From a virus: a DNA stretch of 64,000 nt. The stretch covers positions 5,460 through 69,459 of IMG/VR virus record IMGVR_UViG_3300029314_000002; one strand, 5' to 3'. Below the pieces are notes generated by a model. That model searched no databases and was not told the origin of the DNA. It worked only from the letters and a program-made list of their open reading frames with translations. The translations under genes and the position numbers were made by a program. How positions within the stretch are numbered: position 1 is the stretch's first letter; every line of letters begins with the position of its first letter. Below are positions 1 to 64,000 of the stretch, one piece after another.

Positions 1-190
1 CGAATCCAGGCGTACCGCCGTCCCAACCCACCTGCGCATCTACAACGCTGCCGGCCAAGCCCACCAGGTCACTGCCATCCACGCGCACGATGGCGAGCGC
101 AGGCGCCGTGGCGCAATAGTACCACCGCCCGCAGTTCTGCGTCGTCGAGCGCAGCCGGCGAACAGCCGCAGAATCAATGAAAATTCTCAT
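1..190 (-). CDS. Hypothetical protein, 5' part only (runs off left edge), translationally coupled to vWA gene
   Basis: Minus-strand ATG at 190 overlaps the vWA stop as ATGA; frame MRIFIDSAAVRRLRSTTQNCGRWYY... stays open to position 1; absent from ORF track because truncated. Confidence 0.45.
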   Translation of the reverse strand, partial: MRIFIDSAAVRRLRSTTQNCGRWYYCATAPALAIVRVDGSDLVGLAGSVVDAQVGWDGGTPGF

Positions 191-1323
191 CCTCTCCTCC
201 ACGCCTTCAGCAGCAGTTCCAGCGCCGCCAAGCTGCGCTCGATACTGCCGTCCATGCCCACCACAGCCGGCCACGCGCGTTCCCGCGCGTACGCACCACT
301 CGCCACCTCCACCGCGCGCTTCTGCGCACAGTACTGAATCGAGATCGTCCCCCGGCGCGCGTCCGGGAACTGCGCCAGCCACTCGTCTTCGTAATCGCCC
401 ACGTAGACGATCCCCACGACGTTGGCGACCCGGCACACCTCTCGCCAATCCACCTGCGCCCAGGCATCCCACCCGCCGCCGAGCTTCACTCCCGGCGGGG
501 TCCAATTCTCGCCATCCAGGATAGCGTCAACCTCCTCCATGGGGTTCTTCTCCGTCCCAGCCCCGCGCACTGCCAACGGCATGGGCTCCCCGTTCGGCGC
601 GGCCATTACCAGCAGCCACGGCGCCGCTTCCGCCATCGCCGCGCCGAACGCGCGCAGATTGGTCACCTGCCCGCCGATGCTGCCACTGTTGTCAATCGCC
701 AGCAGCAGCCGCGGCAACCCCTGCTCCTCCCACACGCGCGCGCGGTCCGGCTGGCCCATCCGCCCATAGACCGCCAGCCGGCCAGGTGACCAGCGGATCG
801 GCGCGACCTCGCGCGCGTGCTCGACAGCCTCCTCATACATGGCCGTCAGGATGCGCCGCGCCTTGGCCACGTCCGCCTTCTTCGGCGTCGGGAACGGCCG
901 CCAGATCACCGACTTGCGCTGTCCACGGCTGCCGCCGCCAGGGTTCAGCGACGCCTTGATCTGAACGAGCGGCTTGCCCTCTGGGCCAGGCTTCCCCTTG
1001 CCCGCCTGACCGCCCTGGGCCTGCGCGGTGGGCGCCGCCCCGTCTCCTGGCTTTTTCTCCTCGTCCTCGAACTCAAGCACGAGGTCATGGTCGCGCGTGA
1101 CCAGCGCCTGCAACAGCCGATAGCCAAGATCGCGGCCGGCCAGATCGGGGAAATCGAGCTGACGATCAGCCAGCGGCAACGTAGCCGGCCGGTAGCCAGG
1201 TTTACCACTCCCTGAGTAGCTCAACCACATGCGCCCCCACTGGCGCAGCGCCGAAACGCCGCCAGAATCAGGCAGATGCACCCGGCGCCCGTCTTCCGTC
1301 TGCCGCTTGACGATCAGTTTCAT
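187..1323 (-). CDS. von Willebrand factor A (vWA) domain protein, partner of MoxR-like ATPase
   Basis: ORF 187..1359; MIDAS-like DxSxS motif (LLLAIDNSGSIGG); likely start MKLIVKRQ at 1323 whose ATG overlaps the ATPase stop (ATGA). Confidence 0.8.
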   Translation of the reverse strand: MKLIVKRQTEDGRRVHLPDSGGVSALRQWGRMWLSYSGSGKPGYRPATLPLADRQLDFPDLAGRDLGYRLLQALVTRDHDLVLEFEDEEKKPGDGAAPTAQAQGGQAGKGKPGPEGKPLVQIKASLNPGGGSRGQRKSVIWRPFPTPKKADVAKARRILTAMYEEAVEHAREVAPIRWSPGRLAVYGRMGQPDRARVWEEQGLPRLLLAIDNSGSIGGQVTNLRAFGAAMAEAAPWLLVMAAPNGEPMPLAVRGAGTEKNPMEEVDAILDGENWTPPGVKLGGGWDAWAQVDWREVCRVANVVGIVYVGDYEDEWLAQFPDARRGTISIQYCAQKRAVEVASGAYARERAWPAVVGMDGSIERSLAALELLLKAWRRG

Positions 1324-2135
1324 GTCGCCGCCTTCCGATCCCGACACGCCGCCGCCCACAAGTCAGCACCCTCGCCGCCGGTCAAACCAAAGCCGGCCAG
1401 CAAAAACCGGCAGGCGTCCACACTGGACAGCCCGCCAACGATGCCGCCCGCCCGCAGCAGGTCGGGCAGCGTCAGCATCGTGCTGCCATGCACCTGGTCA
1501 CGCAGCGCGGCCAGGTAGGTCGCCACATGCTGGCCTGTGCCGGCCTGGCGCAGCAGGGCGACGAGGGTTTGCTTGTCGAGCGGGTTCAATCGCTGGCGCA
1601 GGACCCGCCGCAGCAACGCCGGGTGCAACTCCCGGCTGGCGTTCGACGTGACCCAGAAGATCACGTTGTCACCAATGGTGCCCAGTTGCCGGCCGGCCGC
1701 GTCCACGACAACCCGCTCCTCCAGCGCCGCCAGCATCAGCCCGTCCGCCACCGGCCTCGTCTTGTCCCACTCATCGAGCAGGACGAAGACCTGCGCGCGC
1801 GGCGTCTCCGCGCTCAGCCTGGCCGCCGTCATCAAAAGCCCCGGGGCATAGACCCGGTCTGGGTCGTTTTCCACGAACCCCGCCAGATCTATGCCCCGGA
1901 TGAGGAACTCATCGCTTGCCCAGGCGTTCGCCTGCGCAAAAACAAAGTGCCCGCCCTGGTTGACGGCCTGGGCGCCCAACGCGCGCCCCAAGGCCGTCTT
2001 CCCCGTGCCCGGCTCGCCTTCGAGTAGGAAGGCCCTTACACCGGTGTCCAGGGCGACCTGGACGACTTCGATTTGGGACAGTGGGAACACAAGCGCCGCG
2101 CTGCCGGCGGCCTTGCGAACATTCAGATTAGACAC
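1320..2135 (-). CDS. MoxR/CbbQ-like single-module AAA+ ATPase
   Basis: Walker A GEPGTGKT, Walker B VFVLLDEWDK; GTG start preceded by AAGGAG. Confidence 0.85.
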   Translation of the reverse strand: MSNLNVRKAAGSAALVFPLSQIEVVQVALDTGVRAFLLEGEPGTGKTALGRALGAQAVNQGGHFVFAQANAWASDEFLIRGIDLAGFVENDPDRVYAPGLLMTAARLSAETPRAQVFVLLDEWDKTRPVADGLMLAALEERVVVDAAGRQLGTIGDNVIFWVTSNASRELHPALLRRVLRQRLNPLDKQTLVALLRQAGTGQHVATYLAALRDQVHGSTMLTLPDLLRAGGIVGGLSSVDACRFLLAGFGLTGGEGADLWAAACRDRKAAT

Positions 2136-2270
2136 TGCAATCTCCTTTTGCGGGGTTTGCCCCCGTCACTGTGGCGGCGACCCGAAGGCCGGCGCCGGTG
2201 TGAATTTTTTCCCGGTCAGGGGAGGGGATGCGGCGACTGGAGAGCCGGCGCAGATGACGGGAAATCCGCA

Positions 2271-2299
2271 TTTATACAGGCGGCGTATGGGCCGTGCAA
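2271..2299 (-). promoter_or_regulatory. Sigma70-like promoter for ATPase-vWA operon
   Basis: Minus strand TTGCAC-N17-TATAAA about 135 nt upstream of the GTG start. Confidence 0.5.
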
Positions 2300-2404
2300 C
2301 CTCCTCGCGGAGGGAGCTTGCTCGCCGAGCCGTTGCCAGGTTTGCTTCGGGGATGGCGCCCCTCATGCGATCAAAAATGACACCCCCTGGTTTCCTTCCT
2401 TCCC

Positions 2405-2845
2405 TCAGCGCGCCTTCCGCGCGAGGTTGCGCACGGCCTGCAAGTTGATGATCTCCGCCACCTCGAAGCGTGGTGGGGTGCTGCCGGCCACCGGGCGCAA
2501 GCGCAGCATGGCCGGGAAATGTCCAATGCGGCCGTGCAACTCAGCCAGCAACACCGCCGTGCTACCGGATAGCGCCGGCAAATTGACCAGCAACGGCGTG
2601 ATTTGCCACGCCTCCGGCGTCAAGCCGGCTGCGTCCGCCATCGCCGCCACCTGCGGCGCCAACGGCACCCCAACCTCCACCTGGCTGGGGCACACAATCA
2701 CCTGCACCTCATTGTCCCCCGTCAGCGTGCGGATGGCCGCCAGGTGGGTATCCGTCAGGGGGTGCGCAAAGTTTATTACAACCACAATAATGATCTCCTT
2801 TATTGTTTCAATCGCCCATGGCGCAGAGCCGGCATAGCGGTCCAT
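2405..2845 (-). CDS. Small alpha/beta protein, Csx15-like (TIGR02620-like) by recalled motif only
   Basis: VVINFAHPLTDTHLAAIRTLTG ... LPALSGSTAVLLAELHGRIGHFPAMLRLRP resembles small CRISPR-associated Csx15 proteins from memory; true start uncertain. Confidence 0.45.
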   Translation of the reverse strand: MDRYAGSAPWAIETIKEIIIVVVINFAHPLTDTHLAAIRTLTGDNEVQVIVCPSQVEVGVPLAPQVAAMADAAGLTPEAWQITPLLVNLPALSGSTAVLLAELHGRIGHFPAMLRLRPVAGSTPPRFEVAEIINLQAVRNLARKAR

Positions 2846-3125
2846 GCAGGCCGATCTCTCCGCCTTGATCCATCACGCCGACCCAGGTGCCGTCATTCCC
2901 AACGGGAAGATGGCACTCAACGCAGGTCAGCGCAGCAGCGTCTATGTCTCCCCCCAGATCGAGCTTCACATAGCCCAGGACGCGCGCTGGGGTGCGCGTC
3001 CTGGCCGCATACGCCATGATCGCCGCCTCGACCACGGCGGTCATGGAGCGCCGTTCGCTCGCGGCAAGCGCGGCGAGCGCCTCAAAAACGGAAGCATCAA
3101 TGTTCAACGACGTGCGGCGGCTCAT
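2808..3125 (-). CDS. Ribbon-helix-helix (CopG/Arc-like) protein with C-terminal Cys4 zinc ribbon
   Basis: SLNIDASVFEALAALAASERRSMTAVVEAAI (strand-helix-helix); CVECH...CRLC pairs; ATGA overlap with upstream gene. Confidence 0.6.
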   Translation of the reverse strand: MSRRTSLNIDASVFEALAALAASERRSMTAVVEAAIMAYAARTRTPARVLGYVKLDLGGDIDAAALTCVECHLPVGNDGTWVGVMDQGGEIGLHGPLCRLCAMGD

Positions 3126-3499
3126 TTTATTTCCACCTTTACCCCCCTGTCTCGCAACATTCTGACCACCTTTTCGGCGGGGATATGGCCCCGCCCATAC
3201 ACGGTGTTCGCGTAATCGTAAAAGCGAATCTCTGCTTTCACAATCTGAAAGGAATCAATGAACGCCTCGCAGGCATCCAACGAACGACCGTTGGATCGCC
3301 TCACCCACGTCGGGTCGCACTCGACGTGGAGGATAACCGTCCCCTCAGCCATCCGCTGCTTCAGCGATGGGTCAACCGACTCAGTCGCCTGGGCGTTGGC
3401 ATAGCGCATGGACTTGTTCTTTTTGTCTGTAACCCACATCGTGGGTTTCGACAAATTTTCTACCAATCTACTGACCGACCCGCCGTTGTATGCTATCAT
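3122..3499 (-). CDS. Hypothetical protein (lower-GC gene)
   Basis: ORF 3122..3535; start moved to MIAYNGG (3499) because the promoter at 3526..3554 places the TSS downstream of 3535; purine-rich RBS. Confidence 0.6.
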   Translation of the reverse strand: MIAYNGGSVSRLVENLSKPTMWVTDKKNKSMRYANAQATESVDPSLKQRMAEGTVILHVECDPTWVRRSNGRSLDACEAFIDSFQIVKAEIRFYDYANTVYGRGHIPAEKVVRMLRDRGVKVEIK

Positions 3500-3525
3500 T
3501 TTCCCTTTCCTTCCCAACTTCCTGT

Positions 3526-3554
3526 AGTATAGCATACGTCTACAGATTTGTCAA
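3526..3554 (-). promoter_or_regulatory. Consensus promoter TTGACA-N17-TATACT
   Basis: Minus strand cTTGACAAATCtgtagacgtatgcTATACT; shares the TTGACAAATC -35 block with promoters at 13069 and 25611. Confidence 0.65.
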
Positions 3555-3604
3555 GTTGCCCCTTGCGCCTACGCGCGTCGCCCGCGCACCGCGCCAAATT
3601 GCCT

Positions 3605-4585
3605 TCAGCCGAAGGCGGCGCGGAAGGCGGTGATGGGGGCGTCGTTGGCGAGGGCTGCGTAGACGCGCGTGGTGACGGGGGAGGCGTGACCGAGCATGTC
3701 TTGGGTGACGCTGAGGTCGTGGGTGATGCGGTAGACGCGCGTGGCGAAGTAGTGGCGCATGGAGTGGGGGGTGATGCCGGCATCGGTCAAGCCGGCGGCG
3801 GCGACGATGGCCTTGATTGTGTCTTCGAGGGCGCGCACGCTGAGGGGGACGATGCGCTTGCCGATGCGGCGGTCGTGGCGGGCGAAGACGGGCATTTCGC
3901 CCAGGGGCCGGCCGGTGGTGGCGTCGCTGGCCTGGCGGCCGGCCAGGTAGGTTTGGATGGCGGTCCAGGACGGTTCGTCGAAGAAGACCTGGCGCTCTTT
4001 GCGGCCCTTGCCGATGACCCAGGCGGAGCGGATGCCGTCCTCCTGGCGCAGTTGTTTGCGGCGCAGGCTGACGATTTCGGCTGCGCGCAGGCCGGTGCAG
4101 CGCAGGGTTTCGATGAGGGCGATGTCGCGCAGGCGGATGATACGGTCGCGATCATCGTCGGTGGTGACGGCGCGCGCGGCGGCAATGAGCTTGTCTACCT
4201 GGGTGTCAGTGGGGGGGTGGGGCCGGCCGCGCGTGGGGTGCTGAACGCGGCGGATTTGGTGCAGGCCGGCGGTGAAGGCGATGGCTTCCGGGCCCGTGAA
4301 GGTGTGCCGGCCGGTGACTTGCAGCCACTTCACATAACCAGAAAGGGCGGCCAGGTAGAGCATGAGCGTGCGCGCGGCGATGTGGCGCACGTCGAGCAGC
4401 CAGGTGGCCCAGGCGAGCAGGATCGGCACGGTGAGGACGCCAATGTCGGCTTCGGCGATGGCGATATCGCGCGTAGCCAGGTAGCCGGCCAGGCTGGCCA
4501 AGGCCGCGCGGTACGTGGCGCGCGTGCGCTCGGCGCCGGTCATGGCATCGGCGGTGAATTGGTCAATCGTGGTCTGGATGGTCAT
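3605..4585 (-). CDS. Tyrosine recombinase (XerC/D-type integrase or resolvase)
   Basis: LRCTGLRAAE (Arg), HSMRHYFAT (HxxR), LGHASPVTTRVYA (His, Tyr nucleophile). Confidence 0.9.
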   Translation of the reverse strand: MTIQTTIDQFTADAMTGAERTRATYRAALASLAGYLATRDIAIAEADIGVLTVPILLAWATWLLDVRHIAARTLMLYLAALSGYVKWLQVTGRHTFTGPEAIAFTAGLHQIRRVQHPTRGRPHPPTDTQVDKLIAAARAVTTDDDRDRIIRLRDIALIETLRCTGLRAAEIVSLRRKQLRQEDGIRSAWVIGKGRKERQVFFDEPSWTAIQTYLAGRQASDATTGRPLGEMPVFARHDRRIGKRIVPLSVRALEDTIKAIVAAAGLTDAGITPHSMRHYFATRVYRITHDLSVTQDMLGHASPVTTRVYAALANDAPITAFRAAFG

Positions 4586-4619
4586 TGGAACGCTCCTTTT
4601 GGGGGTTTTGACTTTGGTG

Positions 4620-4639
4620 CGCTAAATACATGTTTAGCG
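4620..4639. promoter_or_regulatory. Inverted repeat just upstream of recombinase start (possible operator)
   Basis: CGCTAAA-tacatg-TTTAGCG, about 35 nt upstream of ATG 4585. Confidence 0.3.
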
Positions 4640-4700
4640 AAGTGAAAACAATAGGCGCCAGGGGACAGGCCCTCGACGCCAAGGGCGCATCATCGCCCCA

Positions 4701-4946
4701 CTACACCCGCTTCCACGCGCTGTTCACCTTGTGGTAGCAGCGGATTTGATAGTGCGCGTGCTTTTTCCTGATGATCTCGATCATGGCCGCGGCCTGCTCA
4801 TCGCCACAGGCAAACGGCAACGCCACGCCGTCGAATTGATCGTTGGCAACGTTGACTTCCTCTTTGCCCATCAGCGGAGGCAAGATCATCCGCATGATCG
4901 GGTCACGATGGAGCACGAGCAGGTCGGCGAGCTGGATGGCGTACAT
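4701..4946 (-). CDS. Hypothetical protein
   Basis: 81-aa ORF co-oriented and tightly spaced with neighbours. Confidence 0.5.
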   Translation of the reverse strand: MYAIQLADLLVLHRDPIMRMILPPLMGKEEVNVANDQFDGVALPFACGDEQAAAMIEIIRKKHAHYQIRCYHKVNSAWKRV

Positions 4947-4950
4947 GTCC

Positions 4951-5400
4951 CTACCCCACTAACCACGCCTTCATCATTGCCAGGCGCTGGCCCATGCTGC
5001 CGGCGGCCTCGGCGTAGGGAATGTCATGACGCCGGCAATAGTCGCCCAGGCCGGCCAGCGTCGGCGCGTAGTCACGACCGACGTTGACGAACACGCCGTC
5101 ACAGATCGGGTGCTGCCGAAACCAGGTGTACAGGTCAAGCGATACCGACGGCGCCAACACTGCCGCCCGCTTCGGGTTCATGCGCTGGTCATAGTCACGA
5201 ATCCATGCCCCCATCGCACTGATCAGGCCGTGCTTGGCCGACACGAGGCGAATGTGTGTGTCGGGTCCGATCACGCCATCGGTCAACGCCTTGCGCAGCA
5301 CTCTGAACGCGGGGCCGTCATAGCGCTCGATGGCCGGCATGGGGCCATGGGCGTGCTGTTTGGCGGAGGAGCAACTGAGAATCAAAAGCCGGTTTGTCAT
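4951..5400 (-). CDS. Hypothetical protein, DUF6884-like N-terminus (recalled, unverified)
   Basis: LLILSCSSAKQ...PAIERYDGPAFRVLRK pattern. Confidence 0.6.
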   Translation of the reverse strand: MTNRLLILSCSSAKQHAHGPMPAIERYDGPAFRVLRKALTDGVIGPDTHIRLVSAKHGLISAMGAWIRDYDQRMNPKRAAVLAPSVSLDLYTWFRQHPICDGVFVNVGRDYAPTLAGLGDYCRRHDIPYAEAAGSMGQRLAMMKAWLVG

Positions 5401-5415
5401 TATTATGTCACCTTT

Positions 5416-5691
5416 CTAAAACCACGATGCGTCAAACTGGTTGATAAGCCCGCGCGTACCAACCGGCATAACCAGCGCCTGTATCATGCGATCAGCCAAT
5501 GCGAGCCGGCCGGCCATGTCGAAATAGGCTTCGGGTACTTCCTCGTCGCCAGGGCACCAGCCGTTGAGCGCGATGTAGCTGCACTCCGCCAGTGTTACGG
5601 GATTGATTTGGCCGTCCCGTTGGCGGAAATACTCAAGCACGCCCATCATATGCCGGCGAATTCTGATTACCCCATCATGCGCCATTGTCAT
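5416..5691 (-). CDS. Hypothetical protein
   Basis: 91-aa ORF in operon register. Confidence 0.5.
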   Translation of the reverse strand: MTMAHDGVIRIRRHMMGVLEYFRQRDGQINPVTLAECSYIALNGWCPGDEEVPEAYFDMAGRLALADRMIQALVMPVGTRGLINQFDASWF

Positions 5692-5754
5692 CCCTCGCTA
5701 ACTGCCGCACCGACCGGCGAGACACGATCTCGCGCTGGCCGCCGGCAAACTCGA

Positions 5755-5970
5755 TCATGCGGGCACGGCAGAAGTCGTTTTCAGATGGACGACTACTACA
5801 ACGCCATGGGCTGCTGAGCATGTATCGCACAAATACCAATTGCCATGATCCGCGGTGGCGACCACGGTAGCGCGCAACGGGCAGCCCACCCGCTCGCATT
5901 GCTTAGGAGGCATTCGATAACCGGGAGATTTGTATCCGAAATAATTGGAGCTCAGCGTGCTATACGTCAT
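5755..5970 (-). CDS. Small Cys-rich hypothetical protein
   Basis: Internal start MTYSTLSS at 5970 forms ATGA overlap with Lar stop; CERVGC...CDTC. Confidence 0.45.
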   Translation of the reverse strand: MTYSTLSSNYFGYKSPGYRMPPKQCERVGCPLRATVVATADHGNWYLCDTCSAAHGVVVVVHLKTTSAVPA

Positions 5971-6263
5971 TCTACTACCTGGCGAGGTAGCCCCCCCGCC
6001 ATCCGCATATTCCACCACAGGGCCGCACCAGTTTCTGTTTTCGCCCATCCGCCCTGGGCAGCGCACGAGCGGCAAACGACATAGTGCGCCCATGCGTCAG
6101 AATCATCTCTGAAATCTTCGTACCCATCCCGCAGAACCCTGTGGCGGATTGGATCGCCGCCGCAGAATGGGCACGGCAGCAGCACAACGCCCACAGCGGC
6201 AGGTTGTGTTGGTGTTATGTGAACTTGTGGCGACGCCCCTTCCCTATTCGGATGCGTGTTCAT
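5967..6263 (-). CDS. lar: Lar-family restriction alleviation protein
   Basis: CPFCGG ... CRSCAAQG and AALWWNMR tail; start MNTHPN at 6263 has GGAGGG RBS. Confidence 0.65.
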   Translation of the reverse strand: MNTHPNREGASPQVHITPTQPAAVGVVLLPCPFCGGDPIRHRVLRDGYEDFRDDSDAWAHYVVCRSCAAQGGWAKTETGAALWWNMRMAGGLPRQVVE

Positions 6264-6573
6264 TTTCCCTCCATATTTCCAGTTGCCCGTGTGCGCGGCG
6301 GTTTCGCCGCCTGGTTTCTGCGGCGTGGGCCATGTGCAGGGCATGGTCATACGCCAGATGACAACGCTGACACAATGCGCGTAGGTTCTCCCGCACGCAG
6401 TTTTGCGGGTCGTGGTCGAGATGCGCTACTGTCAGGACGACCTGCGATTCTGTCACGGGGTGCGGTGCGTGGTTGACTGCGCCACAGAATTCACACTGGT
6501 CGCCGGCCTCTTCACGCACGCGCGCGCTGATTGCCGGCCAGTTGTGCGGGTAACGATCACGCTGAAACGGCAT
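6244..6573 (-). CDS. HNH endonuclease
   Basis: CEFCG ... VAHLDHDPQNC ... LCQRCHLAYDH; start MPFQRD at 6573. Confidence 0.85.
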   Translation of the reverse strand: MPFQRDRYPHNWPAISARVREEAGDQCEFCGAVNHAPHPVTESQVVLTVAHLDHDPQNCVRENLRALCQRCHLAYDHALHMAHAAETRRRNRRAHGQLEIWRENEHASE

Positions 6574-7267
6574 TTTTTGTGATTGCTCCCGGCAATGCGA
6601 GTTGCAGGCGCTGTGCCTGGTGGCGTATGGATCGTCGGTTGATTCTGGCTGCCTGCTGGACGGCGGCGTTTTGATGTGCGGTGAGTGGGGGTAGGCGGAT
6701 GCGCCAGGTTTCGATGCCACGGTCGTTGATGCTGTAGCGTTCGAAGCCGGCGGCGGCGTAGATGGCGCCGCGATGCAGGCGGGTGTCGCAGTAGGAGAGG
6801 AGCCATTCGATCTGGTATGGCTCGTCGAGAAAACAGGGGGGACGGTGGAGGAGGTAGTCGGCGCCGATGAGGTTGACGGCGCTGCGCAGGCTGCTGCTGG
6901 CGAGGGTGGAGCGGAAACGGCCGCGGCGGTCGGTGTAGCCGGGGACGATGGCGGGGGTGCAGTGGGCGCCACCGTGCTGGTACTGGGGGGAGAGCCAGAC
7001 ACGGGCGAGGTTGAGAACCTGCCAGCGGGTGACGTGGCAGCGCCCGGTGCGAGCGTCTTCGACGCTTCCGTACCAGTCGCGGCAGCGGGTGGCTTCGGGG
7101 CGACCGAAGACGAGGTAGCCGGCGGGTTCGCCGGCGATGCGGATGGCGTAAGTTTCAATGCTGGCGCGCGGATCGGGGAATTTGTGAAGGTAATGCTGCT
7201 GCTCGATGGTTTGTTTGGCGCGCGGCCAGAGGGGTGATGTTTTGGGGATGCGGGTGAGATGGATCAT
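6557..7267 (-). CDS. GNAT-fold-like protein (Mom/DUF4338-like guess), possible DNA-modification or acyltransferase
   Basis: Start MIHLTRIP at 7267; AKQTIEQQHYLHKFP...YLVFGRP pattern; the N-terminal extension of ORF 6557..7462 is just translated repeats. Confidence 0.55.
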   Translation of the reverse strand: MIHLTRIPKTSPLWPRAKQTIEQQHYLHKFPDPRASIETYAIRIAGEPAGYLVFGRPEATRCRDWYGSVEDARTGRCHVTRWQVLNLARVWLSPQYQHGGAHCTPAIVPGYTDRRGRFRSTLASSSLRSAVNLIGADYLLHRPPCFLDEPYQIEWLLSYCDTRLHRGAIYAAAGFERYSINDRGIETWRIRLPPLTAHQNAAVQQAARINRRSIRHQAQRLQLALPGAITKNAVSA

Positions 7268-7384
7268 GTGCAATTCTCCGTTCGGTTGCCAGCTCAGGGC
7301 GGGCTGTGCGGGGGTTTTGGGTCGGGGGCATATCCTACTACCCCTACTATCGTCCTGGCCCGTCCTGGTTCGTGCGTTGTGTCC

Positions 7385-7451
7385 ATTGACGGGCACAACG
7401 ACGGGCACAACGACGGGCACAACGACGGGCACAACGATAGTGCCCGTCAAT
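7385..7451. repeat. Centromere-like iteron array (parS/parH-type candidate)
   Basis: ACGGGCACAACG x4 in tandem, closed by an inverted copy (ATTGACGGGCA ... TGCCCGTCAAT), immediately downstream of the parA/RHH operon. Confidence 0.6.
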
Positions 7452-7458
7452 TGGGCCA

Positions 7459-7821
7459 TCACTTGAGTTTTTTTTCAATCTCCGGGGGAATCTCCAGAAC
7501 GTACTGGAAGCGCAATGTGCGTGCGCCGAGCGTGGACGCTTCTAGGAGGGCGCGGAGGGCGGGGTTGCCGCTGCGCAGTTCGGCCAGCGCCCAGGCGAGG
7601 AGGAAGCTGGCGATCTGGCTTTCTCCGGTGGATCGGTTGGCGGCCTCGCGTTCGACGGCGGCTTTGACGACCGGGGGGACATCGAGGCGGACGCGCGTGC
7701 GCGCGGTGTCGCGGCGTTCTTTGGCGGTGTGGGTGGAGCGGTTGGCGGCGGCGCCGTGCTGCCACTCGGCTACGGCGGGGTCAATGCGGAGGCCGCCCTG
7801 TCGCGTTGGTTTAGGCGCCAT
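7459..7821 (-). CDS. ParG-like ribbon-helix-helix partition adaptor
   Basis: RVRLDVPPVVKAAVEREAANRSTGESQIASFLLAWAL (RHH); overlaps the parA 3' end. Confidence 0.6.
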   Translation of the reverse strand: MAPKPTRQGGLRIDPAVAEWQHGAAANRSTHTAKERRDTARTRVRLDVPPVVKAAVEREAANRSTGESQIASFLLAWALAELRSGNPALRALLEASTLGARTLRFQYVLEIPPEIEKKLK

Positions 7822-8581
7822 GGGTGGTCTCCAGGTTTTCGAGGAGACGTGCGCCGACGCGCGTGAAGGCGGCGGTGACGGTGTCGGCGGGGGCGTGGCG
7901 GAAGACGGTGGTGCCGAAGCTGCACGCTTCGGTGACGCGGATGCTGAGGGGGACGGGGGGCCAGACGGTGGGGCCGAATGTGTCTACGAGTTGCCGCATC
8001 TGGTCTTGATGCTCGTTGACGCCCCTGCGGGCCATGTTGGGGATGATGCCGAGGAGGCGCGGGCCGTGGCCGTGCTGTTGGGCCATTTCGCGGCATGTCT
8101 GGGACATGAAGGCGACGCCCTCCAGGCTGAGGCGTTCGACCTGGGTGGGGGCCAGGACCCAGTCGGCGGCGTAGAGGAGTTCACGGAAGCCGGCGTTGCG
8201 GGAGGGGGGAACGTCTATGAAGACGAGGTCGGCTTCGCGGGTGAGGGGGCGGAGCATGTCGGCGAGCATGCCGAACGGTTTTGCTGTGGCGGCGAGGAAT
8301 GTGAATGCTTCGCCGGTGCGGTAGTTGCCGGGGAGGAGGCGCAGCGGCCAGCCAGGGACTTGACGCACCTGGCTGGCCGCCGGCCGGCCGACTACGAGCA
8401 TCTGGAATAATCCATCTTGCGTTGTGTCGCCATCGAGCAGCCATGACGAGGCGTTGCCTTGGGGGTCGGCGTCCACCAGGGTGACGCTGCGGCCGTGTTC
8501 GGCGGCGTAGACGGCGAGGTGGACGGCGAGGGTGGTTTTGCCCACGCCGCCCTTTTGATTTGCGACTGCGATGATTGTCAT
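7811..8581 (-). CDS. parA: ParA/Soj-family partition ATPase
   Basis: Deviant Walker A VANQKGGVGKTT; DADPQGN. Confidence 0.9.
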   Translation of the reverse strand: MTIIAVANQKGGVGKTTLAVHLAVYAAEHGRSVTLVDADPQGNASSWLLDGDTTQDGLFQMLVVGRPAASQVRQVPGWPLRLLPGNYRTGEAFTFLAATAKPFGMLADMLRPLTREADLVFIDVPPSRNAGFRELLYAADWVLAPTQVERLSLEGVAFMSQTCREMAQQHGHGPRLLGIIPNMARRGVNEHQDQMRQLVDTFGPTVWPPVPLSIRVTEACSFGTTVFRHAPADTVTAAFTRVGARLLENLETTHGA

Positions 8582-8702
8582 TACCGGTTTCCTTTTTTCT
8601 TTCGAGTTATTATTTCAGGTTTCAGGGGTTCAGGGTTGCCCCTGTGGGGTTGGTTGTCGCCCAGGCGGCCAGGTGGGCCAGGGGCGACCAGGTGATCCAG
8701 GG

Positions 8703-10094
8703 TCAGCCAGGCGGCTGTGGGGGGTCAATTTGCGCCAGTTGGAGCAGGGCGGGGGTGACGCGGCGGGCGTCGGTGGCGTGGCGGGGAACGGTGAGGAGTG
8801 CGAGCCGTTCCCACTTTTTAGCCAGTTGTTTGACCTGGTAGCCTGTCCAGCCTTCGACGGCTGCGGCCAGGCGGTTGCTGATGAATTGGCCGTCCAGGTT
8901 CTGGACGGCGTAGGCGACCAGGGCGCGCTCGCCTGGTGTGAGGCTGCCGGCGATGGCGTCGTCACCGGCTGCTTGGTGGCGCAGGGCCTGGGCGACGGCG
9001 AGGAGTTGGTCATCACCGAGGTGGTAGCTCTGCACGGGCTGGGGGGGGCCGTCGAGGCGGGCGAGGTAGCGGCCGGGCCGCGAGGCGGCGATGGCCTGGG
9101 CGCCTGGGCAGCCGGCGAGGCGGGCGGCGGCTTCGTCGGCGACGCGGAAGACGAGGCGGGTGGCGAGGTTGACGTTGACGGCGCGGGGGAGGAGGTCGAA
9201 GCGGGCATGTTGGCTGGCGACCCAGACGATGATGCCGGCGGAGCGGCCTTTGACGGCCAACCGGGTCAGCCCACGTGCGAGCGGCGATTTCTCGCCGGCG
9301 GTGAGGAGGAGGTCGAGGACTTCGTCAATGACGAGCCAGATGACGGGGAGGGGGGCGGTGGCGCGGCGGTTGTAGCCGGCCAGGTCGCGGGCGAGGGCGC
9401 GGGCAAGAAGATCGCCGCGCGCGTCCATCTGTGCGACGAGTTCTTCGATGAGGGCGGCGGCGCTCTCTTCGTCGTGGGCGACGGGTGCGAGGAGGTGGGG
9501 GGCGCCATCCCAGACGGAGAATTCACTGCGTTTGGGGTCTACGAGGGCCACCTGGACGGCGCGCGGGGTGGAGGTGGTGAGCACGCTGGCCAGGGCGGCG
9601 TGCAGGAGGGTGGATTTGCCGGAGCCGCTGGCGCCGGCTACGAGGGTGTGGCCCAGGGCGGGCAGGGTGCGCCACAGGGGGCCTTCGGCGGTGACGCCGA
9701 GGGGGACGATCAGCGGCTGCGGCGGCGCGGCGTCCAGGTCCAATGGGACGCGGCTCGGCAGGCGGGCGGGTGCGGGCGGCGGGGCGAGGTTGACGAAGTA
9801 GGAGATGCCGCTGCTGTTGATGCAGCGGATGGGGTGGCCGATGACGGTGCCGAGGTGGTGGATGAGGGTGGGGGATGTGAGGGCGCCGGCGGTGACTTTG
9901 CGCGGCAGGCGATGAACGTCTACCTGGAAGGACGCCCAGGGGCCGATGATTTCGGCGGTGCTGAAGCGGACTTCGACGAGGCTGCCGTCGTGGGCCTGCC
10001 AGCAGTGACCGAGGTCGCTGAGGCATTTGAGGATGAGTTCGCCGCAGCGTTGGGCTTCGGCGAGTGGGCTGTTAGTGGTTATGATCGTAGTCAT
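8703..10094 (-). CDS. FtsK/SpoIIIE-family DNA translocase
   Basis: Walker A GASGSGKST, Walker B VIWLVIDEV. Confidence 0.9.
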   Translation of the reverse strand: MTTIITTNSPLAEAQRCGELILKCLSDLGHCWQAHDGSLVEVRFSTAEIIGPWASFQVDVHRLPRKVTAGALTSPTLIHHLGTVIGHPIRCINSSGISYFVNLAPPPAPARLPSRVPLDLDAAPPQPLIVPLGVTAEGPLWRTLPALGHTLVAGASGSGKSTLLHAALASVLTTSTPRAVQVALVDPKRSEFSVWDGAPHLLAPVAHDEESAAALIEELVAQMDARGDLLARALARDLAGYNRRATAPLPVIWLVIDEVLDLLLTAGEKSPLARGLTRLAVKGRSAGIIVWVASQHARFDLLPRAVNVNLATRLVFRVADEAAARLAGCPGAQAIAASRPGRYLARLDGPPQPVQSYHLGDDQLLAVAQALRHQAAGDDAIAGSLTPGERALVAYAVQNLDGQFISNRLAAAVEGWTGYQVKQLAKKWERLALLTVPRHATDARRVTPALLQLAQIDPPQPPG

Positions 10095-10791
10095 CGTCCA
10101 CCTCTGTTCCGGCGAGGAGCCGGGTTAGGTTGTTTTCTCGTTGGGGGTCGGCGACGATCCGAACGTCGGGCATTCGGGGTAGGCTGCTGCTGCTGCGAAA
10201 GGCGTTTTGGCTGATGGTTTCGGCGATTTCGCGCGTGGCGGCGGGGGTGTTTGCTGTGCCGCGCGTGCCGGCGATGAGGAGCTGGTGGGCCTGGGCCTGG
10301 GTGGTGATTTGGGCCTGGGCGGCGCTGTCGGCGGTGACGGGGGCGGTGACGGTGCGCGGGGTGGCGTTGGCGGGGGAGATGAGGAGGGTGGGGTTGACGG
10401 CGCGGTTGGCGTCGTGGATGATGATTTCGCCGGCGCGCGTGCGTTCGATGAGGAGGGGGTACTGGCCGGCTTCGTTGGGGAAGACGGAGGCGGCGCGGCG
10501 GTGGAGCCAGGCGCCGATGGCGAGGCTGCCGGTGATGGAGAGGATGAGCGCGGCCAGGCCGAGGCCGACGCCGGCCAGTGTGTTGCGGGCGGCGATGGCG
10601 GGGAGGGAGGCTGCGGCTTCGGCGCTGTCGGCGGCGCGCGCTACGGCGGCGGCGGCGGCGCGATCTGCTGACTCCTGGCGGATGCGGTCGGCTTCTGCGT
10701 AGTCTTGGGGGCGCGGCTGGCCGCAGGCGCCGGCGATGATGGCGGCGATGACCAGGGCGATGATGAGGGGGATGGTTTTGTTGGCGATCAT
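10072..10791 (-). CDS. Membrane lipoprotein-like protein
   Basis: Start MIANKTIPLIIALVIAAIIAGAC (lipobox-like) at 10791, GGAGA RBS; second TM segment; overlaps the FtsK start. Confidence 0.6.
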   Translation of the reverse strand: MIANKTIPLIIALVIAAIIAGACGQPRPQDYAEADRIRQESADRAAAAAVARAADSAEAAASLPAIAARNTLAGVGLGLAALILSITGSLAIGAWLHRRAASVFPNEAGQYPLLIERTRAGEIIIHDANRAVNPTLLISPANATPRTVTAPVTADSAAQAQITTQAQAHQLLIAGTRGTANTPAATREIAETISQNAFRSSSSLPRMPDVRIVADPQRENNLTRLLAGTEVDDDYDHNH

Positions 10792-10819
10792 GTCGGTCTC
10801 CGGTTTTGCTGCTGTGCGC

Positions 10820-10851
10820 AAAAAACGCCGTGTTGTGATTTGCACGGCGTT
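10820..10851 (-). terminator. Rho-independent terminator (minus strand)
   Basis: AACGCCGTG / CACGGCGTT 9-bp stem, followed on the minus strand by TTTTTT. Confidence 0.6.
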
Positions 10852-10868
10852 TGGGGAGAGGGTAGAAT
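10840..10868 (+). promoter_or_regulatory. Plus-strand promoter TTGCAC-N17-TAGAAT
   Basis: Hexamers read directly; points away from the flanking minus-strand genes. Confidence 0.45.
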
Positions 10869-10874
10869 GATGCC

Positions 10875-10932
10875 GCCGTGCTTCGGTACCGGTGTCACTG
10901 CTTGTGGTAGGGTGTGTGACGCCGGTTTTTGT
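10875..10932 (+). ncRNA. Candidate ~60-nt small RNA
   Basis: Bounded by the promoter at 10840..10868 and a 10-bp hairpin (CCGGTGTCAC/GTGACGCCGG) followed by TTTTTGTTTGTATTTT; no ORF. Confidence 0.35.
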
Positions 10933-11158
10933 TTGTATTTTGTAACTGCTCACCCTGCAGGTAGATTTGGACAGGATGAACAGGATGTACAGGATTCTTG
11001 TAGTTGAGCCGCTGCGCCGCCGTAGTCGGTGTACTCACCGTTACTCTCCCTTTTCAGGGTGTTGGAGAGTGGCAGCTAACCGACAACTGCCAGCCCCCTA
11101 CCACGGTTCGCACACAGTGAAACTGCCCGTCGCGTGCGCAGTAGCTCAACCCAGATCG

Positions 11159-11500
11159 TCAGCCGCCGGATGGGCGCTCAACTGGTTCGAAGTTCGAAAA
11201 TTCGACGCACCCATGGCAATACTCTGATTCTGGATTATTACATAATGCGCAAGGCACCATATCTACTACATCTTCGTTTTCTGGCATATCGCCCTTCGGC
11301 CCGGATTCTCTCTGGCCGGCTGCACTGACGGGGAAACTACTCCGTATCAGGCAGCCGAAAACTTCGGCGTCCGTCGCCAGGTAGAAGCACACCACGCACT
11401 GCGGCCGGGCTGCCCCATTCGAGTACAGCACGAACTCAGGTCCGCACCTCGGACACGTGAGCGGCGTCTCCCGCCATTCGCTCTCGATCACTGCGATCAC
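11159..11500 (-). CDS. Zinc-ribbon hypothetical protein
   Basis: CPRCG, CVVC, CALC, CHGC pairs. Confidence 0.4.
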   Translation of the reverse strand: MIAVIESEWRETPLTCPRCGPEFVLYSNGAARPQCVVCFYLATDAEVFGCLIRSSFPVSAAGQRESGPKGDMPENEDVVDMVPCALCNNPESEYCHGCVEFSNFEPVERPSGG

Positions 11501-11810
11501 ACCCCACCTCCTCGGTCGCCTTCGCTCGGCGGAACATTATCCAGACATACGTTGATGCTGGAAATTGCTCCGTTTGGCGCTGCCAGTATTCTACGTCCAT
11601 GCAATCCATGTCGAGCCACTTGTCATCCATAGACCCACCTATCAGTGGGCCGGCGATCATCAGGTCTTTTGCCAGCAGGTGCGCTATTGCTATTTCAGCA
11701 ATGCGCTCTGCCACGCCACGCGCCTGATGCCACACCAATGGCTGCAGGCCTTCCAGGGTATGCAGGTATTCTGATATTTCAGCGGCTAATAAAAGTTTTT
11801 CGGTTTCCAT
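11436..11810 (-). CDS. Hypothetical protein
   Basis: 124-aa ORF; 65-nt overlap with the next ORF leaves its 3' end or the neighbour's start uncertain. Confidence 0.45.
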   Translation of the reverse strand: METEKLLLAAEISEYLHTLEGLQPLVWHQARGVAERIAEIAIAHLLAKDLMIAGPLIGGSMDDKWLDMDCMDVEYWQRQTEQFPASTYVWIMFRRAKATEEVGCDRSDRERMAGDAAHVSEVRT

Positions 11811-11848
11811 TTAGCACCTAACGGTCAGGGTGTCATCCATAGCGGGCA

Positions 11849-12100
11849 TTACCCGAACAATCCTGCTTGCTGCGGGGGGACGCTTTTGTGACGAGCCACT
11901 ACGATGCGCTGCAGCACGTAAAACGGCCACGGCTGCGGCGTGTTGGAGATGGTGTAGTAGCTGTTCCATGCGGCGCAGATGTCTTTGGCGACCGCCATAT
12001 CTGCGAATACTGCGTAGTTGAACGCATCTACGTAGACCACCTTCGGGTAATCCGGGTGGTCTGTCACGATGGCGTAAACTGTCTGTCCTTCATGAAACAT
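11849..12100 (-). CDS. Hypothetical protein
   Basis: 83-aa ORF with non-repetitive composition. Confidence 0.5.
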   Translation of the reverse strand: MFHEGQTVYAIVTDHPDYPKVVYVDAFNYAVFADMAVAKDICAAWNSYYTISNTPQPWPFYVLQRIVVARHKSVPPQQAGLFG

Positions 12101-12442
12101 TGTTACCTCTGAATGATTTGTTAGCCCGCTCCACTGCCGCCAGTGACCAGTGCCGAACCTGGTGTCGTCTGGTCTGCATTGCTGCAGGTCTCAGTTTCGC
12201 TCCAGCGTCGCGTGAAGAGGAGCGGGCTAACGGCTATGTTCGGCCGCCGCGTCGACTGTGGGCGGTCGGCGGCTTGCCAGAACCAGGACATGGGGTGCGG
12301 ACACCCGACGCACTGGGAATACTCCACACGCCGTACCTGACGGCGTGTGGCTTGACGTTGCCGCTTTCGTCCAAGTCTGTTGTGTCGCAAGTCTCTTTGC
12401 ACCATGAACATTCCATCTATCACCTCCGCCCAACGGATATGT

Positions 12443-12646
12443 TCAGCCGCTCGCCGGTTGCGCCGTGACACTCGCCGCGGCTGACGTTGGCGAGTCGGCT
12501 GAAAGTGGGGCTAGATGGCCTGGGCATTCTTGCCACTTATCATGTAGGCGTTGGGCGTATGCCAGCGCAGCGCCAAAATAGTACCCGTTGCAAAGCTGGC
12601 ATTTGCTGTCTACCCACTCATCCTTTGGTCCTCTGACTATATCCAC
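12443..12646 (-). CDS. Small hypothetical protein
   Basis: 67-aa ORF preceded by the 23-bp repeat at 12655..12677. Confidence 0.35.
   Translation of the reverse strand: MDIVRGPKDEWVDSKCQLCNGYYFGAALAYAQRLHDKWQECPGHLAPLSADSPTSAAASVTAQPASG
12481..12503. repeat. 23-bp direct repeat, copy 1
   Basis: CTGACGTTGGCGAGTCGGCTGAA, near-identical to 12655..12677. Confidence 0.7.
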
Positions 12647-12654
12647 GGTGTCCC

Positions 12655-12677
12655 CTGACGTTGGCGAGTCGGCTGGA
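12655..12677. repeat. 23-bp direct repeat, copy 2
   Basis: CTGACGTTGGCGAGTCGGCTGGA, located just 5' of the minus-strand start at 12646. Confidence 0.7.
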
Positions 12678-12685
12678 AACCGTTG

Positions 12686-12898
12686 TTAGACGGACGCAAA
12701 CAGGCGAGCGACCCGCTCGTCCATCGTTGGCTCGCGCAGCGCACGCTGCGTTGATCGGCGTTCCGGTGCGACCTCGAATCCCTGCGGACAATCCTCCGCT
12801 CCGTAGTTGCCGCATTCAGCGCAGCGTGGAGGCTTGCGCTGTTCCAGGCATTCAGAGATCAGGCGGTAACGACCTGCCGTGGTTAATGTGCTCGTCAT
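12686..12898 (-). CDS. Small Cys-containing hypothetical protein
   Basis: 70-aa ORF; first gene after the promoter at 13069, with a ~160-nt leader. Confidence 0.4.
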   Translation of the reverse strand: MTSTLTTAGRYRLISECLEQRKPPRCAECGNYGAEDCPQGFEVAPERRSTQRALREPTMDERVARLFASV

Positions 12899-13068
12899 GG
12901 TATTTCTCCTTCACAAAACATCAGACGGGATGGCGCTCCATTTCGTGCTGGCCTTGTCTGTCGCCTACCCTAGACCATGTCTTCTGATCCCGCCTACTTG
13001 TTCAGTCTCAAAATTGAGACGTTTGTCTGAAAGCTATTTTTTGTCCGCTTCATGTCGTACTATGTCGT

Positions 13069-13097
13069 ACTATATCATACTATGAGCGATTTGTCAA
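13069..13097 (-). promoter_or_regulatory. Consensus promoter TTGACA-N17-TATAGT
   Basis: Minus strand TTGACAAATCgctcatagtatgaTATAGT followed by phased ATAGTA repeats. Confidence 0.65.
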
Positions 13098-13130
13098 AGT
13101 CGGAAGCCGCCAAAAGTGGAAGCGATGTTT

Positions 13131-13436
13131 CTAGTTGATCCGCCAGTTGTTTTCGCGGGTGGCGGCGGAGGCGCCGTGGGCGGGGGTGGTGCGTTTGAGT
13201 TGGGCGAGTTGTTGGTTGGCGTCGGTGAGGGCACGCTGCATGGCGGTCAGGGTGTCCTGTTGGGCGCGCGCCAGGCTCTGCAGGTCGTTGTACTGGGCGT
13301 ACATTTGTTCGGCGGTGGTGATGGCGTCATGGGCGAGTTTGCGCCAGGCGGCGATTTCGCGCGGGACGATGATTTTGAGGGTGACGATGGCGAAGACAAG
13401 GGCGATGATGATGGCGATGGCGCCGGCGGTTGTCAT
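13131..13436 (-). CDS. Single-pass membrane protein with coiled-coil tail
   Basis: MTTAGAIAIIIALVFAIVTL... ; ATGA-type overlap with the upstream gene. Confidence 0.55.
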   Translation of the reverse strand: MTTAGAIAIIIALVFAIVTLKIIVPREIAAWRKLAHDAITTAEQMYAQYNDLQSLARAQQDTLTAMQRALTDANQQLAQLKRTTPAHGASAATRENNWRIN

Positions 13437-13717
13437 GGTTGTGTGTCCTCTGTTTCTTCGGTTTCGGGTTGGCAGTTGCACCAGCCGGTGCCGGCGCCAT
13501 CGCAGGTGGTGGTGGGGGGCTGTTGGGCGTCGAGCCAGACCTGGGCGCTGGCGATGTGGGCGCGCAGGTGGTGGAGGATGCCCGTGGCACGACGGGGAGC
13601 GAGGGGATGCCCGTGGAAGGTGGCTTTTTTGATGTGTTCGGTGTAGCTGCCGGCGGCGGCGGCCATGGCGAGGGCATGGCTGGCCTGGACGATGGCGATG
13701 ATGCGGGAGTGTGTCAT
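13433..13717 (-). CDS. Hypothetical protein
   Basis: Start MTHSRIIAIVQ at 13717; 4-nt overlaps on both sides. Confidence 0.5.
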   Translation of the reverse strand: MTHSRIIAIVQASHALAMAAAAGSYTEHIKKATFHGHPLAPRRATGILHHLRAHIASAQVWLDAQQPPTTTCDGAGTGWCNCQPETEETEDTQP

Positions 13718-13917
13718 GGGCGGGCCTCGTGGAGGGGGCAGGCGGGGCTGATGGGGGATTTCCAGAGGGCGCGGCGGTCGCAGAAGGGGGCGTGGAGGTA
13801 GGTGGTGTGGTAACGGCAGTTGCCGCACGTGTTGGGCCGGCGCAGGGCGCGGCCGATGAGGGCGCCGAGGGTGAATAGGGCGATGCTGAGGCCGATGATG
13901 GCAAGGGCGGTGTTCAT
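13714..13917 (-). CDS. Small membrane protein with Cys motif
   Basis: MNTALAIIGLSIALFTLGALIG TM; CGNC...C. Confidence 0.5.
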   Translation of the reverse strand: MNTALAIIGLSIALFTLGALIGRALRRPNTCGNCRYHTTYLHAPFCDRRALWKSPISPACPLHEARP

Positions 13918-14018
13918 GGTTGCTCCGTTTCTTCGGCCTGGCTGATGGTGCTGCTGAGGATGGAGGCGGCCAGGCCGATGATGGCAAGGGTGATGATGCT
14001 GACGATGAGTATGGTCAT
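13914..14018 (-). CDS. 34-aa membrane peptide
   Basis: MTILIVSIITLAIIGLAASIL; GAGGAAA RBS; 4-nt overlap. Confidence 0.4.
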   Translation of the reverse strand: MTILIVSIITLAIIGLAASILSSTISQAEETEQP

Positions 14019-14028
14019 GGTTTCCTCG

Positions 14029-14517
14029 TTAGAGTAGGCGCCGGGAGAAGTTCCAGGCGGGGGTGATGAGGTCGGTGGGGGTGGCGCCGGCAAGGCGGGT
14101 GAGTTTTTTCCAGTCGTCGCGGGGGACGATGACTTCGAAGGGGATGATGGTTTGGGCGGTTGTGAGCATGGCGAGGCCGCGGCCGTCCGTGGGACGGTGG
14201 GAAGTGAGGAGGAGGAGGGGGCCGCGGCCATCAACGGTGAGTAGGAGCATGTTGCAGATGGCCTTTTTGAGGGTGTCGGTGCGTTGAAGGCCGGGACGGT
14301 TGCGAAAGGAGCCTTTGCATTCGATGTAGAAGATAACGCCGGCGGGGTTGATGGCGATGAGGTCTACATCTACGCCGCAGTTGGGGTAGGGGATTTCGCG
14401 GCCGGTGATGGTGAAGCCAGCGCGGGTGAGGGCGCGGGTGCATTCGGCGACGAATTCACGCCCTTGGGCGGTGGCGAGGGATTGGAAGTTGGGGAAGGTG
14501 GGCGCGGATATGCTCAT
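14029..14517 (-). CDS. PD-(D/E)xK-fold nuclease-like protein
   Basis: VDVDLIAINPAGVIFYIECKG fits a D-x(n)-E-x-K core. Confidence 0.6.
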   Translation of the reverse strand: MSISAPTFPNFQSLATAQGREFVAECTRALTRAGFTITGREIPYPNCGVDVDLIAINPAGVIFYIECKGSFRNRPGLQRTDTLKKAICNMLLLTVDGRGPLLLLTSHRPTDGRGLAMLTTAQTIIPFEVIVPRDDWKKLTRLAGATPTDLITPAWNFSRRLL

Positions 14518-14765
14518 TGGGCTGCTCGTTGTTCTGCTCGTTGGGCGCCCGCGATGCGGCGGGCATAGTACACGATGGCGCGGGTGAGCGCGTAGGGGGA
14601 CATGTCGCGCGTGTCGTAGTCTTCGGGGTGTTTGATCTGGCGGCGCAAAATTGCGCCGCAGCCGCGCGAGCAGGTCTTGGCGGTGTCGGAGGTGTAGGTT
14701 TCGCCACAGACGATGCAGATTTTCGATTGGTTTTCGGGAGCTTGGAGAGAGTTCTTCCTTTTCAT
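14514..14765 (-). CDS. Zinc-ribbon small protein
   Basis: CIVCG ... CSRGC; 4-nt overlap with the nuclease gene. Confidence 0.55.
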   Translation of the reverse strand: MKRKNSLQAPENQSKICIVCGETYTSDTAKTCSRGCGAILRRQIKHPEDYDTRDMSPYALTRAIVYYARRIAGAQRAEQRAAQ

Positions 14766-14767
14766 TG

Positions 14768-14812
14768 TTGGTCTCCTGTGGTCTCCTATGATCTCTTATG
14801 GTCTCCTATTGT
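14768..14812 (-). repeat. GGAGACC-type short tandem array immediately 5' of start 14765
   Basis: Minus strand ataGGAGACCataaGAGATCataGGAGACCacaGGAGACCaacaATG. Confidence 0.7.
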
Positions 14813-14889
14813 CTTCGGCGCAGCAGGCCGAAGGCGGTGAGTATGCCGGCGACGATGAACCAAAATGCGTTTTCGGTTGAGAAGATCAT
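14806..14889 (-). CDS. Possible 27-aa membrane peptide
   Basis: MIFSTENAFWFIVAGILTAFGLLRRRQ; ATG overlaps the methylase stop as ATGA. Confidence 0.3.
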   Translation of the reverse strand: MIFSTENAFWFIVAGILTAFGLLRRRQ

Positions 14890-17090
14890 GATGCGATGCC
14901 TTTCAGTTCGGGTTGGGCGGCGCGCTGGGCGATGCGGTCGGTGGCGAGTTGGCAGTAGGTGGGGGATTGTTCGATGAGGGTGATACGGCACTGGTCGCCC
15001 TGGGGGAGGGAGAGGGCGGCGACGGCGGTTGTGCCGCTGCCGGCGAATGGGTCCAGGATGTGGCAGCCGGGCCAGCCGTAGAGACGAATGAGGTTTTCGG
15101 CGAGTTTGAGGGGGAAGGGGGCGGGGTGGCCGATGCGGGTGGCGGATTCGGGGGCGATCTGCCAGTGATCCTGGGTGAGCTGCATGAAGATGCCTTCGGT
15201 TTGCAGCCAGGGGCTGACGAGGGCGCCGGGGTTGTTGGTGGCGGGGACGAGGATGCTGCGCGGCATGGGGGGTTCGCCGGCACGGCTTGCGATGATGATG
15301 GCTTCGCAGGTGTCGCGCAGGACGGGGTTGGTGGGGCGGCCCCACGATCCCCAGGCGGTGGAGTTGCCGGATGTGCCTTTGTCCCAGATGATCTGGCCTT
15401 CGATTTGGAGGCCGGCGGAGTAGAGTTGGGCGTAGATGCGGGGGGTGACGGGTACCCAGGGGGAGCGGCCCATGCCGAAGGGGACGTTGACGCAGATGCG
15501 GCCGCCGGGGGCGAGGATGGCGATGCAGGCGGCCCAGACGGTTTCGAGGAGTTGGTCGTAGTCGAATTGGTCGAGGGCGTCGTTGTGACCGTCGTAGGCG
15601 ATGACGCCGGTGTTGTAGGGTGGGGAGGTGATGACTAAATTGACGGGGGAGGTGATGCCGGCGATGGCTGTGCGCGCGTCGGCGCAGATGATGTTGATGT
15701 TGTGGGCGGATACGGGCGTCTGGAGATCGGGAACCTGGGGGGTGGCGGCCTGCAGTTCTTGCAGGAGGGCCTGGACGGCGAGCAGGCGCTCGGTGGCGGT
15801 GGATTGGGGGATGAAGCGGCTGGCGCTGAGGGCGCCGAAGTCCCGGATTTGGGCGGGGGTGTTGCGCGCGATGATCCCCTGCAGCAGTTGGATGGGGTTG
15901 CCGCCGCTGTAGGTGAAGGAGAAGTGGAGCCAGTTCTTGACGGCGCTGATGAGTTGGGCGAGCCGTTCTGGCGTCGGTGCGGTGGGTTCTGTGAGTGCTG
16001 TGCGCGCTTGGCGGGAGACTTCGGCTTGGTTGTCTATGAATGATTGGACGGCTTCGGCGGCCTGTTCCGGGGAGATGCGCAGGTTGCGGGTTTTGCCGGC
16101 GCTGATGAGGTAGTCGCGCATCCAGGCACGCTCGGTGGATGCGATGTCGGCGGTTTGGTTGATGTGTTCGAGGAGGGCGCGGAGGGCGGTTGGGGTGGCG
16201 TCGTGCAGTTCTTGGTCTGGTTCAGAGGTTGTAGCCCGGGTGTGGCCGATGTGTTCCGATTGCACCGCCTGGCCGATGGCGGCCGTGTTCATGGTGGCAA
16301 CGGCGCCGGACTTGGTGATATAAGTGCGCTCGTCAGAATTCTCACTGGCAACGTTGCCAGTGAGATCGCTGCGGACCCTGCTGACAAACGTATGTGAGAC
16401 GGCGCAACGTTGGGAAATCTCCCGATCTGACCACTTCACCCACTCAGGATCCCTCAGGATGCGCTCGACCGCCCGCCGCTTATCGGCGTTGGTGCGCCGG
16501 AGGCCGTGCCTGGCATTGGCGCCGGCAGAGTAGAGGATCGCCTCCCGCTGCGTGCCGGCGATCACGGTTGCGTTGATTTGTGTGCGGCCGGCGGTGAGCG
16601 CCGCGTTGACCCGATGGAAGCCATCCACCAGCCAGTAGTCGTGCCCGTCGTAGAACACCTCCACGGCCGGGAATTTTGCGCCGGCCGCCATCGCCTCGGC
16701 GTACTCGGCCAACGTTTCGTTGTCGAGGGCGGCGCGGGGTTGGGTGCCGCCGTCGCGGCGGATGAGCTTGAGGGGGAGTTTTTCTTCATGGGGGGAGGCG
16801 GGAGTTGCCGCGGTCGTGGCGTTGATGAGGGCGGCGAGGCCGTTGTCGGGAGTGGTCTGGCGGCCGTTTTGTTTTCCGTTTGGCGCGATTGGGGTTGGGG
16901 TTTGGGTGACCAGGTCGCGGGTGCTGAGGATGAGGGTTGTGCCGTCAATGTGCCAGCACGGCTCGGTGAATGGGTCGTCGGGGCTGATTTCGTAGATGTC
17001 TATGTTTGCGCGCGCGACGGTGTGGCCGGCGGTTGTCCAGCGCCGTCGCGCGCTTTCGATCTGGTCGAAGGGAATGGGGGTGTAGCTCAT
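14886..17090 (-). CDS. ParB/Srx-like domain fused to beta-class N6A/N4C DNA methyltransferase
   Basis: Start MSYTPIPF (17090, ATGA with upstream stop); ParB-like LIRRDGGTQPRA...YWLVDGFHR; motif IV SPPYN then motif I LDPFAGSGTT. Confidence 0.9.
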   Translation of the reverse strand: MSYTPIPFDQIESARRRWTTAGHTVARANIDIYEISPDDPFTEPCWHIDGTTLILSTRDLVTQTPTPIAPNGKQNGRQTTPDNGLAALINATTAATPASPHEEKLPLKLIRRDGGTQPRAALDNETLAEYAEAMAAGAKFPAVEVFYDGHDYWLVDGFHRVNAALTAGRTQINATVIAGTQREAILYSAGANARHGLRRTNADKRRAVERILRDPEWVKWSDREISQRCAVSHTFVSRVRSDLTGNVASENSDERTYITKSGAVATMNTAAIGQAVQSEHIGHTRATTSEPDQELHDATPTALRALLEHINQTADIASTERAWMRDYLISAGKTRNLRISPEQAAEAVQSFIDNQAEVSRQARTALTEPTAPTPERLAQLISAVKNWLHFSFTYSGGNPIQLLQGIIARNTPAQIRDFGALSASRFIPQSTATERLLAVQALLQELQAATPQVPDLQTPVSAHNINIICADARTAIAGITSPVNLVITSPPYNTGVIAYDGHNDALDQFDYDQLLETVWAACIAILAPGGRICVNVPFGMGRSPWVPVTPRIYAQLYSAGLQIEGQIIWDKGTSGNSTAWGSWGRPTNPVLRDTCEAIIIASRAGEPPMPRSILVPATNNPGALVSPWLQTEGIFMQLTQDHWQIAPESATRIGHPAPFPLKLAENLIRLYGWPGCHILDPFAGSGTTAVAALSLPQGDQCRITLIEQSPTYCQLATDRIAQRAAQPELKGIAS
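16340..16365. repeat. Perfect palindrome CTCACTGGCAACGTTGCCAGTGAG, copy 1 (inside the ParB-methylase gene)
   Basis: 24-bp core identical to 40379..40402; flanking T/A extends it to 26 bp here. Confidence 0.9.
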
Positions 17091-17302
17091 GGGAGTGCTC
17101 CGATGCCAGCGAGGACGACGGCGAGGAGGATGACGGCGATGATGATAGCGAGAATCCAGCGCGCTGAGGGGCGGATGTCGGCGTCGTCGAGGCCGGCGCG
17201 GTAGCCGGAGTTCCATTCCTGGGTGGGGGGGGATTCGATCCGGGGAGTGGTGGTGTCTTGGGTGGCGGCGCGGTAGCCGGAGTTCCAGTCTTGTGTTGCC
17301 AT
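17087..17302 (-). CDS. Small C-terminally anchored membrane protein with internal WNSGYRA repeat
   Basis: Start MATQDWNSGYRA (AAGGAG RBS); TM WILAIIIAVILLAVVLAGIG. Confidence 0.5.
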   Translation of the reverse strand: MATQDWNSGYRAATQDTTTPRIESPPTQEWNSGYRAGLDDADIRPSARWILAIIIAVILLAVVLAGIGALP

Positions 17303-17306
17303 GATG

Positions 17307-17747
17307 TCAATCTCCTTCGGTTTCGCCGGCGGCTTGGGCGGCGAGTTCAATGAGTTCGCGCGTGGTGATGTATTCGATGCGGCTTTTGGGGGTGCGTCGA
17401 ATGGCCCATGCGATGATGGTGTGGGGGTCGGTGACGGTGAGGGATGCGGCGGCGCCCTTCACGCGCTTGACGGAGATGCGGCGGAGGGCAAGGATTTGTT
17501 GGGCGCGTGCGATGTTGTGGGGGGTGATGGGGGGCGCAGGCGCAGCCGGGGGTTTACTTGAGCTATCGCCGCTGCGCTGAGGCAGAGGGCGATGAGGAGG
17601 GGACAGAAGATCATCCAGGGGTCGAGCAGGAAGATGTTGGCCATGGCGATGCTCCTCCGCTGGGGGTGCAACGATTGGGTCTTCCAGGCGTCGCAGGTAG
17701 AGGGCGACGGCTGCGATGATGAGGAAAAAACCGACGCTGGTTGTCAT
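17307..17747 (-). CDS. Hypothetical protein (N-terminal TM, low-complexity middle); may be more than one gene
   Basis: 146-aa ORF; the alternative-frame ORF 17459..17671 also begins with a TM-like segment. Confidence 0.35.
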   Translation of the reverse strand: MTTSVGFFLIIAAVALYLRRLEDPIVAPPAEEHRHGQHLPARPLDDLLSPPHRPLPQRSGDSSSKPPAAPAPPITPHNIARAQQILALRRISVKRVKGAAASLTVTDPHTIIAWAIRRTPKSRIEYITTRELIELAAQAAGETEGD

Positions 17748-18133
17748 GGTTGTGTGTCCTCCACGACGGGAAAGGGGCCGACCCAGGCAGGCCAGGGGAC
17801 GGGCCAGGGGGCGCCCCAGCGGGCGTACATGATGGCGATGGCACGCAGTTGGGCGGCGTAGTCCTCGCTGTCATCCTGGGGGACGTGTGGGGGGGTATCG
17901 GGAACGGGTTGGCGGCTGTGGGGCGTGGTGATGGCGATCCACGCGTTGATGGAGCTGCGGGAGATGATGTACCGGCAGCCGCGCCCACGGCTGTTTTTGA
18001 TGGCGCGGGCGTGAACGAGCCGGCGGTAGATCCAGTACCTGACGGCGTCGCTGCTGATGTTGTAGTGATGGGCAACGTCGGCGACAGGCCACCATTCCGG
18101 ACCGTCCGGGAGGGGAGCGAGGTCGTATTTCAT
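17744..18133 (-). CDS. Excisionase/MerR-type helix-turn-helix DNA-binding protein
   Basis: WWPVADVAHHYNISSDAVRYWIYRRL. Confidence 0.6.
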   Translation of the reverse strand: MKYDLAPLPDGPEWWPVADVAHHYNISSDAVRYWIYRRLVHARAIKNSRGRGCRYIISRSSINAWIAITTPHSRQPVPDTPPHVPQDDSEDYAAQLRAIAIMYARWGAPWPVPWPAWVGPFPVVEDTQP

Positions 18134-19215
18134 GAGGTTGCTCCTTTTCCGCTCTGGACGATGATGGCGGTTGGGCGCGTGCCGGTGGCTTGCTCCCAGG
18201 CGAAGGAGATTCGTCTCCCCATGCGATTTTGCACCCAGGCAGAGCGGTCACTGTCTGGTTCGTTGAGGGATACTACGAGGGTATCCCCGCGTAGTTCGGC
18301 CGTGGAACGTTGCATAAGGCTGTCGCCGTCGCTTCCGGCGTCCAGCCATTGGAGGGCTTTTGCCCATAGGGGGTCCTTCGGTGCGTGGGCTGGCTCCGGG
18401 TTCGCTTGGGTGAAGATTGCAGTCGCCAGTTCAGGCGGCAGGGGGGGCGGCAGGGATAGGCGGGGTGGGCCTTGTAAGGCACGGCGCCGGCAGACGCCGG
18501 CGATGTAGTGGAGGTCGTCTTTGCGGGTGCGGTTGGATGCAACTCGCTGCGCTTCGAGCACTTCGGCGTCGCCGTAGAGGTTGCGTAACTCGTCCCAAGT
18601 TTGTGGGTGTTTCTGCGAGCGCTGCGCGTCATCGTTATGTGTAGGAGGATTCTGTATATGATGAGTATCTATATCTACATATCTATGTAGTGTCGGTTTT
18701 TCCGACCGGTTCGGGGCAAACCGGTCGGTTTTTCCGACTGGTGCGGTCGGTTTTTCCGACTGGTCGGTTTTTCCGACCGGTTGGTTTTTCCGACCGGTGT
18801 GGTCGGTTTTTCCGACCGGTGTGGTCGGTTTTTCCGACCGGTTTGGGGCGGGGCGGGCGGAGGGACGGGGGGCGCGGGGGATGTCTGGGTCTGGGAGTCC
18901 AACGTTGAGGACGCGGTAGGAGCTGGCGCGCCCGCGGGCGCGGAAGACGGCGATGAGTTTGACTTCTTCGAGTCGTTGGATGGCGGCGATGACCGCCTCT
19001 TTGCTGTCAAGGCCGGCCAGGGTGGCGATGGTGGGGATGTCGGCGTGGAATTCGGGGCGGCCGCGCGCGAGGAGGACGAGCGCGGTGTAGACGGCGAGGC
19101 CGGCTGCTTTGATTTGTTGTGCGTGGTCTGTGTTGACGCTGTTGTCAATCCAGTACCAGGCTGGCTGTCTGCCATCGCTGATGACGATGGTTTCCTCTTG
19201 GGTTTCGCGGGTCAT
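18130..19215 (-). CDS. Replication initiator-like winged-helix protein carrying the iteron array
   Basis: AVYTALVLLARG...IATLAGLDSKEAVIAAIQRLEEVKLI; start MTRETQEE (19215) chosen over 19278; EKPT.PVGKTD repeats are translated iterons. Confidence 0.6.
   Translation of the reverse strand: MTRETQEETIVISDGRQPAWYWIDNSVNTDHAQQIKAAGLAVYTALVLLARGRPEFHADIPTIATLAGLDSKEAVIAAIQRLEEVKLIAVFRARGRASSYRVLNVGLPDPDIPRAPRPSARPAPNRSEKPTTPVGKTDHTGRKNQPVGKTDQSEKPTAPVGKTDRFAPNRSEKPTLHRYVDIDTHHIQNPPTHNDDAQRSQKHPQTWDELRNLYGDAEVLEAQRVASNRTRKDDLHYIAGVCRRRALQGPPRLSLPPPLPPELATAIFTQANPEPAHAPKDPLWAKALQWLDAGSDGDSLMQRSTAELRGDTLVVSLNEPDSDRSAWVQNRMGRRISFAWEQATGTRPTAIIVQSGKGATS
18692..18842. repeat. Seven ~19-22-bp iterons (candidate ori)
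   Basis: GGTCGGTTTTTCCGACCGG units, each itself an inverted repeat (CGGTCGG-TTTTT-CCGACCG); AT-rich tract 18661..18690 alongside. Confidence 0.8.
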
Positions 19216-19240
19216 ACCACACCCTGTTCTGCTTAGGCAT

Positions 19241-19435
19241 TCAATTTCGATGGACGCTTGGTGGTGTGGGGGTGTCATTGTCTGTAGGACGGCCGGTAAG
19301 CTGGAGCCATTCGCGCAGCAGTTGACTCCATGCTGCGGAAAATGACCTGAATCCTCGTTCTCGTTTGTAGTTGGTGACCACGGCTTCTTCCCAGGCCGTC
19401 ATGCTGACGTTCTTGGTGGTGGGTGTTATGTTCAT
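19241..19435 (-). CDS. Small Cro-position regulator (first gene of the leftward early operon)
   Basis: Start MNITPTT at 19435 with AGGAGA RBS; divergent from the XRE repressor. Confidence 0.5.
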   Translation of the reverse strand: MNITPTTKNVSMTAWEEAVVTNYKRERGFRSFSAAWSQLLREWLQLTGRPTDNDTPTPPSVHRN

Positions 19436-19486
19436 AGTTCTCCTGCTGGAGGTTTCAGGGGGTTTCATTTGCTGCTACCACGTACA

Positions 19487-19515
19487 ATGATAGCCTTTTT
19501 GCTAATTTTTGTCAA
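19487..19515 (-). promoter_or_regulatory. Leftward early promoter TTGACA-N17-TATCAT
   Basis: Read on the minus strand in the divergent intergenic region. Confidence 0.6.
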
Positions 19516-19552
19516 GTTTTGTGTTGAGGGTTGATGCAGATGTAGCTGTGCT

Positions 19553-19581
19553 ATGACATTTGCCGCAAGCGGGTGTAGAAT
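19553..19581 (+). promoter_or_regulatory. Repressor promoter ATGACA-N17-TAGAAT (leaderless transcript predicted)
   Basis: The -10 hexamer ends 6 nt before ATG 19588 and there is no SD. Confidence 0.55.
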
Positions 19582-19587
19582 AGCGGC

Positions 19588-19965
19588 ATGAGCAGTGTTT
19601 TGGGTGAACGGGTGTTGTTGTGCCGACGTGATTTGGGGATGAATCAGTCGGAGTTGGCGCGGTTGTCTGGCGTGAGTCGGGCGCATATTTCACGTATGGA
19701 GACTGGGTACGTGACGAGTGTTTCGACGGATGTGTTGTTAGGGTTGGCGAAGGTGTTGAGGACGCGTGCGTCCTATTTGTTGGGTATATCGGATGATGGT
19801 GTGGGTGATGAGGATAGTATGGTGCAGGATAATACTGTGGTCTACGAGGTGGACACGCCTGATGAGCGGCGATTTATGGAGTCGTTGATGGCGGTGGTGA
19901 AAGATTTGAGTCGGGAGGATCGGGCTTTTCTTTTGTTGATGGCGGAGAAGCTGCGAAAGAGGTAG
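19588..19965 (+). CDS. XRE-family (CI-like) repressor
   Basis: LGMNQSELARLSGVSRAHISRMETG HTH. Confidence 0.9.
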   Translation: MSSVLGERVLLCRRDLGMNQSELARLSGVSRAHISRMETGYVTSVSTDVLLGLAKVLRTRASYLLGISDDGVGDEDSMVQDNTVVYEVDTPDERRFMESLMAVVKDLSREDRAFLLLMAEKLRKR

Positions 19966-20033
19966 CCGGTGTCGGGGGCGCGCCTGCATTTATGGGTTGC
20001 TCTGTGCGTCACCGCGGGTTGCCGCGGTGACGT

Positions 20034-20786
20034 TTATTGTGCGGGGTGGAGAAGGTTGTGAAGGAGTGCAGCGCCGCGCGGGGTGCGTCGCATGTGGCGG
20101 GCGGTGGCGTTGAGGGTCCGCTGTGAGAGGTGGGGGACGCCGGCGCGTTGGCCGAGCCGGCCCAGGGTGCTGCTGATTTGGGCGCGGGAGATGGGGTCGT
20201 CTGGGTGTTTTTTGTCGCGCCAGAGTGGGCTGGCTTTCCAGGCTATGAAAATGTGGGTGTCCTGGTCGGCGGGTTTTTTGGTGCGCGCGGCGTAATGTTG
20301 GAGTGCGGTGCGGGCGGCCGGCGGGAGGTTGGGGACGCTGCTCCAGCGCAGGGCGAGGGGGTTGGCGCCGGCGAGGGCGACGAGGATAAGTGCGGATGCG
20401 CGCGCTCCGCTGGCGGTGTGGTGGCCGGCTGTTTGTAGGATGTGGTTGATTTGGTCGAGGGTGATGGTCTGGGGCGGTTTGTGTTTGCTGTGGGGACGGT
20501 TGATGTGTTGGTCGCGCGCGGGGTTGGGGCCTGGGTGGAGTCCGCTGGCGATGGCGTAGTCGAGGAAGCGGGAGATGCGGGAGAGGGAGTTGATGATGGT
20601 CTGGTCGCTGAATCCCTGCCGGCGCAAGGTGTTTTTCCAGTCGAGGACGCTGCCTGGGGTGATGGCGGCGAGGTCTTGGGTGGCGGTCTGTGTGATGAAT
20701 TGGCGGCATGTGGCCCGGTAGGCGGAGGCGGTGGAGGTCGGGCGGGCGTGCAGCCAGTCATCAAGGTGTTGGTTAAGGTCTTGCAT
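20034..20786 (-). CDS. Degenerate tyrosine-recombinase-like protein (SAM-like N-domain retained, catalytic residues not recognisable)
   Basis: AYRATCRQFI...SLSRISRFLDYAI; the C-terminal half lacks a clear HxxR and Tyr. Confidence 0.55.
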   Translation of the reverse strand: MQDLNQHLDDWLHARPTSTASAYRATCRQFITQTATQDLAAITPGSVLDWKNTLRRQGFSDQTIINSLSRISRFLDYAIASGLHPGPNPARDQHINRPHSKHKPPQTITLDQINHILQTAGHHTASGARASALILVALAGANPLALRWSSVPNLPPAARTALQHYAARTKKPADQDTHIFIAWKASPLWRDKKHPDDPISRAQISSTLGRLGQRAGVPHLSQRTLNATARHMRRTPRGAALLHNLLHPAQ

Positions 20787-20815
20787 GGTGATTTTCCTTT
20801 CTGTTTCTTGATTGT

Positions 20816-21544
20816 ATGTCAAAAGGATGGGTGTTAAAAGTGCGGGCAATCTGCGCGTGCGCGGTTGGGCTGATGGCGGTTGTGCTGTTTGGGGGATGCG
20901 GGCGGTTGGCGCTGTTCTCTGCGCCCGCTACGCCGGTGGTGGTGACGCGCGTGGTGGAGGTGACGCGCGTGGTGACGGTGGTGGTGACGCGCGTGGCGGT
21001 GGTGACGCGCGTGGTGACGATGACGCCAACGCCAACGATGAGTCCTACGCGCGCGCCAACGATGACGCCAACGCCAGTGATGGTGATGGCGCCGGCCGGG
21101 TGGGTGACGTATACGCATCCGGCCGGGACGTTCTGGTTGTTGGTGCCTGGTGATGCCAGGGTGAACCGTGAGACGGTGGATACGACGACATTCGAGTTGC
21201 CCGGTCAGGTTGGGGTGGTGGTGGCGCTGGCGGCCGGGTCGGTGATGGTTGGAGATGAGGAGGCGATCTCTGATCTGGTGCGCGGGGTGTTGGGTGTGCA
21301 GAGTTCGCTGGATACGGTGCGGGTGTTGGGCCGTGGGTGGGTAACGGATCCGCTACGGGCGAATTATGTGGATTCTTCGGTCAAGGATTATGCGTCAGAG
21401 GTGGTGAATTATCGGCTCGATTTGGCTGCGCCGTTGACGGGTACGCGGTCGCTGCGCGGGGTTTTGCTGCGCCATGGGCGGGCGGTGACGGAGGCCGACC
21501 GGAGGCTGTTGGGGACGATGTTGGGGACGCTGCGTGTACGATAG
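20816..21544 (+). CDS. Lipoprotein with VVTRVV tandem repeats and PT-rich linker
   Basis: Signal peptide plus lipobox LFGGC. Confidence 0.7.
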   Translation: MSKGWVLKVRAICACAVGLMAVVLFGGCGRLALFSAPATPVVVTRVVEVTRVVTVVVTRVAVVTRVVTMTPTPTMSPTRAPTMTPTPVMVMAPAGWVTYTHPAGTFWLLVPGDARVNRETVDTTTFELPGQVGVVVALAAGSVMVGDEEAISDLVRGVLGVQSSLDTVRVLGRGWVTDPLRANYVDSSVKDYASEVVNYRLDLAAPLTGTRSLRGVLLRHGRAVTEADRRLLGTMLGTLRVR

Positions 21545-21724
21545 GGGTTACGGGGTGTTTTTTGCAAGTTTGTTGTATGTGGATGTATGCGCAGTTAATT
21601 TTGGCATGATGGGGGGGGGGATGAAGGACGCTGGACAGGGTGGTGCATACGGTGCGGTACGGCGGTGGGAGTACGGTTCTGTCCTGGGCACTACCGTAGG
21701 TTGTAGGCTGTTTAGGGGTGGGTG

Positions 21725-21772
<48 letters not shown>

Positions 21773-21795
21773 ACTGGTGTATGTCAGTTCCCTAT

Positions 21796-21830
21796 AAACA
21801 GCCTTTGGATGCTAATCCAGGGGCTGTTTT
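21796..21830 (+). terminator. Rho-independent terminator after the tRNA fragment
   Basis: AAACAGCC..TGGAT-gcta-ATCCA..GGCTGTTTT. Confidence 0.6.
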
Positions 21831-22077
21831 GCGTAGTGGGGACGGGCGATGTATGGCAAAATTCCTATTTTGGGCTGGACGAGGGTTGGGGGATAGGAGG
21901 CAAATGCGCCAATTGGGGGTGTACGGTTGGGGCGGCTGTAGGGGTTAGGGTGAGGCGCAGGCGCCCGAAGATCGGTCGGCAATGGGGCCGAGGGCCGCAA
22001 GTGGGGCTTTCGATCAGGCGGTCTGTGGATGTTTGATGCGCAGCGGCTGCTGGGGCTGCTGTGGAAGGAGCGATGGT

Positions 22078-23037
22078 ATGCGATTGCCCGATGCGGTTGA
22101 TTGGTATTGGACGGCAAAGGTTGATTTGTCGCCGGCGACGCGACGCGATTATGCGCTGACGTTTCGTCGGTTGGTGGAGTTTGTTGGGCAGGATAAGCAG
22201 ATTGAGCAGATGACGGCGATTGATTTGCAGCGGTTTTTGTCTCATCTGCGGGATACGCTGGTTGGGCGGCGGAAGGGGCCGGTCAGCAAGAAAACGCTGT
22301 GCAATGCGTGGGTGGCACTTTCTAGTTTGTGGGAGTGGGCGCATAAGCAGATCGGGATTGCTCATGTGGTGCGCGAGCATGTGCCGTGTCCGCGCTATTT
22401 TCGGCCAGAGATCGAGCCGTTTTCGGTGGCAGATGTTGAGGCGATGCTGAAGGCGTGCGAGTCGTATGAGCAGGATAATCGTTTGGCAGGGCAGCGGATG
22501 CAGGTGGCGCTGCCGGTGCTGCTGGTGGTGCGTAATCGAGCGATTATCAGGACGCTGTTGGACACGGGGATGCGCCGCGAGGAGTTGGTTAAGCTGAGGG
22601 TGGAAGATTATAACCGCCGCACGGGACATGTTGCGATTCGCCACGGGAAGGGCGATAAGGCGCGCACGGTGTATTTGGGAAAGCGGACAATGAAAAGTCT
22701 GGCAGAGTACCTGATGATGCGGAAGAAGTTGGAGCCACAGATGCCGCTGTTTCATAGTGAATCTGGAGACGATGAGGGGCGGTTTATGTTGGGCAGCAGT
22801 TTGCAGAAGTTGATTGCGCGGTTGGGGAAACGCGCACATGTGGATCGGGCGTTTCCGCATCGGTTCCGACATACGTTTGCGGTGCTGTTTTTGCGCAGCG
22901 GCGGGTCTGAGCTGGCGCTGCAGCGGCTGTTGGGACATGAGAGTTTGGAGACGGTGCTGATCTACGCGCGGTTGGCGCAGACGGATGTGGAGAATCAACA
23001 TAAGCTCGCCAGTCCGGTAGATCGGTTCAGGGTATGA
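22078..23037 (+). CDS. int: Tyrosine integrase
   Basis: Start MRLPDAV (GGAAGGAG RBS); LLDTGMRREE, HRFRHTFA, LLGHESLETVLIYA. Confidence 0.9.
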   Translation: MRLPDAVDWYWTAKVDLSPATRRDYALTFRRLVEFVGQDKQIEQMTAIDLQRFLSHLRDTLVGRRKGPVSKKTLCNAWVALSSLWEWAHKQIGIAHVVREHVPCPRYFRPEIEPFSVADVEAMLKACESYEQDNRLAGQRMQVALPVLLVVRNRAIIRTLLDTGMRREELVKLRVEDYNRRTGHVAIRHGKGDKARTVYLGKRTMKSLAEYLMMRKKLEPQMPLFHSESGDDEGRFMLGSSLQKLIARLGKRAHVDRAFPHRFRHTFAVLFLRSGGSELALQRLLGHESLETVLIYARLAQTDVENQHKLASPVDRFRV

Positions 23038-23040
23038 GGA

Positions 23041-23074
23041 AGGGCCTATCTGGGAGTACCAGATAGGCCCTTTT
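23041..23074 (+). terminator. Rho-independent terminator
   Basis: AGGGCCTATCTGG-gagta-CCAGATAGGCCCT + TTTT. Confidence 0.85.
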
Positions 23075-23113
23075 GCATGTACTGCGTTAAAAAATCAGCG
23101 GGTCTGGGGTCGG

Positions 23114-24046
23114 TTAGAAGGACGGCGGCGGTTTTGTGGCGCCAGCCGCTGGAACGTCTGCCACCGCTTTGCGCGCGGTGACATCGGCAATCCAGAGGCT
23201 CCACATTTCGTGGGCGGTTTGGGGTTGATGATCGGATTTGAGCCGATCATAGGCGTTGCGCGCGTGGACGAGCGCTTCGAAGCAGCCTTGCTCGAAACCC
23301 CAGGCGATGGCTTGTTCTGGCCCAACGAAGCTGGCTGGGGTGGTTTTTTCGATGGCGTCTTGCTCGGTCGGGCTGAGGCCGCCATAGACGGCCTGCTCGA
23401 TTTTTTCGGGCATTCCAGCCCAGCAGTCGCTGTCGTCCCAGATTTCGATGCCGCTGCGCCCGCGGCGCGCCCAGTCAATACGGACTCCTCGCCGGCCGTT
23501 TTGGAGGACGGTCAGCTTGAGGTTGAGCGAGCGGTACAGGCGCGCGATTTCGGTGCGGCTGACCGTTTCTGTGATGATTTCGGCGGCTTTGGCGTCGCGG
23601 CCGGTCTGCAGGTGCCAGGTGTAGAGCACGTCGGTGCCCCACATGTTGACAGCATCCTGCAGCAACCGCATGGCGAGCGCCTTGTCCTTCCAGGCCGCCA
23701 TGCGATTCTTGTTACGCTCGGCATCGTTCTGCAGGATCGCCTGCGACACGATGGGCGCCATGATGGCCGTCAGAGAGTCCACCACGATGGTGCGCACATC
23801 GCTGCCCGGCATCCCCTCGTGCAGGCGCTGCACGATCTGCTCCACGACGACGTTGTCGGCAGGGGTGTCAGACAGTTCGTAGGCGCCGGCTGCGGCCAGC
23901 CTGGCTACTTCGTTGAAACGCTGGTCGGCGTCAATGGCGAGAATGGGGCCGCGCATTTGGGCGGCGAAGGTGGATTTTCCGGATCCGGGAAAGCCGACTA
24001 ACGCCCAGAGGCGACGCGGGAGAGCTTGCTTGAATGGCTTGAACAT
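23114..24046 (-). CDS. RecA-fold/AAA_24-like phage ATPase (Sak4-type guess)
   Basis: Walker A GFPGSGKST, Walker B TIVVDSLT. Confidence 0.7.
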   Translation of the reverse strand: MFKPFKQALPRRLWALVGFPGSGKSTFAAQMRGPILAIDADQRFNEVARLAAAGAYELSDTPADNVVVEQIVQRLHEGMPGSDVRTIVVDSLTAIMAPIVSQAILQNDAERNKNRMAAWKDKALAMRLLQDAVNMWGTDVLYTWHLQTGRDAKAAEIITETVSRTEIARLYRSLNLKLTVLQNGRRGVRIDWARRGRSGIEIWDDSDCWAGMPEKIEQAVYGGLSPTEQDAIEKTTPASFVGPEQAIAWGFEQGCFEALVHARNAYDRLKSDHQPQTAHEMWSLWIADVTARKAVADVPAAGATKPPPSF

Positions 24047-24058
24047 GTTTGTTTTCCT

Positions 24059-24553
24059 CTACTCGAAACGGGGGATGTGGATGAAGGGGATGCCAGCAGC
24101 AGCGGCTGCTTGGCGATCTTCGGGGCTGTCTCCGGCATAAGTGGTGGCATCGGCTGCTTTGAGCATGAAGGGGCCGGGCTTGCGGCTTGCAGCGCCGATG
24201 TAGACATGCATGGAGGCGCCGGTGATGCGCAGGGGGATGATTTTGCGCAGCGCTATGGCGGTGTCTGTGATGCTGCCGGGGGACGCTTTGGGGTGATAGA
24301 CGCTGAGGTGAATGGCGACCAGGGGGTAGCCGGCTTTGGCGAGGACGCTGGCGGCGAAGGCCAGGCGTTCGGCAACCCGTTGGGGAGACGGGTATTTGGC
24401 CGGATCGGCCTGGCTGAAAACGACGCCGCCCTGGTTGCTGATGATGACGACCGGCTGCGGGGGAGGTAGCAGGTCGAACAGCGCGCGGTTGGGGCGGAGT
24501 TGGGTGTGATCCCCGTAGTTGAGGATCGTTCCGTCTAAGTCTAGTCCTAGCAT
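24059..24553 (-). CDS. HAD-IIIA-type phosphatase
   Basis: DLDGT, ISNQGG, C-terminal GDSPED. Confidence 0.75.
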   Translation of the reverse strand: MLGLDLDGTILNYGDHTQLRPNRALFDLLPPPQPVVIISNQGGVVFSQADPAKYPSPQRVAERLAFAASVLAKAGYPLVAIHLSVYHPKASPGSITDTAIALRKIIPLRITGASMHVYIGAASRKPGPFMLKAADATTYAGDSPEDRQAAAAAGIPFIHIPRFE

Positions 24554-24604
24554 TGTTCTCCTTTCGGCAAGGGAACGGTCCCAGACCGTTCCCTTGCTGT
24601 CGTT

Positions 24605-25534
24605 TCAGGCGGTCGGGGCCGAGGCGTAGATGATCCAGGCTTGGCCGATCTGGTCGCCGCCCATGCGCGTTCGCCAGCGGGCGGGGAGGAGGGAGCGGCG
24701 CAGCTCGTAATTGACGGCGGGGGTGGTCTGGCGACAATGGTCAACCATGCCGCCGGCACGAGCTTCGATCCAGGCGGCGGCCTGTGCGAGCCGGTCGGGG
24801 CCGGCAACGATGTAGAGGCATTTGGGGGGTTTGCGGCCGTTGGCAACCATGATTTTGATGCCGGCCGTGTGGCTGGTCTCAAGGTAGTAGGCGATCACGG
24901 GCTGCGTGGCGATCGCCAGGGGTTGTGCGGCAATTTGCGACGCCACTTTCGGCGAGACCAAGCTGGTGAGCAGTTGCCCCATGGCTGCAGCGTCAATTTT
25001 ACCCCAGTGGGCGCCCCACTGAGCGACGAAGAGTGCATCTTCGCGCCAGTCGCCGCAGATGAGGTAAATCTCGTGGGCCTTGGGGTCTTCGGTGGCCTGT
25101 ACGATCTGGGCATAGCCATGCCCGCCGATGTGGGTGGGCTGCAGGACGTAGGGGACGCCGTTGACGATGGTTGCGGCCTGCATGATCTGGGCGAGGGTCA
25201 TGGCCTGGGCGGTGGGCGGTTGGGCGGCGAGGCGGGCGGCTTTGAGGGCGATCCAGCCGGCGACCTGGTGGGCGCAGGCTTTGCGTCCGTTGACCAGGGG
25301 GGCGTCAAACCTGGCGTCGTTGCAGTCGCAGCCGCTGCCGGTGATGTGATAGCGGCCGGCGACGGTGATTGCGCCATCTGGTGCGACCACGACTGCATCA
25401 GCCCGCACGAGATCAACGGCGGTGGCGTACCGGTTGCCAACCTTGGCTTCGATAGCCCTGCTGGCGAGAATCGCCTGTTGGACGGCGGGAGAGTTGCTTC
25501 GCTGCACGGCTTGGGGTATAATTTGGGTGCTCAT
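24605..25534 (-). CDS. SWIM zinc-finger protein
   Basis: CDCNDARFDAPLVNGRKACAH. Confidence 0.6.
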   Translation of the reverse strand: MSTQIIPQAVQRSNSPAVQQAILASRAIEAKVGNRYATAVDLVRADAVVVAPDGAITVAGRYHITGSGCDCNDARFDAPLVNGRKACAHQVAGWIALKAARLAAQPPTAQAMTLAQIMQAATIVNGVPYVLQPTHIGGHGYAQIVQATEDPKAHEIYLICGDWREDALFVAQWGAHWGKIDAAAMGQLLTSLVSPKVASQIAAQPLAIATQPVIAYYLETSHTAGIKIMVANGRKPPKCLYIVAGPDRLAQAAAWIEARAGGMVDHCRQTTPAVNYELRRSLLPARWRTRMGGDQIGQAWIIYASAPTA

Positions 25535-25610
25535 GGAACGCTCCTTCCTGAGTATCTGGCCGGCGGATGGTGAGACATCTGCCGGCTGTTTTTTGTTCGT
25601 TCTATGTCAT

Positions 25611-25639
25611 ACTATATCATACTATAGGCGATTTGTCAA
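25611..25639 (-). promoter_or_regulatory. Consensus promoter TTGACA-N17-TATAGT
   Basis: Minus strand TTGACAAATCgcctatagtatgaTATAGT; ~45-bp block shared with 13055..13100. Confidence 0.65.
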
Positions 25640-25688
25640 TCTCCGAAGCTGACGAAATACTGACAAGTTATTGGATGTCATACGCCCG

Positions 25689-25717
25689 ATTGACAGGGGT
25701 GCGACGTTATGATATAG
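25689..25717 (+). promoter_or_regulatory. Consensus promoter TTGACA-N17-TATAGT
   Basis: TTGACAggggtgcgacgttatgaTATAGT upstream of the RHH gene. Confidence 0.65.
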
Positions 25718-25735
25718 TTGGGGAAAGGGGGCAAC

Positions 25736-25969
25736 ATGTACAATAAGCGAGAGGATAGTTTTCTGTTTCAGGTCAGGGTGAAGTATGACCTGCACGAGGC
25801 GGTGATGGCGCTGGTGAAGGAGACAGGGATCCCCGCGGCGGCGGTGATGCGCCGTGCGCTGGAGAATTGGGCGGCGACGGGCGGAGTATTGCCGGTGCGG
25901 GTTGTGAGACCTGAGACCGGAGACCTGAGACCGGAAGAACTCCCTTCTTCCACGAAACCCGATCTCTGA
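25736..25969 (+). CDS. Ribbon-helix-helix regulator
   Basis: FLFQVRVKYDLHEAVMALVKETGIPAAAVMRRALENW; the C-terminus runs into GAGACC repeats. Confidence 0.6.
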   Translation: MYNKREDSFLFQVRVKYDLHEAVMALVKETGIPAAAVMRRALENWAATGGVLPVRVVRPETGDLRPEELPSSTKPDL

Positions 25970-25999
25970 TCTCTGATCCATGATCTCTGATCTTTGACC
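25906..25999. repeat. GAGACCK heptamer run and inverted GATCTCT run
   Basis: gagacctgagaccggagacctgagaccgg ... gatctctgatctctgatccatgatctctgatcttt. Confidence 0.75.
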
Positions 26000-26013
26000 G
26001 GAGACCTGTGAGA

Positions 26014-26047
26014 GAGGCTGGACGCTCGCATCGTCCAGCCTCTTTTT
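26014..26047 (+). terminator. Terminator between convergent RHH and radC genes
   Basis: GAGGCTGGACG-ctcgcat-CGTCCAGCCTC + TTTTTGTTTT. Confidence 0.8.
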
Positions 26048-26063
26048 GTTTTGCGTTTGGACA

Positions 26064-26735
26064 TTAGAAGCCAAGTCCGCGCTCTTTGAGGGAGACCCAT
26101 CCGGGGTTGCCGATGATGATGTGATCGAGCACGTCTATGTCGAGCAGTTTGCCGGCTTCGACGATGGCGCGGGTGACGTTTACGTCTTCTGGGGAGGGCG
26201 AGGGGTCGCCAGAGGGGTGGTTGTGGGCGACGATGATGCAGGCGGCGTTGCGGCGGATGGCTGGGCGGAAGACTTCGGCAATGCGCACCCCCGCTGAGTT
26301 GACGCTGCCGATGGAGATGGTTTCGGTGCCGATGTGGCCGTTGCGGGTGTTGAGCAGGATGACGACGAGGTGCTCCTTTTCGTAGGTGCGCATGTAGAGG
26401 AGATGGTTGGCGGCATCCGCAGGGCTGAGAAGGGAGTCGCTGCGGTTGGGGGAGGTGAGGACGGCTCGCCGACCAAGCTCCAGGGCGGCTTTGATGCGCG
26501 CGGCGCGCGTGGGGCCGATGTCGGGGATGGCGGTGAGTTCTTCGAGGGTCATGTTGATGAGACCGGATAGGTGCCCGGCTCGGGCGATGAGGGCGCTGCT
26601 GGTGTCGAGGGTGGCACAGCCCAGGATGATTTGGAGTAATTCGCCGGCGTTGAGGGCGCCAGTGCCGAATGTTTCGGCGCGGTAGATGGGCCTTTCGGTG
26701 GCTGGCAGGTCACGCACACAGAGCTTGGCGGTCAT
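26064..26735 (-). CDS. radC: RadC-like JAB/MPN domain protein
   Basis: HNHPSGDPSPSPED JAMM motif; N-terminal helix-hairpin-helix region. Confidence 0.9.
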   Translation of the reverse strand: MTAKLCVRDLPATERPIYRAETFGTGALNAGELLQIILGCATLDTSSALIARAGHLSGLINMTLEELTAIPDIGPTRAARIKAALELGRRAVLTSPNRSDSLLSPADAANHLLYMRTYEKEHLVVILLNTRNGHIGTETISIGSVNSAGVRIAEVFRPAIRRNAACIIVAHNHPSGDPSPSPEDVNVTRAIVEAGKLLDIDVLDHIIIGNPGWVSLKERGLGF

Positions 26736-26780
26736 GAGAGTGATTCCTTTCTGACTGGGTTCGATTGAACTGACGGTCTC

Positions 26781-26809
26781 ACTCTCTCACAGGCAGATGG
26801 GGGTGTCAA
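26781..26809 (-). promoter_or_regulatory. Cassette promoter A: TTGACA-N17(TGa)-GAGAGT with conserved leader
   Basis: One of four near-identical promoter/leader units (see 28284, 30464, 31612). Confidence 0.5.
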
Positions 26810-26822
26810 TCTCTTGACGATT

Positions 26823-27098
26823 CGAGTTTATCCCTGAGTTTTGGAAGGTTGACGGGAGTGGGTTTGGGATACGGCAGAGGTGGGGCGCCGATGTGGCGCG
26901 CGGATGCGCGAAAGAATGCTTGCCCAGGAACTGCTGAGAGGCGCTATGAGCGTCTGCGGCATAGGACGGTATGGTGTGAGGGCGATGATGCCTGGGAGCG
27001 CCCAGGAGGTAGCCGGTTGGCGGAGGAATGACGATGGGGTGAAGGTGAGAGGTTTCAGTGAACGCGGGCAGATGCGCCTGGGGGCATCTGTCGGGGAA
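26823..27098. repeat. ~270-nt conserved non-coding element, copy A
   Basis: Alignable to 30506..30765 at roughly three quarters identity by eye, with a 1-nt indel that breaks every frame. Confidence 0.75.
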
Positions 27099-27100
27099 GA

Positions 27101-27134
27101 CACAGGCGGCGACATGCAGATGTCGCCGCCTGTG
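27101..27134. terminator. Hairpin ACAGGCGGCGACAT-N-ATGTCGCCGCCTGT (copy A)
   Basis: 15-bp stem; the T-rich run (TTGTTT) lies on the plus strand; near-identical to 30890..30922. Confidence 0.6.
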
Positions 27135-27158
27135 TTGTTTGGGTAGAGAGGGGCAGGT

Positions 27159-27782
27159 TCAATCGAAAAGGGTGGGGTTTTCGGGGAATTCAGGGAACAA
27201 TTCGGGGGACGCGGCAGATTTGGATGTGCGCTTGCCCCAGGTGATTTCGATGAAGTCGTTCTGCCAGTAGTGGGCTGCGCGATCGGTGTAGGGATCGGGG
27301 GTTTCGGAGGGCGGGTTGAGTTGACAACCGATTTCGAGCCAGTGCTGGACGCCACGGGCCATTGAACGGCCGCGGCCGGTGTGTTTGTCCAGGGCGTAGT
27401 CGGGGACTTCAAGGCGCTTGCCGTGCAGCCGGTCCTGGTGAACGGCGCATTGGAAGTGGTCGGCCAGCCTGGATTTGGGGGATCGGCACATGACGAGGAT
27501 GGTGTTGGCGAGGATGAGCCGGGCGCTGGAGTCTTTGCCCTCGCTGCGCATCTCGAAGTAGAGGGTGCGCTGGTTGGGGACAAGGGCGAGCAGGCCGGGG
27601 TTGGCGATGCCGATGTCTTCGTTGGCGATGATGATGAGCCGGCGCCAAAGGTACGTTTCGAACTTGGGGATGAGTTCGAGCGACCAGTACATGGCAGCTT
27701 CTTCGTTGGCACGGCGAATCTCTTTTTGCAGGGACGAGATTACGTCGAACAGGTTGTAGTGGTTTTGGGTGACGATGTTCAT
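27159..27782 (-). CDS. Stand-alone MgsA_C/RarA-lid-like helical protein (no AAA+ core)
   Basis: YNLFDVISSLQKEIRRANEEAAMYWSLEL...RRLIIIANEDIGIANP. Confidence 0.65.
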   Translation of the reverse strand: MNIVTQNHYNLFDVISSLQKEIRRANEEAAMYWSLELIPKFETYLWRRLIIIANEDIGIANPGLLALVPNQRTLYFEMRSEGKDSSARLILANTILVMCRSPKSRLADHFQCAVHQDRLHGKRLEVPDYALDKHTGRGRSMARGVQHWLEIGCQLNPPSETPDPYTDRAAHYWQNDFIEITWGKRTSKSAASPELFPEFPENPTLFD

Positions 27783-27804
27783 GTGTGATCTCCTTTGGTG
27801 CGAA

Positions 27805-27833
27805 AGTTTCGCACGCCTGTTCTAATATGTCAA
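27805..27833 (-). promoter_or_regulatory. Promoter TTGACA-N17(TGc)-GAAACT
   Basis: The -35 hexamer overlaps the stop of the upstream gene; palindrome GTGCGAAAgTTTCGCAC in the leader. Confidence 0.45.
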
Positions 27834-28237
27834 TCCTGATCCGGGAGCATGAGGGTGATGACGGGTTCGGCGTTGTCGCCGGGGCCAACGACGAGCTTGA
27901 AGGTGAAGATTTCACGGTCTTCGATGCCGGTGATTTTGACCTGGAATAGCACTGTGGCGGGATCGGGGCGGGCGATGATGTAGCGCAGGCTCATCCACAT
28001 GATGTCGTTCCAAATGCCGGTCAAGTCGTTGTGGAGAAGCGGGTTGTCTGCGGCTTGCTCGATGATGAAGAAGACTTCGGCGGTCATGGCGATGGGGTAT
28101 TTGTAGGTTTGCCGGCTGATCTGTCCGAGTGGGCCGGTGGAGGCATCTACGAGAACGCCGTCGGCGATGGCTTGTGCTCTGCTGTAGCTGAAGATGAGAT
28201 CGGCGTCTGTCCAGGGGGCGGTGGGCGGGATGTTCAT
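27830..28237 (-). CDS. Hypothetical protein of a plasmid/ICE-associated family (name not recalled)
   Basis: Start MNIPPTAPW; IFSYSRAQAIADGVLVD ... GPGDNAEPVITLMLPDQD. Confidence 0.6.
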   Translation of the reverse strand: MNIPPTAPWTDADLIFSYSRAQAIADGVLVDASTGPLGQISRQTYKYPIAMTAEVFFIIEQAADNPLLHNDLTGIWNDIMWMSLRYIIARPDPATVLFQVKITGIEDREIFTFKLVVGPGDNAEPVITLMLPDQD

Positions 28238-28283
28238 GATTTTGCTGTCCTTTCTGGCTAGATTTGATTGAACTGACAGGTTG

Positions 28284-28312
28284 ACTCTCGCACGAGAGGC
28301 ATGAGAAGTCAA
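28284..28312 (-). promoter_or_regulatory. Cassette promoter D: TTGACT-N17(TGc)-GAGAGT with leader
   Basis: Shares AGAGATTGAC, GAGAGT, GTCAGTTCAATC and CAGAAAGGA blocks. Confidence 0.5.
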
Positions 28313-28405
28313 TCTCTTTGGTGGGCGAGTTTTCACGCAGGTTTCCACCAGTTTTTGTCGCCGACCGGCCCTGGCTGGGGGCAGGGCCGGCCGCGTTGGA
28401 ATGGG

Positions 28406-29416
28406 TCAGGGGCGGAGTTGGCTGCCGGAGCGGAGGGGGCTGGGGCCGTGCGGCGGGTAGGCAAAGCCGGCTTCGAGTATGGCCTGGTAGAAGCTGCCGA
28501 TGATAGGGGCGATGGCCTGCAGGTGCGGGTCAGGGTTGGTGAGCAGCTCATGGATGTAGGTTTCGATGCTGAGGCCGATTGAGCCTACGCGGCGCATTTT
28601 GGGGATGGCGCCATCCACGGGGAAAACGGGCTGCTGCCAGGCGGTGCGGCTGGCGGCATGGTCGTCGAGGGTTTGGGTGATGAAGAAGTCAAGGTTGAAC
28701 ATTGTGTCCTGGGCTTGTTCGGCGCGCAGGCGGTTGCAGATGGCGCGGAATTCGCGCAGGAGGGGGCGCTCGGAGGTGTTCAGGTAACGGAAGGCGATGA
28801 ATTGGCGGTTGCGGTCGAGATCGGCCATGCACTCGCCGAATTGGACGCCGACGATGTTCTGTTGGACAAGGCGTTGTACGTCGGGGATGAGGTGCAAGAG
28901 GCTGAGGCGGGCCTGGATGCGTTTGGGGGTGACTTTGGCGGTGCGGGCGAGATGGGCGATTGTCCAGTCGAATTGGTCGAGGCGCTTTTGGTAGGCGCGG
29001 GCTTCGTCAATAGGGTCTATGTCAACGCGATGGACGTTTTCGATGAGCATGATGGCGCTGGCTTGCTGATCGGTGAGGTCGCGGATGATGGCGGGGACGG
29101 TGGGCCAGGCGAGCAGGCCGATGGCGCGCCAGCGGCGTTCGCCGGCGACGATCTGGTAGACGGCGGGCCAGGTGGCGCCGGCGCAGTCGCAGTATTCGGT
29201 GGGGCGGTCGCCTGTGCAGGTGATTTGGCGGCAGCGTGGGCAGTGGTAGAGGGGGCGGACGGTGATGGGTTGGATGAGGCCTTCGGCTGCGATGCTGTCG
29301 GCGAGGGTCTGGAGGTCTTCGGGGCGGAAGACGGTGCGGTCGTTGTCGCCAGTGCTGATCTGGTGGTAGGGGATGGGGGTGATGGTCGGCTGGACTGTGT
29401 GCGAATCGGCAGGCAT
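28406..29416 (-). CDS. ParB/Srx-family protein with zinc-ribbon insert
   Basis: GLIQPITVRP ... IVAGERRWRA ... MLIENVHR; CPRCRQITC...CDC. Confidence 0.85.
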   Translation of the reverse strand: MPADSHTVQPTITPIPYHQISTGDNDRTVFRPEDLQTLADSIAAEGLIQPITVRPLYHCPRCRQITCTGDRPTEYCDCAGATWPAVYQIVAGERRWRAIGLLAWPTVPAIIRDLTDQQASAIMLIENVHRVDIDPIDEARAYQKRLDQFDWTIAHLARTAKVTPKRIQARLSLLHLIPDVQRLVQQNIVGVQFGECMADLDRNRQFIAFRYLNTSERPLLREFRAICNRLRAEQAQDTMFNLDFFITQTLDDHAASRTAWQQPVFPVDGAIPKMRRVGSIGLSIETYIHELLTNPDPHLQAIAPIIGSFYQAILEAGFAYPPHGPSPLRSGSQLRP

Positions 29417-29488
29417 GGTCAGGTCCTTTCATGGTGAACGATGGGGCCAGCAGCGGGGGGCTGCTGGCGACTGAGAATGAATCGGGGA

Positions 29489-30418
29489 TCAATGCGGACG
29501 ATTGGCGAACACGCTGATGCAGCGTTGCTGGAGTTCGGTAACTTTTTCGCCGTAGGCGATCCAGGTTGCTTTGGGCCAGCCGTAGGGGATTCGGGCGCTG
29601 CCCGGTTTTCGCTGCGTCTGGCCGAGGGCTTGTAGAAGCTCGTCGCCGGCCTCTTGCCATTCTGGGCAGCACAGCTGAAAATCGAATTTGGGTGATTGGG
29701 GAACCTGGGCGGCACGGTGGCAGAGGCCGAGGGCGGTGGTGATGTAGCCGATGGCTTTGATGCTGTTCAGGGTGGCGGCGAAGATGCGAAACTCGATTGT
29801 CTGTTTGCTGTTGAACAGGTTGCACAAGTTGAGCGTGTGGTAGCGATCTTCGATTTTGCGCTCTTTGACCAGGTCAAGATCGTCGGTTGTGGCGATGAGC
29901 ATGTTTTCGTCACGGGTTTTGACGGTTTTGCAGTAGTCGTTACGCATGCGCTCAGGAGAGTTGATGGTGGCGTAGATGCCGAATTCGTGATGGCTGACCA
30001 GGTTGAGGATGCGATGAAGGAAACGCACCATGACCGGCGATGTTTCCGGGGATTCGCCCAGCAGGGAGGCGATGCCTACGTGTACGTGGAAGCCGCAGGT
30101 GCTGTTGATTTTGGCTTCTGCGGCGTTGAGCAAGTCGAAGATTTGGACGATTTCTGAGATGCCCTGACTGCCGTGCAACACCGGGGAGACGATTTCGAGC
30201 GGCGTGTAGCCGGCGGGACAGTTGCGCAGGGAACTATCGGCCTGGGTTTCCCACAGCGGCGGGAAGGGGGCGGGAAGGGCGTACCCGTGATGGTAGCGAC
30301 CAATGCGGATGGCGTTCTCCCACAGATAGGAGTTGGGGAGGAAACACTCGATCTCTACGCCGAAGGTGATTTGCTCGGCGTCAACGGTGATGAAGCGGGA
30401 CTTGTTATTGGCGGCCAT
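29489..30418 (-). CDS. Amidoligase_2-type (GS-like carboxylate-amine ligase) enzyme
   Basis: FGVEIE, LEIVSP, CGFHVHVG, TIEFRIF; start MAANNK (30418) fits the cassette RBS spacing. Confidence 0.75.
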   Translation of the reverse strand: MAANNKSRFITVDAEQITFGVEIECFLPNSYLWENAIRIGRYHHGYALPAPFPPLWETQADSSLRNCPAGYTPLEIVSPVLHGSQGISEIVQIFDLLNAAEAKINSTCGFHVHVGIASLLGESPETSPVMVRFLHRILNLVSHHEFGIYATINSPERMRNDYCKTVKTRDENMLIATTDDLDLVKERKIEDRYHTLNLCNLFNSKQTIEFRIFAATLNSIKAIGYITTALGLCHRAAQVPQSPKFDFQLCCPEWQEAGDELLQALGQTQRKPGSARIPYGWPKATWIAYGEKVTELQQRCISVFANRPH

Positions 30419-30463
30419 GGGTGACATTCCTTTCTGACTGGGTTCGATTGAACTGACGGTCTC

Positions 30464-30492
30464 ACTCTCTCACCGACAAATCGGGGGGTCAA
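30464..30492 (-). promoter_or_regulatory. Cassette promoter B: TTGACC-N17(TGa)-GAGAGT with leader
   Basis: Leader identical to copy A over about 45 nt. Confidence 0.5.
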
Positions 30493-30505
30493 TCTCTGTG
30501 CGGCA

Positions 30506-30765
30506 CGAGTTTATCCCTGAGTTTTGGAAGGTTGGCGAGGTTGATTTTGGGATACGGCAGAGGTGGGGCGCCGATGTGGCGCGCGGGCGCTCTGAAAGTG
30601 CTCACCCAGGAACTGCCGGAAGGCGCCATGCGCGTGCTGGGCATAGGACAGTATGGCGTGAGGGCGATGGCACTTGAGAGCACCCATGAGCCGCCGGTTG
30701 GCGTTGGGGATGAAGGGAGATGTGCTTGGTGAACGCGTGTGGATGCACCTGGGGGCATTTGTGAG
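30506..30765. repeat. ~270-nt conserved non-coding element, copy B
   Basis: See 26823..27098. Confidence 0.75.
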
Positions 30766-30829
30766 GGCGTTGCGGTGAATTGGTTTGGGGGTTTGGTGGC
30801 TTAGATGTATAATTGGCGGGAGCCTTCTT

Positions 30830-30870
30830 GTCCTTTCTGGCTGTGATTGAACTGACATTCTCCATGACTA
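30830..30870 (-). repeat. Orphan leader remnant (copy E) without ORF
   Basis: GTCAGTTCAATCacagcCAGAAAGGAca, followed by no start codon. Confidence 0.6.
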
Positions 30871-30889
30871 GGGACGATGATAAGAGGCG

Positions 30890-30927
30890 ACAGGCGGCGA
30901 CATGTCACATGTCGCCGCCTGTTTTTG
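30890..30927. terminator. Hairpin ACAGGCGGCGACAT-N-ATGTCGCCGCCTGT (copy B)
   Basis: 14-bp stem followed on the plus strand by TTTTTGTTT. Confidence 0.65.
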
Positions 30928-30933
30928 TTTGGT

Positions 30934-31563
30934 TCAGGAAAGGGCGAGGAAGGAGGCGAAAAGGGCGGTGGATGTCGGGGACTGCAAGATTTCAGGGTGC
31001 CATTGTACTGAGATGACGGGCAGGCGGGGGTGTTCGATGGATTCGACGATGCCGCCGGCTGTGGCGGCGATGCGCCAGCCGGCGGGGACATCGGCGACGG
31101 CCTGGTGGTGCAATGAGTTGACCTGACAGGTGCGCGTCTTGAGGATGCGGCTGAGCCGGCTGCGAGAGACGATGACGATGTCGTGGATGTTCGAGCGATG
31201 TTCGATGCCAGTATCCTGCCAGATGTCCTGGTGGAGGGTGCCGCCGGCGACGGCGCAAATCATCTGGTGCCCGCGACAGATGCCCATGATTGGTTTGGCG
31301 TCAGCCAGGGCAAGGGTGGCGAGGCCGTATTCGAGCGGATCGCGGCGGGATGCGACGGGGTGGGCGAAGCGCACGCGGGTATTGTAGTAGGATGGGTGAA
31401 TGTCGGCGCCGCCGGGGAGGAGGATGTGCGAGGCCTTTTCGTACATTTTGTACGGGTTTTCGTTGGGGGCGAGGATGTGGACGCTGGCGCCGAGGGTGCT
31501 GAGTCTCCAGCAGATGTGGTCCGTGAAGGAGCCTGGGGTGACGAGGACATGCGGTTTGACCAT
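30934..31563 (-). CDS. Class-I glutamine amidotransferase (peptidase C26 / PuuD-like)
   Basis: GICRGHQ nucleophile elbow; VQWHPE. Confidence 0.85.
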   Translation of the reverse strand: MVKPHVLVTPGSFTDHICWRLSTLGASVHILAPNENPYKMYEKASHILLPGGADIHPSYYNTRVRFAHPVASRRDPLEYGLATLALADAKPIMGICRGHQMICAVAGGTLHQDIWQDTGIEHRSNIHDIVIVSRSRLSRILKTRTCQVNSLHHQAVADVPAGWRIAATAGGIVESIEHPRLPVISVQWHPEILQSPTSTALFASFLALS

Positions 31564-31611
31564 GAGAATGATTCCTTTCTGATCTGTGAATTCGGTTGAA
31601 CTGACGGTCTC

Positions 31612-31640
31612 ACTCTCTCACAGGCCAATCGAGGTGTCAA
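31612..31640 (-). promoter_or_regulatory. Cassette promoter C: TTGACA-N17(TGa)-GAGAGT with leader
   Basis: Same architecture as copies A and B. Confidence 0.5.
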
Positions 31641-31724
31641 TCTCTGGGCGGTACGAGTTTATCCCTGAGTTTTTTGGGACTGATTTGGGATACGGGAAAC
31701 GAGTTTGGTCGACGCGCGTGCGCG

Positions 31725-31772
31725 AAAAAACCAGAAGCCTCGTGAATCGGTGTTCACGAGGCTTCTGGTTTT
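31725..31772. terminator. Bidirectional terminator
   Basis: AAAAAA-CCAGAAGCCTCGTGAA-tcggtg-TTCACGAGGCTTCTGG-TTTT. Confidence 0.8.
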
Positions 31773-31795
31773 GTGGGGGGGCGATGGGCGCCCGT

Positions 31796-32338
31796 TTATG
31801 CGGCGCTGGGCGCTGCAAGGATGGTGTTGTTGGGGCCAACGCTAAGGCCGGCCGGGGTGAGCAGGATGTCGAGCAGGGTCTGGTGATCTTGGGTGGACGT
31901 TCCGATCTGCTCTGCTATGCCCTGGCCGATCATTTGGTAGGATGTGACGGCGCCCCCTCGGGCCAGTTCGATGAGGACGTTTTGTCCGGTATATGTGGTG
32001 TACATGACGTTTCTCCTTATTTTTCTTCTTGTCTTGCCACCTGACCGCCCAGGTGGGCAATCGCCGCTAGCAGGCAGGCCAGCCGGCGTTGATTCAATTC
32101 TGTGCCCACGAAGGGCTTGCCTGCCCGGTAGGCTGCCAGCCCTACCAGGCCGCGGCCCATGCAGCGGCGCCGGGCTGGGCGTGATTTCAACCGCCAGCAT
32201 GGCCGCGATGCGATCCATCACGTCCATGCGGACGGCGATCTGCGCCAGGGCCACGTCGAGCGGGACGCCCAGGCGGCGAGCCAGGTTGTCGAGCCGGGTG
32301 GCCGTATCTGCGGATAGGGTGAGCGTGCGGTCGTTCAT
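31796..32338 (-). CDS. RHH-type N-terminus + P/G/R-rich linker + 69-aa C-terminal module (which may also be made separately from ATG 32005)
   Basis: RTLTLSADTATRLDNLARRLGVPLDVALAQIAV; in-frame internal AAGGAG-N6-ATG at 32005. Confidence 0.5.
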   Translation of the reverse strand: MNDRTLTLSADTATRLDNLARRLGVPLDVALAQIAVRMDVMDRIAAMLAVEITPSPAPLHGPRPGRAGSLPGRQALRGHRIESTPAGLPASGDCPPGRSGGKTRRKIRRNVMYTTYTGQNVLIELARGGAVTSYQMIGQGIAEQIGTSTQDHQTLLDILLTPAGLSVGPNNTILAAPSAA

Positions 32339-32346
32339 CTGGGCCT

Positions 32347-33345
32347 CTATAGCGGAATCTCTGCCATCATCTGGTCGCGGGCTTTGCCGAAGTTGAGGGT
32401 GGTCTCCGGGATGCCGGCGAGGAGTTCCTGCGCCTGCTGGATCAGCAGGGACAGCTCGGCGCGCGGCGTTTCTCGAAACGGAATGCGCTTGCTGTATTGG
32501 TAGTTGATGTGCATGTCGAAGATATGAATGTCTAGCGTCGTCTGCCCGGCCAACTTGCGTAACAGGGCCAGATCGTGCGCCTGGTCTGGGTTCGCCTGGC
32601 TTGGATTGAGAAAAGTCTCGAACTTGAGCGGATGGCCCGGCTGATCCCTGATCTCCAGCGCCAGGCGGATCACGGCGCCGGCGTCAGGGTAGAGGCCAAG
32701 CATGGTCTGGAACGCCACCGGCACGCCGGGGCGATGTGCGCTTTGTGCGTCTTTCCGTTCGCACTTGACGATGATGGCGACCTGGTCGTTCACCTCCATC
32801 GCTACGGCGGTCGCCTCCGGCCACATGCGCAGCACCTGCGCCACATTCACTGGTAATGAGACTGACATAGGTTCCTCTCCTTCGATGAGTCTGTAGATGC
32901 CGGCCGACCGATTGCCGGCGCCAGTCGTTTCGGCACGCCGCCATAGACGTGACGGCAATGTGATGTTGTGCTGCTCGACGCGATCGCCGGGTTGCACGGG
33001 CGGGCGGCCGGCCATCGTGCCGCGCACGCCGCCAGGGCGGTCGGAGCGCGGGGCGCGGTCAACGACGGTCGAGAGGGGGGTCGCAACGCCTATGTCATGA
33101 ATTGGCACATCAAGGAGCAGATCAATCGTGAGTTTGGTGTGCCGCTTCCCTTCGTCCCCGGAGAGGACGTGAGCGTTGTCGCCATCGTCCCAGCCGATGA
33201 GGGCCTTCCAGTATTGTCCGGGACGCGCAGACTCCAGATGGGAGCCGTTGCGCGCGACGATGAGCAGCCGGCGCGGCGGGTTGGCTGCGTAGTAGTAACG
33301 GCGGGCGCCATCTATGGTCTGCTCGCCAGTCTTGATGACACGCAA
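32347..33345 (-). CDS. Hypothetical protein; in-frame internal start at 32868 (173-aa product) has a strong RBS
   Basis: AAGGAGAGG-N5-ATG precedes MSVSLPVNVAQ. Confidence 0.5.
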   Translation of the reverse strand: MRVIKTGEQTIDGARRYYYAANPPRRLLIVARNGSHLESARPGQYWKALIGWDDGDNAHVLSGDEGKRHTKLTIDLLLDVPIHDIGVATPLSTVVDRAPRSDRPGGVRGTMAGRPPVQPGDRVEQHNITLPSRLWRRAETTGAGNRSAGIYRLIEGEEPMSVSLPVNVAQVLRMWPEATAVAMEVNDQVAIIVKCERKDAQSAHRPGVPVAFQTMLGLYPDAGAVIRLALEIRDQPGHPLKFETFLNPSQANPDQAHDLALLRKLAGQTTLDIHIFDMHINYQYSKRIPFRETPRAELSLLIQQAQELLAGIPETTLNFGKARDQMMAEIPL

Positions 33346-33415
33346 CTCGCCGGCCGGCTGGCCATAAAAGTATTATAGCTGTCAAATTGATTGAGTGCGT
33401 GTGAGCGTTGGTGGT

Positions 33416-33448
33416 TTGCAAATTATAGAACATGTGTTCTATAATTTG
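33416..33448 (+). promoter_or_regulatory. Promoter TTGCAA-N18-TATAAT overlapped by a 30-bp perfect palindromic operator
   Basis: CAAATTATAGAACA-TG-TGTTCTATAATTTG. Confidence 0.65.
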
Positions 33449-33495
33449 GCATTGACGAATGCTTGTTACGTAGTTGTATGAGATCAGGAGGGTGT

Positions 33496-34209
33496 ATGTC
33501 GGTTGATTTTGGGGGTATGCGCGTGGTGAAGGCGAATGATCTGCTGCCGGATGAGCATAATGCAAATCTGGGGACGGATCGGGGGCGCGGGATGTTGGAT
33601 AAGTCGCTGCGCGATTTGCGGGCAGGGCGTTCGATCCTGGTGGATCGGAATGGGAAGGTGATTGCCGGCAATAAGACGCTGCAGAGCGCAGCCGGGGTGG
33701 GGATTGAGGAGATCATCATTGTGCCAACGGACGGGAGCCGGCTGGTGGCTGTGCAGCGCACCGACCTGGATTTGGACACAGACGCCGATGCTCGCGCCCT
33801 GGCCTATGCCGATAATCGCGTGGCCGAGCTTGATCTGGTGTGGGACATCGAGCAGTTGATGCGCGACATCGAGAGCGGCGTGCAGCTCGATGGCTACTTC
33901 TACGATGATGAGGTGGCCCGGCTTATCGAGGGCATCATCGAGGACGAGAAGGGGGATAAAGCCAAAAAGGCGGGCGGTGACGCGGCGCCGGCGATGGCGT
34001 TGCAGCCGTTCGAGCATTACGACTATGTGATGCTGGTGTTCAGGAATCAGATGGACTGGACGAAGGCCGTGTCGTTCCTGGGCATTGACCGGGCGGCGTT
34101 CGATATTGGGAAGGGCCGGCGCAAGGTTGGGATGTGCCGGGTGATTGATGGCGCGAGGGCGATAGATAAATGGGAATCAGGGTCGTCATTCCAAGTAAGA
34201 GCCGAGTAG
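33496..34209 (+). CDS. ParB-like nuclease-domain protein
   Basis: Start MSVDFGG (GGAGGG RBS); LLPDEHNANLGTDRGRGMLDKSLRDLRAGRSILVDRNGKVIAGNKTLQSA. Confidence 0.7.
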   Translation: MSVDFGGMRVVKANDLLPDEHNANLGTDRGRGMLDKSLRDLRAGRSILVDRNGKVIAGNKTLQSAAGVGIEEIIIVPTDGSRLVAVQRTDLDLDTDADARALAYADNRVAELDLVWDIEQLMRDIESGVQLDGYFYDDEVARLIEGIIEDEKGDKAKKAGGDAAPAMALQPFEHYDYVMLVFRNQMDWTKAVSFLGIDRAAFDIGKGRRKVGMCRVIDGARAIDKWESGSSFQVRAE

Positions 34210-34901
34210 GGGATTGCCGCACCGCGCTTGCGCTGTTTCCTGGGGCCACGGTTGTGGTCAATGAGGAGCAGGCGCAGCAGTATGAGGTGCTGGGGGCGCC
34301 GCTGCTGGCGCACCCCAAAGACTTGTGGGGGATTGGGCCGCTCAAGAATTGGATTCTGGATCATGTGGATGATGAGTGTGTGTTCATCGTGGACGATGAT
34401 GTGTACCAGGTGCGCTCGCCGGTTGGTTCTCCGACCAGGTCACATGTGATTCGTGATCCAGAGGCGATTCGGCAGTTTGTGGAGAATACGGCGGAGATTG
34501 CGCGGGGGATTGGGGCGCCTGTGTTTGGTTTCGATCAGACGGGCGGGGATACGCGTAAGTTCAGGCCGCAGGACCCGATGAGGTTTTGCGGGTGGGTGGG
34601 TGCGGCGATGGGGATCGTTGGGCGGGAGATTCGTTTCGATCCTGAGTTGCGGATTCGGGCGGATATTGATTTTTGTCTGACGGCGCAGTTGCGCCGGCGG
34701 GTGATTGTGATGGACGGGCGATTTTCGTTCATTCACAGGAAGCGGTGGAGTTATCCGGGAGGAAATAGCCTGAGCCGCAGCGGGAAGCGGAATCAGGCGG
34801 AGTTGGCTTATCTGCAGCGAAAGTGGGGGGAATGGATTACGGTGCAGAATTCGGCGACGACGACGCTGATTGTGGTGAATGTGGAAAGGAGATGGCGATG
34901 A
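34170..34901 (+). CDS. GT-A-like glycosyltransferase candidate
   Basis: VVIPSKSR ... ECVFIVDDDV (DxD-like); family not verified. Confidence 0.5.
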   Translation: MGIRVVIPSKSRVGDCRTALALFPGATVVVNEEQAQQYEVLGAPLLAHPKDLWGIGPLKNWILDHVDDECVFIVDDDVYQVRSPVGSPTRSHVIRDPEAIRQFVENTAEIARGIGAPVFGFDQTGGDTRKFRPQDPMRFCGWVGAAMGIVGREIRFDPELRIRADIDFCLTAQLRRRVIVMDGRFSFIHRKRWSYPGGNSLSRSGKRNQAELAYLQRKWGEWITVQNSATTTLIVVNVERRWR

Positions 34902-36166
34902 CGCGCGTGTGCGTGATTGGGCTTGGGTATGTGGGGACGGTGGTGGCGGGGTGTCTGGCGGCAATAGGACATCGGGTGATGGGGGTGGAGAAGGATCGGC
35001 AGCGAGCGGATGATTTGCGGGAGGGCCGGCTGGCGGCGGCAGAACCGGGGTTGGGTGATTTGTGGGCGAGGGCGCTGGCGGGCGGGGCGCTGACGGTGGA
35101 GGATTCAATTGGGTATGCGGTGGAGCGGTGTGATGTGGTGATGTTGTGTGTGGGGACGCCTGCGGTGGCGGGCGGTGGGTTCGATTATGGGGATCTGCGG
35201 GCGGGATGCGAGGAGGTTGGGAGGGCGTTGGCGAATCAGGCGGAACGGCGCTTGGTGGTGGTGCGGAGTACGGTGACGCCGGGAACAACGCGCGGGGTGG
35301 TGGTGCCGGCAGTCGAGCGGGCTGCAGGGAAACGCGCGGGCGATGGGTTTGGGGTGATTTATAATCCTGAGTTTCTGCGTGAAGGGTATGCGGTGGGGGA
35401 TTTTATGCGGCCTCCGTTCGTGGTGATTGGGGGGGACGATGCGCAGGATCGGGCACAGTTGCGGGAGTTGTATGTTGGGGTTGATGGGCCGCTGGTGGAG
35501 ACGGCGGTGGAGACGGCGGAGCTGGTGAAGTTGGTGAGTAATGTGTGGCACGCGTTGAAGGTGACTTTTGCGAATGAGATGGGGCGGATGAGTCGCTCGC
35601 TGGGGGTGAACGGGCAGGAGTTGATGGAGATTTTTTGCCGTGATGAGCGGTTGAATATCAGTGCTGCATACCTGCGCCCTGGTTTTGCGTTTGGGGGGCC
35701 GTGTTTGCCGAAGGATGTGCGGGCGTTGATGGGGTTGGGGGCGCAGCGCGGGCTGATGTTGCCATTGTTGGAGGCGGTGCTGCCGAGTAACGATGTGCAT
35801 GTGGAGCGCGCGGCGCAGGTGGTGAAGCAGACGCGCGCGGAGCGGATTGGGGTGATTGGTTTGGCGCACAATCAGCATACGGGTGATCTGCGGGATAGTC
35901 CGGCGCTGCGGTTGATTGGGTGCTTGACGAATGGGGAGCTGCGCCGGCGGGTGCGGGCGTTCGATGAGTCGGTGCCGGTGGCGCCGGTGAGAGACGAGGC
36001 GCAGGTGGAGGTTGTGGGGTGTATAGAGGATGTGGTGCGGTGGTGCGAGGTTTTGGTGGTGACGACGAAGGTTGATTATGGGCAATTGCGGTTGCGGCCT
36101 GGGCTGTTGGTGGTTGATTTGACGCGCGGTGATGAGGGTGCGTTTTTACAAATGGGGGTAGCGTAG
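34898..36166 (+). CDS. ugd: UDP-glucose/GDP-mannose 6-dehydrogenase family enzyme
   Basis: VCVIGLGYVGTVVAGCLA Rossmann; GFAFGGPCLPKD catalytic Cys; ATGA overlap with the upstream stop. Confidence 0.9.
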   Translation: MTRVCVIGLGYVGTVVAGCLAAIGHRVMGVEKDRQRADDLREGRLAAAEPGLGDLWARALAGGALTVEDSIGYAVERCDVVMLCVGTPAVAGGGFDYGDLRAGCEEVGRALANQAERRLVVVRSTVTPGTTRGVVVPAVERAAGKRAGDGFGVIYNPEFLREGYAVGDFMRPPFVVIGGDDAQDRAQLRELYVGVDGPLVETAVETAELVKLVSNVWHALKVTFANEMGRMSRSLGVNGQELMEIFCRDERLNISAAYLRPGFAFGGPCLPKDVRALMGLGAQRGLMLPLLEAVLPSNDVHVERAAQVVKQTRAERIGVIGLAHNQHTGDLRDSPALRLIGCLTNGELRRRVRAFDESVPVAPVRDEAQVEVVGCIEDVVRWCEVLVVTTKVDYGQLRLRPGLLVVDLTRGDEGAFLQMGVA

Positions 36167-36211
36167 TATGATTTGCGTATGGGAATAGGCCGGGAGGGTG
36201 ATTTTGGGGTG

Positions 36212-36231
36212 AAAAGGCGTTAAAAGGCGTT
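36212..36231. repeat. Tandem AAAAGGCGTT x2 in the lower-GC gap before the terminase genes (cos/terminase-binding candidate)
   Basis: Read directly. Confidence 0.3.
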
Positions 36232-36277
36232 CTGGGGCGTCATTTTATTTGGCTCTTTGTGTATAGGTTTGGGGCAG

Positions 36278-36988
36278 ATGGACGACGCCAACGCGTGGGA
36301 TCGGTTGGATGGGGAGTCGAGTTTGTGGTTCGTGCGGTTCGACGCGTACCGGTTGTTGGGGCCGCGGCGAACGCTGCAGCGGGCGGTGCGCGCGGAGCGG
36401 GCGCAGGAGAAGGAGAGTTCGCGCGCGCGGCGCGTGCCCGGCTCCTGGGGACGTGCGGCGCAGCAGTGGCGATGGGAGGAGCGGGCGCAGGCGTGGGACG
36501 AGGAGGTGCGCCGGCGGGATGAGGAGCGATGGGAGTTGCGGCGCCGACGGTTGCGCGAGAGGGAGTGGAAGTCGGCGCAGGATTTGGTGGGTAGGGCGAA
36601 GCAGATGTTGGCGTGGCCGTTGGCGCGCCAGGAAAAGAAAGATGAGGATGGCCGTCAAACGACGGTGGTGATGCCGGCGCGCTGGACGATGCGCGATGCG
36701 GCATCTTTTTTTGAGACGGGGTCAAAGCTGGCGCGGCTGGCGGCCGACATGGCGACCAGTAAGGAGAAACACGAGGTCGGCGGGTCAATTGAGATAAAGC
36801 GGCCCTTCGATCTGGAGAAACTGAGCGATGACGAGCTTGCTGCCCTCCTTGCCAACCTCCGGGCGGTTGCAGATGGCGCTGGCGGCGCAGGCGCACCTGG
36901 TGCAGCGCCGGCGGGCGACCGGGGGCGACGATCTGCTGACGTGGACGATGAAGTACCGGATCATGCTGTCGCCGAAGACGCCGTTTGA
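36278..36988 (+). CDS. Terminase small subunit candidate
   Basis: Position upstream of and overlapping terL; WFVRFDAYRLLGPRRTLQRA HTH-like; charged coiled region. Confidence 0.5.
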   Translation: MDDANAWDRLDGESSLWFVRFDAYRLLGPRRTLQRAVRAERAQEKESSRARRVPGSWGRAAQQWRWEERAQAWDEEVRRRDEERWELRRRRLREREWKSAQDLVGRAKQMLAWPLARQEKKDEDGRQTTVVMPARWTMRDAASFFETGSKLARLAADMATSKEKHEVGGSIEIKRPFDLEKLSDDELAALLANLRAVADGAGGAGAPGAAPAGDRGRRSADVDDEVPDHAVAEDAV

Positions 36989-38534
36989 CCTGACCAATCA
37001 CGCGTATCTGCAGGGTCTGTATGAATGCGACGCCCGGCAGATGGTGGTGAAGAAGGCCGGCCAGGTGGGCGCCAGCGAGTACCTGGTGAGTTATGCGCTG
37101 CACGCGGCGGACGCGCGGCGCATGGATATTTTGTACGTGATGCCCACAGATGACGATGTGTCGGATTTCAGCCGCACGCGGTTTGGGCCGGCGTTGGAGG
37201 CGAGCACGTACCTGGCGGAGATCGTGGTGGATGGCTCGGCGGATGCGCGGCGCGGCGCGGACCGGGTGACGTTGAAGCGCATTCACAATAGTTGGCTGTA
37301 CTTCCGTGGCGGTCGCGTGAAGCCGGACGGTAACGCGCCGCAGTTGAAGTCGTTGCCGGCCGACGGTATCATCCTCGATGAGTACGATGAGATTGACGTG
37401 CGAGCGCCGGAGCTGGCGCGCAAGCGCCTGGGGCACAGCGCACACAAGGAGGAGCGTGATGTCTCCACGCCAACCTACACGGGCGTGGGGATTGATCTGG
37501 AATGGCGCAATACAGATCAACGCCTGTGGCACCTGCGCTGTGACCACTGCGGGACGTGGCAGACGCTCACGATCCAGCAGGTGGTGATCGAGCAGGATGA
37601 ACTGGGCCGGCCGGTGGACTGGTGGGGCCGCGCGGAGGGACGCGCGTTTGTGGCGTGCCGGCGCTGCCAGCGGGAGATGAACCGCCTGGCGGTCGGGCAG
37701 TGGGTGCCCACCTTCCCAGGGCGTGACGTGGCGGGCTTTCATCTGTCGAAGCTGTTCAGCGCGCAGGCCAACCTGATGAGTACGATCAGGGCGCTACAGA
37801 CAGCCGACGAGTCGAAGCGTAAGGAAGCCTTCAACCAGGACTTGGGGGAGCCATACACGCCGCAGGGGGGCGGGCTGACTGACCAGGTGCTGGATGCGTG
37901 CCGGCGTGAGTATGCGCCAGGAGCGCTGGCTAAGGAGCGCACGGTGATGGGTGTGGACGTGGGGCGGGTGCTGCACTACGTGATTAGAGGGCCGGCGGAT
38001 GCGACCACGGGCGAGCGACCGCTGCGGCGGGCCGGCGAGGCGGTGTCGTTCGATGAGGTGGGGCGGTTGATTCGGGCGTTCAATGTGGGCGTCTGCGTGA
38101 TGGATGCCTTGCCGGAGACGCACGCCGCGCGTAAATTGCAAGGCGAGGTGAACGCAGGGCGGCGGGGCACGGTGTGGCTGGCATACTATTCCAGCTTCGA
38201 GGGCACGCGGCATGAGGACATCGGCCAGTGGAACGACAAAGAGGGCATTGTGACATTGGACAGGACGCGCGCGATGGATGAGATGATGGTGCGGTTCACT
38301 GATGGCAAAAACACGCTGCCGGCGACCATGCGCAGCAGCGTGGACTACTACGAGCATTTGAAGGCGTCAGTACGGGTGACTGAACGCAAACGCGACGGGA
38401 ACCTGGCCGCGCGTTACGTGGAAAGCGGGCCGGATCACTATGCTCATGCGGAGACCTACTGTGCTGCAGCCAGCCTGCGGCCGCGAGCGGTGGGTGTGCT
38501 GGCGCAGGGTACGGCGAAGGGGTGGGGGATTTGA
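36828..38534 (+). CDS. terL: Terminase large subunit, GpA (lambda) family
   Basis: KKAGQVGASE, IILDEYDE, CDHCG...CRRCQ zinc motif; exact start uncertain (36828, 36873 or 36948). Confidence 0.9.
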   Translation: MTSLLPSLPTSGRLQMALAAQAHLVQRRRATGGDDLLTWTMKYRIMLSPKTPFDLTNHAYLQGLYECDARQMVVKKAGQVGASEYLVSYALHAADARRMDILYVMPTDDDVSDFSRTRFGPALEASTYLAEIVVDGSADARRGADRVTLKRIHNSWLYFRGGRVKPDGNAPQLKSLPADGIILDEYDEIDVRAPELARKRLGHSAHKEERDVSTPTYTGVGIDLEWRNTDQRLWHLRCDHCGTWQTLTIQQVVIEQDELGRPVDWWGRAEGRAFVACRRCQREMNRLAVGQWVPTFPGRDVAGFHLSKLFSAQANLMSTIRALQTADESKRKEAFNQDLGEPYTPQGGGLTDQVLDACRREYAPGALAKERTVMGVDVGRVLHYVIRGPADATTGERPLRRAGEAVSFDEVGRLIRAFNVGVCVMDALPETHAARKLQGEVNAGRRGTVWLAYYSSFEGTRHEDIGQWNDKEGIVTLDRTRAMDEMMVRFTDGKNTLPATMRSSVDYYEHLKASVRVTERKRDGNLAARYVESGPDHYAHAETYCAAASLRPRAVGVLAQGTAKGWGI

Positions 38535-38613
38535 GATGTAATAGCATTTACCGACTGATAACGGTTATCAGTCGGTAAATACTGCTACGTTTTCGTGGTT
38601 GAGGAGGTGAGGT

Positions 38614-40029
38614 ATGGCGAGTTGGTTGGGGCGATTGTTGGGTAGAGAGGAAACAAAGACACGGGCAAAGGGCACAGGATCGGTGACGCCGCAAACGCTG
38701 GCCGGCGGGCGGCTGTCGTGGGACGACGCGGGTATTTTTGGGATGGGCGCCAGCGTGATGATGGCGCCGGAATCGCCAGAGACGACCTGGCGCCAACTCA
38801 ATTTGGATGCGCAGACGCTGGATCGCATGTCGCCGGCAGAGCTTATGCGCCTGCTGCCGGATATTTCGCCGGATGTGAGCCGCGCGCTGTGGGACTTCTT
38901 GCGGCTGTGTAACCCAGGTTGGACGGCGCAGACGTTCGAGCCTGGGAGCAGCAATCCAAGCCCGACCGCCCAGTCTGCGCTCGATGCGTTCCTGGCCCAG
39001 ATCACCGGTCCCTATGCCGGCGATAATCCGGTGGGCGCGGATGTGGTGTTTGGAATGCTTTTCATGGGAGCCTTCCTGCGCGGGGCTTTCTTCGCTGAGA
39101 TGGTGCTGGATGCGGCCGGCCGCGCGCCGTTGAATCTGGCTGCCGTGGATCCGATCAGCGCCCGGTTCGAGAAAGTGACTGATCGCGCGCTGGGACAGGT
39201 CTGGAGGTTGGGGCAGATGCAAGGTGGGCGTTTCGTGCGCTTGGCGCGGCCGACCATTCAGTATGTGCCGATTGACCCGTTGCCTGGCAGCCCCTACGGC
39301 CGGCCGCTGGCTGCGTCTGCGCTCAATACGGTGCTATTCTCTCTTGGTCTGATGAACGATCTGCGGCGCGTGGTGCAGCAGCAGGGATGGCCGCGGTTGG
39401 ACCTGGCGATTGATTTCGACAAGTTGGCGAACCTGATGCCAGCCAACACGGAAGATGATCCGACGGCGGTGCAGACCTGGGCGCGCCAGATTATCACGGA
39501 GGTGCAGAACGTGTACGCCAGCCTGGAGCCAGACGACGCGTACATTCACAGCACGGCGATCGTGGTCAACCAGGGTGTGGGGACGGTGAACAGCAACAGC
39601 CTGGGTGCGATTGACCCCATCATTCGCGCGCTGGAACGGACGGTGATCCGGGCGCTGAAGACCATGCCAGTGCTCATGGGTGTGAACGAAGCCACGACCG
39701 AAACCCATGCCGTGCAGCAGTGGGAGATTCACGCGGCCGGCATCAAGAGCTTGCAGCACAGGCTGGAGGCGATGCTGGAACGGCTGCTCGGCCTGGCGTT
39801 GCAGGCGCAGGGCATTCAGGCGACGGTGAAGTTTCGGTTTGCGGAGTTGCGGGCCTCGGAGCTGATGCGGGATGCACAGACGGAGGCGCTGGTGATTGCG
39901 AACGCCGCGCGCAAGCGCGATGAGGGGTGGATTACGCAGGACGAGGCGGCGCAGGCCGTCGTGGGGCATGTGGCGGTTGCGGAGAAGACGATGTCCGCGG
40001 CCATACCAGTGAGTCTGACAGCGGGGTGA
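38614..40029 (+). CDS. Portal protein
   Basis: 471 aa immediately after terL; MSPAELMRLLPDISPDVSRALWDFLRL. Confidence 0.8.
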   Translation: MASWLGRLLGREETKTRAKGTGSVTPQTLAGGRLSWDDAGIFGMGASVMMAPESPETTWRQLNLDAQTLDRMSPAELMRLLPDISPDVSRALWDFLRLCNPGWTAQTFEPGSSNPSPTAQSALDAFLAQITGPYAGDNPVGADVVFGMLFMGAFLRGAFFAEMVLDAAGRAPLNLAAVDPISARFEKVTDRALGQVWRLGQMQGGRFVRLARPTIQYVPIDPLPGSPYGRPLAASALNTVLFSLGLMNDLRRVVQQQGWPRLDLAIDFDKLANLMPANTEDDPTAVQTWARQIITEVQNVYASLEPDDAYIHSTAIVVNQGVGTVNSNSLGAIDPIIRALERTVIRALKTMPVLMGVNEATTETHAVQQWEIHAAGIKSLQHRLEAMLERLLGLALQAQGIQATVKFRFAELRASELMRDAQTEALVIANAARKRDEGWITQDEAAQAVVGHVAVAEKTMSAAIPVSLTAG

Positions 40030-40032
40030 ATC

Positions 40033-40275
40033 ATGGACGTGCAGGTTGTCGTGGTGCGTGGGGCAGAGAAAGAGAAGCCGGTGTCGTATCGGCTGGAGAA
40101 CGGCGTACTGGAAGTGTGGATTGAGGCAGCGGGCACGCCGCCAGCGGCTAAGAAGGCCGAGGCGTTGGAGGGCGATTACTGGCTGTACCTGCATGAGCAG
40201 GGCGGCCGGCATCGCCCACCAGATAGGGATCATCGGATGCAGAGGCCGGCGCGCGGGCGAGTGCAGCCGCTGTAA
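40033..40275 (+). CDS. Small hypothetical protein
   Basis: 80-aa ORF after portal. Confidence 0.35.
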   Translation: MDVQVVVVRGAEKEKPVSYRLENGVLEVWIEAAGTPPAAKKAEALEGDYWLYLHEQGGRHRPPDRDHRMQRPARGRVQPL

Positions 40276-40358
40276 TGATTGGAGCCGGAAGCCTGGCTGG
40301 GGATCGTCTATCTCGTTTGGAGATAGACCTCTTTGAGATAGCTGGTGTCGGGGGTTAC

Positions 40359-40673
40359 ATGGCCGGGACCAACACGTCCTCACTGGCAACGTTGCCAGTG
40401 AGAGAAGAATTCACCACCAATCTACCAGAGGGGACGATGGCGCACGGGGCTTTGCTGGCTTTGCGACGAGCACATTTGAGGGCGCTCACGCAGTTGGCGG
40501 GGTATCTACGCCAGACCCTGTCGCCGGCCGAGCGCGAGCTGTGGCTGCGGATTCGGCAGGCCAGGTTGATCGAACTGGGAGCGGTTGAGGAGTACCTGGC
40601 GTTGCCGAGGACGGTGATGCCGCGGCGTAAGCGGAAGAAGACCGTAGATTGCGGATGGGAAAAAGAACGGTGA
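40359..40673 (+). CDS. Hypothetical protein (contains palindrome copy 2)
   Basis: Start MAGTNTS chosen within ORF 40275..40673. Confidence 0.35.
   Translation: MAGTNTSSLATLPVREEFTTNLPEGTMAHGALLALRRAHLRALTQLAGYLRQTLSPAERELWLRIRQARLIELGAVEEYLALPRTVMPRRKRKKTVDCGWEKER
40379..40402. repeat. Perfect palindrome CTCACTGGCAACGTTGCCAGTGAG, copy 2
   Basis: Identical to 16341..16364. Confidence 0.9.
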
Positions 40674-41989
40674 CTGATGGCGTGATACTACATGTCGGCG
40701 ATTGCCTGGACGTTATGCGGGCAATGGAGCCAAACAGCGTTGACGCCATTGTGACCGATCCTCCCTATGGGCTGGGGTTCATGGGGAAGGATTGGGATCA
40801 CGGGGTGCCGGGCGTGCAGTTCTGGCGTGAGGCGCTGCGAGTTGCCAAGCCTGGGGCGCATCTGCTGGCGTTTGGCGGTACCCGGACATTCCACCGGCTG
40901 GCTGTGACGATTGAGGATGCGGGATGGGAGATTCGGGATACGATCATGTGGGTGTATGGATCGGGTTTCCCGAAATCGCACGATGTGAGCAAGGCGATTG
41001 ACAAGGCGGCAGGTGAAACACGCGAGCGGATCCGGGGCGTGCGCTCCGGTGTCGTGCGAGGAACCTACGCGCAAGACGAATGGTCGAAGGAGTTCAAAGA
41101 TTCCGTGTTGTCGCCCAATCCGATCACTTCCGACGCCGCACGCTGGCAGGGTTGGGGCACGGCGCTGAAACCGGCGTGGGAGCCGATCATTGTGGCCCGG
41201 AAGCCTCTGCAGGGGACGGTGGCCGCCAATGTGCTTGAATGGGGCACGGGAGCGATCAATGTGGATGGGTGTAGGGTGGGGACGGCTGAAGACCTGAATC
41301 CCACAGACTATGACGATTCACGACGCACAGCGCCAAAGTTCAGCGGGAAGTATAACAACGGGAAGGATGGACAATACCGCGCCAGGACTGGCGCGGTACC
41401 ACCGGGAAGATGGCCTGCAAACGTCATTCACGACGGCAGCGATGAGGTGGTGGCGGGGTTTCCAGTGACGGGGAACAGTTACCGCGAGAACCGCGAAAAT
41501 CACAAGCCGGTCGTAAGTGGTATGTTTCACGGTTCCAACGGCGCAACGCCACACAATGACGCCGGCAGTGCTGCGCGCTTCTTCTACTGTGCGAAGGCGA
41601 GCAAGGCGGATCGGGATGAGGGGCTGGATGGGATGGATGAGCGTGATGCAAGTGTGGGCGATAGGCGACCAAGCGGAAGTATGAGCCAGCGCATACATGC
41701 AGACGAAGGTAGACCAGATACCACGGCCCGCAACCATCACCCGACGGTCAAGCCAATCGCCCTCATGTGCTACCTGGTGCGGTTGGTGACACCGCCTGGC
41801 GGGGTGGTGCTCGATCCGTTCATGGGCAGTGGCAGCACGGGCAAGGCGGCAATGTTGGAAGGTTTCCGCTTCATCGGGATCGAGATGGACGCTGATTACC
41901 TGGACATTGCGCGGCGGCGTATTGGGGCGGTGCGGCTTCCGCTGTTGCAGATTGAGCAGGATGGCGCAATGGAGGATGGGAGCAGGTGA
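40649..41989 (+). CDS. Beta-class N6A/N4C DNA methyltransferase
   Basis: IVTDPPYG (motif IV) then VLDPFMGSGSTG (motif I). Confidence 0.9.
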   Translation: MRMGKRTVTDGVILHVGDCLDVMRAMEPNSVDAIVTDPPYGLGFMGKDWDHGVPGVQFWREALRVAKPGAHLLAFGGTRTFHRLAVTIEDAGWEIRDTIMWVYGSGFPKSHDVSKAIDKAAGETRERIRGVRSGVVRGTYAQDEWSKEFKDSVLSPNPITSDAARWQGWGTALKPAWEPIIVARKPLQGTVAANVLEWGTGAINVDGCRVGTAEDLNPTDYDDSRRTAPKFSGKYNNGKDGQYRARTGAVPPGRWPANVIHDGSDEVVAGFPVTGNSYRENRENHKPVVSGMFHGSNGATPHNDAGSAARFFYCAKASKADRDEGLDGMDERDASVGDRRPSGSMSQRIHADEGRPDTTARNHHPTVKPIALMCYLVRLVTPPGGVVLDPFMGSGSTGKAAMLEGFRFIGIEMDADYLDIARRRIGAVRLPLLQIEQDGAMEDGSR

Positions 41990-42033
41990 CACAGGGCCCG
42001 GCGGCGGATTTGGGGTGATGAGCAAAATACGAA

Positions 42034-42062
42034 TTGACAAGATTTTGGGGTTGTGGTAAAGT
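42034..42062 (+). promoter_or_regulatory. Promoter TTGACA-N17-TAAAGT
   Basis: Read directly. Confidence 0.6.
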
Positions 42063-42068
42063 TCCTGG

Positions 42069-42348
42069 CACCAGGATCAGTCTTTTGACCGGCCTGGGAT
42101 GCCCGGTGTTTCGGGGGTGGCCCGCTTATCCCACCCAGTACCACCCAGTACCACCCACACCCCCGGAACACGGGAGGCAAGATGCGCAGTGCTCTGGGAG
42201 ACCGTTGAGCATGCCAAGCCGGTGACTGGCTTCACGCCAGGGGCCGGACGTTGGGGGCGGCGCCCAACATAGTTTTCTTCGCTACCGATTTTTATCAGCG
42301 GCGATGAGTCATGCACGAGAGTGCAGGCTCGTCGCCGCTTTTGTTTTT
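42069..42348 (+). ncRNA. Candidate ~280-nt terminated leader/ncRNA upstream of the head genes
   Basis: Promoter-to-terminator unit without a credible ORF; contains CCACCCAGTA x2.5. Confidence 0.4.
42297..42348 (+). terminator. Strong rho-independent terminator
   Basis: AGCGGCGATGAG...(TGCAC-gaga-GTGCA)...CTCGTCGCCGCT + TTTGTTTTT. Confidence 0.8.
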
Positions 42349-42368
42349 GCGCCGAAAGGGGTGTGTGG

Positions 42369-43625
42369 ATGAGGGTTGATTTGGAGAAGGCGGTTTTTGG
42401 TCATCCGGCGCGCGTGGGGCCGGCCATGATGACGCCGGCGGTTGATTTGATGGCGATTGCGGCACGCCATGCGTTCGACGAGACGATTCTGGCGGAACGG
42501 CCGCCCTTCTTCTGGCTGGCCGAGATTAGCAGCAACCGACTGGACGCGTATTACACTCGGATGGCGCCTACGACGCTGCGCAATTTTGGCGTAGAGGCGG
42601 CGGAGGGTGTCACTTTTCAGAACAGCCATCGCTACGCGGAGCTTGGCCTGGGCCGGTCACTGACAGGGACCTACGAGGAAGCAGGCGACGTGGCGCGCGT
42701 GCTGACCGAGTTTTACACGGTGCCTGGGCTGCGGTTGGGCGGCGTGGGGACGGATGATTTCATTGCGGGTGTGCGGAGCGGTCTGCTGCATGACGTGTCC
42801 GTTGGCTTCTACGGCGGGAAGTTCAGATGCTCGCTGTGTGGACGGGATATGCTGCGCGACTGGGACTGCCTGCATGTGCCGGGTATGTTGTACGACCTGC
42901 GCGATCCGCTGGGCAACGTGACGGGGCAGGAAATGGCGGTTGCGTGGGTCGAAGACGCTCACCTCAGCGAGGTGTCGGCGGTTTATGACGGGGCGACGCC
43001 AGGCGCGGCGATCCTGAAGGCGCAACAGGAGGCGGAAGCGGGCCGGTTGCGCGCGGGCCAGGCGACGTTGTTGGAGGCGCGGTATCGGATTCGGCTGCCG
43101 GCCGCGCGCGTGGTGAGAGCCGGGGTTGAGTTGCAACGGAAAAGGAGTAACACGGAACTGATGGACCCAACGATTGAGGAGTTGACCGTCGAGGTCGAGC
43201 GATTGCGGCCGCTGGCGGGTGAGGTTGAGCGGCTGCGGACACTGGCGGATGAGGTCGAGCGGCTGCGGCCACTGACGGATGAGGTTGAGCGGCTGCGACC
43301 GCTGACCGCCGAGGTCGCGCGATTGCGGCCGCTGGCGGATGAGGTCGAGGGCCTGCGCGCGCTGGCTGCGGACGGGACGGCGTATCGAACCGACCTGGTA
43401 GCGGAGGCGCTGGCGGAAGGGGTGCGGGCCAGTGGGGCGCATTTCCAGGCGGATATGTACCGCAGGTTGCTGGAGGCTGCACCGCTGGCGACGATCAAGC
43501 AGATGCGCGACGATTGGCGCGCGCTGGGAGACCGGATTTTTGCCGGCGGCCGGCTGACGACCGACGATGAGCAGAAGCCGGCACTGAGCGAGAAAACCAC
43601 GATGGCCGGGGCCTATCAGGGCTAG
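42369..43625 (+). CDS. Prohead protease (HK97/S78-like) fused to coiled-coil scaffold
   Basis: GVTFQNSHRYAELGLG; six EVERLRPLxD repeats; start MRVDLEK lies after the terminator. Confidence 0.75.
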   Translation: MRVDLEKAVFGHPARVGPAMMTPAVDLMAIAARHAFDETILAERPPFFWLAEISSNRLDAYYTRMAPTTLRNFGVEAAEGVTFQNSHRYAELGLGRSLTGTYEEAGDVARVLTEFYTVPGLRLGGVGTDDFIAGVRSGLLHDVSVGFYGGKFRCSLCGRDMLRDWDCLHVPGMLYDLRDPLGNVTGQEMAVAWVEDAHLSEVSAVYDGATPGAAILKAQQEAEAGRLRAGQATLLEARYRIRLPAARVVRAGVELQRKRSNTELMDPTIEELTVEVERLRPLAGEVERLRTLADEVERLRPLTDEVERLRPLTAEVARLRPLADEVEGLRALAADGTAYRTDLVAEALAEGVRASGAHFQADMYRRLLEAAPLATIKQMRDDWRALGDRIFAGGRLTTDDEQKPALSEKTTMAGAYQG

Positions 43626-43629
43626 GCAG

Positions 43630-43762
43630 AAGTGCAAAGTGCAAAGCGCAGAGTGCAGAGTGCAGAGTGCAGAGTGCAAAGCGCAAAGTGCAGAGTGCAA
43701 AGTGCAAAGTGCAAAGTGCACAGTGCAAAGTGCACAGTGCAAAGTGCACAGTGCAAAGTGAG
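43630..43762 (+). repeat. Heptamer array AGTGCAR, about 19 units
   Basis: gtgcaaa/gtgcaga/gtgcaca units fill the protease-decoration gap. Confidence 0.9.
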
Positions 43763-43794
43763 AAGCAAGGGAAGAACAACAGGAGGGGACGGTA

Positions 43795-44223
43795 ATGGCT
43801 AATCCACGGGATAGCTTTAGTTGGGAAGGGAGCGGACAGGAGTTCGCGGCGTTTTCGATTGACGACTCCACGATCACCTACGATGGGACCAAGACGAACG
43901 GTTCAGCGCAGGTGGGCTTGGCGGTGACGCTGACCGCATCGAGGACGGTGGGGCTTACCACGGACGGCAGCCGAGTCGTCGGTAAGCTGATCTCGGTGGA
44001 GCAGGACAAGTTGTGTGCGGTGCAGGTCGGGGGATTCGTGACCCTGCCATCCGGCGCCAGCGCGTCGCTGACTCCGGGCAAGGCGATCGTGGGGGACCTG
44101 GACACGTCGGCGAAGGGGTACATTCGTGAGGTGGCTACGGCGACCGCAGCCGAGCTTGGGGTGTGCGGTGGCGTCATCATGGATGCGACAGATACCGCGG
44201 CGGTTTGGGTGCTCTTGGGCTAA
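43795..44223 (+). CDS. Head decoration protein candidate (DUF2190-like)
   Basis: Position before the capsid gene; size and Gly/Val-rich beta pattern. Confidence 0.55.
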   Translation: MANPRDSFSWEGSGQEFAAFSIDDSTITYDGTKTNGSAQVGLAVTLTASRTVGLTTDGSRVVGKLISVEQDKLCAVQVGGFVTLPSGASASLTPGKAIVGDLDTSAKGYIREVATATAAELGVCGGVIMDATDTAAVWVLLG

Positions 44224-44286
44224 CCTGCGCCAAAACGCGCGGGGTTGCACGAGAAATCGGAAGACAGAAAACAGGAGGGCTACGAG

Positions 44287-45492
44287 ATGGCTGTGAGTGA
44301 TGTGCGGGCGAGAGCGCAGGAGATTCTGCCGCAAGTGTCGCCCGATATGTTCCGGGACGCGTACAAGCGCGGGATGACGTTTTCGGCCTGGTTGGAGACG
44401 CAAGACCCCAGCCAGGGGTACAAGGATGGCGTTGACGCCTTCGGCCGGCTGCTGCAGGTGGCGGAAATCCGCACCAACACGATGGAAGACCACGGTGTGT
44501 GGGCAGACAAGTTCGAGAAGTTCGACGCCAACGAGCAGACGCGCGCGCTGGCTGTGGAATGGTTCGCCCGCCAGTGGCGCACGGCGCAGTTGGGCCGGCG
44601 TTTCAACACGCGCGGGCTCTACCTCTCGAATGACGATGTGCTGTCCATCTCGGGGGCAGGCGCGATTGCGTACGCGGCCCAGGTGCGCGCGGCCAGTGTG
44701 GTGGGCGCGGCGATCCCTGTGTCGGAACTGGTGGCGCTGACGACTCCGGTGGACGGTGGGACGTATGAGGCGTTTTACCTGACGCCGGTGCCGGCTGAGG
44801 AGCGTATGCTGCGGGTGCCGGAAGCGACGGACATCCCGCTCTCGAAGTTGACTGGCTCAGAGCATCCGATCAGGCTGAAGAAGTACGGTCGCGGGCTCGA
44901 GCAGAGCTATGAGCAGATTCGGCGCACGCCGATTGACAAGGTGGCGTACTGGATTCAGATGATGGCAGCGCAGACCGAGAATGACAAGGTCGCGGCGATC
45001 ATGGATGTCCTGATCAACGGCGACGGAAACCCGAACACGGCGGCCACCAGCTACAACCTGACCACCCTGGACACGGGCGCGACGGCCGGCACGATCACGC
45101 TGAAGGCGTGGCTGGCGTTCAAGATGAAGATGGCAAGCCCGCTGATTCCGACCACGGTGCTGGCCCAGGAGGCGATGGCGCTGCAGTTGCAGTTGCTCAA
45201 CCTGGGCAGTGCAAACGTGCCGCTGATCTTTGCGCCGTCACTGGGCGGGTTCCGCAACATCAACCGGACGGGAGATAACGTGGCACTGGGTTGGACGAGC
45301 GATGCGCCGGCGAACAAGCTGGTGCTCTTCGACAATCGGATGGCCATCGAGCGGGTGTTCGAGATCGCGGGCAACATCACGGAGATCGAGCGCTACGTGC
45401 GCCGGCAGACACAGGCCATCTACATGACCGAGGTGGAGGCGTTCTGTGTGTTCCAGCCGGGTGCAGCCAAGGTGATGAACGTCGCGGCCTGA
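44287..45492 (+). CDS. Major capsid protein
   Basis: 401 aa, AGGAGGG RBS, canonical position. Confidence 0.8.
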   Translation: MAVSDVRARAQEILPQVSPDMFRDAYKRGMTFSAWLETQDPSQGYKDGVDAFGRLLQVAEIRTNTMEDHGVWADKFEKFDANEQTRALAVEWFARQWRTAQLGRRFNTRGLYLSNDDVLSISGAGAIAYAAQVRAASVVGAAIPVSELVALTTPVDGGTYEAFYLTPVPAEERMLRVPEATDIPLSKLTGSEHPIRLKKYGRGLEQSYEQIRRTPIDKVAYWIQMMAAQTENDKVAAIMDVLINGDGNPNTAATSYNLTTLDTGATAGTITLKAWLAFKMKMASPLIPTTVLAQEAMALQLQLLNLGSANVPLIFAPSLGGFRNINRTGDNVALGWTSDAPANKLVLFDNRMAIERVFEIAGNITEIERYVRRQTQAIYMTEVEAFCVFQPGAAKVMNVAA

Positions 45493-45535
45493 GCGGGCAG
45501 TTAGGACGCGAGGCAGAACAACGGAGGGAACAACG

Positions 45536-46123
45536 ATGAAGTCTCAGAAGTATGTGTTCGCGTTGGTGCTTCTTGTTTTGGTGTTGGCGTTGGGGGGATG
45601 CACGCGACAGGCTGCTACCCCCACGCCGGCGCCGGAGTCCAGGGCACTGACGAATCTGGATAGCCTGGCTATCAACGGGACGCTGGCGACGACCGGGGCG
45701 ACGACTGTGGGCGGTGGGTTTGGATCCACGGGCTGCACGTTTAGCGCGGCCGGCACTCTACAGTGCGACGGCGCCGCAACTTTCGCCAGCACTATGGCAT
45801 TGACCGGGAACGCAACCCTGGCCGGGCAGATTGCCTTTACCGCTCCGACACAGATCACGGTGACAGCCGGTTCCACAATTGCGACCGCCAACTATACGGT
45901 GATTCCGCTGACGGCGGCAGGCACGGTGGGAACCTCAGCGGTGACAGGATGTCAGACCGCCGGCAAACTCACTATCCTCCGAAACATTGCTGCTCAAACT
46001 ATCACAATTACCGACACCAGCACGATCATGCTGGGCGGCAATGCGGCGCTGGCCCAATACGACACCCTGACGCTGTTGGGCGACGGCACGAACTGTCTGC
46101 AAATCAGCAAGGCAGATAACTAA
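45536..46123 (+). CDS. Lipobox-bearing beta-rich protein inside the head-neck module
   Basis: LVLVLALGGC signal/lipobox; T/G/A-rich repeats. Confidence 0.6.
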   Translation: MKSQKYVFALVLLVLVLALGGCTRQAATPTPAPESRALTNLDSLAINGTLATTGATTVGGGFGSTGCTFSAAGTLQCDGAATFASTMALTGNATLAGQIAFTAPTQITVTAGSTIATANYTVIPLTAAGTVGTSAVTGCQTAGKLTILRNIAAQTITITDTSTIMLGGNAALAQYDTLTLLGDGTNCLQISKADN

Positions 46124-46141
46124 CCCGGCCGGAGGGGTGCG

Positions 46142-46450
46142 ATGGATGTGATATGGGTGCGTTCTGGTGGGACTCCCGGCGATGCGGTGGCGCTGTGGGA
46201 GCGCGCGCCTGAGCATCCTGACGGCGAGGTGTTCGTGGCGGGGCCGGCGCCTGTGCGGGTGGCGGTGACGCCGGCGGTGATCGCGCGGCTGCGGGATGGC
46301 CGGCTTGTCTTAGATATGCCGGGGACGCCTGCGCCGGATGCGCCTCATGAGCCTGCTGCCGGGGCCAATTCAGCGGCGGCCAGGGGCGATCATCCTGATA
46401 CAGTAGCTGCAAAGCCGGCTACGCCTCCACGGCGCGGCCGAGGGCGGTAG
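46142..46450 (+). CDS. Hypothetical protein
   Basis: 102-aa ORF in register. Confidence 0.45.
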   Translation: MDVIWVRSGGTPGDAVALWERAPEHPDGEVFVAGPAPVRVAVTPAVIARLRDGRLVLDMPGTPAPDAPHEPAAGANSAAARGDHPDTVAAKPATPPRRGRGR

Positions 46451-46453
46451 GTC

Positions 46454-46879
46454 ATGCCGTTCGAGCTTTCGCAGGCGAGGTATCCAGAGATCCGCGCGGC
46501 GCTATCGCCGCTGCTGGACGCTGAGACGCTGACGGATGCGACGATCGGCTTCGACATCTACGCCGGCCGCGCGTGCGCCTGGGTGATGCAGCGCGATCCG
46601 GCCTGGGCGTCCAGGACGGCTGCGGAGATGGCTCACTTGGTGAGCGCGGCGATCCTGCGCTGTGCAAGCCTGATTGCGCCGGCGATGCCGAACCTGACGA
46701 GCGAGAAGTTTGGCGACGGGTATCAGTATGGCGCGGCGCCGGTGGACTGGGCGGCGAGGTCTGCCCAGTTGGCGGCTGCGGCTGATATGGAGATAACAGC
46801 CGTGTTGACGCCAGCCACGGCCACGACGCCGGCCAGGCCGACGATGTTTGCGGTGGCCCACGGAAACAGGGGGCGATGA
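46454..46879 (+). CDS. Head-tail connector/adaptor candidate
   Basis: Position and size. Confidence 0.5.
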   Translation: MPFELSQARYPEIRAALSPLLDAETLTDATIGFDIYAGRACAWVMQRDPAWASRTAAEMAHLVSAAILRCASLIAPAMPNLTSEKFGDGYQYGAAPVDWAARSAQLAAAADMEITAVLTPATATTPARPTMFAVAHGNRGR

Positions 46880-46882
46880 GCG

Positions 46883-47341
46883 ATGCCAGTTATCCTCAGC
46901 GTGCGCATAGTGCCCACCTCGCCGGCGGTGATCCAGCGGGAGATGCGGGCGACGGTGGAGGATGTGGCGCGCTACGCCAGTGGGCGGGCGCGACTGCTCG
47001 CCCGGCAAAGAACAACGTCGGGTAGTGGGCGCTACGCTGACGGGTTCCAGGCCAGTGAGGCGCGGTCTCACGGCGGCGGATACGGGATGGAGGCGGATGT
47101 GTACAGCGACGTGCCGTATGCTGCCTTCCAGGAGGAGGGCACGGGCATCTACGGGCCGCGCGGGCAGGTGATCCGACCGCGGCGTGCAAAGGCGTTGGCG
47201 TGGAGGTCGGGCGGGAAGATGGTTTTTGCCGCCTGGGTGCGAGGTTCGCCGCCGAAGCATGTTCTGCGTGACGCGCTGGCTGACCAGGATGTGATCGCCT
47301 ATTTCCGGGGACGTGCGCTGCAGATGCTGGTGCGACTGTGA
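46883..47341 (+). CDS. HK97 gp10-like head-tail joining protein
   Basis: SDVPYAAFQEEGTGIYGPRG. Confidence 0.6.
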   Translation: MPVILSVRIVPTSPAVIQREMRATVEDVARYASGRARLLARQRTTSGSGRYADGFQASEARSHGGGYGMEADVYSDVPYAAFQEEGTGIYGPRGQVIRPRRAKALAWRSGGKMVFAAWVRGSPPKHVLRDALADQDVIAYFRGRALQMLVRL

Positions 47342-47769
47342 TGAGCAAACCGCGCGGCCTGCGCGCGTTTTTCGAGAAGGCGTGGGTGCGCAACAGCCGG
47401 CCCAGCCTGACGGTGGTGAACCCGGTTAGCACGTGGGTTCTGCCGGCCGGGTATGCGTATGACGAGGCGACAGACGCGGTTCGGCATGAAACCAGCGGTG
47501 CGGTGCTCACTGGGCAAGAGGTGTATTGGGATACGAGCACCGTGCCGTATGTGGCGCAGCGGGCGAGCGAGGAGTTGCAGGCGCTGATGATCGCCGGCGT
47601 GCTGCCGGCCGGGTCTATCGAGGTGGCTGTACGCGCGGAGAACGCCGCGGCGGTCAGGGCGTCGCACCTGGTGCAGGTGAATGGGAAGCGGTACAACGTG
47701 CGTCAGGCGCCGGGTGGGACGGACGAGACGGAAACCGTGGTGCGGATTCGGTTGGAGCGAAGGGAATAG
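47338..47769 (+). CDS. Neck/tail completion protein candidate
   Basis: ATGA overlap; position. Confidence 0.5.
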   Translation: MMSKPRGLRAFFEKAWVRNSRPSLTVVNPVSTWVLPAGYAYDEATDAVRHETSGAVLTGQEVYWDTSTVPYVAQRASEELQALMIAGVLPAGSIEVAVRAENAAAVRASHLVQVNGKRYNVRQAPGGTDETETVVRIRLERRE

Positions 47770-47772
47770 CCA

Positions 47773-48168
47773 GTGATCACGGCGTTTTTGGATTGGTTGG
47801 CCCAGCAGTTGACGGCGAGCCTGGGCGTGCCAGCCGCGAAGGGGTATCCTGCGTGGGGACGCACCGACGGGCGCACACCGTTGGCAGCGATTGTGTTTGT
47901 CGGCGTGGACAGGGGCCAGGCGATGCGGATGGGCGAGACGGCAAAGCGCAAGGCGTACACTTGGGAGGTAACGATCTTCGGCCGGGACGAGATCAACCTG
48001 GGGACGCTGGTGGATGCGCTGCTGACGTGGCTGGATAGCACGCCGCGCGTGACGATTGGCGGGAAGCCCGTGGCGCTGGCCATGGTGCGCGGCATACGGC
48101 GCACATCGGATGCGGAGACGGTGACGGAACAGTACGGGTTTACCGTGGTGATAGATGCGGCGTGGTGA
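47773..48168 (+). CDS. Tail terminator-like protein candidate
   Basis: Position before the tube gene. Confidence 0.5.
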   Translation: MITAFLDWLAQQLTASLGVPAAKGYPAWGRTDGRTPLAAIVFVGVDRGQAMRMGETAKRKAYTWEVTIFGRDEINLGTLVDALLTWLDSTPRVTIGGKPVALAMVRGIRRTSDAETVTEQYGFTVVIDAAW

Positions 48169-48186
48169 GAACTTTGGAGGTACACG

Positions 48187-48705
48187 ATGGCGAGAGTTGA
48201 TTTCAACGCAGCCCTGCAGGTACGTCAGCAGTACCTGAGTCTGCTGTTTCACAAGACGAATGGTGAGGTGAGCTGGACGCTGCTGGATCAGGGGAAGTCT
48301 TTCCAGACGAGCGTGACGGCTGACACGAAGGATTATAAGCGTTTGGGTGACAAGAACGTGAAGACGGTCGGCGGCTCGACGAAGGTTGAGGTGACGTTGA
48401 CGCTGTACACGGAATCGAACCTGGACGAGGTGGCGCGTGCGCTGGGTGTGATTCGCCCGGGCGGCGGCTGGCTGGGCACTGAGCAGATCACCCTCGACCC
48501 GTCAATTTGCATCGGTGATTTCAAGGAGGAGTCCTACAGCGGGACGGTCGTGGGCGTGGCCACTCCGGTACACATCAAGTACATTGACGACTTCTACGGG
48601 ACCAGTATCACCGATGGGTGGGACTCCGAGGAGGACGCGCGTACGATCGAGATCAAGGGCACGGCGTCGCGTTATTACATGACGCCGGTGGTGGCCGGGT
48701 CATAA
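48187..48705 (+). CDS. Major tail (tube) protein candidate
   Basis: Position and size. Confidence 0.6.
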   Translation: MARVDFNAALQVRQQYLSLLFHKTNGEVSWTLLDQGKSFQTSVTADTKDYKRLGDKNVKTVGGSTKVEVTLTLYTESNLDEVARALGVIRPGGGWLGTEQITLDPSICIGDFKEESYSGTVVGVATPVHIKYIDDFYGTSITDGWDSEEDARTIEIKGTASRYYMTPVVAGS

Positions 48706-48714
48706 GGGGGAAAT

Positions 48715-50343
48715 ATGGCACGGACAATCACAGGAACGATCAAGAAGCCGGGCGGTAATGTGGTGTGGCCCAGCGTCGAGGTACGTTTCACTCTGGTGGA
48801 TGTGTTTTTCGCCACGACGACGGCAACGTATCCGAAAAATGCGCTGGCGGTGACGACGGACGGCAGCGGTGCTTTTTCGGTGACGCTGGCGACGCCGGAC
48901 ACGGGGACGGTGCGCTATCGGTGCGATCTGCCGGACGGCGAGAGCTTCGAGTTCGATTTGGCCACCGGTTCGTCAGAGACTTTGCAGGCGATTATTGCGG
49001 CGGGTGTTTTCCCGCCGGCAACCGCGCCGGCGGTGTATCTGCGCGAGAACGGAGCGGTGGCGGGTGCGACGAGTACGCCGCAGGACTTTGGCACGCACGG
49101 GATCAAGGCGGATGTGATTGCGGAATCGTCGAGCGGTCTGGGCGTGACGATTGACGGGGTGCCGGTGAAGGATGGCCTGGTCGCGCGCACGGGCATTCCC
49201 TGGGGCAAGAATACCCTGGTGGTGGATGCCAAGAGCCAGGGCAGCTACAGTACGCTGAGTGCGGCGCTGGCGGCGATCACCGATGCGAGCGCGTCGAATC
49301 CGTACACGATCATCGTGGTGGGCTACGTGGCCGAGGTGGCGACGGTGACGGCGAAGTCGTATGTGAGTGTCCACGGGTTGGCCGGTGCGCAATTGCGGGT
49401 GACGAACAGCGCGCCGGGGCCGGCTGTGTCGTTCACGAGTGTGGTGGATACCGTGTGGAGCGATCTGAAGGTCAGTAATCTGGGCGCGAATGCGACGGTT
49501 GGGATCAACCTGGTTACGACTGACGACACGGTGGAGTTGAAGGACCTCGTTGCGGAGACGGACGGCGCGTACGATGCGGTCAAGTTGACGAGCGGTACGA
49601 TTACGACGAAGAATGTGACGGCTGTGAAAAGTACGGCTGATGCGGTGGGGAACGATCCGGGGAAATACTTCAACTGGATCGGCGGCGGATACCGCAACAA
49701 GATCGAGGACGGCGGCCAGACGTATGCGGCGGTCATTGTGGGCGGGTACGAGAATGAGATTGACCCGGGGCCGGGCGCGGCGATTGTGGGCGGCATTCAG
49801 AACGTTGTGAGCGCAAGTCATGCTGTGATTCTGGGCGGCTCGAACAGCATTGCCGACGGGGACGGCAGTGTGGTGTTGGGTGGGCAGACGGCAAAAACCA
49901 CGATGCCGGGCGAGGTGGCCCAGGCTTATGGGCGATTCCAGACGGCCGAGACGGGCGGTGCGCAGACTATGTCGGTGGTGATGCACAATACGACTACCAA
50001 CGCCACGCCGGGATACATGTCTATTCTGGGCTACGGTCAGCCGGGTCTGCCTGTGCCGGCAGATACGGTGTGGACGTTTTCGATCAAGGTTTCGGTGCTT
50101 GGACAGGGGGCGGTGGTGGCCGGCGGGTATACGTTCGACGGCTGCATCAAGAACGCCTCTGGTGCGGTGACGTTGGTGAGTACGCCCATCAAGACGGCGT
50201 GGGAGTCCGACGCGGGGCTGGATGCGGATGCGGAGGCCAACGATACGACGAATTGCCTGGACGTGAAGATCACAGGCCTGGCGGCGACAAACTTGCGTTG
50301 GGTGGCGTTTGTGCGTCTGGTGCAGGCGACATTCCCGGCGTAG
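48715..50343 (+). CDS. Beta-helix / YadA-head-like repeat fibre protein
   Basis: VIVGGYENEI..AIVGGIQNVVSASHAVILGGSNSIADGDGSVVLGG. Confidence 0.65.
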   Translation: MARTITGTIKKPGGNVVWPSVEVRFTLVDVFFATTTATYPKNALAVTTDGSGAFSVTLATPDTGTVRYRCDLPDGESFEFDLATGSSETLQAIIAAGVFPPATAPAVYLRENGAVAGATSTPQDFGTHGIKADVIAESSSGLGVTIDGVPVKDGLVARTGIPWGKNTLVVDAKSQGSYSTLSAALAAITDASASNPYTIIVVGYVAEVATVTAKSYVSVHGLAGAQLRVTNSAPGPAVSFTSVVDTVWSDLKVSNLGANATVGINLVTTDDTVELKDLVAETDGAYDAVKLTSGTITTKNVTAVKSTADAVGNDPGKYFNWIGGGYRNKIEDGGQTYAAVIVGGYENEIDPGPGAAIVGGIQNVVSASHAVILGGSNSIADGDGSVVLGGQTAKTTMPGEVAQAYGRFQTAETGGAQTMSVVMHNTTTNATPGYMSILGYGQPGLPVPADTVWTFSIKVSVLGQGAVVAGGYTFDGCIKNASGAVTLVSTPIKTAWESDAGLDADAEANDTTNCLDVKITGLAATNLRWVAFVRLVQATFPA

Positions 50344-50356
50344 GGGGGGGGGCTGC

Positions 50357-51010
50357 ATGACACGTAAGACAGCACAGGAGGCGCCGGCAGTGCTGACGAC
50401 GCCAGTTGAGCCTTCGATGGCGCGTTTGCTGGAGGGGAATGGGCTGCGGTTTGTGGTGAATGGGCAGACGTTTGTGATTCGCCAGCCGTTGCCGGCGGAG
50501 TATGACGAGGCGATGGAGGATCAGCGCATCGCCAAGGTGTGCGCGCTGGCGGATCCACGACTGAAGGGGCTGGATAAAGTGCCGGTGACGCCGGAACGCC
50601 AGGCGATGTACGCAGAACTGATCGAGACGGCCAGGGCCGCGCTGGCGACGGCCGGCGGGCTGGAGAAGAAGGCGCTGCAGGAGCGGATTGCCAGTTATGA
50701 GCGCCAGCGCGACCGGGATCATGCGGCCAACGAGCTATCCGACATTCAGGCTGCGCTGGTGCGAGATCGCAAGCTGACGTTTTTCCTGCTGTGCGACGAG
50801 GAGGGCCGTTCGCTGATGGTGGACGCGGCCCGGCTGGCGAAGGCGCCGCACGCGCGTCCTGACCCGAACGATCCGGGAGATGTGCAGCGCTTCCAGGGGG
50901 TCCCGATTCCGATCCTGGAGGGTGCGCGGGCGACGATCTGGCTGATGCTGCGTTTGGTTGAAAATCTCCCTTTCGACTCGGCTCGGCGGTTCGCACCCAG
51001 TTCAGATTAG
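50357..51010 (+). CDS. Tail assembly chaperone (G-like)
   Basis: Position before the tape measure; start MTRKTAQE. Confidence 0.65.
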   Translation: MTRKTAQEAPAVLTTPVEPSMARLLEGNGLRFVVNGQTFVIRQPLPAEYDEAMEDQRIAKVCALADPRLKGLDKVPVTPERQAMYAELIETARAALATAGGLEKKALQERIASYERQRDRDHAANELSDIQAALVRDRKLTFFLLCDEEGRSLMVDAARLAKAPHARPDPNDPGDVQRFQGVPIPILEGARATIWLMLRLVENLPFDSARRFAPSSD

Positions 51011-51234
51011 CTGAACGGTGGGGGATGTGGCCGTTTGCGGCCGGGCCGGCCGAGCTGACGATCTTCCAGGCGCTGGCGCTGGTGGAGGCGCTGAGCGAAC
51101 AACCGAAGCCGGCGCAGGAATCCACCCCAGCGCCGAGACTGAGCCGGGCTGAGCTGGTCAAGTTGGCCAGGCAACAGGACCCCGGCGTGAAGTTGGCCTG
51201 GGGTGATCCGACTGGCACTGAGGCTGAGAATTGA
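50357..51234 (+). CDS. GT-like frameshift fusion chaperone (-1 shift at 50968..50974)
   Basis: No stop in the -1 frame between the slip site and 51234. Confidence 0.55.
50968..50974 (+). other. -1 programmed frameshift slippery heptamer C CCT TTC
   Basis: X XXY YYZ in the zero frame; the -1 frame is open into ORF 51025..51234. Confidence 0.6.
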
Positions 51235-51237
51235 ACG

Positions 51238-54200
51238 ATGCCACACAATCTGGCCGGACAAATTATCCTTGAAGATATGTTCAGTGCTCCGCTCTCCAGC
51301 CTCGCGCGCTTATCGCAGCAGGCTGAGGCTGCTCTGCGCCAGATGGGTGGCACGGTGGATACCGCAGCCGGCACCGCAGCGAACAAAATCCAAAACCTGG
51401 AAGCCTCGTTAGACGCTCTGAAGCAAAAAGCTCAATCTGGCGGCACCATGTCGGTGCTGGATGTGAATCAATTCCGCACGATGAGTGCGGAATTGACGCG
51501 TCTACAGAAGACCATGGAAGCGGCCACGACGGTGAAGGTGGACGTGGCCCAGGTGACTTCGGCGCGGGAGCGGGTGAGGGAGCTGGAGCAGCAGATTGAT
51601 GCCCTGCGTGCGAAAGGGCAGACGGGCGCGGGGCTGAGCGTGGCGGACGTGGGCCAGTTCCGCACGATGAGTGCGGAGTTGGAGCGGCTGAAGAAGAGTC
51701 TGGAAGCGGCCACGACGGTCAAGGTGGACACGGCCCAGGTCACGTCGGCGCGGCAGCGGTTGAAAGAGCTGGAACAGCAGCTGGATGTGTTGCGTAAGAA
51801 GGCGCTGAGCGGTGCGGGGTTGAGTGTGGCGGATGTGAGTCAGTTCCGCAAGTTGACCGGCGAGGCGAAGAATTTGAAGGCCGGCCTTGATGAGGCGGCT
51901 GGCGCCAGTGAGAATTTGGTGCAACGGTTGGCGGAGGCGGCAGGCATCAATCTGGGCCCGTTGGCCGGTGGGTTGACGGCGGCGGCGGCGGCTTTTGCGG
52001 CGATGAAGGTCGCGCAGGAGGCTGTTGAGCTGTACAAGCTGGGTGCGCAGGCTGCACGCATGGAAACATCGTTTCGCACGATGGCGACTAGTGTGGGGGC
52101 GTCAGCCGATGGAATGTTGACGGCGCTGCGGCGGGCGTCGCACGGTACGATTTCGGATATGGAGCTGATGCTGGCAGCGAACCGGACGATGATGCTGGGG
52201 GTGACGACGGATGCGACTACGATGGCGCGGTTGTTGGAGGTGGCGATTGCGCGCGGCCAGGCGGTGGGGCGTTCACCGTTGGAGGCGTTCAACGATATTG
52301 CGTTGGGCATCGGTCGCGTGTCAGGGCCAATTCTGGACAATCTCGGCATTATGACGGGTGGCGAGCGGGCTTTTGCGGTGTATGCGGAGAGTATTGGGAA
52401 GACGGCGGCCGAGCTGACGGACGTGGAGAAGCGCCAGTTCCTGGTGAATAAGGTGTTGGCGGATACGACGCCATTGGTCGAGGATGCGCAGATGCGGGTC
52501 GAACGCCTGGGTACGGCGTGGGGGACGTTGCGGGAGGCGATGGGCAAAAGCTTGGTGGCATCGTTCGAGATGCCGGATGTGTCGCGGTTTATGAGTAATG
52601 CGGCTGAGGTGATCAATGCGACCACGCGCATTGATGAGGCGCTGAAGGCGTTGGATGCGCGCGCCAGTGTGCCGTTGCCATTTTCACCTGGGTTGGACGG
52701 TGCCAGTGGGTTGACGGCCTATGCGCAGTACCGATCGGCGGTGGAAAGTCTGCCCGCCGGGACGAAAGACCTGATTCGGGAGAAGATGCGGCTGGATGAG
52801 CAATTTAGCCAGACGGGCGATCTGGAGGTTTACAGCCGGGGTATCCAGAATCTGGAGGTGCTGATCGGCATTCTGCAAAGGCAGATGGCCGGGGGGTTGG
52901 ATGTTGGTGCGCAGGCGGGTGCGGCGGATTTGTCGGCGTTCAGCGAGTTGGAGGCGCAGGCGGCGACGCAGGCGCTTAGGCTGGCGGCTGGAGTTGACCA
53001 GGTGGCGCAGGCGATTCAGGTGCTGGAACCCAGTTTGGCGGGCAGTCAATTGCAGACGAGGCTGACGGCCATCGGCACGGCGGTGGAAACGGCAGTGGCG
53101 CAGGTGCGGTCGGCGCTGATGGGGGCGGCCGGCGGTTTGGGTGGGGAGCAGGCGGCGGCCCTGTTCGATCAGCAGGAGCAGGCGGTCAGGCGTTATGCGG
53201 CGGGGCTGGAGCAGGCGGGGATTAGTGGGAATACGGCGGCGTTTTTGCTGGCGGCGTTTACGCAGAAGTTAATTGAGGGCAACCGTGAGATGCGCGATGG
53301 GAAGGCGGTTGCGGATGATTTGGCGCTGGCGCTGGCTGGGATTGGGAATGCGGCGCGGGGAGCGGCAAAAGCGAGTGCGCTGAACCTGGTGGGGGTGCTG
53401 GGGGACGCGGGGGCGTTGAAGGCTTTCCGGGATCGCGCGGCAGCGATTGAAAATTATGTGCGCCTGGCTCATACGATGGGTAAGAGCAATGAGCAGATTG
53501 AGTTTGGGTTGCGCCAGTTGGAGGATTCCTGGAGGGCGTATGACGGGGGGATTCAGAAGGCGGCAACGGCGGACGAGCGGAAGATTGCGTCGACGCGCGC
53601 GCTAGGAAACGCGCTGACGGGTCTGGACAGTAAGATTCGGACGGCGTTGTCGTTTGGGCTGGAGGTGACTCCGGGCGATATGTTTGCCACGAACGCCGGC
53701 GCGTATCAGGATAGTGCGTTGGAATCGGCGCGACGGTTGAACGCGATTGCTGAGCGCGGATTCTCAGAGCTTGGGATTCACCCGGACTGGGCCGGCCTAT
53801 TGAAAATTCCGCCGGAGGTGCTGAGTGGGTCGGAAGAGCAACTGCGGGCCTGGGCGTCCAGCACATCCGCCTCGGTGCAGGACCTGTCACGGCCCGATCT
53901 GATCAACTGGGATGCGTTCATTGCCAACTTCCAATCCCAGTTGGATAAGGAGCAGGCGCAGAAGTTGACGCTGGATATTGCGGTCAACAAGCTGGATGAG
54001 GCGGGCTTGCTGGCGGGTTTGGGTGGGGATGAGCAGGGGCGGCGCGACAAGGTGGCGGAGGCGTTGGGGTTGAAGGCGCCGAAGATCACGATGGAGGCCC
54101 TGCTCGAAGCGGATAAGAACGCGGGGGCGAATTTCCTAAGTGAGGTGTATCCGCCCAGCGGGGTGGCGATGGTGCCGGCGACGTTGACGCCGGCAAGTGC

Positions 54201-54531
54201 GACGTTGACGCCGGTGCCGTTGACGGCGCCGGGGACGACGATGGCGGGGGGGGCGCTGGCGGGGTCACTGTATGCAGGGTTTACGGAGACGCTGGCAGGG
54301 CAGGATGTGGGGATGGCGGTGGTTACGGCGTGGAGTACGAGCCTGACGGCGAAGAAGAGCCTGGAGGGTTTTGGGACGATTGGGACGACGCTGGGGACGA
54401 CGGTGGCGGGGGCGTTTGTGCTTGCGATGAAGGACGGGGTAGGCAATGTGCGCCGGGACATTGCATCCATCATTGCGCCTGAGGTGGCGAAGATCCTGGC
54501 CAGCCAGCAGCCGAGGACGAATCTACCATGA
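51238..54531 (+). CDS. Tape measure protein
   Basis: 1097 aa, helical A/L/E-rich, internal ~57-aa repeats. Confidence 0.9.
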   Translation: MPHNLAGQIILEDMFSAPLSSLARLSQQAEAALRQMGGTVDTAAGTAANKIQNLEASLDALKQKAQSGGTMSVLDVNQFRTMSAELTRLQKTMEAATTVKVDVAQVTSARERVRELEQQIDALRAKGQTGAGLSVADVGQFRTMSAELERLKKSLEAATTVKVDTAQVTSARQRLKELEQQLDVLRKKALSGAGLSVADVSQFRKLTGEAKNLKAGLDEAAGASENLVQRLAEAAGINLGPLAGGLTAAAAAFAAMKVAQEAVELYKLGAQAARMETSFRTMATSVGASADGMLTALRRASHGTISDMELMLAANRTMMLGVTTDATTMARLLEVAIARGQAVGRSPLEAFNDIALGIGRVSGPILDNLGIMTGGERAFAVYAESIGKTAAELTDVEKRQFLVNKVLADTTPLVEDAQMRVERLGTAWGTLREAMGKSLVASFEMPDVSRFMSNAAEVINATTRIDEALKALDARASVPLPFSPGLDGASGLTAYAQYRSAVESLPAGTKDLIREKMRLDEQFSQTGDLEVYSRGIQNLEVLIGILQRQMAGGLDVGAQAGAADLSAFSELEAQAATQALRLAAGVDQVAQAIQVLEPSLAGSQLQTRLTAIGTAVETAVAQVRSALMGAAGGLGGEQAAALFDQQEQAVRRYAAGLEQAGISGNTAAFLLAAFTQKLIEGNREMRDGKAVADDLALALAGIGNAARGAAKASALNLVGVLGDAGALKAFRDRAAAIENYVRLAHTMGKSNEQIEFGLRQLEDSWRAYDGGIQKAATADERKIASTRALGNALTGLDSKIRTALSFGLEVTPGDMFATNAGAYQDSALESARRLNAIAERGFSELGIHPDWAGLLKIPPEVLSGSEEQLRAWASSTSASVQDLSRPDLINWDAFIANFQSQLDKEQAQKLTLDIAVNKLDEAGLLAGLGGDEQGRRDKVAEALGLKAPKITMEALLEADKNAGANFLSEVYPPSGVAMVPATLTPASATLTPVPLTAPGTTMAGGALAGSLYAGFTETLAGQDVGMAVVTAWSTSLTAKKSLEGFGTIGTTLGTTVAGAFVLAMKDGVGNVRRDIASIIAPEVAKILASQQPRTNLP

Positions 54532-54884
54532 CGACGGAGCTGCGCTGGGGAGACCTGCTGCTACCATTGCCGGACAAGGACGGGATCAAGGTGACGCGTG
54601 CGGTCATTGGCAGCAAGCGGCGTAAGAAAGATGGCGCGCTCGTCGGCAATTACGTCGGCATGAAGCGAACCACGTCGGTGACGTGGACGGCGCTGTCGGC
54701 GGGCGAGCGCACGCTGCTCTATGATGCGCTCGACCACAATGGCACGGCGGTCTGCCGGCTGGATTTGCCGGACGGGCAGACGCTGATGGCGGCGAGCAAT
54801 CTGGACGACATCGAGGAAGATCAGTGGTTCGATGTGAACGATGCTCCGTATTACGATGTGACGGTGGTGTGGGAGGAAGCGTAG
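54528..54884 (+). CDS. Minor/distal tail protein candidate
   Basis: ATGA overlap with the TMP stop. Confidence 0.55.
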   Translation: MTTELRWGDLLLPLPDKDGIKVTRAVIGSKRRKKDGALVGNYVGMKRTTSVTWTALSAGERTLLYDALDHNGTAVCRLDLPDGQTLMAASNLDDIEEDQWFDVNDAPYYDVTVVWEEA

Positions 54885-54887
54885 AGT

Positions 54888-54965
54888 TAGTGCAAAGTGC
54901 AGAGTGCAGAGTGCAAAGGGCAAAGGGCAGAGTGCAGAGTACAGAGTGCAAAGGGCAAAGTGCAT
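54888..54965 (+). repeat. Heptamer array AGTGCAR/AGGGCAA, about 11 units
   Basis: Same family as 43630..43762. Confidence 0.9.
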
Positions 54966-54994
54966 CTGGGGGTGCGATTGCGGAAAGGAGTGAG

Positions 54995-55201
54995 ATGCGT
55001 GAGGTGTTGGCGAGGTGGACGGTGAGGCGGGCGATCAGGCTGCTGGTGTGGGCGCTGAAGGCGTTCGATTATGAGTTGGGCGAGATGCGCGCGGCGGATG
55101 ATTTGAGGTTGGCTGTGCGGATTCTGGAGAAGGCGCTGAAACGACCTATGCTGATCGGGCAGCGGCGGGCCATTGAGAGTGCAATCGGTTCAGGGGAATA
55201 G
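54995..55201 (+). CDS. Small hypothetical protein
   Basis: AAAGGAG RBS; MREVLARW. Confidence 0.4.
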   Translation: MREVLARWTVRRAIRLLVWALKAFDYELGEMRAADDLRLAVRILEKALKRPMLIGQRRAIESAIGSGE

Positions 55202-55202
55202 C

Positions 55203-55338
55203 GGGAGTGGGCTGCGGGTCTCGCTGTGGATTTGTGCGGTGACGAGTGTCCAGTCGGTAGGGGCAAGGGCGGGAATGGGCTGCGGGTCTCGCTGTGGATT
55301 TGTGCGGTGACGAGTGTCCAGTCGGTAGGGGCAAGGGC
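55203..55338 (+). repeat. Near-perfect 68-bp tandem duplication
   Basis: tgggctgcgggtctcgctgtggatttgtgcggtgacgagtgtccagtcggtaggggcaagggcg x2, ending 3 nt before ATG 55342. Confidence 0.9.
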
Positions 55339-55341
55339 GAT

Positions 55342-56847
55342 ATGCAGACGGTGAGCCAGGGATTTACAGATGCGTGCCGGGCGGCGGTGCGCACGCCGGC
55401 GGTGAAACTTGAGGTGCGGTGGGATGGCGCGACCTGGGTGGATGAGTCGGTGAATCTTGAATTGTTCGAGGTGCGCATGAAGATCAACGCGCCATCGGTA
55501 GAGCTGGTGCCTCCGGGCGAGGTGGGCCAGGCGACGGTGAAGCTGGACAATGGCAGCGGTCGCTACAGTGTGCGGCGGGTGGATAGCCCGCTGTATGCGC
55601 TGATCGGCGGGGCCGGCCAGATGACGGGAATTGCGGCCAGGATCGCCGCCGGGTTTGTGGTGGACGGCCAGGCCGAGCTTGTGACGATCTTCAGCGGCGT
55701 GATCTACAAGCACGCGCCAGACACGACGGCCAGGCAGGTGACGCTTGATATGCGTGACTGGGGATGGGCGTATGGGCAGGGGAAAAGCTCGACCACGCTG
55801 GCGACCGATATTTTTGTGGATGAGTGGATTCGCCAAAACGCCATTGACGCCGGGATCGCTGAGGAAGACCTGGTGCTCGACCCCTCGGCGACGCTGCTGC
55901 GCTATGCCTGGCGGTTCGACGAAGATGTGATGAGCGAGATTTGGGATGCGGCCAGCGGTGCGGCCGGCCGCGTGTATTGGGACGGCCAGGGCAAGCTGCA
56001 CTACGAGGAGCCAACGCACTGGGCGCTGCCGGCGCACCAGGTCGTGGTGTGGGATGTGAGCGAATCCCGCTACGATAACGATGAGCCTGACGCCTCACCG
56101 GATGACCTGGCAACGAAGATCAAGGTGGAATGGGCCGGCCGCGCGGCTGAGCCGGTTGATGTGATCTACGACCTGAAGGCGCGCAAGGTGGTGATGCCGG
56201 GGAGGACGATTGAGTTCGAGGCGACGTTCGACGATCCGGTGCTGAGCCTGGTGGAGCCGGTGAAGAAGACGGACTACGAAGCGTTTTCGGCGGGCGGTGA
56301 TCGGTTGACCGATAGTGTGCTGGTGTCGCTGCCAGTGCTGAAGAAGATGGCACAGAAGGCAACGGTGCGCATCACCAACAACCACACGACAAAGGCGGCC
56401 GTAATCGAGTTTTTGCAACTGCGCGGGATGCCAGTGCGTGGCCGCCCACAGGAGCACGTGTTGGTGGACGTATTGCCGGCGCCGCTGGCCTTCGAGCGCA
56501 TCCGCACGGCGCCCAGATCGGTGTACTACCAGGAGGAGGCGCAGGCGCTGGGGGTGGCCCAGGCGCTGGCAATCAAGTGCCGGCAACTACGCAGCACGTG
56601 GACGCTGACTGGGGTGGAAGGTGTGCCGCATCTGGAACTAGGCGATCTCATCACGTGGCAGGATCGGCACGAGGTGACAGGCGAGACGGTGGCCGGGTTC
56701 CTGATCGGGTCCAAGCTGACGTGGGATCCAAGCGCCGGCTTCTTGCAGGAGTTGACGGCGGTCGAGTCGGCGAACTGGTTTGAGTACAGTGATTGGTATG
56801 TGATTGGGGAGACGGCGCTGGGGGGACATGGGCGGATGTGGTGGTAG
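55342..56847 (+). CDS. Tail/baseplate protein
   Basis: 501 aa after the TMP region. Confidence 0.65.
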   Translation: MQTVSQGFTDACRAAVRTPAVKLEVRWDGATWVDESVNLELFEVRMKINAPSVELVPPGEVGQATVKLDNGSGRYSVRRVDSPLYALIGGAGQMTGIAARIAAGFVVDGQAELVTIFSGVIYKHAPDTTARQVTLDMRDWGWAYGQGKSSTTLATDIFVDEWIRQNAIDAGIAEEDLVLDPSATLLRYAWRFDEDVMSEIWDAASGAAGRVYWDGQGKLHYEEPTHWALPAHQVVVWDVSESRYDNDEPDASPDDLATKIKVEWAGRAAEPVDVIYDLKARKVVMPGRTIEFEATFDDPVLSLVEPVKKTDYEAFSAGGDRLTDSVLVSLPVLKKMAQKATVRITNNHTTKAAVIEFLQLRGMPVRGRPQEHVLVDVLPAPLAFERIRTAPRSVYYQEEAQALGVAQALAIKCRQLRSTWTLTGVEGVPHLELGDLITWQDRHEVTGETVAGFLIGSKLTWDPSAGFLQELTAVESANWFEYSDWYVIGETALGGHGRMWW

Positions 56848-56993
56848 TGAGGAAGTGAGGAAGTGCAAAGTGCAAAGTGCATAGTACAAAGCAATCGGTG
56901 CAGGCTCCTGATTTAATGCCGCTACTGGTTGCCCATGCAGGCGCAACGCACCCTCAGATACATTTTGTACTTTGTACTTTGCGTTTTGCACTA
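56847..56993. repeat. Inverted pair of GTGCAAA-family arrays around a ~70-nt spacer
   Basis: gaagtgcaaagtgcaaagtgcatagtacaaag ... ttttgtactttgtactttgcgttttgcac. Confidence 0.8.
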
Positions 56994-57007
56994 ACAGCGA
57001 GGTCTGA

Positions 57008-58432
57008 TTGAGCTACTTCGAGGGTGTGCCGAGGTTTGTGCAGGGGCAGGTGATGAGTGCGGGCGGGCATTTGAGCCGGCTGGCGCGACAGTTGCAGTTG
57101 CTGTTCGATGACCGCACGGGCTTGCAGCGCACGTTCACCGGCAACGCCTGGATGGACAACCGCACTTGGTCATACGAGTGGACGGGAATGATCCGGCACA
57201 GCGGGAACGAGCTGGCCTGGGAGATCGAACTGTGGAACGGGGACTGCCAGATCAAGATCAACGACCAGGTGGTGCCCGATACGCTGTGTACGAACGCAAC
57301 CTCCACGCCGCAAGCGTTCAGTGGGGTGGCGAACGTGGGAAGCCTGGGGCTGACGGAAGGGCAGTTTTACGCAGTCAGGGTCTATTCGCCGGGCGGCAAC
57401 GGGCGGATGCGCACCTGGCTGCTGCGAGAGGAAGGGACGCCCTTTGGCGCGGCGCTGGCGACGTTCGAGGACGAAACGACGCCGGCGGTGGAGGACTGGG
57501 AGGCGCTGACTGACCTGGTGACGATGCTGCAGGAGCAGGCGACGCACGCGCGGGGTCTGGTGACGGGGAGCGGCACAGGGCCGCAGCCAGGCGCCGCGGT
57601 GACGGACCCGGACGGATACGAGCTATCGCCCTATGCCTGGAACGGATCGTTCTGGTACGTGGGCAGCGGGCTGCTGTACTACCGGGTGAAGGTGATTGCC
57701 CCGTACAACCGGCGGGATCCGGATGACCTGGGGGACAATCCAACCAACCGCTGGACGCACGCCGACATCTACGTGGGCGACGTGGGGGATGCGGACACCC
57801 CGCTGCTGCGACTGCGGTCGGGGAGCACGATCACGCCGGTGCCAGGGGGCTGGCCGCCGACGGTGCAGCACAACGGCGGGCGGGCCGGGTTGGATCACGT
57901 CTTCACGGGCACGATTGACCTGGCCGGCCTGGGGCTGACGGCGTACACCGATGTGCGCATCCGGGTGCGAGTGACCACGAGCACGTACTGGGATGACTTA
58001 CACGATGCGCTGGCGGAGCAGTTTTCAGTGCTGCCGGCCGCCACGCCGACATTGCCTGATTGGGTGGGCCTGTCGGAGTTCGTTTACCCGAACTTTGTTC
58101 GAGGCGACAGCGGAACGGCGAAGGTGAAGACGCTGCGGGATGATGCGCTTGTGCTGGTGGCCGCGGGGCAGCGGTTGAACTATCCATGTGCGACGGGCCG
58201 GCTGGGTAGCGGACAGTGGGCGCTGCGGAGGGCGCGCTACTTGCACTATCGCAACGAGGAGGGGAAGACGCCGAAGATCAAGTACACGACCAACGGCGCA
58301 CAGGAGACCACCCTGACCGATGCGAAAGACGGGAAAAAGGTGCATGACCTGGGAACGATCCGCAACCTGTGGCCGGGGATGGAATACGAATTGACCGATG
58401 CGCTGTGGGGCATAGAGGATGAGGAGCCGTAG
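57008..58432 (+). CDS. Tail protein (hypothetical)
   Basis: 474-aa ORF, TTG start in track; an internal ATG start is possible. Confidence 0.6.
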   Translation: MSYFEGVPRFVQGQVMSAGGHLSRLARQLQLLFDDRTGLQRTFTGNAWMDNRTWSYEWTGMIRHSGNELAWEIELWNGDCQIKINDQVVPDTLCTNATSTPQAFSGVANVGSLGLTEGQFYAVRVYSPGGNGRMRTWLLREEGTPFGAALATFEDETTPAVEDWEALTDLVTMLQEQATHARGLVTGSGTGPQPGAAVTDPDGYELSPYAWNGSFWYVGSGLLYYRVKVIAPYNRRDPDDLGDNPTNRWTHADIYVGDVGDADTPLLRLRSGSTITPVPGGWPPTVQHNGGRAGLDHVFTGTIDLAGLGLTAYTDVRIRVRVTTSTYWDDLHDALAEQFSVLPAATPTLPDWVGLSEFVYPNFVRGDSGTAKVKTLRDDALVLVAAGQRLNYPCATGRLGSGQWALRRARYLHYRNEEGKTPKIKYTTNGAQETTLTDAKDGKKVHDLGTIRNLWPGMEYELTDALWGIEDEEP

Positions 58433-58435
58433 GCT

Positions 58436-59152
58436 GTGGCGGATCGAACCGACGGGAAGTACAGGACGGTGCTGCGAATCTATCAGCAGCACGGCGGGGA
58501 TAGCAGGACGGACACGGGGCGGACGGCTTACGGGACGTTCGGGGAGCCGCTGAACTCTCCGCCATACGCTGAGCGAACGGTGCAGGTGCTGGCGCTGCAT
58601 GGGCTGGTCGGCGGTGGGAGCCTGGAGACGGACATCTGGCTGTCGTTGAACACCCCGGGAACGGTGTCGGCGGTCAGCCAGAACAACAGTTACCAGAACC
58701 ACACGCACGCGGTGGAAGCAAGTAGCAACCCAGGCGATGCGGAGGCGCTGCTAAAGACTGATGAGAGCGGGCATCTGCGACTGAGCCGGCTGTATGTGCA
58801 GCACGGTGGGGCCAATGCGCAACTGCGGCTGCAGGCGGAGGCGCCGTATGAGGTGAGCCTGTGGGCCAGGAGCGGGGACGACACGGCATGGAAAGACCTG
58901 GGGGTCTATGCCAACCAGTTCATCGTGAACATTGGGTCAGGGGGCGGTGCGGATTGCAAGATGAAGATTGGGCCGCTACGCACGGAGATCAAGACAGGAT
59001 GGATGAGCTGGCATGTGGGGACGGCGGCGCCGGCGGGTGGGGACCTGGGGAACGGAGAGATGGCGGTGTGGATGGACGAGGGGGCCGGCAGGTTTGTGCT
59101 GGTGGGGAAGGATAGCGGAGGGACGGTACGCAGCGCCGTGGTGGCGTGGTAG
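58436..59152 (+). CDS. Tail fibre-like protein sharing a C-terminal module with 59992..62121
   Basis: EMAVWMDEGAGRFVLVGKDSGGTVRS vs VVAWVDEGASKLMFKVKNSAGVVKS. Confidence 0.6.
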   Translation: MADRTDGKYRTVLRIYQQHGGDSRTDTGRTAYGTFGEPLNSPPYAERTVQVLALHGLVGGGSLETDIWLSLNTPGTVSAVSQNNSYQNHTHAVEASSNPGDAEALLKTDESGHLRLSRLYVQHGGANAQLRLQAEAPYEVSLWARSGDDTAWKDLGVYANQFIVNIGSGGGADCKMKIGPLRTEIKTGWMSWHVGTAAPAGGDLGNGEMAVWMDEGAGRFVLVGKDSGGTVRSAVVAW

Positions 59153-59185
59153 CGACAGACAACTCAACAGATAGGGGACTGAACG

Positions 59186-59659
59186 ATGACAAAGACGAAT
59201 TTTGATGATCTGGACGTTGCGGCAGGGAGTATTACGGCGGTTGAAATTGGCAGCGGGAATGCTCCTGCGGGCCAGGTGCTGACGGCGGATGGGGCGGGCG
59301 GCGCAGCGTGGGATGGGCCAGGATATTTGGAGTATGTGGCCCTGTTGACGCAGAGCGGCACAAGCGCACCAGTGGCGACAGTGCTGAAAAACACGCTGGG
59401 CGGAACGGTGGTGTGGTCATATGTCTCCCAAGGGAACTATATGGCAACGCTCACGGGCGCCTTTCCTGAAACAAAGACGTGGGTTCAAGCAACCCTGTCT
59501 TTCACAGGACAGGGGAATGGCGGCTTAGTTGAAGTGGTGTGGAATGATGTTAATAGCCTTGCGGTAGCCACCAAAACAGTCGATTTGGTCAACGGCGAAA
59601 TTGCTTTTTTGGATTATATGATGGCTAAGACGCCAGTCGAAATTCGAGTCTACCCATAA
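59186..59659 (+). CDS. Receptor-binding/fibre-tip-like protein
   Basis: AGSITAVEIGSGNAPAGQVLTADGAGGAAW; 3' part visibly lower in GC. Confidence 0.6.
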   Translation: MTKTNFDDLDVAAGSITAVEIGSGNAPAGQVLTADGAGGAAWDGPGYLEYVALLTQSGTSAPVATVLKNTLGGTVVWSYVSQGNYMATLTGAFPETKTWVQATLSFTGQGNGGLVEVVWNDVNSLAVATKTVDLVNGEIAFLDYMMAKTPVEIRVYP

Positions 59660-59867
59660 GCCGCGTGCTAAGAGGGGATTAGGGCGCAGCGTTGGTACGT
59701 TGCTGTCGGCCATTCCGTGCAGCCGATCGGGGAGAGGCAGGGGTTTATAGATTCCTGTTAGGTCGCAGGTGCGGCCACAGGCATCGGCGTGGCCTGGGAT
59801 TCTGGGCAAACACGCGGATAAATATGCAGGGCAAGAGGTTTGGTAGGGGCGCGGGGTCGGGGGGAGT

Positions 59868-59945
59868 GGGTGGACGAGGTGGACGCAGTGGACGGCCCCC
59901 TGGCCCCCAAGTATGGGGGAAGCGGGTGGACGAGGTGGACGGCGG
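59868..59945 (+). repeat. GTGGACG-family short arrays
   Basis: gggtggacgaggtggacgcagtggacgg ... gcgggtggacgaggtggacgg. Confidence 0.8.
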
Positions 59946-59991
59946 CGGCGTTGGTACGCTGGTACGTTGCGCCATGTAGGAGAGGGACAAT

Positions 59992-62121
59992 ATGACTGTT
60001 GCATTGCCGGCGGTGGTGGACGTGGAGTTCTACCGGGGAGACGGTGGGGCGCCGAATGCGGAGGTTGACTTCGGGCACGATTTCACTTGGGGGAATGTGA
60101 CCGAGGCGAAGTTCTATGTGCGCAAGGCGCCGGGCGGTGATCTGCTGGTGGCGATTGCGAAGACGTTGCATCCTAGTCGGTGGGTGGACAACGGGGATGG
60201 GACGGCGTATGTGCGCCTGATGGCTTCGGATACCGATGGGAAGCCGGACGGGCTGTGGTGGTATGACATTGAGCTGACGAGCAGCCAGCGCACGCAGACG
60301 GTGCAGCGCGGGCGGTTTCACCTGTTGGGTGATATTGCGGGCAACACGGGGAGCATAATCACGCTGCCGGGGCAGTATGCGGTGCCCGGGTATGTCTACG
60401 ACGCCCTGGTCAATGCGCAGAGTCCGAGTTTCGGCAATGTGTTCGTCACGCAGTCTGCACTGACCGCCCAGTTGGCGCCACTACTCGCCGGCGGCACCTA
60501 CTTCGGACAGAACGTGTGGCCTGAAGTCAGGGTGGCGACGACCGGCAACATTACGCTGTCTGGATTGCAGACGGTTGACGGGATCAGCCTGGGAGGCGGA
60601 GACCGGGTGCTGGTGAAAAATCAGACCACCGGATCGGCCAATGGCATCTATGTCGCGGCCAGCGGTGCGTGGAACCGGGCAAGCGATGCGGACGAGGCCG
60701 GGGAATTCATCGCCGGCAAGTATGTCTTCGTCCAGGCGGGCACGGCGAACGCCAACAAGGGTTTCGTGCTGGGCAACACTGGCGCGATCAACCTGGGCAG
60801 CACGGCGCTGACGTTCGCGCAGTTCAACGGAGGAACGGGTGGGTCGCAGCAGTTCTCGAACCTGGCCGTTGGCACGGTGGGTGCAGCGAGCGCCATCCGG
60901 CTGCTGATCAACACGCCACTGGATCGCACAGTGGCGGGCATCAAGGTGCGTGGCGGAGGGGCCAGCGGGGATGGGTTTGGCTATGCGGCGGGCAATCAAA
61001 ACGCTCTGTCGGTGACGCACGAGAACCATGATCCGCCAGGCGGAACGGGCCTCTACGATGGGGCTTCGTTCTACACGAGCTACTGGGGCAACCTGAGCAA
61101 CGCCGCCGGCACACTGGAGGGGGTCCAGATCGTGACCGCCCTGCATGGGGTGACCCATGCGCCGACGCAGCACATCCACGGGATGGAAGTGGCGGCGGGG
61201 CCTGGCGGCGGCGGGATGAGTGGGATTGTGTGGCCGGCGATCACGGGCATCTACGGTGATGTCAACAGCCCGGATGCGAACTGCGGGACGATCACGACCG
61301 CCGCCGCCATCAAGGCGGTGTTCCCCAGTATGACCAACGCCGGCGGGAATGCCATCGGCACGGCCATCGGGATCTACTCGTCGGCCGCTCAGTCGGTAAC
61401 GCCGTCCGTGGCGCCGACCTACGCTTACGGGTTGTACGTGGACGAGCCGGCCGTGGGTGCGAACCGATGGGCGGCGATGTTCACGGGGAAGGTGGAGATC
61501 AAAAAGCCTGGGTACGCCGGCATCAAGCTGATTCCGCAGGCGAGCTACTTCTCCTGGCAGGCCCGGGCGGACGGCGATGGCGCGTTCGAGGTGATGTCGG
61601 TCCTGGCCGAGGAGCTGGTGATCGAGACGGGACTGGCGACGACGGTCGAGCGAGTGCGTATCAACAACGCCGGCCTGAAGCTGTCTTACGATGGCAGCAA
61701 CTACATGCAGATGGCGGTGAGCAGCGCCGGCCATCTGACGATGACGACCACGGGTACGAATGTGGTTTTCGATCATGCGACTAACGCGCAGTTCCAGGTG
61801 AAGCTGGCTGATCCGGCGTACCTGGTGCTGGCGGCGCGGACGACGAACGATGGGGCGTATGTGGATACGATCTATCGCGCCAGCGCTTTTGTGGTGGAGT
61901 TGGGGACGGGCGGGGCGACGACGGAGAGGTTCCGGGTCGCCGATACTTATGCGAACCTGACGACCAGGTTGCAGTATGCGGTGCCGGCCTCGGCGCCGGC
62001 GGATGTGGTGCTGGGGAACGGGCAGGTGGTGGCGTGGGTGGATGAGGGGGCGAGTAAGCTGATGTTCAAGGTGAAGAATTCGGCCGGCGTGGTGAAGTCG
62101 GGCGAGGTGGGGTTGGTGTGA
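59992..62121 (+). CDS. Tail fibre/tailspike protein
   Basis: 709 aa, G/A/T-rich beta-type repeats. Confidence 0.8.
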   Translation: MTVALPAVVDVEFYRGDGGAPNAEVDFGHDFTWGNVTEAKFYVRKAPGGDLLVAIAKTLHPSRWVDNGDGTAYVRLMASDTDGKPDGLWWYDIELTSSQRTQTVQRGRFHLLGDIAGNTGSIITLPGQYAVPGYVYDALVNAQSPSFGNVFVTQSALTAQLAPLLAGGTYFGQNVWPEVRVATTGNITLSGLQTVDGISLGGGDRVLVKNQTTGSANGIYVAASGAWNRASDADEAGEFIAGKYVFVQAGTANANKGFVLGNTGAINLGSTALTFAQFNGGTGGSQQFSNLAVGTVGAASAIRLLINTPLDRTVAGIKVRGGGASGDGFGYAAGNQNALSVTHENHDPPGGTGLYDGASFYTSYWGNLSNAAGTLEGVQIVTALHGVTHAPTQHIHGMEVAAGPGGGGMSGIVWPAITGIYGDVNSPDANCGTITTAAAIKAVFPSMTNAGGNAIGTAIGIYSSAAQSVTPSVAPTYAYGLYVDEPAVGANRWAAMFTGKVEIKKPGYAGIKLIPQASYFSWQARADGDGAFEVMSVLAEELVIETGLATTVERVRINNAGLKLSYDGSNYMQMAVSSAGHLTMTTTGTNVVFDHATNAQFQVKLADPAYLVLAARTTNDGAYVDTIYRASAFVVELGTGGATTERFRVADTYANLTTRLQYAVPASAPADVVLGNGQVVAWVDEGASKLMFKVKNSAGVVKSGEVGLV

Positions 62122-62130
62122 GAGAGGGGA

Positions 62131-62365
62131 TTGGAGACCGGAGATTGGAGATTGGGGATTAGGGGGGGGGACGAGGACGGACACGGACGGACACCTGGGC
62201 ACCAAGTACGGGGGAAGGGTGGACGAGGTGGACGAGGAGTGGACGGGGAGTGGACACGGACGAGCACGGACGAGCACGGACGGACATGGACGAGGAGTGG
62301 ACGGGGAAGGGGTTGGTGAGGGGGTTGGTGCTGGTGCTGGTGCTGGTGCTGGTGGTGGTGCTGGG
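62131..62365 (+). repeat. Composite microsatellite block: GGAGAYY, GGACGRR/GTGGACG, GGTGCT hexamers
   Basis: Read directly; the last part encodes the LVLVLV signal-peptide core of the next gene. Confidence 0.85.
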
Positions 62366-63281
62366 TGGGTGTGCGGCGCCGATGCCTGTGCCGCGGCGGG
62401 TGGGGGTGCGGGAGGTGGTTTACCTGCCGGTGGCGCCGGTGGGGGGGTATCGGTGGGCGGCGAGGGGGTTTGGACATCCGCCGGAGGCGTGGGCGGTGAG
62501 CCATGAGGAGCTGATCGGGGAGCGGCCGACGTGGTTTCATGATTGGTGGTGGGACTGTGGGCGGTGGGCGCTGGATGGGGCGGTGTATGTGCCGAGTGTG
62601 GCGCGGGCGTGGTACCCGGAGGTGTTGCGGTGTGATGACGGGCGGCCGTTGTTGGTTTTGAATGAGCCGGAGGACCCGAACCAGGCGAATTTGTCGCCGA
62701 CGCGGGCGGCTGAGTTGTTGCACACGGCCTCGCTGGCGTGGCGGCGTGGGGAGGTTTGGTGCTGCGGGACGCAGGTGCAGCACTTGGGGTACGCGCAGCA
62801 GTTGCTGGCGGCGTACCGGGCGGCGTATGGGGAGGAGTGGCCGGCGGCGGGATGGCATGTGCATGTGTACAGTCAACGCGCGGGCAGGACGTACAATGCG
62901 ACGGCGGTCACGGATGTGATGGAGGGGTTGGCGGCGCTGGACGCGTTTGTGGCGTGGGCGGCAGGCGAGGGGGTTCTGGGGCGGGGTGTGGTCATCAGCG
63001 AATATGGGGTGCTGAGCGGGCGGGTTGTGGAGCCGGTGCTGATGGAGACGTTCGAGAGGGAATTGGATGCCAGGCCGGTGGTGCGCAGCCGGGCGTGGTT
63101 TAGTGTGAGGTACGCGCCGTGGACGGCGTCGGATTTGGTTGAGGAGGACGGGAGGCTGACGGCGTTGGGGAGGATGTGGGAGGGGAGCGGAGAGCGGAGA
63201 TTGGAGACCGGAGATTGGAGAGCGGAGATTGGAGACCGGAGATTAGAGACCGGAGACCGGAGATTAGAGACCGGAGATTAG
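62286..63281 (+). CDS. Lipoprotein glycoside hydrolase (Glyco_hydro_cc-like), lysis or depolymerase candidate
   Basis: LVVVLGGC lipobox; LLVLNEPEDPNQANLSP...; C-terminus is translated GGAGAYY repeats. Confidence 0.65.
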   Translation: MDEEWTGKGLVRGLVLVLVLVLVVVLGGCAAPMPVPRRVGVREVVYLPVAPVGGYRWAARGFGHPPEAWAVSHEELIGERPTWFHDWWWDCGRWALDGAVYVPSVARAWYPEVLRCDDGRPLLVLNEPEDPNQANLSPTRAAELLHTASLAWRRGEVWCCGTQVQHLGYAQQLLAAYRAAYGEEWPAAGWHVHVYSQRAGRTYNATAVTDVMEGLAALDAFVAWAAGEGVLGRGVVISEYGVLSGRVVEPVLMETFERELDARPVVRSRAWFSVRYAPWTASDLVEEDGRLTALGRMWEGSGERRLETGDWRAEIGDRRLETGDRRLETGD

Positions 63282-63352
63282 AGACCGGAGACCGGAGATT
63301 AGAGAGCGGAGACCGGAGATCGGAGATCGGAGATTAGAGAGCGGAGATCGGA
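63186..63352 (+). repeat. Heptamer array GGAGAYY/AGAGACC, about 23 units
   Basis: Runs from the end of the hydrolase ORF to 14 nt before ATG 63366. Confidence 0.9.
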
Positions 63353-63365
63353 GTGAGGAGGGGGT

Positions 63366-63575
63366 ATGGTGCCGTTGGCGATAACGATTGTGGTTGACCG
63401 GGCGACGGGTAGTCTGGGGATGGTGAGTACGGTGGGGGCGAACGGGGATGTGGCTGGCGATCTGGATACGGTTCTGATGGTGTTACCGCAGGTGCAGGCG
63501 TCGTTGATGCAGAATCGGCTGCGGGCGGAGCGGGAACTGGTGCAGGCCGGCGCGGGTGATAAGGTTGGGGAGTAG
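63366..63575 (+). CDS. Small hypothetical protein
   Basis: 69-aa ORF, GAGGAGGGGG RBS. Confidence 0.4.
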   Translation: MVPLAITIVVDRATGSLGMVSTVGANGDVAGDLDTVLMVLPQVQASLMQNRLRAERELVQAGAGDKVGE

Positions 63576-63582
63576 GCGGCGG

Positions 63583-63765
63583 GGTGGACGCGAGGTGGAC
63601 GAGGAGTGGACGGGGTGGACAGGGAGTGGACAGGGTGTGGACGGGGTGGACAGGGAGTGGACAAGATGGACAGGATGGACAGGATGGACAGGATGGACAG
63701 GATGGACAAGATGGACAGGATGGACAGGATGGACAGGATGGACAGGATGGACAGGATGGACAGGG
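63583..63765 (+). repeat. GTGGACR units grading into about 12 copies of nonamer GGATGGACA
   Basis: Read directly. Confidence 0.9.
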
Positions 63766-63822
63766 TTTTTGCTCTGTGATGGACGGAATTAGCGGTGCGG
63801 AGGATGGAAGAGGATGGGGGCG

Positions 63823-64000
63823 ATGGATGAGGGGTTGAGTTTGAGGCTGCCGTTTGTGGGGGTGGAGGGGTTGAGTGTGTCGCAGTTTTTTGGGTCGCGG
63901 CCGGCGGCGTATAAGGCCTATGGGCTGGCGGGGCACGAGGGGATTGATTATGCCTGCGCGGTGGGAACGACGGTGGTGGCGGCGGCGGAGGGGGTGGTGT
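63823..64000 (+). CDS. M23/LytM-family peptidase, 5' part (runs off right edge)
   Basis: Manual translation MDEGLSLRLPFVGV...YGLAGHEGIDYACAVGTTVVAAAEGVV (HxGxD motif). Confidence 0.65.
   Translation, partial: MDEGLSLRLPFVGVEGLSVSQFFGSRPAAYKAYGLAGHEGIDYACAVGTTVVAAAEGVV

Follow-up and report, generated by a model that had tools for sequence, protein, structure and literature searches.

An Amidoligase_2 enzyme paired with either a GAT-like thiol peptidase or an AIG2 cyclotransferase was reportedly described on phages and plasmids by Iyer, Abhiman, Burroughs and Aravind in 2009, in a computational study that is said to stand behind the Pfam family. No assigned function for an Amidoligase_2 enzyme with a glutamine- or gamma-glutamyl-cleaving partner was found in the searchable literature since that prediction, in agreement with an earlier note on this DNA, which held that none had been shown experimentally. 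A glutamine-synthetase-fold ligase together with a C26 class-I GATase-type hydrolase is also found in the PuuA/PuuD (E. coli), PauA/PauD-SpuA (Pseudomonas) and GmaS pathways, and pupylation (PafA/Dop), which belongs to the same fold superfamily, combines a ligase with an amide-cleaving partner acting on a glutamate gamma-carboxyl linkage. Pfam matches to amidoligases and GATases occur in phage thymidine-hypermodification clusters (PMC8989533), and GATases occur in 5mYOX clusters that depend on ParB, which there activates the DNA-modifying enzyme (PMC13229309). With CmoX/CmoY, a carboxyl handle on phage DNA is amidated by an ATP-dependent ligase, and a glutamine-dependent variant is predicted (PMC12783734).

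The window analysed here, a 64,000-nucleotide stretch of viral DNA, carries a locus (Table 1) that belongs to the known, uncharacterised group of Amidoligase_2 genes with partners; the ligase family (78 bits) and the mutually exclusive partner logic are those of the 2009 neighbourhoods. What this subfamily adds is an invariably linked ParB_N + HTH_ParB gene and RadC, and the ligase is extended at its C-terminus by a segment containing a conserved GW motif; this phage also has the two genes re-ordered and split into what appear to be separately promoted units. Unlike PuuA, PauA and GmaS, the ligase is ∼150 aa shorter, has no GS-family Pfam match and reaches a TM of only ∼0.4, and unlike the Puu and Pau pathways the pair is phage-borne and ParB-linked, with no pathway oxidoreductases nearby (window ORFs scanned by Pfam). 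Unlike PafA/Dop (TM 0.40-0.46), the partner is an unrelated thiol hydrolase rather than a ligase paralogue, and there is no Pup-like protein. The phage hypermodification clusters (PMC8989533, PMC13229309) share the amidoligase, GATase and ParB genes with this locus, where TAGT and a second ParB-like gene are also present; two ParB-like genes and TAGT are accessory genes typical of thymidine and cytosine hypermodification clusters. Unlike in those clusters, 5mYOX/TET, dNMP hydroxymethylase, 5-HMUDK kinase, AADT (amino-acid:DNA transferase) and CmoA/CmoX were not found by Pfam among the ∼45 window ORFs scanned, divergent forms being possible. CmoX/CmoY give a precedent for ATP-dependent amide ligation on a group carried by DNA (PMC12783734), although CmoY is an AMP-forming ligase of the asparagine-synthetase type and the ligase here is predicted to have the glutamine-synthetase fold.

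Table 1. Features of the amidoligase locus and its surroundings; positions are those of the window.
Feature	Position	Strand	Basis
RadC (JAB-domain) gene preceded by the promoter/leader repeat of the amidoligase and GATase genes	26064..26735	minus	Pfam RadC, 136.9 bits
ParB_N + HTH_ParB protein, 336 aa; conserved third gene of the module	28406..29416	minus	Pfam
Amidoligase_2 enzyme, 312 aa	29489..30427	minus	Pfam, PHROG, conserved residues, AF2 model, Foldseek
Intergenic unit upstream of the amidoligase gene: hairpin (30889-30923), spacer, promoter-like element, leader	30428..30933	minus	Repeats, sequence
Class-I GATase/Peptidase_C26, 209 aa; PuuD/SpuA-like gamma-glutamyl-amide hydrolase candidate	30934..31563	minus	Pfam, triad, solved relatives
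Promoter/leader copy upstream of the GATase gene	31564..31708	minus	87-88% identity to copies 26736-26842 and 30426-30525
Intrinsic-terminator-like hairpin, 20-bp perfect stem then T-run	31727..31772	minus	Inverted repeat, sequence
69-aa ORF, orphan small gene, last of the upstream (methyltransferase) operon	31796..32005	minus	Homologue searches, terminator, L172 context
ParB-like/TAGT/UDP-glucose 6-dehydrogenase module, facultatively associated	33463..36166	plus	Pfam, PADLOC, sequence, co-occurrence
ParB-like protein	33463-34209	plus	PADLOC N-terminal ParB-like match
TAGT DNA-type glycosyltransferase	34170-34901	plus	Pfam, 42.5 bits (cut-off 27.5)
UDP-glucose 6-dehydrogenase (UGDH)	ATG 34898, overlaps TAGT stop	plus	Pfam, sequence

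The ligase matched Pfam PF12224 (Amidoligase_2) at 78.3 bits (E 1.1e-21; gathering cut-off 22) and PHROG 2443, 'amidoligase enzyme', at 1.2e-22. Its motifs FGVEIE, EIVSP, CGFHVHVG and TIEFRIF span the invariant residues of the family, and E25, E27, E78, H114, H116, E148, R195, N200, E212 and R214 were invariant across 27 homologues. The AF2 model, a confident one (pLDDT 93.6), indicates a fold of the glutamine-synthetase/gamma-glutamylcysteine-ligase type. Foldseek matched it to glutamine synthetase, gamma-glutamylcysteine ligase, YbdK, GmaS and PafA/Dop with TM 0.37-0.48, the probability being ≥0.99 for glutamine synthetase, gamma-glutamylcysteine ligase, YbdK and PafA. The relatives at E ≤ 1e-3 (glutamine synthetase, gamma-glutamylcysteine ligase, GmaS, PafA and the YbdK homologue 1tt4) all belong to glutamine-synthetase-fold carboxylate-amine ligase families, whose characterised members in this set activate the glutamate gamma-carboxylate, and the similarity is remote (TM ≤ 0.48, 8-15% identity). 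No Pfam model other than Amidoligase_2, neither GCS2 nor a GS-family model, matched at E ≤ 0.01, and an NCBIfam search returned zero matches. The protein is a predicted ATP-dependent carboxylate-amine ligase.

The GATase scored 131.3 bits against Pfam PF07722 (Peptidase_C26) and 74.4 bits against the GATase model. Its Cys-His-Glu triad is intact, with Cys96 in GICRGHQ and His189 and Glu191 in QWHPE, and these three residues were invariant in seven orthologues. The best solved relatives were 3fij (the top match, uncharacterised), 7d4r and 6vtv (PuuD); all NCBIfam equivalogs scored far under their cut-offs, PuuD reaching 50 bits against 266. The protein is thus placed closest to the PuuD/SpuA gamma-glutamyl-amine hydrolases, with hydrolase activity as a candidate function only. 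The names that the earlier note had given to the two genes, an Amidoligase_2-type enzyme and a C26/PuuD-like GATase, are both borne out by these results.

Partner genes were counted in 136 dereplicated Amidoligase_2 loci, a partner being scored if it lay within 2.5 kb. A class-II GATase was present in 63 loci, an AIG2/GGACT cyclotransferase in 36 and a class-I GATase, the type found in the window, in nine; 108 loci carried exactly one partner class and no locus carried two. Class-II GATases, GGACT/AIG2 enzymes and class-I GATases have in common that they cleave glutamine or gamma-glutamyl amides. This displacement of one partner by another therefore points to gamma-glutamyl-amide make-and-break chemistry, in line with the computational prediction reportedly made in 2009. 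The family is large, at least 417 viral stretches encoding an Amidoligase_2 relative.

Five relatives with 38-48% identity had usable flanks, and in all five (L001, L003, L004, L006 and L009) the ligase and GATase genes adjoin, from overlap to a 9-nt gap. In a search begun from the GATase, all four viral contigs with a GATase of ≥48% identity also had an amidoligase within 6 kb. The ligase and GATase are thus a co-inherited functional pair in other genomes. ParB directly follows the pair in L001, L003, L004 and L006, and follows the ligase in the window and in the near-identical contig L172; in L009, ArdC_N-like and RadC genes stand between. The GERRWRA and ENxxR nucleotide-binding motifs of this ParB are invariant, and its 4-Cys insertion is common to the L003 and L009 homologues. 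By neighbour-gene clustering, RadC lies near the ligase, GATase and ParB genes in the window and in all five relatives, and no small gene is conserved across these six; another upstream gene of 68-73 aa is common to L001, L003 and L004 and is missing here. The conserved unit of the subfamily is the ligase, GATase and ParB with RadC nearby, and contains no small protein. The pair is kept with ParB in phage and integrative-element contexts, and here is carried by a temperate phage lineage, whose hosts are probably Chloroflexota/Anaerolineae.

Most relatives have the order ligase, GATase, ParB in one operon, and this phage has GATase, ligase, ParB, an order repeated in L172. The amidoligase and GATase genes, like those for RadC and DUF6573, are each preceded by a conserved promoter/leader element of ∼90-130 nt, for which 0 chance matches were expected; this fits the earlier description of the genes as consecutive cassettes. 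The 506-nt unit that separates the ligase from the GATase is 80% identical to 26736-27158, upstream of RadC, and contains the promoter-like sequence TTGACC-N14-TG-N-GAGAGT and a leader with a GAAAGGA ribosome-binding site. Promoter function is suggested by the conserved hexamers; a consensus scanner gave no call. Since the GATase and ligase genes each have their own copy of one repeat, they are probably co-regulated rather than co-transcribed.

The 69-aa ORF, like the two enzyme genes, does exist on the minus strand at the coordinates given earlier; it starts at an ATG preceded by TAAGGAGA. It had no family match in Pfam, PHROG or PADLOC, and no homologue was found in 169 loci encoding Amidoligase_2 relatives (best E-value 0.49). 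In a search of 5.8 billion proteins, its homologues were confined to two contigs belonging to this phage lineage, L172 (65 of 69 residues identical) and L173 (truncated). In L172 the gene lies directly 3' of a methyltransferase-like gene, as the final gene of the upstream operon. Between it and the GATase unit are a strong terminator-like hairpin, which by its sequence ends the operon upstream of GATase, and a promoter-like element. The 69-aa gene is thus outside the ligase/GATase module and belongs to the upstream operon. These results leave the earlier note only partly intact. The co-occurrence that it wanted checked holds for the ligase and GATase and fails for the third gene; its gamma-glutamyl 'build and trim' chemistry is the one best supported, by the fold, the closest solved relatives and the partner displacement, whereas the 69-aa protein as substrate or carrier is not borne out, given its confinement to one lineage, its absence from the 169 loci and the terminator and promoter that separate it from the pair. 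The reading frame stays open upstream to 32338; the resulting 180-aa ORF was rejected as a gene, its upstream part being a chimera from a ∼7-kb deletion.

The module on the opposite strand has a looser connection. A PARB2-TAGT-MgsA_C set recurs with amidoligases irrespective of partner type, and nine of 31 TAGT loci have an amidoligase. UGDH is present in the window and in four of the five GATase-I-partnered relatives, and GGACT-partnered lineages have TAGT with no UGDH within 10 kb. L006 has the ligase, GATase and ParB without TAGT or UGDH, and L195, L197 and others have TAGT modules but lack the pair; any link is therefore facultative, and shared phage ancestry may be part of its cause. In the sibling phage L173 both modules were lost via separate deletions. 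PADLOC gave no defence-system match for the ligase, GATase, ParB or 69-aa ORF. The context of two ParB-like genes, RadC and the ParB-like/TAGT/UGDH operon favours a DNA-associated role. Neither this context nor ParB as a linked third gene had been part of the earlier note.

We propose that in this temperate phage lineage the ligase and GATase work as an accessory module of two enzymes which, together with ParB, makes and breaks a gamma-glutamyl amide, a DNA-associated target being favoured; belief and doubt are evenly balanced here. The ligase would use ATP to convert a carboxylate to an acyl-phosphate, most likely the glutamate gamma-carboxylate by analogy with every characterised member of the fold, and would join it to an amine to form a gamma-glutamyl amide. 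Because the structural similarity is remote, the choice of glutamate as the acid to be activated is an extrapolation. The Cys-His-Glu GATase would later hydrolyse this amide, so that glutamate would be a transient or regulated appendage and not an end product; hydrolysis rather than ammonia transfer is suggested by nearest solved relatives that include PuuD and the 7d4r group as well as the uncharacterised 3fij. The favoured acceptor would be a DNA or sugar hypermodification that carries an amine, or else a protein bound to DNA, ParB for example, although the adjacency of ParB could be mere synteny of early genes. A ligase and hydrolase alone would run a futile cycle, and thus an extra intermediate step or regulation must be assumed.

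The nearest characterised relatives of the ligase (GmaS and glutamine synthetase) and of the GATase (PuuD and the 7d4r group) work on free amines, and the two genes are among early, individually promoted accessory genes. A PuuA/PuuD- or PauA/PauD-like pair might therefore gamma-glutamylate and then free host putrescine, spermidine or similar amines, tuning or detoxifying the polyamine pool in infection; in P. aeruginosa, polyamine accumulation after down-regulated host catabolism inhibits phage replication (PMC9992862). We consider this unlikely, as Puu-type oxidases or dehydrogenases are missing nearby, the ligase has only 312 aa and Amidoligase_2 as its sole Pfam match, the PuuD equivalog score is low, and the invariant ParB/RadC linkage and TAGT recurrence would be left unexplained. 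Barely credible is the chance pick-up from a host of a YbdK-type gamma-glutamylcysteine ligase and a biosynthetic GATase, which the earlier note had set against its own proposal. YbdK (1r8g, 1tt4) is among the remote structural matches (TM 0.47), but this housekeeping identity is effectively refuted by the lack of any NCBIfam or GCS2 match for the ligase, the low equivalog scores of the GATase, and the behaviour of the pair as a phage accessory module, kept with ParB in phages and integrative elements and deleted in L173. Protein tagging was reportedly proposed, as peptide tagging, in the 2009 study; the ligase would modify a protein with glutamate or a peptide, or link a protein Glu to Lys like PafA, with the GATase as deamidase or de-tagger and the 69-aa protein as tag, carrier or substrate. 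The structural relatives of the ligase include PafA and Dop, and GGACT enzymes cleave gamma-glutamyl-epsilon-lysine. We give tagging a very small chance, since no small protein is conserved beside the pair (that of L001, L003 and L004 is a different one), and the 69-aa protein, limited to one lineage and transcriptionally separate, ends in ...APSAA without a Pup-like Gly-Gly-Gln/Glu.

The two canonical kinds of ammonia donor, class-I and class-II GATases, replace each other beside Amidoligase_2, which would suit a glutamine-dependent amidation in which the GATase feeds ammonia to the ligase and the substrate is a non-glutamate carboxylate, for example a TAGT-installed glucuronate derived from the UDP-glucuronate of the adjacent dehydrogenase. 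The translational coupling of UGDH to TAGT here, the recurrence of UGDH with GATase-I partners and the amidated carboxyl handle of CmoX/CmoY (PMC12783734) are in keeping with this. Amidation is nevertheless distinctly unlikely: GGACT/AIG2, the third displacing partner, does not donate ammonia, the GATase has a better score as a Peptidase_C26 than against the GATase model and has PuuD and the 7d4r group, not synthase subunits, among its solved relatives, L006 retains the ligase, GATase and ParB without TAGT/UGDH, and GGACT-partnered lineages with TAGT have no UGDH within 10 kb. There is also a slim prospect of a new hypermodification, in which the ParB-like/TAGT/UGDH operon would add a glucuronic-acid-type sugar to phage DNA and a ligase guided by ParB, with the GATase either donating ammonia or trimming, would make an amide or gamma-glutamyl derivative as an optional step. 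If this were true, the DNA would contain a sugar base, acidic or amidated, so far undescribed in any phage.

Pairs of Amidoligase_2 and a glutamine- or gamma-glutamyl-cleaving partner are widespread in phages, plasmids and integrative elements. This locus narrows what such a pair may do: the unit is the ligase, GATase and ParB with RadC, the three partner types point to gamma-glutamyl-amide chemistry, and the ParB-like/TAGT/sugar-tailoring operon recurs with the module facultatively. A function for the pair could extend to a large orphan family, and a new DNA modification might emerge.

All three open reading frames named in the earlier note, those of the ligase, the GATase and a 69-aa protein, are present on the minus strand. 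The Amidoligase_2 identity of the ligase was upheld by a Pfam score of 78.3 bits (cut-off 22) and by a match to the PHROG 'amidoligase enzyme', and the Peptidase_C26/class-I GATase identity of its neighbour by Pfam scores of 131.3 and 74.4 bits. The motifs quoted for the two enzymes are there and coincide with invariant residues, which are E25, E27, E78, H114, H116, E148, R195, N200, E212 and R214 across 27 homologues of the ligase, and C96, H189 and E191 across seven orthologues of the GATase. Database homologues of the ligase numbered 64.

Searched against the PDB by sequence profile, the ligase had chance matches only, so the fold was taken from a confident AlphaFold2 model (27 homologues as input; pLDDT 93.6, pTM 0.93) and Foldseek. 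The Foldseek matches lie in the glutamine-synthetase superfamily (E 4e-5 to 2e-3, TM 0.37-0.48, 8-15% identity) and include gamma-glutamylcysteine ligase/GshF, glutamine synthetases, gamma-glutamylmethylamide synthetase, YbdK and PafA/Dop. The enzymes characterised in these families activate a glutamate, either free or at the C-terminus of Pup, by phosphorylating its gamma-carboxylate, which is then joined to an amine; on this ground, and by extrapolation over remote similarity, we propose that glutamate may be the acid activated by the ligase. A YbdK/GCS2 housekeeping enzyme was ruled out, as the ligase had no NCBIfam match and no Pfam match besides Amidoligase_2. PADLOC models matched none of the module genes, and the module is thus no known defence system.

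Feature coordinates in the window
Feature	Position	Strand	Remarks
Lar restriction-alleviation protein	5967-6350	minus	left arm
Mom-like protein	6557-7462	minus	left arm
ParB-N6/N4 methyltransferase fusion, 776 aa	14886-17216	minus	left arm
RadC	26064-26735	minus	
Repeated element copies	26736-26880, 28236-28383, 30428-30563, 31564-31708; partial 30837-30862		before four early genes
MgsA/RarA C-terminal-only protein, 207 aa	27159-27782		
ParB	28406-29416	minus	
Ligase, 312 aa	29489-30427	minus	Amidoligase_2
GATase, 209 aa	30934-31563	minus	Peptidase_C26, class I
Hairpin	31727-31772		20-bp perfect, T-run
69-aa ORF	31796-32005	minus	
180-aa ORF	31796-32338 (upstream part 32161-32338)	minus	deletion chimera, vs L172
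Methyltransferase C-terminal remnant, 57 codons, other frame	32017-32190	minus	vs L172
Divergent promoter region with palindrome	33404-33463		between both gene arms
ParB-like, TAGT, UDP-glucose 6-dehydrogenase operon	33463-36166	plus	directly upstream of terminase genes
Large terminase	36828-38534	plus	

Both enzyme genes also occur together elsewhere. In all five relatives with a ligase at 38-48% identity and usable flanks (L001, L003, L004, L006 and L009), the ligase gene is followed directly by the GATase gene, the junctions ranging from an overlap to a 9-nt gap, and a search started from the GATase found an amidoligase within 6 kb in 4/4 viral contigs with a GATase of at least 48% identity. 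A ParB_N plus HTH_ParB gene lies 3' of the pair in the same region of each relative. The distance is ~40-130 nt in L001, L003 and L004; in L006 the gene overlaps the end of the GATase, and in L009 it lies ~1 kb downstream, with ArdC_N-like and RadC genes in between. RadC is near the pair in every one of the five; besides RadC and ParB, no other gene is conserved with the pair across the window and all five relatives. Since L006 is an integrase-bearing element inside a 131-kb bacterial contig, the ligase/GATase/ParB set is not confined to phages. The order in the window and in L172, a near-identical contig of the same phage lineage, is GATase, ligase, ParB; that is, the pair is re-ordered.

The ParB of the window keeps the nucleotide-binding motifs GERRxRA and ENxxR and scored 97.7 bits against the PRTRC system model, under the cut-off of 278.6. 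Its ParB_N domain contains a ~30-residue insertion (~residues 57-86) with four cysteines (CPRC...CDC), common to L003 and L009 and missing from L001, L004 and L006, which looks like a zinc ribbon.

The best solved relatives of the GATase were Lin1909 (3fij, 3.6e-20), the group of the Pseudomonas 'probable glutamine amidotransferase' 7d4r, and E. coli PuuD (6vtv, 5.7e-11), with the GMP-synthase and anthranilate-synthase subunits ranking below all of these; no NCBIfam equivalog came near its cut-off. From this ranking and the NCBIfam result, the GATase appears closest to gamma-glutamyl-amine hydrolases, a placement drawn from sequence that would also be compatible with an ammonia-transfer subunit. 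Amidoligase_2 relatives in viral and genome collections supplied 160 loci, dereplicated to 136, and partners, with family identities verified by Pfam, were counted within 2.5 kb. Of the 136 loci, 63 had a class-II (Ntn) GATase, 36 a GGACT/AIG2 gamma-glutamyl(amine) cyclotransferase and nine a class-I GATase; one partner type was present in 108 loci and two types in none. Such neighbourhoods are reportedly part of the Pfam description of Amidoligase_2 and of the work of Iyer et al. (2009); they are reproduced here, now with numbers.

These three unrelated partners have one trait in common: they cleave the amide in glutamine or in gamma-glutamyl compounds. Glutamine-dependent amidation remains a rival account of the pair, but GGACT, the third partner type, is not an ammonia donor. 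Because the partners share this amide cleavage and GGACT gives no ammonia, we weighted making and breaking of a gamma-glutamyl amide above amidation. The pair is a member of a computationally predicted, experimentally uncharacterised kind. Of the interpretation offered in the earlier note, the enzyme pair and its likely chemistry stand, while the small protein as substrate does not.

The 69-codon ORF is preceded by TAAGGAGA and has no family match in Pfam, PHROG or PADLOC. No homologue was found in 169 Amidoligase_2-encoding loci, even at E = 10 (best E-value 0.49), and no conserved small protein partner was found among the genes common to the window and the five relatives; L001, L003 and L004 have, upstream of their ligase, a different 68-73-aa gene that is absent from the window. 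In L172 the 69-aa gene (65/69 residues identical) lies 5 nt after a methyltransferase-like gene and before the GATase unit, and in the window it is set apart from the GATase by the hairpin and a promoter-like element. From this order and these elements, the 69-aa gene is the last of the upstream operon, limited to this phage lineage. The longer 180-aa ORF was rejected as a genuine gene: used as query it matched only ~277-aa proteins, over its first ~58 residues, the remainder being the product of a deletion. L172, the contig of the best match, is collinear with the window, with window 33363-32161 aligning to L172 879-2054 (86.5% identity) and window 32172-28545 to L172 9083-12716 (97.1%), the two alignments overlapping by ~12 nt at the junction (~32161-32172). 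The window thus carries a ~7-kb deletion relative to L172. Gone with it are an SNF2 helicase, a PAPS-reductase/DUF3440 gene, a number of small genes, the larger part of a 219-aa DPPW methyltransferase-like gene and the remainder of the ~277-aa gene.

RadC, DUF6573, the amidoligase and the GATase each have a conserved element ahead of the start codon, with the layout GTATCCCAAA...GGGATAAACTCG...GATTGAC-N14-TG-N-GAGAGT-GAGACCGTCAGTTCAATC...CAGAAAGGA-N7-ATG. It probably comprises a -35/extended -10 promoter with a TATCCC...GGGATA inverted repeat upstream, a shared leader and a GAAAGGA ribosome-binding site. A scanner for consensus promoters did not flag the element, because the -10 hexamer GAGAGT fits at only three of six positions, and we therefore refer to the promoter as putative. 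The element recurs in L170 and L171 before RadC, amidoligase, DUF6573 and 91-aa genes, and partly before the L006 ligase. The whole unit of hairpin, spacer and promoter (423-506 nt) upstream of the amidoligase (30428-30933) is 80% identical to that of RadC (26736-27158). Rfam found no family in the whole window, so these intergenic units are no known RNA. In this lineage the pair would seem to be split into separately promoted, co-regulated units, in L172 as in the window.

L173, a third sibling, was compared with window 27751-30983, 31087-31847 and 33932-35701. A deletion has fused the 3' end of its 69-aa gene to a GATase remnant, a further one has taken amidoligase, ParB and DUF6573, and a separate one has removed TAGT, a DNA-type glycosyltransferase, with the N-terminal two thirds of the dehydrogenase; the 7 kb missing from the window is retained. 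The ligase/GATase module is dispensable, and comparison with the window shows that accessory modules are gained and lost rapidly, the losses possibly being correlated.

The window (G+C ~62%) belongs to a phage or prophage without a match among 50,697 GenBank phages in a DNA similarity search; the closest protein relatives are metagenomic contigs, one labelled Anaerolineae. Minus-strand genes run from ~190 to 33345 and include integrases, ParA, FtsK, the ParB-methyltransferase fusion, Mom-like and Lar, and plus-strand genes from 33463 on include the large terminase and structural genes. With its Lar, Mom-like and ParB-N6/N4 methyltransferase genes, the left arm therefore speaks of heavy phage investment in DNA modification and anti-restriction. 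Between the arms, the divergent promoter region contains a nearly perfect palindrome, AAATTATAGAACA-TG-TGTTCTATAATTT, with TATAAT on either strand and a promoter-like TTGCAA-18-TATAAT on the plus strand, and is likely an operator shared by both arms, early and late. On the plus strand, GC skew (G over C) lies above zero in nearly all 2-kb bins (1-64000) regardless of coding strand, and its cumulative curve climbs monotonically from ~4 kb on; the asymmetry is one of composition along the whole strand, not a coding-strand effect.

The window and four of the five relatives encode a ParB-like protein, TAGT, an MgsA_C-only protein and UDP-glucose dehydrogenase. In the window the TAGT stop codon and the dehydrogenase start codon overlap (ATGA, 34898-34901), and the operon suggests uronic-acid glycosylation of some acceptor. 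The MgsA/RarA C-terminal-only protein is tightly tied to the ParB-like/TAGT pair. Counted from TAGT (31 loci), the ParB-like gene is present in 29, MgsA_C in 24, the dehydrogenase in seven and an amidoligase with partner in nine. The trio of ParB-like, TAGT and MgsA_C also accompanies amidoligases at ~28% identity that have GGACT or a class-II GATase as their partner, and a Bradyrhizobium prophage (L105) has a sulfotransferase in the dehydrogenase position.

Several reports bear on a DNA target. To the TAGT family belongs a T6-type enzyme, the proposed source of the second glucose on glucosyl-hydroxymethylcytosine DNA (PMC13390438); thymidine-hypermodification clusters contain Pfam hits to amidoligase and GATase with no role assigned (PMC8989533); GATases are associated with thymine dioxygenases that depend on ParB, which activates the DNA-modifying enzyme (PMC13229309); and a carboxyl handle on phage DNA is amidated by an ATP-dependent ligase (PMC12783734). 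No TET/5mYOX, hydroxymethylase, kinase or amino-acid:DNA transferase (AADT) was detected in the window or among the genes common to it and the five relatives. The pair occurs without TAGT in L006, and TAGT without the pair in, for example, L195 and L197; the co-occurrence figures are inflated by shared phage ancestry. On these grounds a DNA-associated target for gamma-glutamyl make-and-break by the pair, although our preferred guess, is a doubtful one.

The constraints added here are a ParB/RadC core, a quantified displacement of partners and a facultative link to the TAGT sugar module. Through this locus the function of a large orphan family becomes tractable, and there is a small chance that a new DNA hypermodification would be revealed.

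Follow-up and report, generated by a model that had tools for sequence, protein, structure and literature searches.

Why does a prophage carry genes for a ParB-like protein, a glycosyltransferase and a sugar dehydrogenase just ahead of its DNA-packaging genes, and on what molecule do the products of this three-gene set act? We analysed the set within a window of 64,000 nucleotides, the whole stretch of virus DNA under study. The ORF list bore out the layout described in a first-pass annotation, namely three overlapping genes heading the late arm before the terminase: they occupy 33496..36166 on the + strand, directly upstream of terS and terL. The reading that we favour, with somewhat less than even confidence, is that this cassette attaches a hexuronic acid to phage DNA in a ParB-guided, TET-independent ('orphan') way. 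The features of the locus are as follows.

33416..33445, + strand: sigma-70-like promoter TTGCAA-18-TATAAT (consensus scan, 10/12 matches; a consensus match only)
33423..33444, no strand assigned: 22-bp perfect palindrome TTATAGAACATGTGTTCTATAA with the core GAAC-N4-GTTC, inside the promoter spacer
33496..34209, + strand: gene 1, ParB/Srx-fold protein of 237 aa, with an N-domain (~1-140) and a C-terminal domain (~170-230)
34170..34901, + strand: gene 2, TAGT-family GT-A glycosyltransferase of 243 aa, soluble (Pfam PF20691, phrog_842)
34898..36166, + strand: gene 3, AlgD-like NDP-hexose 6-dehydrogenase of 422 aa (three Pfam domains, TIGR03026)
36226..36241, + strand: weak terminator-like hairpin between the cassette and terS (consensus scan)
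36257..36988, + strand: TerS, terminase small subunit (phrog_6299 at 1.4e-8)
36828..38534, + strand: TerL, terminase large subunit of the GpA type (PF05876 and PF20454, GpA_ATPase and GpA_nuclease; phrog_675 at 2e-91)

Gene 1 starts at 33463 or 33496 and ends at 34209; AGGAGG precedes the ATG at 33496 by 7 nt. Gene 2 overlaps gene 1 by 40 nt and gene 3 overlaps gene 2 by an ATGA, with GGAG 6 nt upstream of the ATG at 34898. The cassette is preceded by a divergent control region containing the sigma-70-like promoter, and the palindrome in the spacer of this promoter is, judged by its letters, a likely candidate for a LexA/Cheo-box-like or phage-repressor operator. Its GAAC-N4-GTTC core occurs a single time in the window, compared with 0.58 occurrences expected by chance. 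As a conserved regulator of the cassette the LexA-box-like palindrome was rejected, being found in 3 of 54 related loci. The terminator-like hairpin scan returned no more matches than were obtained in shuffled sequence. When the cassette and terminase were compared with cultured phages by blastn, no match was obtained.

By Pfam, PHROG and fold, all three gene assignments of the first-pass annotation (ParB-like, glycosyltransferase and UDP-glucose/GDP-mannose dehydrogenase family) proved correct, and its motifs were confirmed: the dehydrogenase contains GLGYVG and GGPCLPKD, and the middle protein VVIPSKSR...IVDDDV. On its family HMM, its motifs and the fold of its model, the gene 2 product is a TAGT-family GT-A glycosyltransferase. 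The TAGT (TET-associated glycosyltransferase) family was reportedly defined by Iyer et al. in 2013. PF20691 matched at 42.5 bits (cut-off 27.5; E 8.8e-11) over profile positions 2-198 of 205 and was present in 61 of the 65 homologues, and phrog_842 matched at 2e-14. The AF2 model (pLDDT 92, pTM 0.91) was matched at TM 0.77-0.83 by phage TAGT proteins in BFVD, including a T-even-type beta-glucosyl-HMC-alpha-glucosyltransferase, whereas the PDB gave only generic GT-A structures (TarS and TarP, TM ~0.5), with AvpGT as the second-best fold match (TM 0.56, 18% identity). The conserved residues are R12, D75-D76-D77 and D165-x-D167-F; D76, D77 and D167 are invariant in the alignment, and R12, D75, F168 and D165 nearly so. 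The DIDF motif was likened to the EDY/F of phage GT-A enzymes/JGT by pattern, not by superposition. A profile search against PDB sequences gave nothing significant for the glycosyltransferase, no NCBIfam model matched it and it had no TM segment; the cassette proteins are soluble. An HMM and structure assignment had been proposed as a check on this enzyme, and by this check it groups with the TAGT/T-even DNA glycosyltransferases and not with envelope-polysaccharide enzymes.

The gene 1 product has the ParB/Srx N-domain fold in its AF2 model (pLDDT 84.6). In Foldseek, the model matched pNOB8 ParB-N (5k5d) with a probability of 1.00 and an rmsd of 2.1 over 70 columns at a weak E-value, and the further matches (ParB-CTP, Noc, Srx and SerK) all had weak E-values as well, 3e-3 or worse. 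PHROG searches gave phrog_620 (ParB-like) at 2e-14 and phrog_498 (DNA MTase N-terminus) at 7e-13. Pfam ParB_N was not significant for the window protein, but passes for a Microbacterium phage orthologue (34.9 bits). At the N-terminus of phage N6/N4 DNA methyltransferases there are modules with 55-64% identity to the N-domain, these relatives being fusions with PF01555, DUF4417 and DUF6610. Past the N-domain, the model contains only helices and a small alpha-beta-beta-alpha domain (~170-230), which is specific to TAGT-linked forms: among the 80 best N-domain relatives, all 11 proteins with this C-domain have a TAGT downstream, and 25 of the 80 are MTase fusions. A canonical partition ParB, a CTPase clamp with the GERRxR CTP-binding motif, an HTH and a C-terminal dimerisation domain, was considered and rejected; in the cassette's family an invariant GNKT replaces the GERR motif of GERRxR, and neither HTH_ParB (Pfam) nor any other recognisable HTH was found. 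The true ParB of the window is a separate gene (28406..29416), and no similarity of the cassette protein to it or to the window's ParB-MTase was detectable. No significant match to PDB sequences was obtained by profile search and no NCBIfam model matched; PADLOC indicated no defence-system membership, its sole match being to an MTase_II N-terminus on the ParB-like protein.

The third gene points to the sugar. All three UDPG_MGDP_dh Pfam domains are present in the dehydrogenase (PF03721 at 2e-44, PF00984 at 2e-25 and PF03720 at 1e-7), the C-terminal one being divergent (32.5 bits), and TIGR03026 scored 330 bits against a cut-off of 189.8. Besides GLGYVG and the catalytic cysteine in GGPCLPKD, a KLVSN...KVTFANE stretch with the conserved Lys/Asn aligned to AlgD. 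The best PDB match was AlgD itself (1mfz, 321 bits), compared with 217 bits for the best UDP-glucose dehydrogenase. AlgD was also preferred by every full-length dehydrogenase from the cassettes, and among the best 120 homologues every source-named one is a GDP-mannose 6-dehydrogenase. No NCBIfam equivalog threshold was reached. The enzyme is thus probably a GDP-mannose 6-dehydrogenase giving GDP-mannuronic acid, going by these similarities, and because it is AlgD-like this donor is likelier than UDP-GlcA, which the first-pass annotation had put forward. The accompanying statement that uronic-acid donors are unknown for DNA is outdated: the DNA of phage SP-15, which encodes a UDP-glucose dehydrogenase, carries phosphoglucuronate (PMC5977210), and HexA on 5hmC is made by phage glycosyltransferases (bioRxiv 10.1101/2023.12.21.572611).

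Is the arrangement more than a chance neighbourhood? The ParB-like/TAGT pair is kept in ~95 (pro)phage loci, a count that is not de-replicated, from Chloroflexota, Planctomycetota and Microbacterium phages, the last contributing 56 records of cultured phages. A ParB-like gene lies directly upstream of the TAGT in 56/61 viral and 31/34 prophage loci, and a dehydrogenase accompanies the TAGT in 16 and 8 of these respectively (about a quarter overall), adjoining the pair in three independent arrangements and classes. Such recurrence argues against chance. In some cassette phages the dehydrogenase is a 'mini-dehydrogenase' that lacks the NDP-binding domain. The usual place of the pair is upstream of the terminase, outside the capsid/tail block, across very different virion types, and lytic Microbacterium cluster EC phages have the same cassette at the terminase-proximal genome end; our literature search found no paper on DNA modification in these phages. 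The recurring partners of the TAGT are limited to three, namely the ParB-like protein, the dehydrogenase and the following protein.

27159..27782, - strand: MgsA_C-only protein, comprising the C-terminal half of RarA/MgsA and lacking the AAA+ core (PF12002 at 1.3e-13)

This protein, a clear RarA C-terminal homologue with conserved motifs and not an oxygenase, is found in 38/61 and 24/34 TAGT loci, often directly downstream of the TAGT; in the window its gene is 6 kb from the cassette on the other arm. An AAA_5 protein and a 390-aa protein (187..2135) were considered as homologues of the AAA_5/DUF7192 genes beside the TAGT in Planctomycete prophages, and were found to be unrelated.

An O-glycosyltransferase needs a hydroxyl, and unmodified DNA bases offer none. 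We therefore looked for an enzyme that could provide one. No TET/JBP, ThyS-like hydroxymethylase or C5-methyltransferase was found when essentially every sizeable ORF on the early arm of the window was scanned with Pfam, PHROGs and NCBIfam, nor was one found within 10 kb of the cassette in six Pfam-annotated relatives or in the annotation of the complete genome of Microbacterium phage KaiHaiDragon. When 138 ORFs from the 18 most distant TAGT loci were pooled and scanned with Pfam, neither Tet_JBP nor a hydroxymethylase or C5-methyltransferase recurred among the top 25 of 58 families; terminases dominated, and one 5-hmdU DNA kinase was among the families listed. Genes for a DNA polymerase or for nucleotide-pool enzymes are missing from these phages. 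Four window ORFs have no family match (32347..33345, 18130..19278, 24605..25534 and 187..1359), and none of them is conserved with the pair in any related locus. Hence the genomic company expected of a TAGT gene, TET/JBP (5mYOX) or an acceptor-making pyrimidine hydroxymethylase, was not found for the cassette. Since no enzyme for a 5-hydroxymethyl-pyrimidine acceptor was found in the window or its relatives, DNA glycosylation is something that we infer. The uronic-acid glycosylation pathway suggested earlier is partly supported: the glycosyltransferase is of the DNA type and its ParB-like partner has a methyltransferase-type N-domain, the decisive gap being the acceptor enzyme, which was not found.

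On the favoured reading, the AlgD-like dehydrogenase would oxidise an NDP-hexose with NAD+ to an NDP-hexuronic acid, most likely GDP-mannose to GDP-mannuronic acid; the family and catalytic residues of the enzyme are evident, and the substrate is presumed from them. The TAGT GT-A enzyme, whose family, fold and acidic motifs are likewise evident, would use this NDP-hexuronic acid, both donor and acceptor being putative. The ParB/Srx protein would form a complex with the glycosyltransferase and recruit it to DNA or license it there, by analogy with the ParB module acting in cis for methyltransferases; gene pairing and domain sharing are evident, the complex and the DNA targeting putative. With the cassette first in the packaging operon and transcribed from the putative operator-controlled promoter, replicated phage DNA would be modified just before packaging, presumably blunting host nucleases. 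Because no 5hmC/5hmU route is encoded, the acceptor would be a DNA group for which glycosylation is not yet known, or else the product of an unrecognised enzyme. It is on the unlikely side, in our estimate, that the pair acts on DNA without any 5-hydroxymethyl-pyrimidine precursor, placing mannuronic or another hexuronic acid where no DNA is known to be glycosylated, with the ParB/Srx protein as an NTP-dependent loader. Candidate positions would be an exocyclic amine, some other atom of a base, or else a terminal or backbone group, and the loader would act as DpdB does for DpdA. In the 'mini-dehydrogenase' phages the sugar might be oxidised after transfer. Several points speak against DNA as the target: no hydroxylated-base pathway was found here, the TAGT-family protein GREB1 acts on protein, a glycosyltransferase contig that lacks 5mYOX or ThyS is less obviously directed at DNA in the view of Pyle et al. 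(bioRxiv 10.1101/2023.12.21.572611), and the ParB-like protein has neither the canonical GERR nor a recognisable HTH.

A hexuronic acid could instead be put on a phage or host protein (a capsid/tail protein, the ParB-like or MgsA_C-like partner, the terminase or a host DNA-binding protein), with the ParB-like protein as substrate or adaptor and not as a DNA guide. GREB1 reportedly O-GlcNAcylates a protein (PMC7968844), capsid glycosylation has been linked to actinobacteriophage glycosyltransferases (PMC11256854), the hydroxylated-base pathway is absent, and structural and packaging genes abut the cassette. Such O-glycosylation is nevertheless unlikely, given that the closest structural relatives of the enzyme are phage DNA-glycosyltransferase-family proteins, that the N-domain of its partner is otherwise attached to DNA methyltransferases, and that the cassette keeps its pre-terminase place whatever the virion type. 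A canonical acceptor, 5hmC/5hmU or a sugar on it, supplied by the host or by an unrecognised enzyme among the hypothetical proteins, would agree with every biochemically defined phage TAGT/GT-A enzyme, all of which use hm-pyrimidine-derived acceptors, and several window ORFs do lack a family match. These ORFs do not travel with the pair, however, the only recurring partners include no oxygenase, and the phages lack DNA polymerase and nucleotide-pool enzymes, making this supply improbable.

Lysogenic conversion or superinfection exclusion through an altered surface glycan of the host, or drainage of GDP-mannose, in either case independent of DNA, would suit the normal destination of AlgD-type products, exopolysaccharide synthesis, and the best PDB folds, the wall-teichoic-acid glycosyltransferases TarS and the prophage-encoded TarP. 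We give it little probability. Those matches are weak (TM ~0.5, compared with ~0.8 for TAGT phage proteins), membrane segments, flippase and polymerase partners are all absent, and the obligate ParB-like partner stays unexplained; the predicted operator-bearing promoter and the pre-terminase position suggest lytic-phase and not lysogen expression. The lysogenic conversion offered as an alternative by the first-pass annotation is thus disfavoured, because the proteins are soluble, the packaging operon begins with the cassette, behind that promoter, and strictly lytic Microbacterium phages carry it too. Highly improbable, finally, is glycosylation of a nucleotide or small molecule (e.g. at the 3'-OH), with the ParB/Srx protein as an NTP-binding partner, perhaps in counter-defence. 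AvpGT is a GT-A enzyme that 3'-O-glucosylates nucleosides, and the ParB-CTP, SerK and Srx Foldseek matches fit NTP binding; yet the AvpGT match does not stand out from the other generic GT-A matches, PADLOC/defence-related context is absent, and the N-domain of the ParB/Srx partner links it to DNA methyltransferases.

In the current view, phage DNA can be glycosylated only once a TET-like oxygenase or a homologue of thymidylate synthase has provided a hydroxymethylated/hydroxylated pyrimidine. In the cassette, a DNA-type glycosyltransferase is tied to a ParB module of the methyltransferase type and to its own supply of an acidic sugar. This combination is conserved in about a hundred phages from three phyla, and that step was found in none of them. 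Either DNA has a new acceptor chemistry, or this TAGT branch has moved to another target. As ~65% of phage glycosyltransferase contigs have no known base-modification partner (bioRxiv 10.1101/2023.12.21.572611), both outcomes would refine the reading of such genes, and both would bear on restriction evasion, the sequencing of modified DNA and enzyme tools. The presence of the cassette in easily grown Microbacterium phages, KaiHaiDragon and Quhwah among its carriers, makes the question directly testable.

Among known systems, the C5-MT/5mYOX (TET)/glycosyltransferase clusters share with the cassette TAGT/JGT-type GT-A enzymes with R...DDD...acidic motifs, sugar-modifying accessory enzymes, with HexA among the sugars installed, and often an adjoining ParB-like gene and terminase; ParB and terminase have been noted as neighbours of DNA-glycosyltransferase clusters (bioRxiv 10.1101/2023.12.21.572611). 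Unlike these clusters, the cassette loci (~95) had no C5-methyltransferase, TET/5mYOX or ThyS found in them, the gene for their obligate ParB-like partner overlaps that of the glycosyltransferase and encodes a dedicated C-domain, and the donor-forming enzyme is an AlgD-like dehydrogenase. The T2/T6-type beta-glucosyl-HMC-alpha-glucosyltransferase resembles gene 2 in PF20691 and phrog_842, and the orthologue of Klebsiella phage PKO111 matches at TM 0.82, although identity is low (~17%). That enzyme adds a second glucose to alpha-glucosyl-5hmC from a pre-replicative hm-dCTP pathway, which is absent from the cassette phage.

Bacillus phage SP-15 also encodes an NDP-sugar 6-dehydrogenase, within its cluster for DNA hypermodification, and its DNA carries a uronic acid (PMC5977210). 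Its dihydroxypentyluracil-glucuronate DNA differs in starting from hm-dUMP synthase, in attaching glucuronate via a phosphodiester and in using different transferases, with neither a ParB-like partner nor a TAGT. Pseudomonas aeruginosa AlgD (1mfz) is 43% identical to the dehydrogenase over 363 residues, almost gapless and with the catalytic Cys motif kept, but serves alginate synthesis, and the C-terminal domain of the phage enzyme has diverged. TarP, a prophage wall-teichoic-acid glycosyltransferase, is a phage-encoded GT-A like gene 2 and among its PDB fold matches, and in mycobacteriophages capsid glycosylation by phage glycosyltransferases has been proposed (actinobacteriophage virion glycosylation; PMC11256854); both systems lack a ParB-like partner, and their structural likeness is much weaker than that of TAGT phage proteins. 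Finally, the phage ParB-N6/N4 DNA methyltransferase fusions have the same ParB/Srx N-domain (55-64% identity) before a catalytic domain, whereas in the cassette the catalytic partner is a separate glycosyltransferase gene and a small C-domain replaces the methyltransferase.

The three overlapping genes that the first-pass annotation had seen directly before the terminase were present as described, with TerS and TerL next in line.

Cassette genes and their downstream neighbours
33496..34209, + strand, ParB-like gene; ATG with AGGAGG 7 nt upstream
34170..34901, + strand, TAGT glycosyltransferase gene; 40 nt overlap with the ParB-like gene
34898..36166, + strand, dehydrogenase gene; ATGA overlap with the TAGT gene, ATG with GGAG 6 nt upstream
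36257..36988, + strand, TerS, downstream of the cassette
36828..38534, + strand, GpA-type TerL, downstream of the cassette after TerS

Since the + strand carries every window gene from 33.5 kb onward and the early genes (encoding ParB, RadC, amidoligase/GATase, a ParB-N6/N4 methyltransferase, integrases, ParA and FtsK) lie on the - strand, the cassette stands at the start of the packaging and structural arm. The whole + strand is rich in G (GC skew of +0.14 to +0.5 past ~6 kb), despite genes being mostly on the - strand in the first 33 kb and on the + strand in the remainder; the skew therefore tracks the DNA strand and not the direction of transcription. The early arm (26064..31563 and 14886..17216, both - strand) holds genes of the sort typical for leading regions of conjugative elements, namely Amidoligase_2 with class-I GATase/Peptidase_C26, ParB, DUF6573, RadC and a 776-aa ParB (DGFHR)-N6/N4 methyltransferase, and the same set recurs in the related phages L001, L003 and L010. 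The element also carries two tyrosine recombinases (3605..4585, -; 21982..23037, +), ParA (7811..8581, -) and an FtsK/SpoIIIE-type ATPase (8703..10094, -), and may be either a phage-plasmid or a composite in which a phage is joined to an integrative or plasmid-like module.

The middle protein, proposed earlier to be a glycosyltransferase, was assigned to the TAGT family by both HMM and structure. It matched Pfam TAGT (PF20691; 42.5 bits, cut-off 27.5) and PHROG 842, annotated as beta-glucosyl-HMC-alpha-glucosyltransferase. Its AlphaFold model, based on an alignment of 61 homologues (pLDDT 92, pTM 0.91), matched TAGT-domain phage proteins among viral predicted structures with TM 0.77-0.83 (E 1e-16 to 1e-11), including the beta-glucosyl-HMC-alpha-glucosyltransferase of Klebsiella phage PKO111 and proteins of Ralstonia phage phiRSL1, whereas only generic GT-A enzymes (TarS, AvpGT, B4GALNT1 and TarP) were matched in the PDB, at TM ~0.5. 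Thus the protein sided with phage TAGT proteins and not with envelope enzymes; a grouping with the latter had been named in advance as telling against the original proposal. Its conserved columns (R12, D75-D76-D77 and D165-I-D167-F) match in pattern the R...DDD...EDY/F motifs reported from JGT and from phage GT-A DNA glycosyltransferases (bioRxiv 10.1101/2023.12.21.572611). No solved relative was found by sequence profile against PDB sequences, and no membrane segment was found in the protein.

Among PHROGs, the first protein matched ParB-like families as well as the N-terminal part of a family of phage DNA methyltransferases. Foldseek placed the N-domain of its model (pLDDT 84.6) near pNOB8 ParB-N, CTP-bound ParB, Noc, sulfiredoxin and SerK, with probabilities of ~1 and weak E-values, and the earlier ParB-like call was upheld by the PHROG families together with this ParB/Srx fold. 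A partition ParB was ruled out by an invariant GNKT in place of GERR and the lack of an HTH. Among database homologues, the N-domain (~135 aa) was 55-64% identical to modules fused to PF01555 (N6/N4 methyltransferases), DUF4417, DUF6610 or a second ParB_N. Its best 80 IMG/VR relatives included 25 methyltransferase fusions and 17 proteins with TAGT downstream, and all 11 members of this set with a recognisable C-terminal domain had TAGT downstream. The homologues P0114 and P0128 have the ParB/Srx N-domain fused to DUF6610 and DUF4417, which by this association are candidate DNA-modifying domains. Some relatives have a 76-80-aa ORF between the ParB-like gene and TAGT (L001:9762-10004 and L004:5742-5972, in two related TAGT-bearing loci); the window, in which these two genes overlap, has no such ORF.

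We scanned IMG/VR with the TAGT alignment, obtained 61 loci and grouped into families every ORF lying up to 7 kb from the glycosyltransferase. Just four families were widely common to these loci, namely TAGT (61), the ParB-like protein (56), the MgsA_C-only protein (38) and the dehydrogenase (16), with the ParB-like gene on the same strand as TAGT and its median start 720 nt upstream. The MgsA_C-only protein often lies directly downstream of TAGT (L004:7527-8147, L030, L038 and L044, for example) and is also encoded in the window.

MgsA_C-only protein of the window
27159..27782, - strand, PF12002, ~205 aa, C-terminal half of RarA/MgsA without the AAA+ core

A prophage scan of one genome per species yielded 31 loci in Chloroflexota, Planctomycetota (including cultured Fontivita pretiosa), Lentisphaerae, Verrucomicrobiota and one Acidiferrales MAG, the nearest being in an Anaerolineales MAG (63% identity). 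When these were scored with three earlier loci, two of which duplicate scan loci (34 loci, counts not de-replicated), the ParB-like protein was present in 31, the MgsA_C-like protein in 24 and the dehydrogenase in eight. Homologues in cultured phages came from 56 Microbacterium phage records and one Streptococcus phage record. In the lytic cluster EC phage KaiHaiDragon, the order is ParB-like gene, 76-aa ORF, glycosyltransferase, 'UDP-glucose dehydrogenase' and 'AAA-ATPase', the last being the name given in Microbacterium phages to the MgsA_C-like protein; the cassette sits close to the genome's right end and is upstream of the terminase, which is found at the left end. The published cluster description names glycosyltransferases and the dehydrogenase without giving them a role (PMC7302621). 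Terminase or portal genes lay 1-7 kb downstream in five of six Pfam-annotated contexts, those five reaching far enough downstream, and the families met most often beside TAGT in the most distant loci were those of terminases.

The third protein contained all three UDPG_MGDP_dh domains and passed TIGR03026, in keeping with its earlier placement in the UDP-glucose/GDP-mannose dehydrogenase family, and reached no equivalog threshold. Its closest solved relative was GDP-mannose 6-dehydrogenase AlgD (1mfz; 321 bits, 43% identity, almost gap-free), compared with 217 bits for the best UDP-glucose dehydrogenase. AlgD was also preferred by every full-length dehydrogenase adjoining related glycosyltransferases, and all source-named proteins among the best 120 database homologues bear the name GDP-mannose 6-dehydrogenase. 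The product of the enzyme, judged from sequence, is therefore probably GDP-mannuronic acid rather than UDP-glucuronic acid. Three arrangements were seen: the full-length AlgD-like form downstream in Chloroflexi-type phages, a ~250-aa form downstream in Microbacterium phages, and, in Planctomycete prophages, the same ~250-aa form placed ahead of the ParB-like gene.

'Mini' NDP-sugar-dehydrogenase-like proteins, ~250 aa
L004:6699-7481
L079, L087, L076 and L081, there upstream of the ParB-like gene

In the short form, GxGxxG and the catalytic Cys, Lys and Asn are retained and the C-terminal NDP-binding domain is missing; this form might act on an already attached sugar rather than an NDP-sugar. 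That a dehydrogenase was recruited on three separate occasions speaks for a hexuronic acid as the transferred sugar, at least in the dehydrogenase-bearing phages.

The results favour a function directed at nucleic acids, because sequence and structure both assign the glycosyltransferase to a family in which DNA is the target of the characterised phage members, because its obligate partner has an N-domain that phages elsewhere fuse to DNA methyltransferases and another domain found only beside TAGT, and because the module stays ahead of packaging genes across unrelated virions and lifestyles. Our tentative reading is that the cassette may glycosylate DNA, on an unspecified acceptor. Known routes to glycosylated phage DNA begin at 5hmC or 5hmU, supplied either after replication, by a C5-methyltransferase together with a TET-like oxygenase, or before replication, by a thymidylate-synthase-like hydroxymethylase (bioRxiv 10.1101/2023.12.21.572611). 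None of these three enzymes was found in the window (Pfam, PHROGs and NCBIfam, covering nearly every early-arm ORF of appreciable size), within 10 kb in six relatives with precomputed Pfam annotation, or in the annotation of the complete KaiHaiDragon genome, which counts against DNA as the target. It is improbable that an unrecognised enzyme forms a canonical acceptor: window ORFs without a family match were not conserved with the ParB-like/TAGT pair in the IMG/VR loci, and the MgsA_C-like partner was rejected as an oxygenase, being plainly the RarA/MgsA C-terminal half (SxLQKxIRR...EDIG...HT.RG). Also counting against DNA is the TAGT relative GREB1, which is reported to be protein-directed (PMC7968844); this favours glycosylation of protein, which we consider unlikely. 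Very little weight is given to a nucleotide or small molecule as the acceptor.

Manipulation of the envelope or sugar pool is improbable. Lysogenic conversion of the host envelope, the alternative offered by the first-pass annotation, is disfavoured, since the cassette proteins are soluble, the cassette is found in lytic phages too (PMC7302621), the structural likeness to envelope glycosyltransferases is weak, and the promoter-like site with a palindrome in its spacer has an operator-like layout suggestive of repression in a lysogen.

Putative control region ahead of the cassette
33416..33445, + strand, sigma-70-like promoter, consensus match only
33423..33444, 22-bp perfect palindrome TTATAGAACATGTGTTCTATAA inside the promoter spacer

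The palindrome core, GAAC-N4-GTTC, is LexA/Cheo-box-like, the sole such site in the window, and is not conserved, being kept in just 3 of 54 relatives. A Cheo-type SOS box would presumably suit a Chloroflexota host; the palindrome could equally be a phage-repressor operator.

Each part of the cassette belongs to a known family. Orphan glycosyltransferase contigs have already been tallied on a large scale, with ~65% having neither 5mYOX (TET-type oxygenase) nor ThyS as a neighbour, and there are earlier reports of ParB and terminase beside DNA-glycosyltransferase clusters (bioRxiv 10.1101/2023.12.21.572611). In the literature we found no prior description of a methyltransferase-type ParB/Srx protein (with its TAGT-specific C-domain) combined with TAGT and an AlgD-like or mini dehydrogenase, with or without the MgsA_C-only protein, nor any account of the module's breadth (~95 loci, not de-replicated) or of its complete independence of TET and ThyS. 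As Microbacterium cluster EC phages are in culture, the acceptor question is directly testable. The earlier statement that uronic acids are not known on DNA is outdated. DNA of phage SP-15 bears phosphoglucuronate and the phage encodes its own UDP-glucose dehydrogenase (PMC5977210), a precedent for the hexuronic acid proposed for the cassette, and HexA-5hmC made by phage glycosyltransferases in E. coli (bioRxiv 10.1101/2023.12.21.572611) is a second precedent for uronic acid on DNA.
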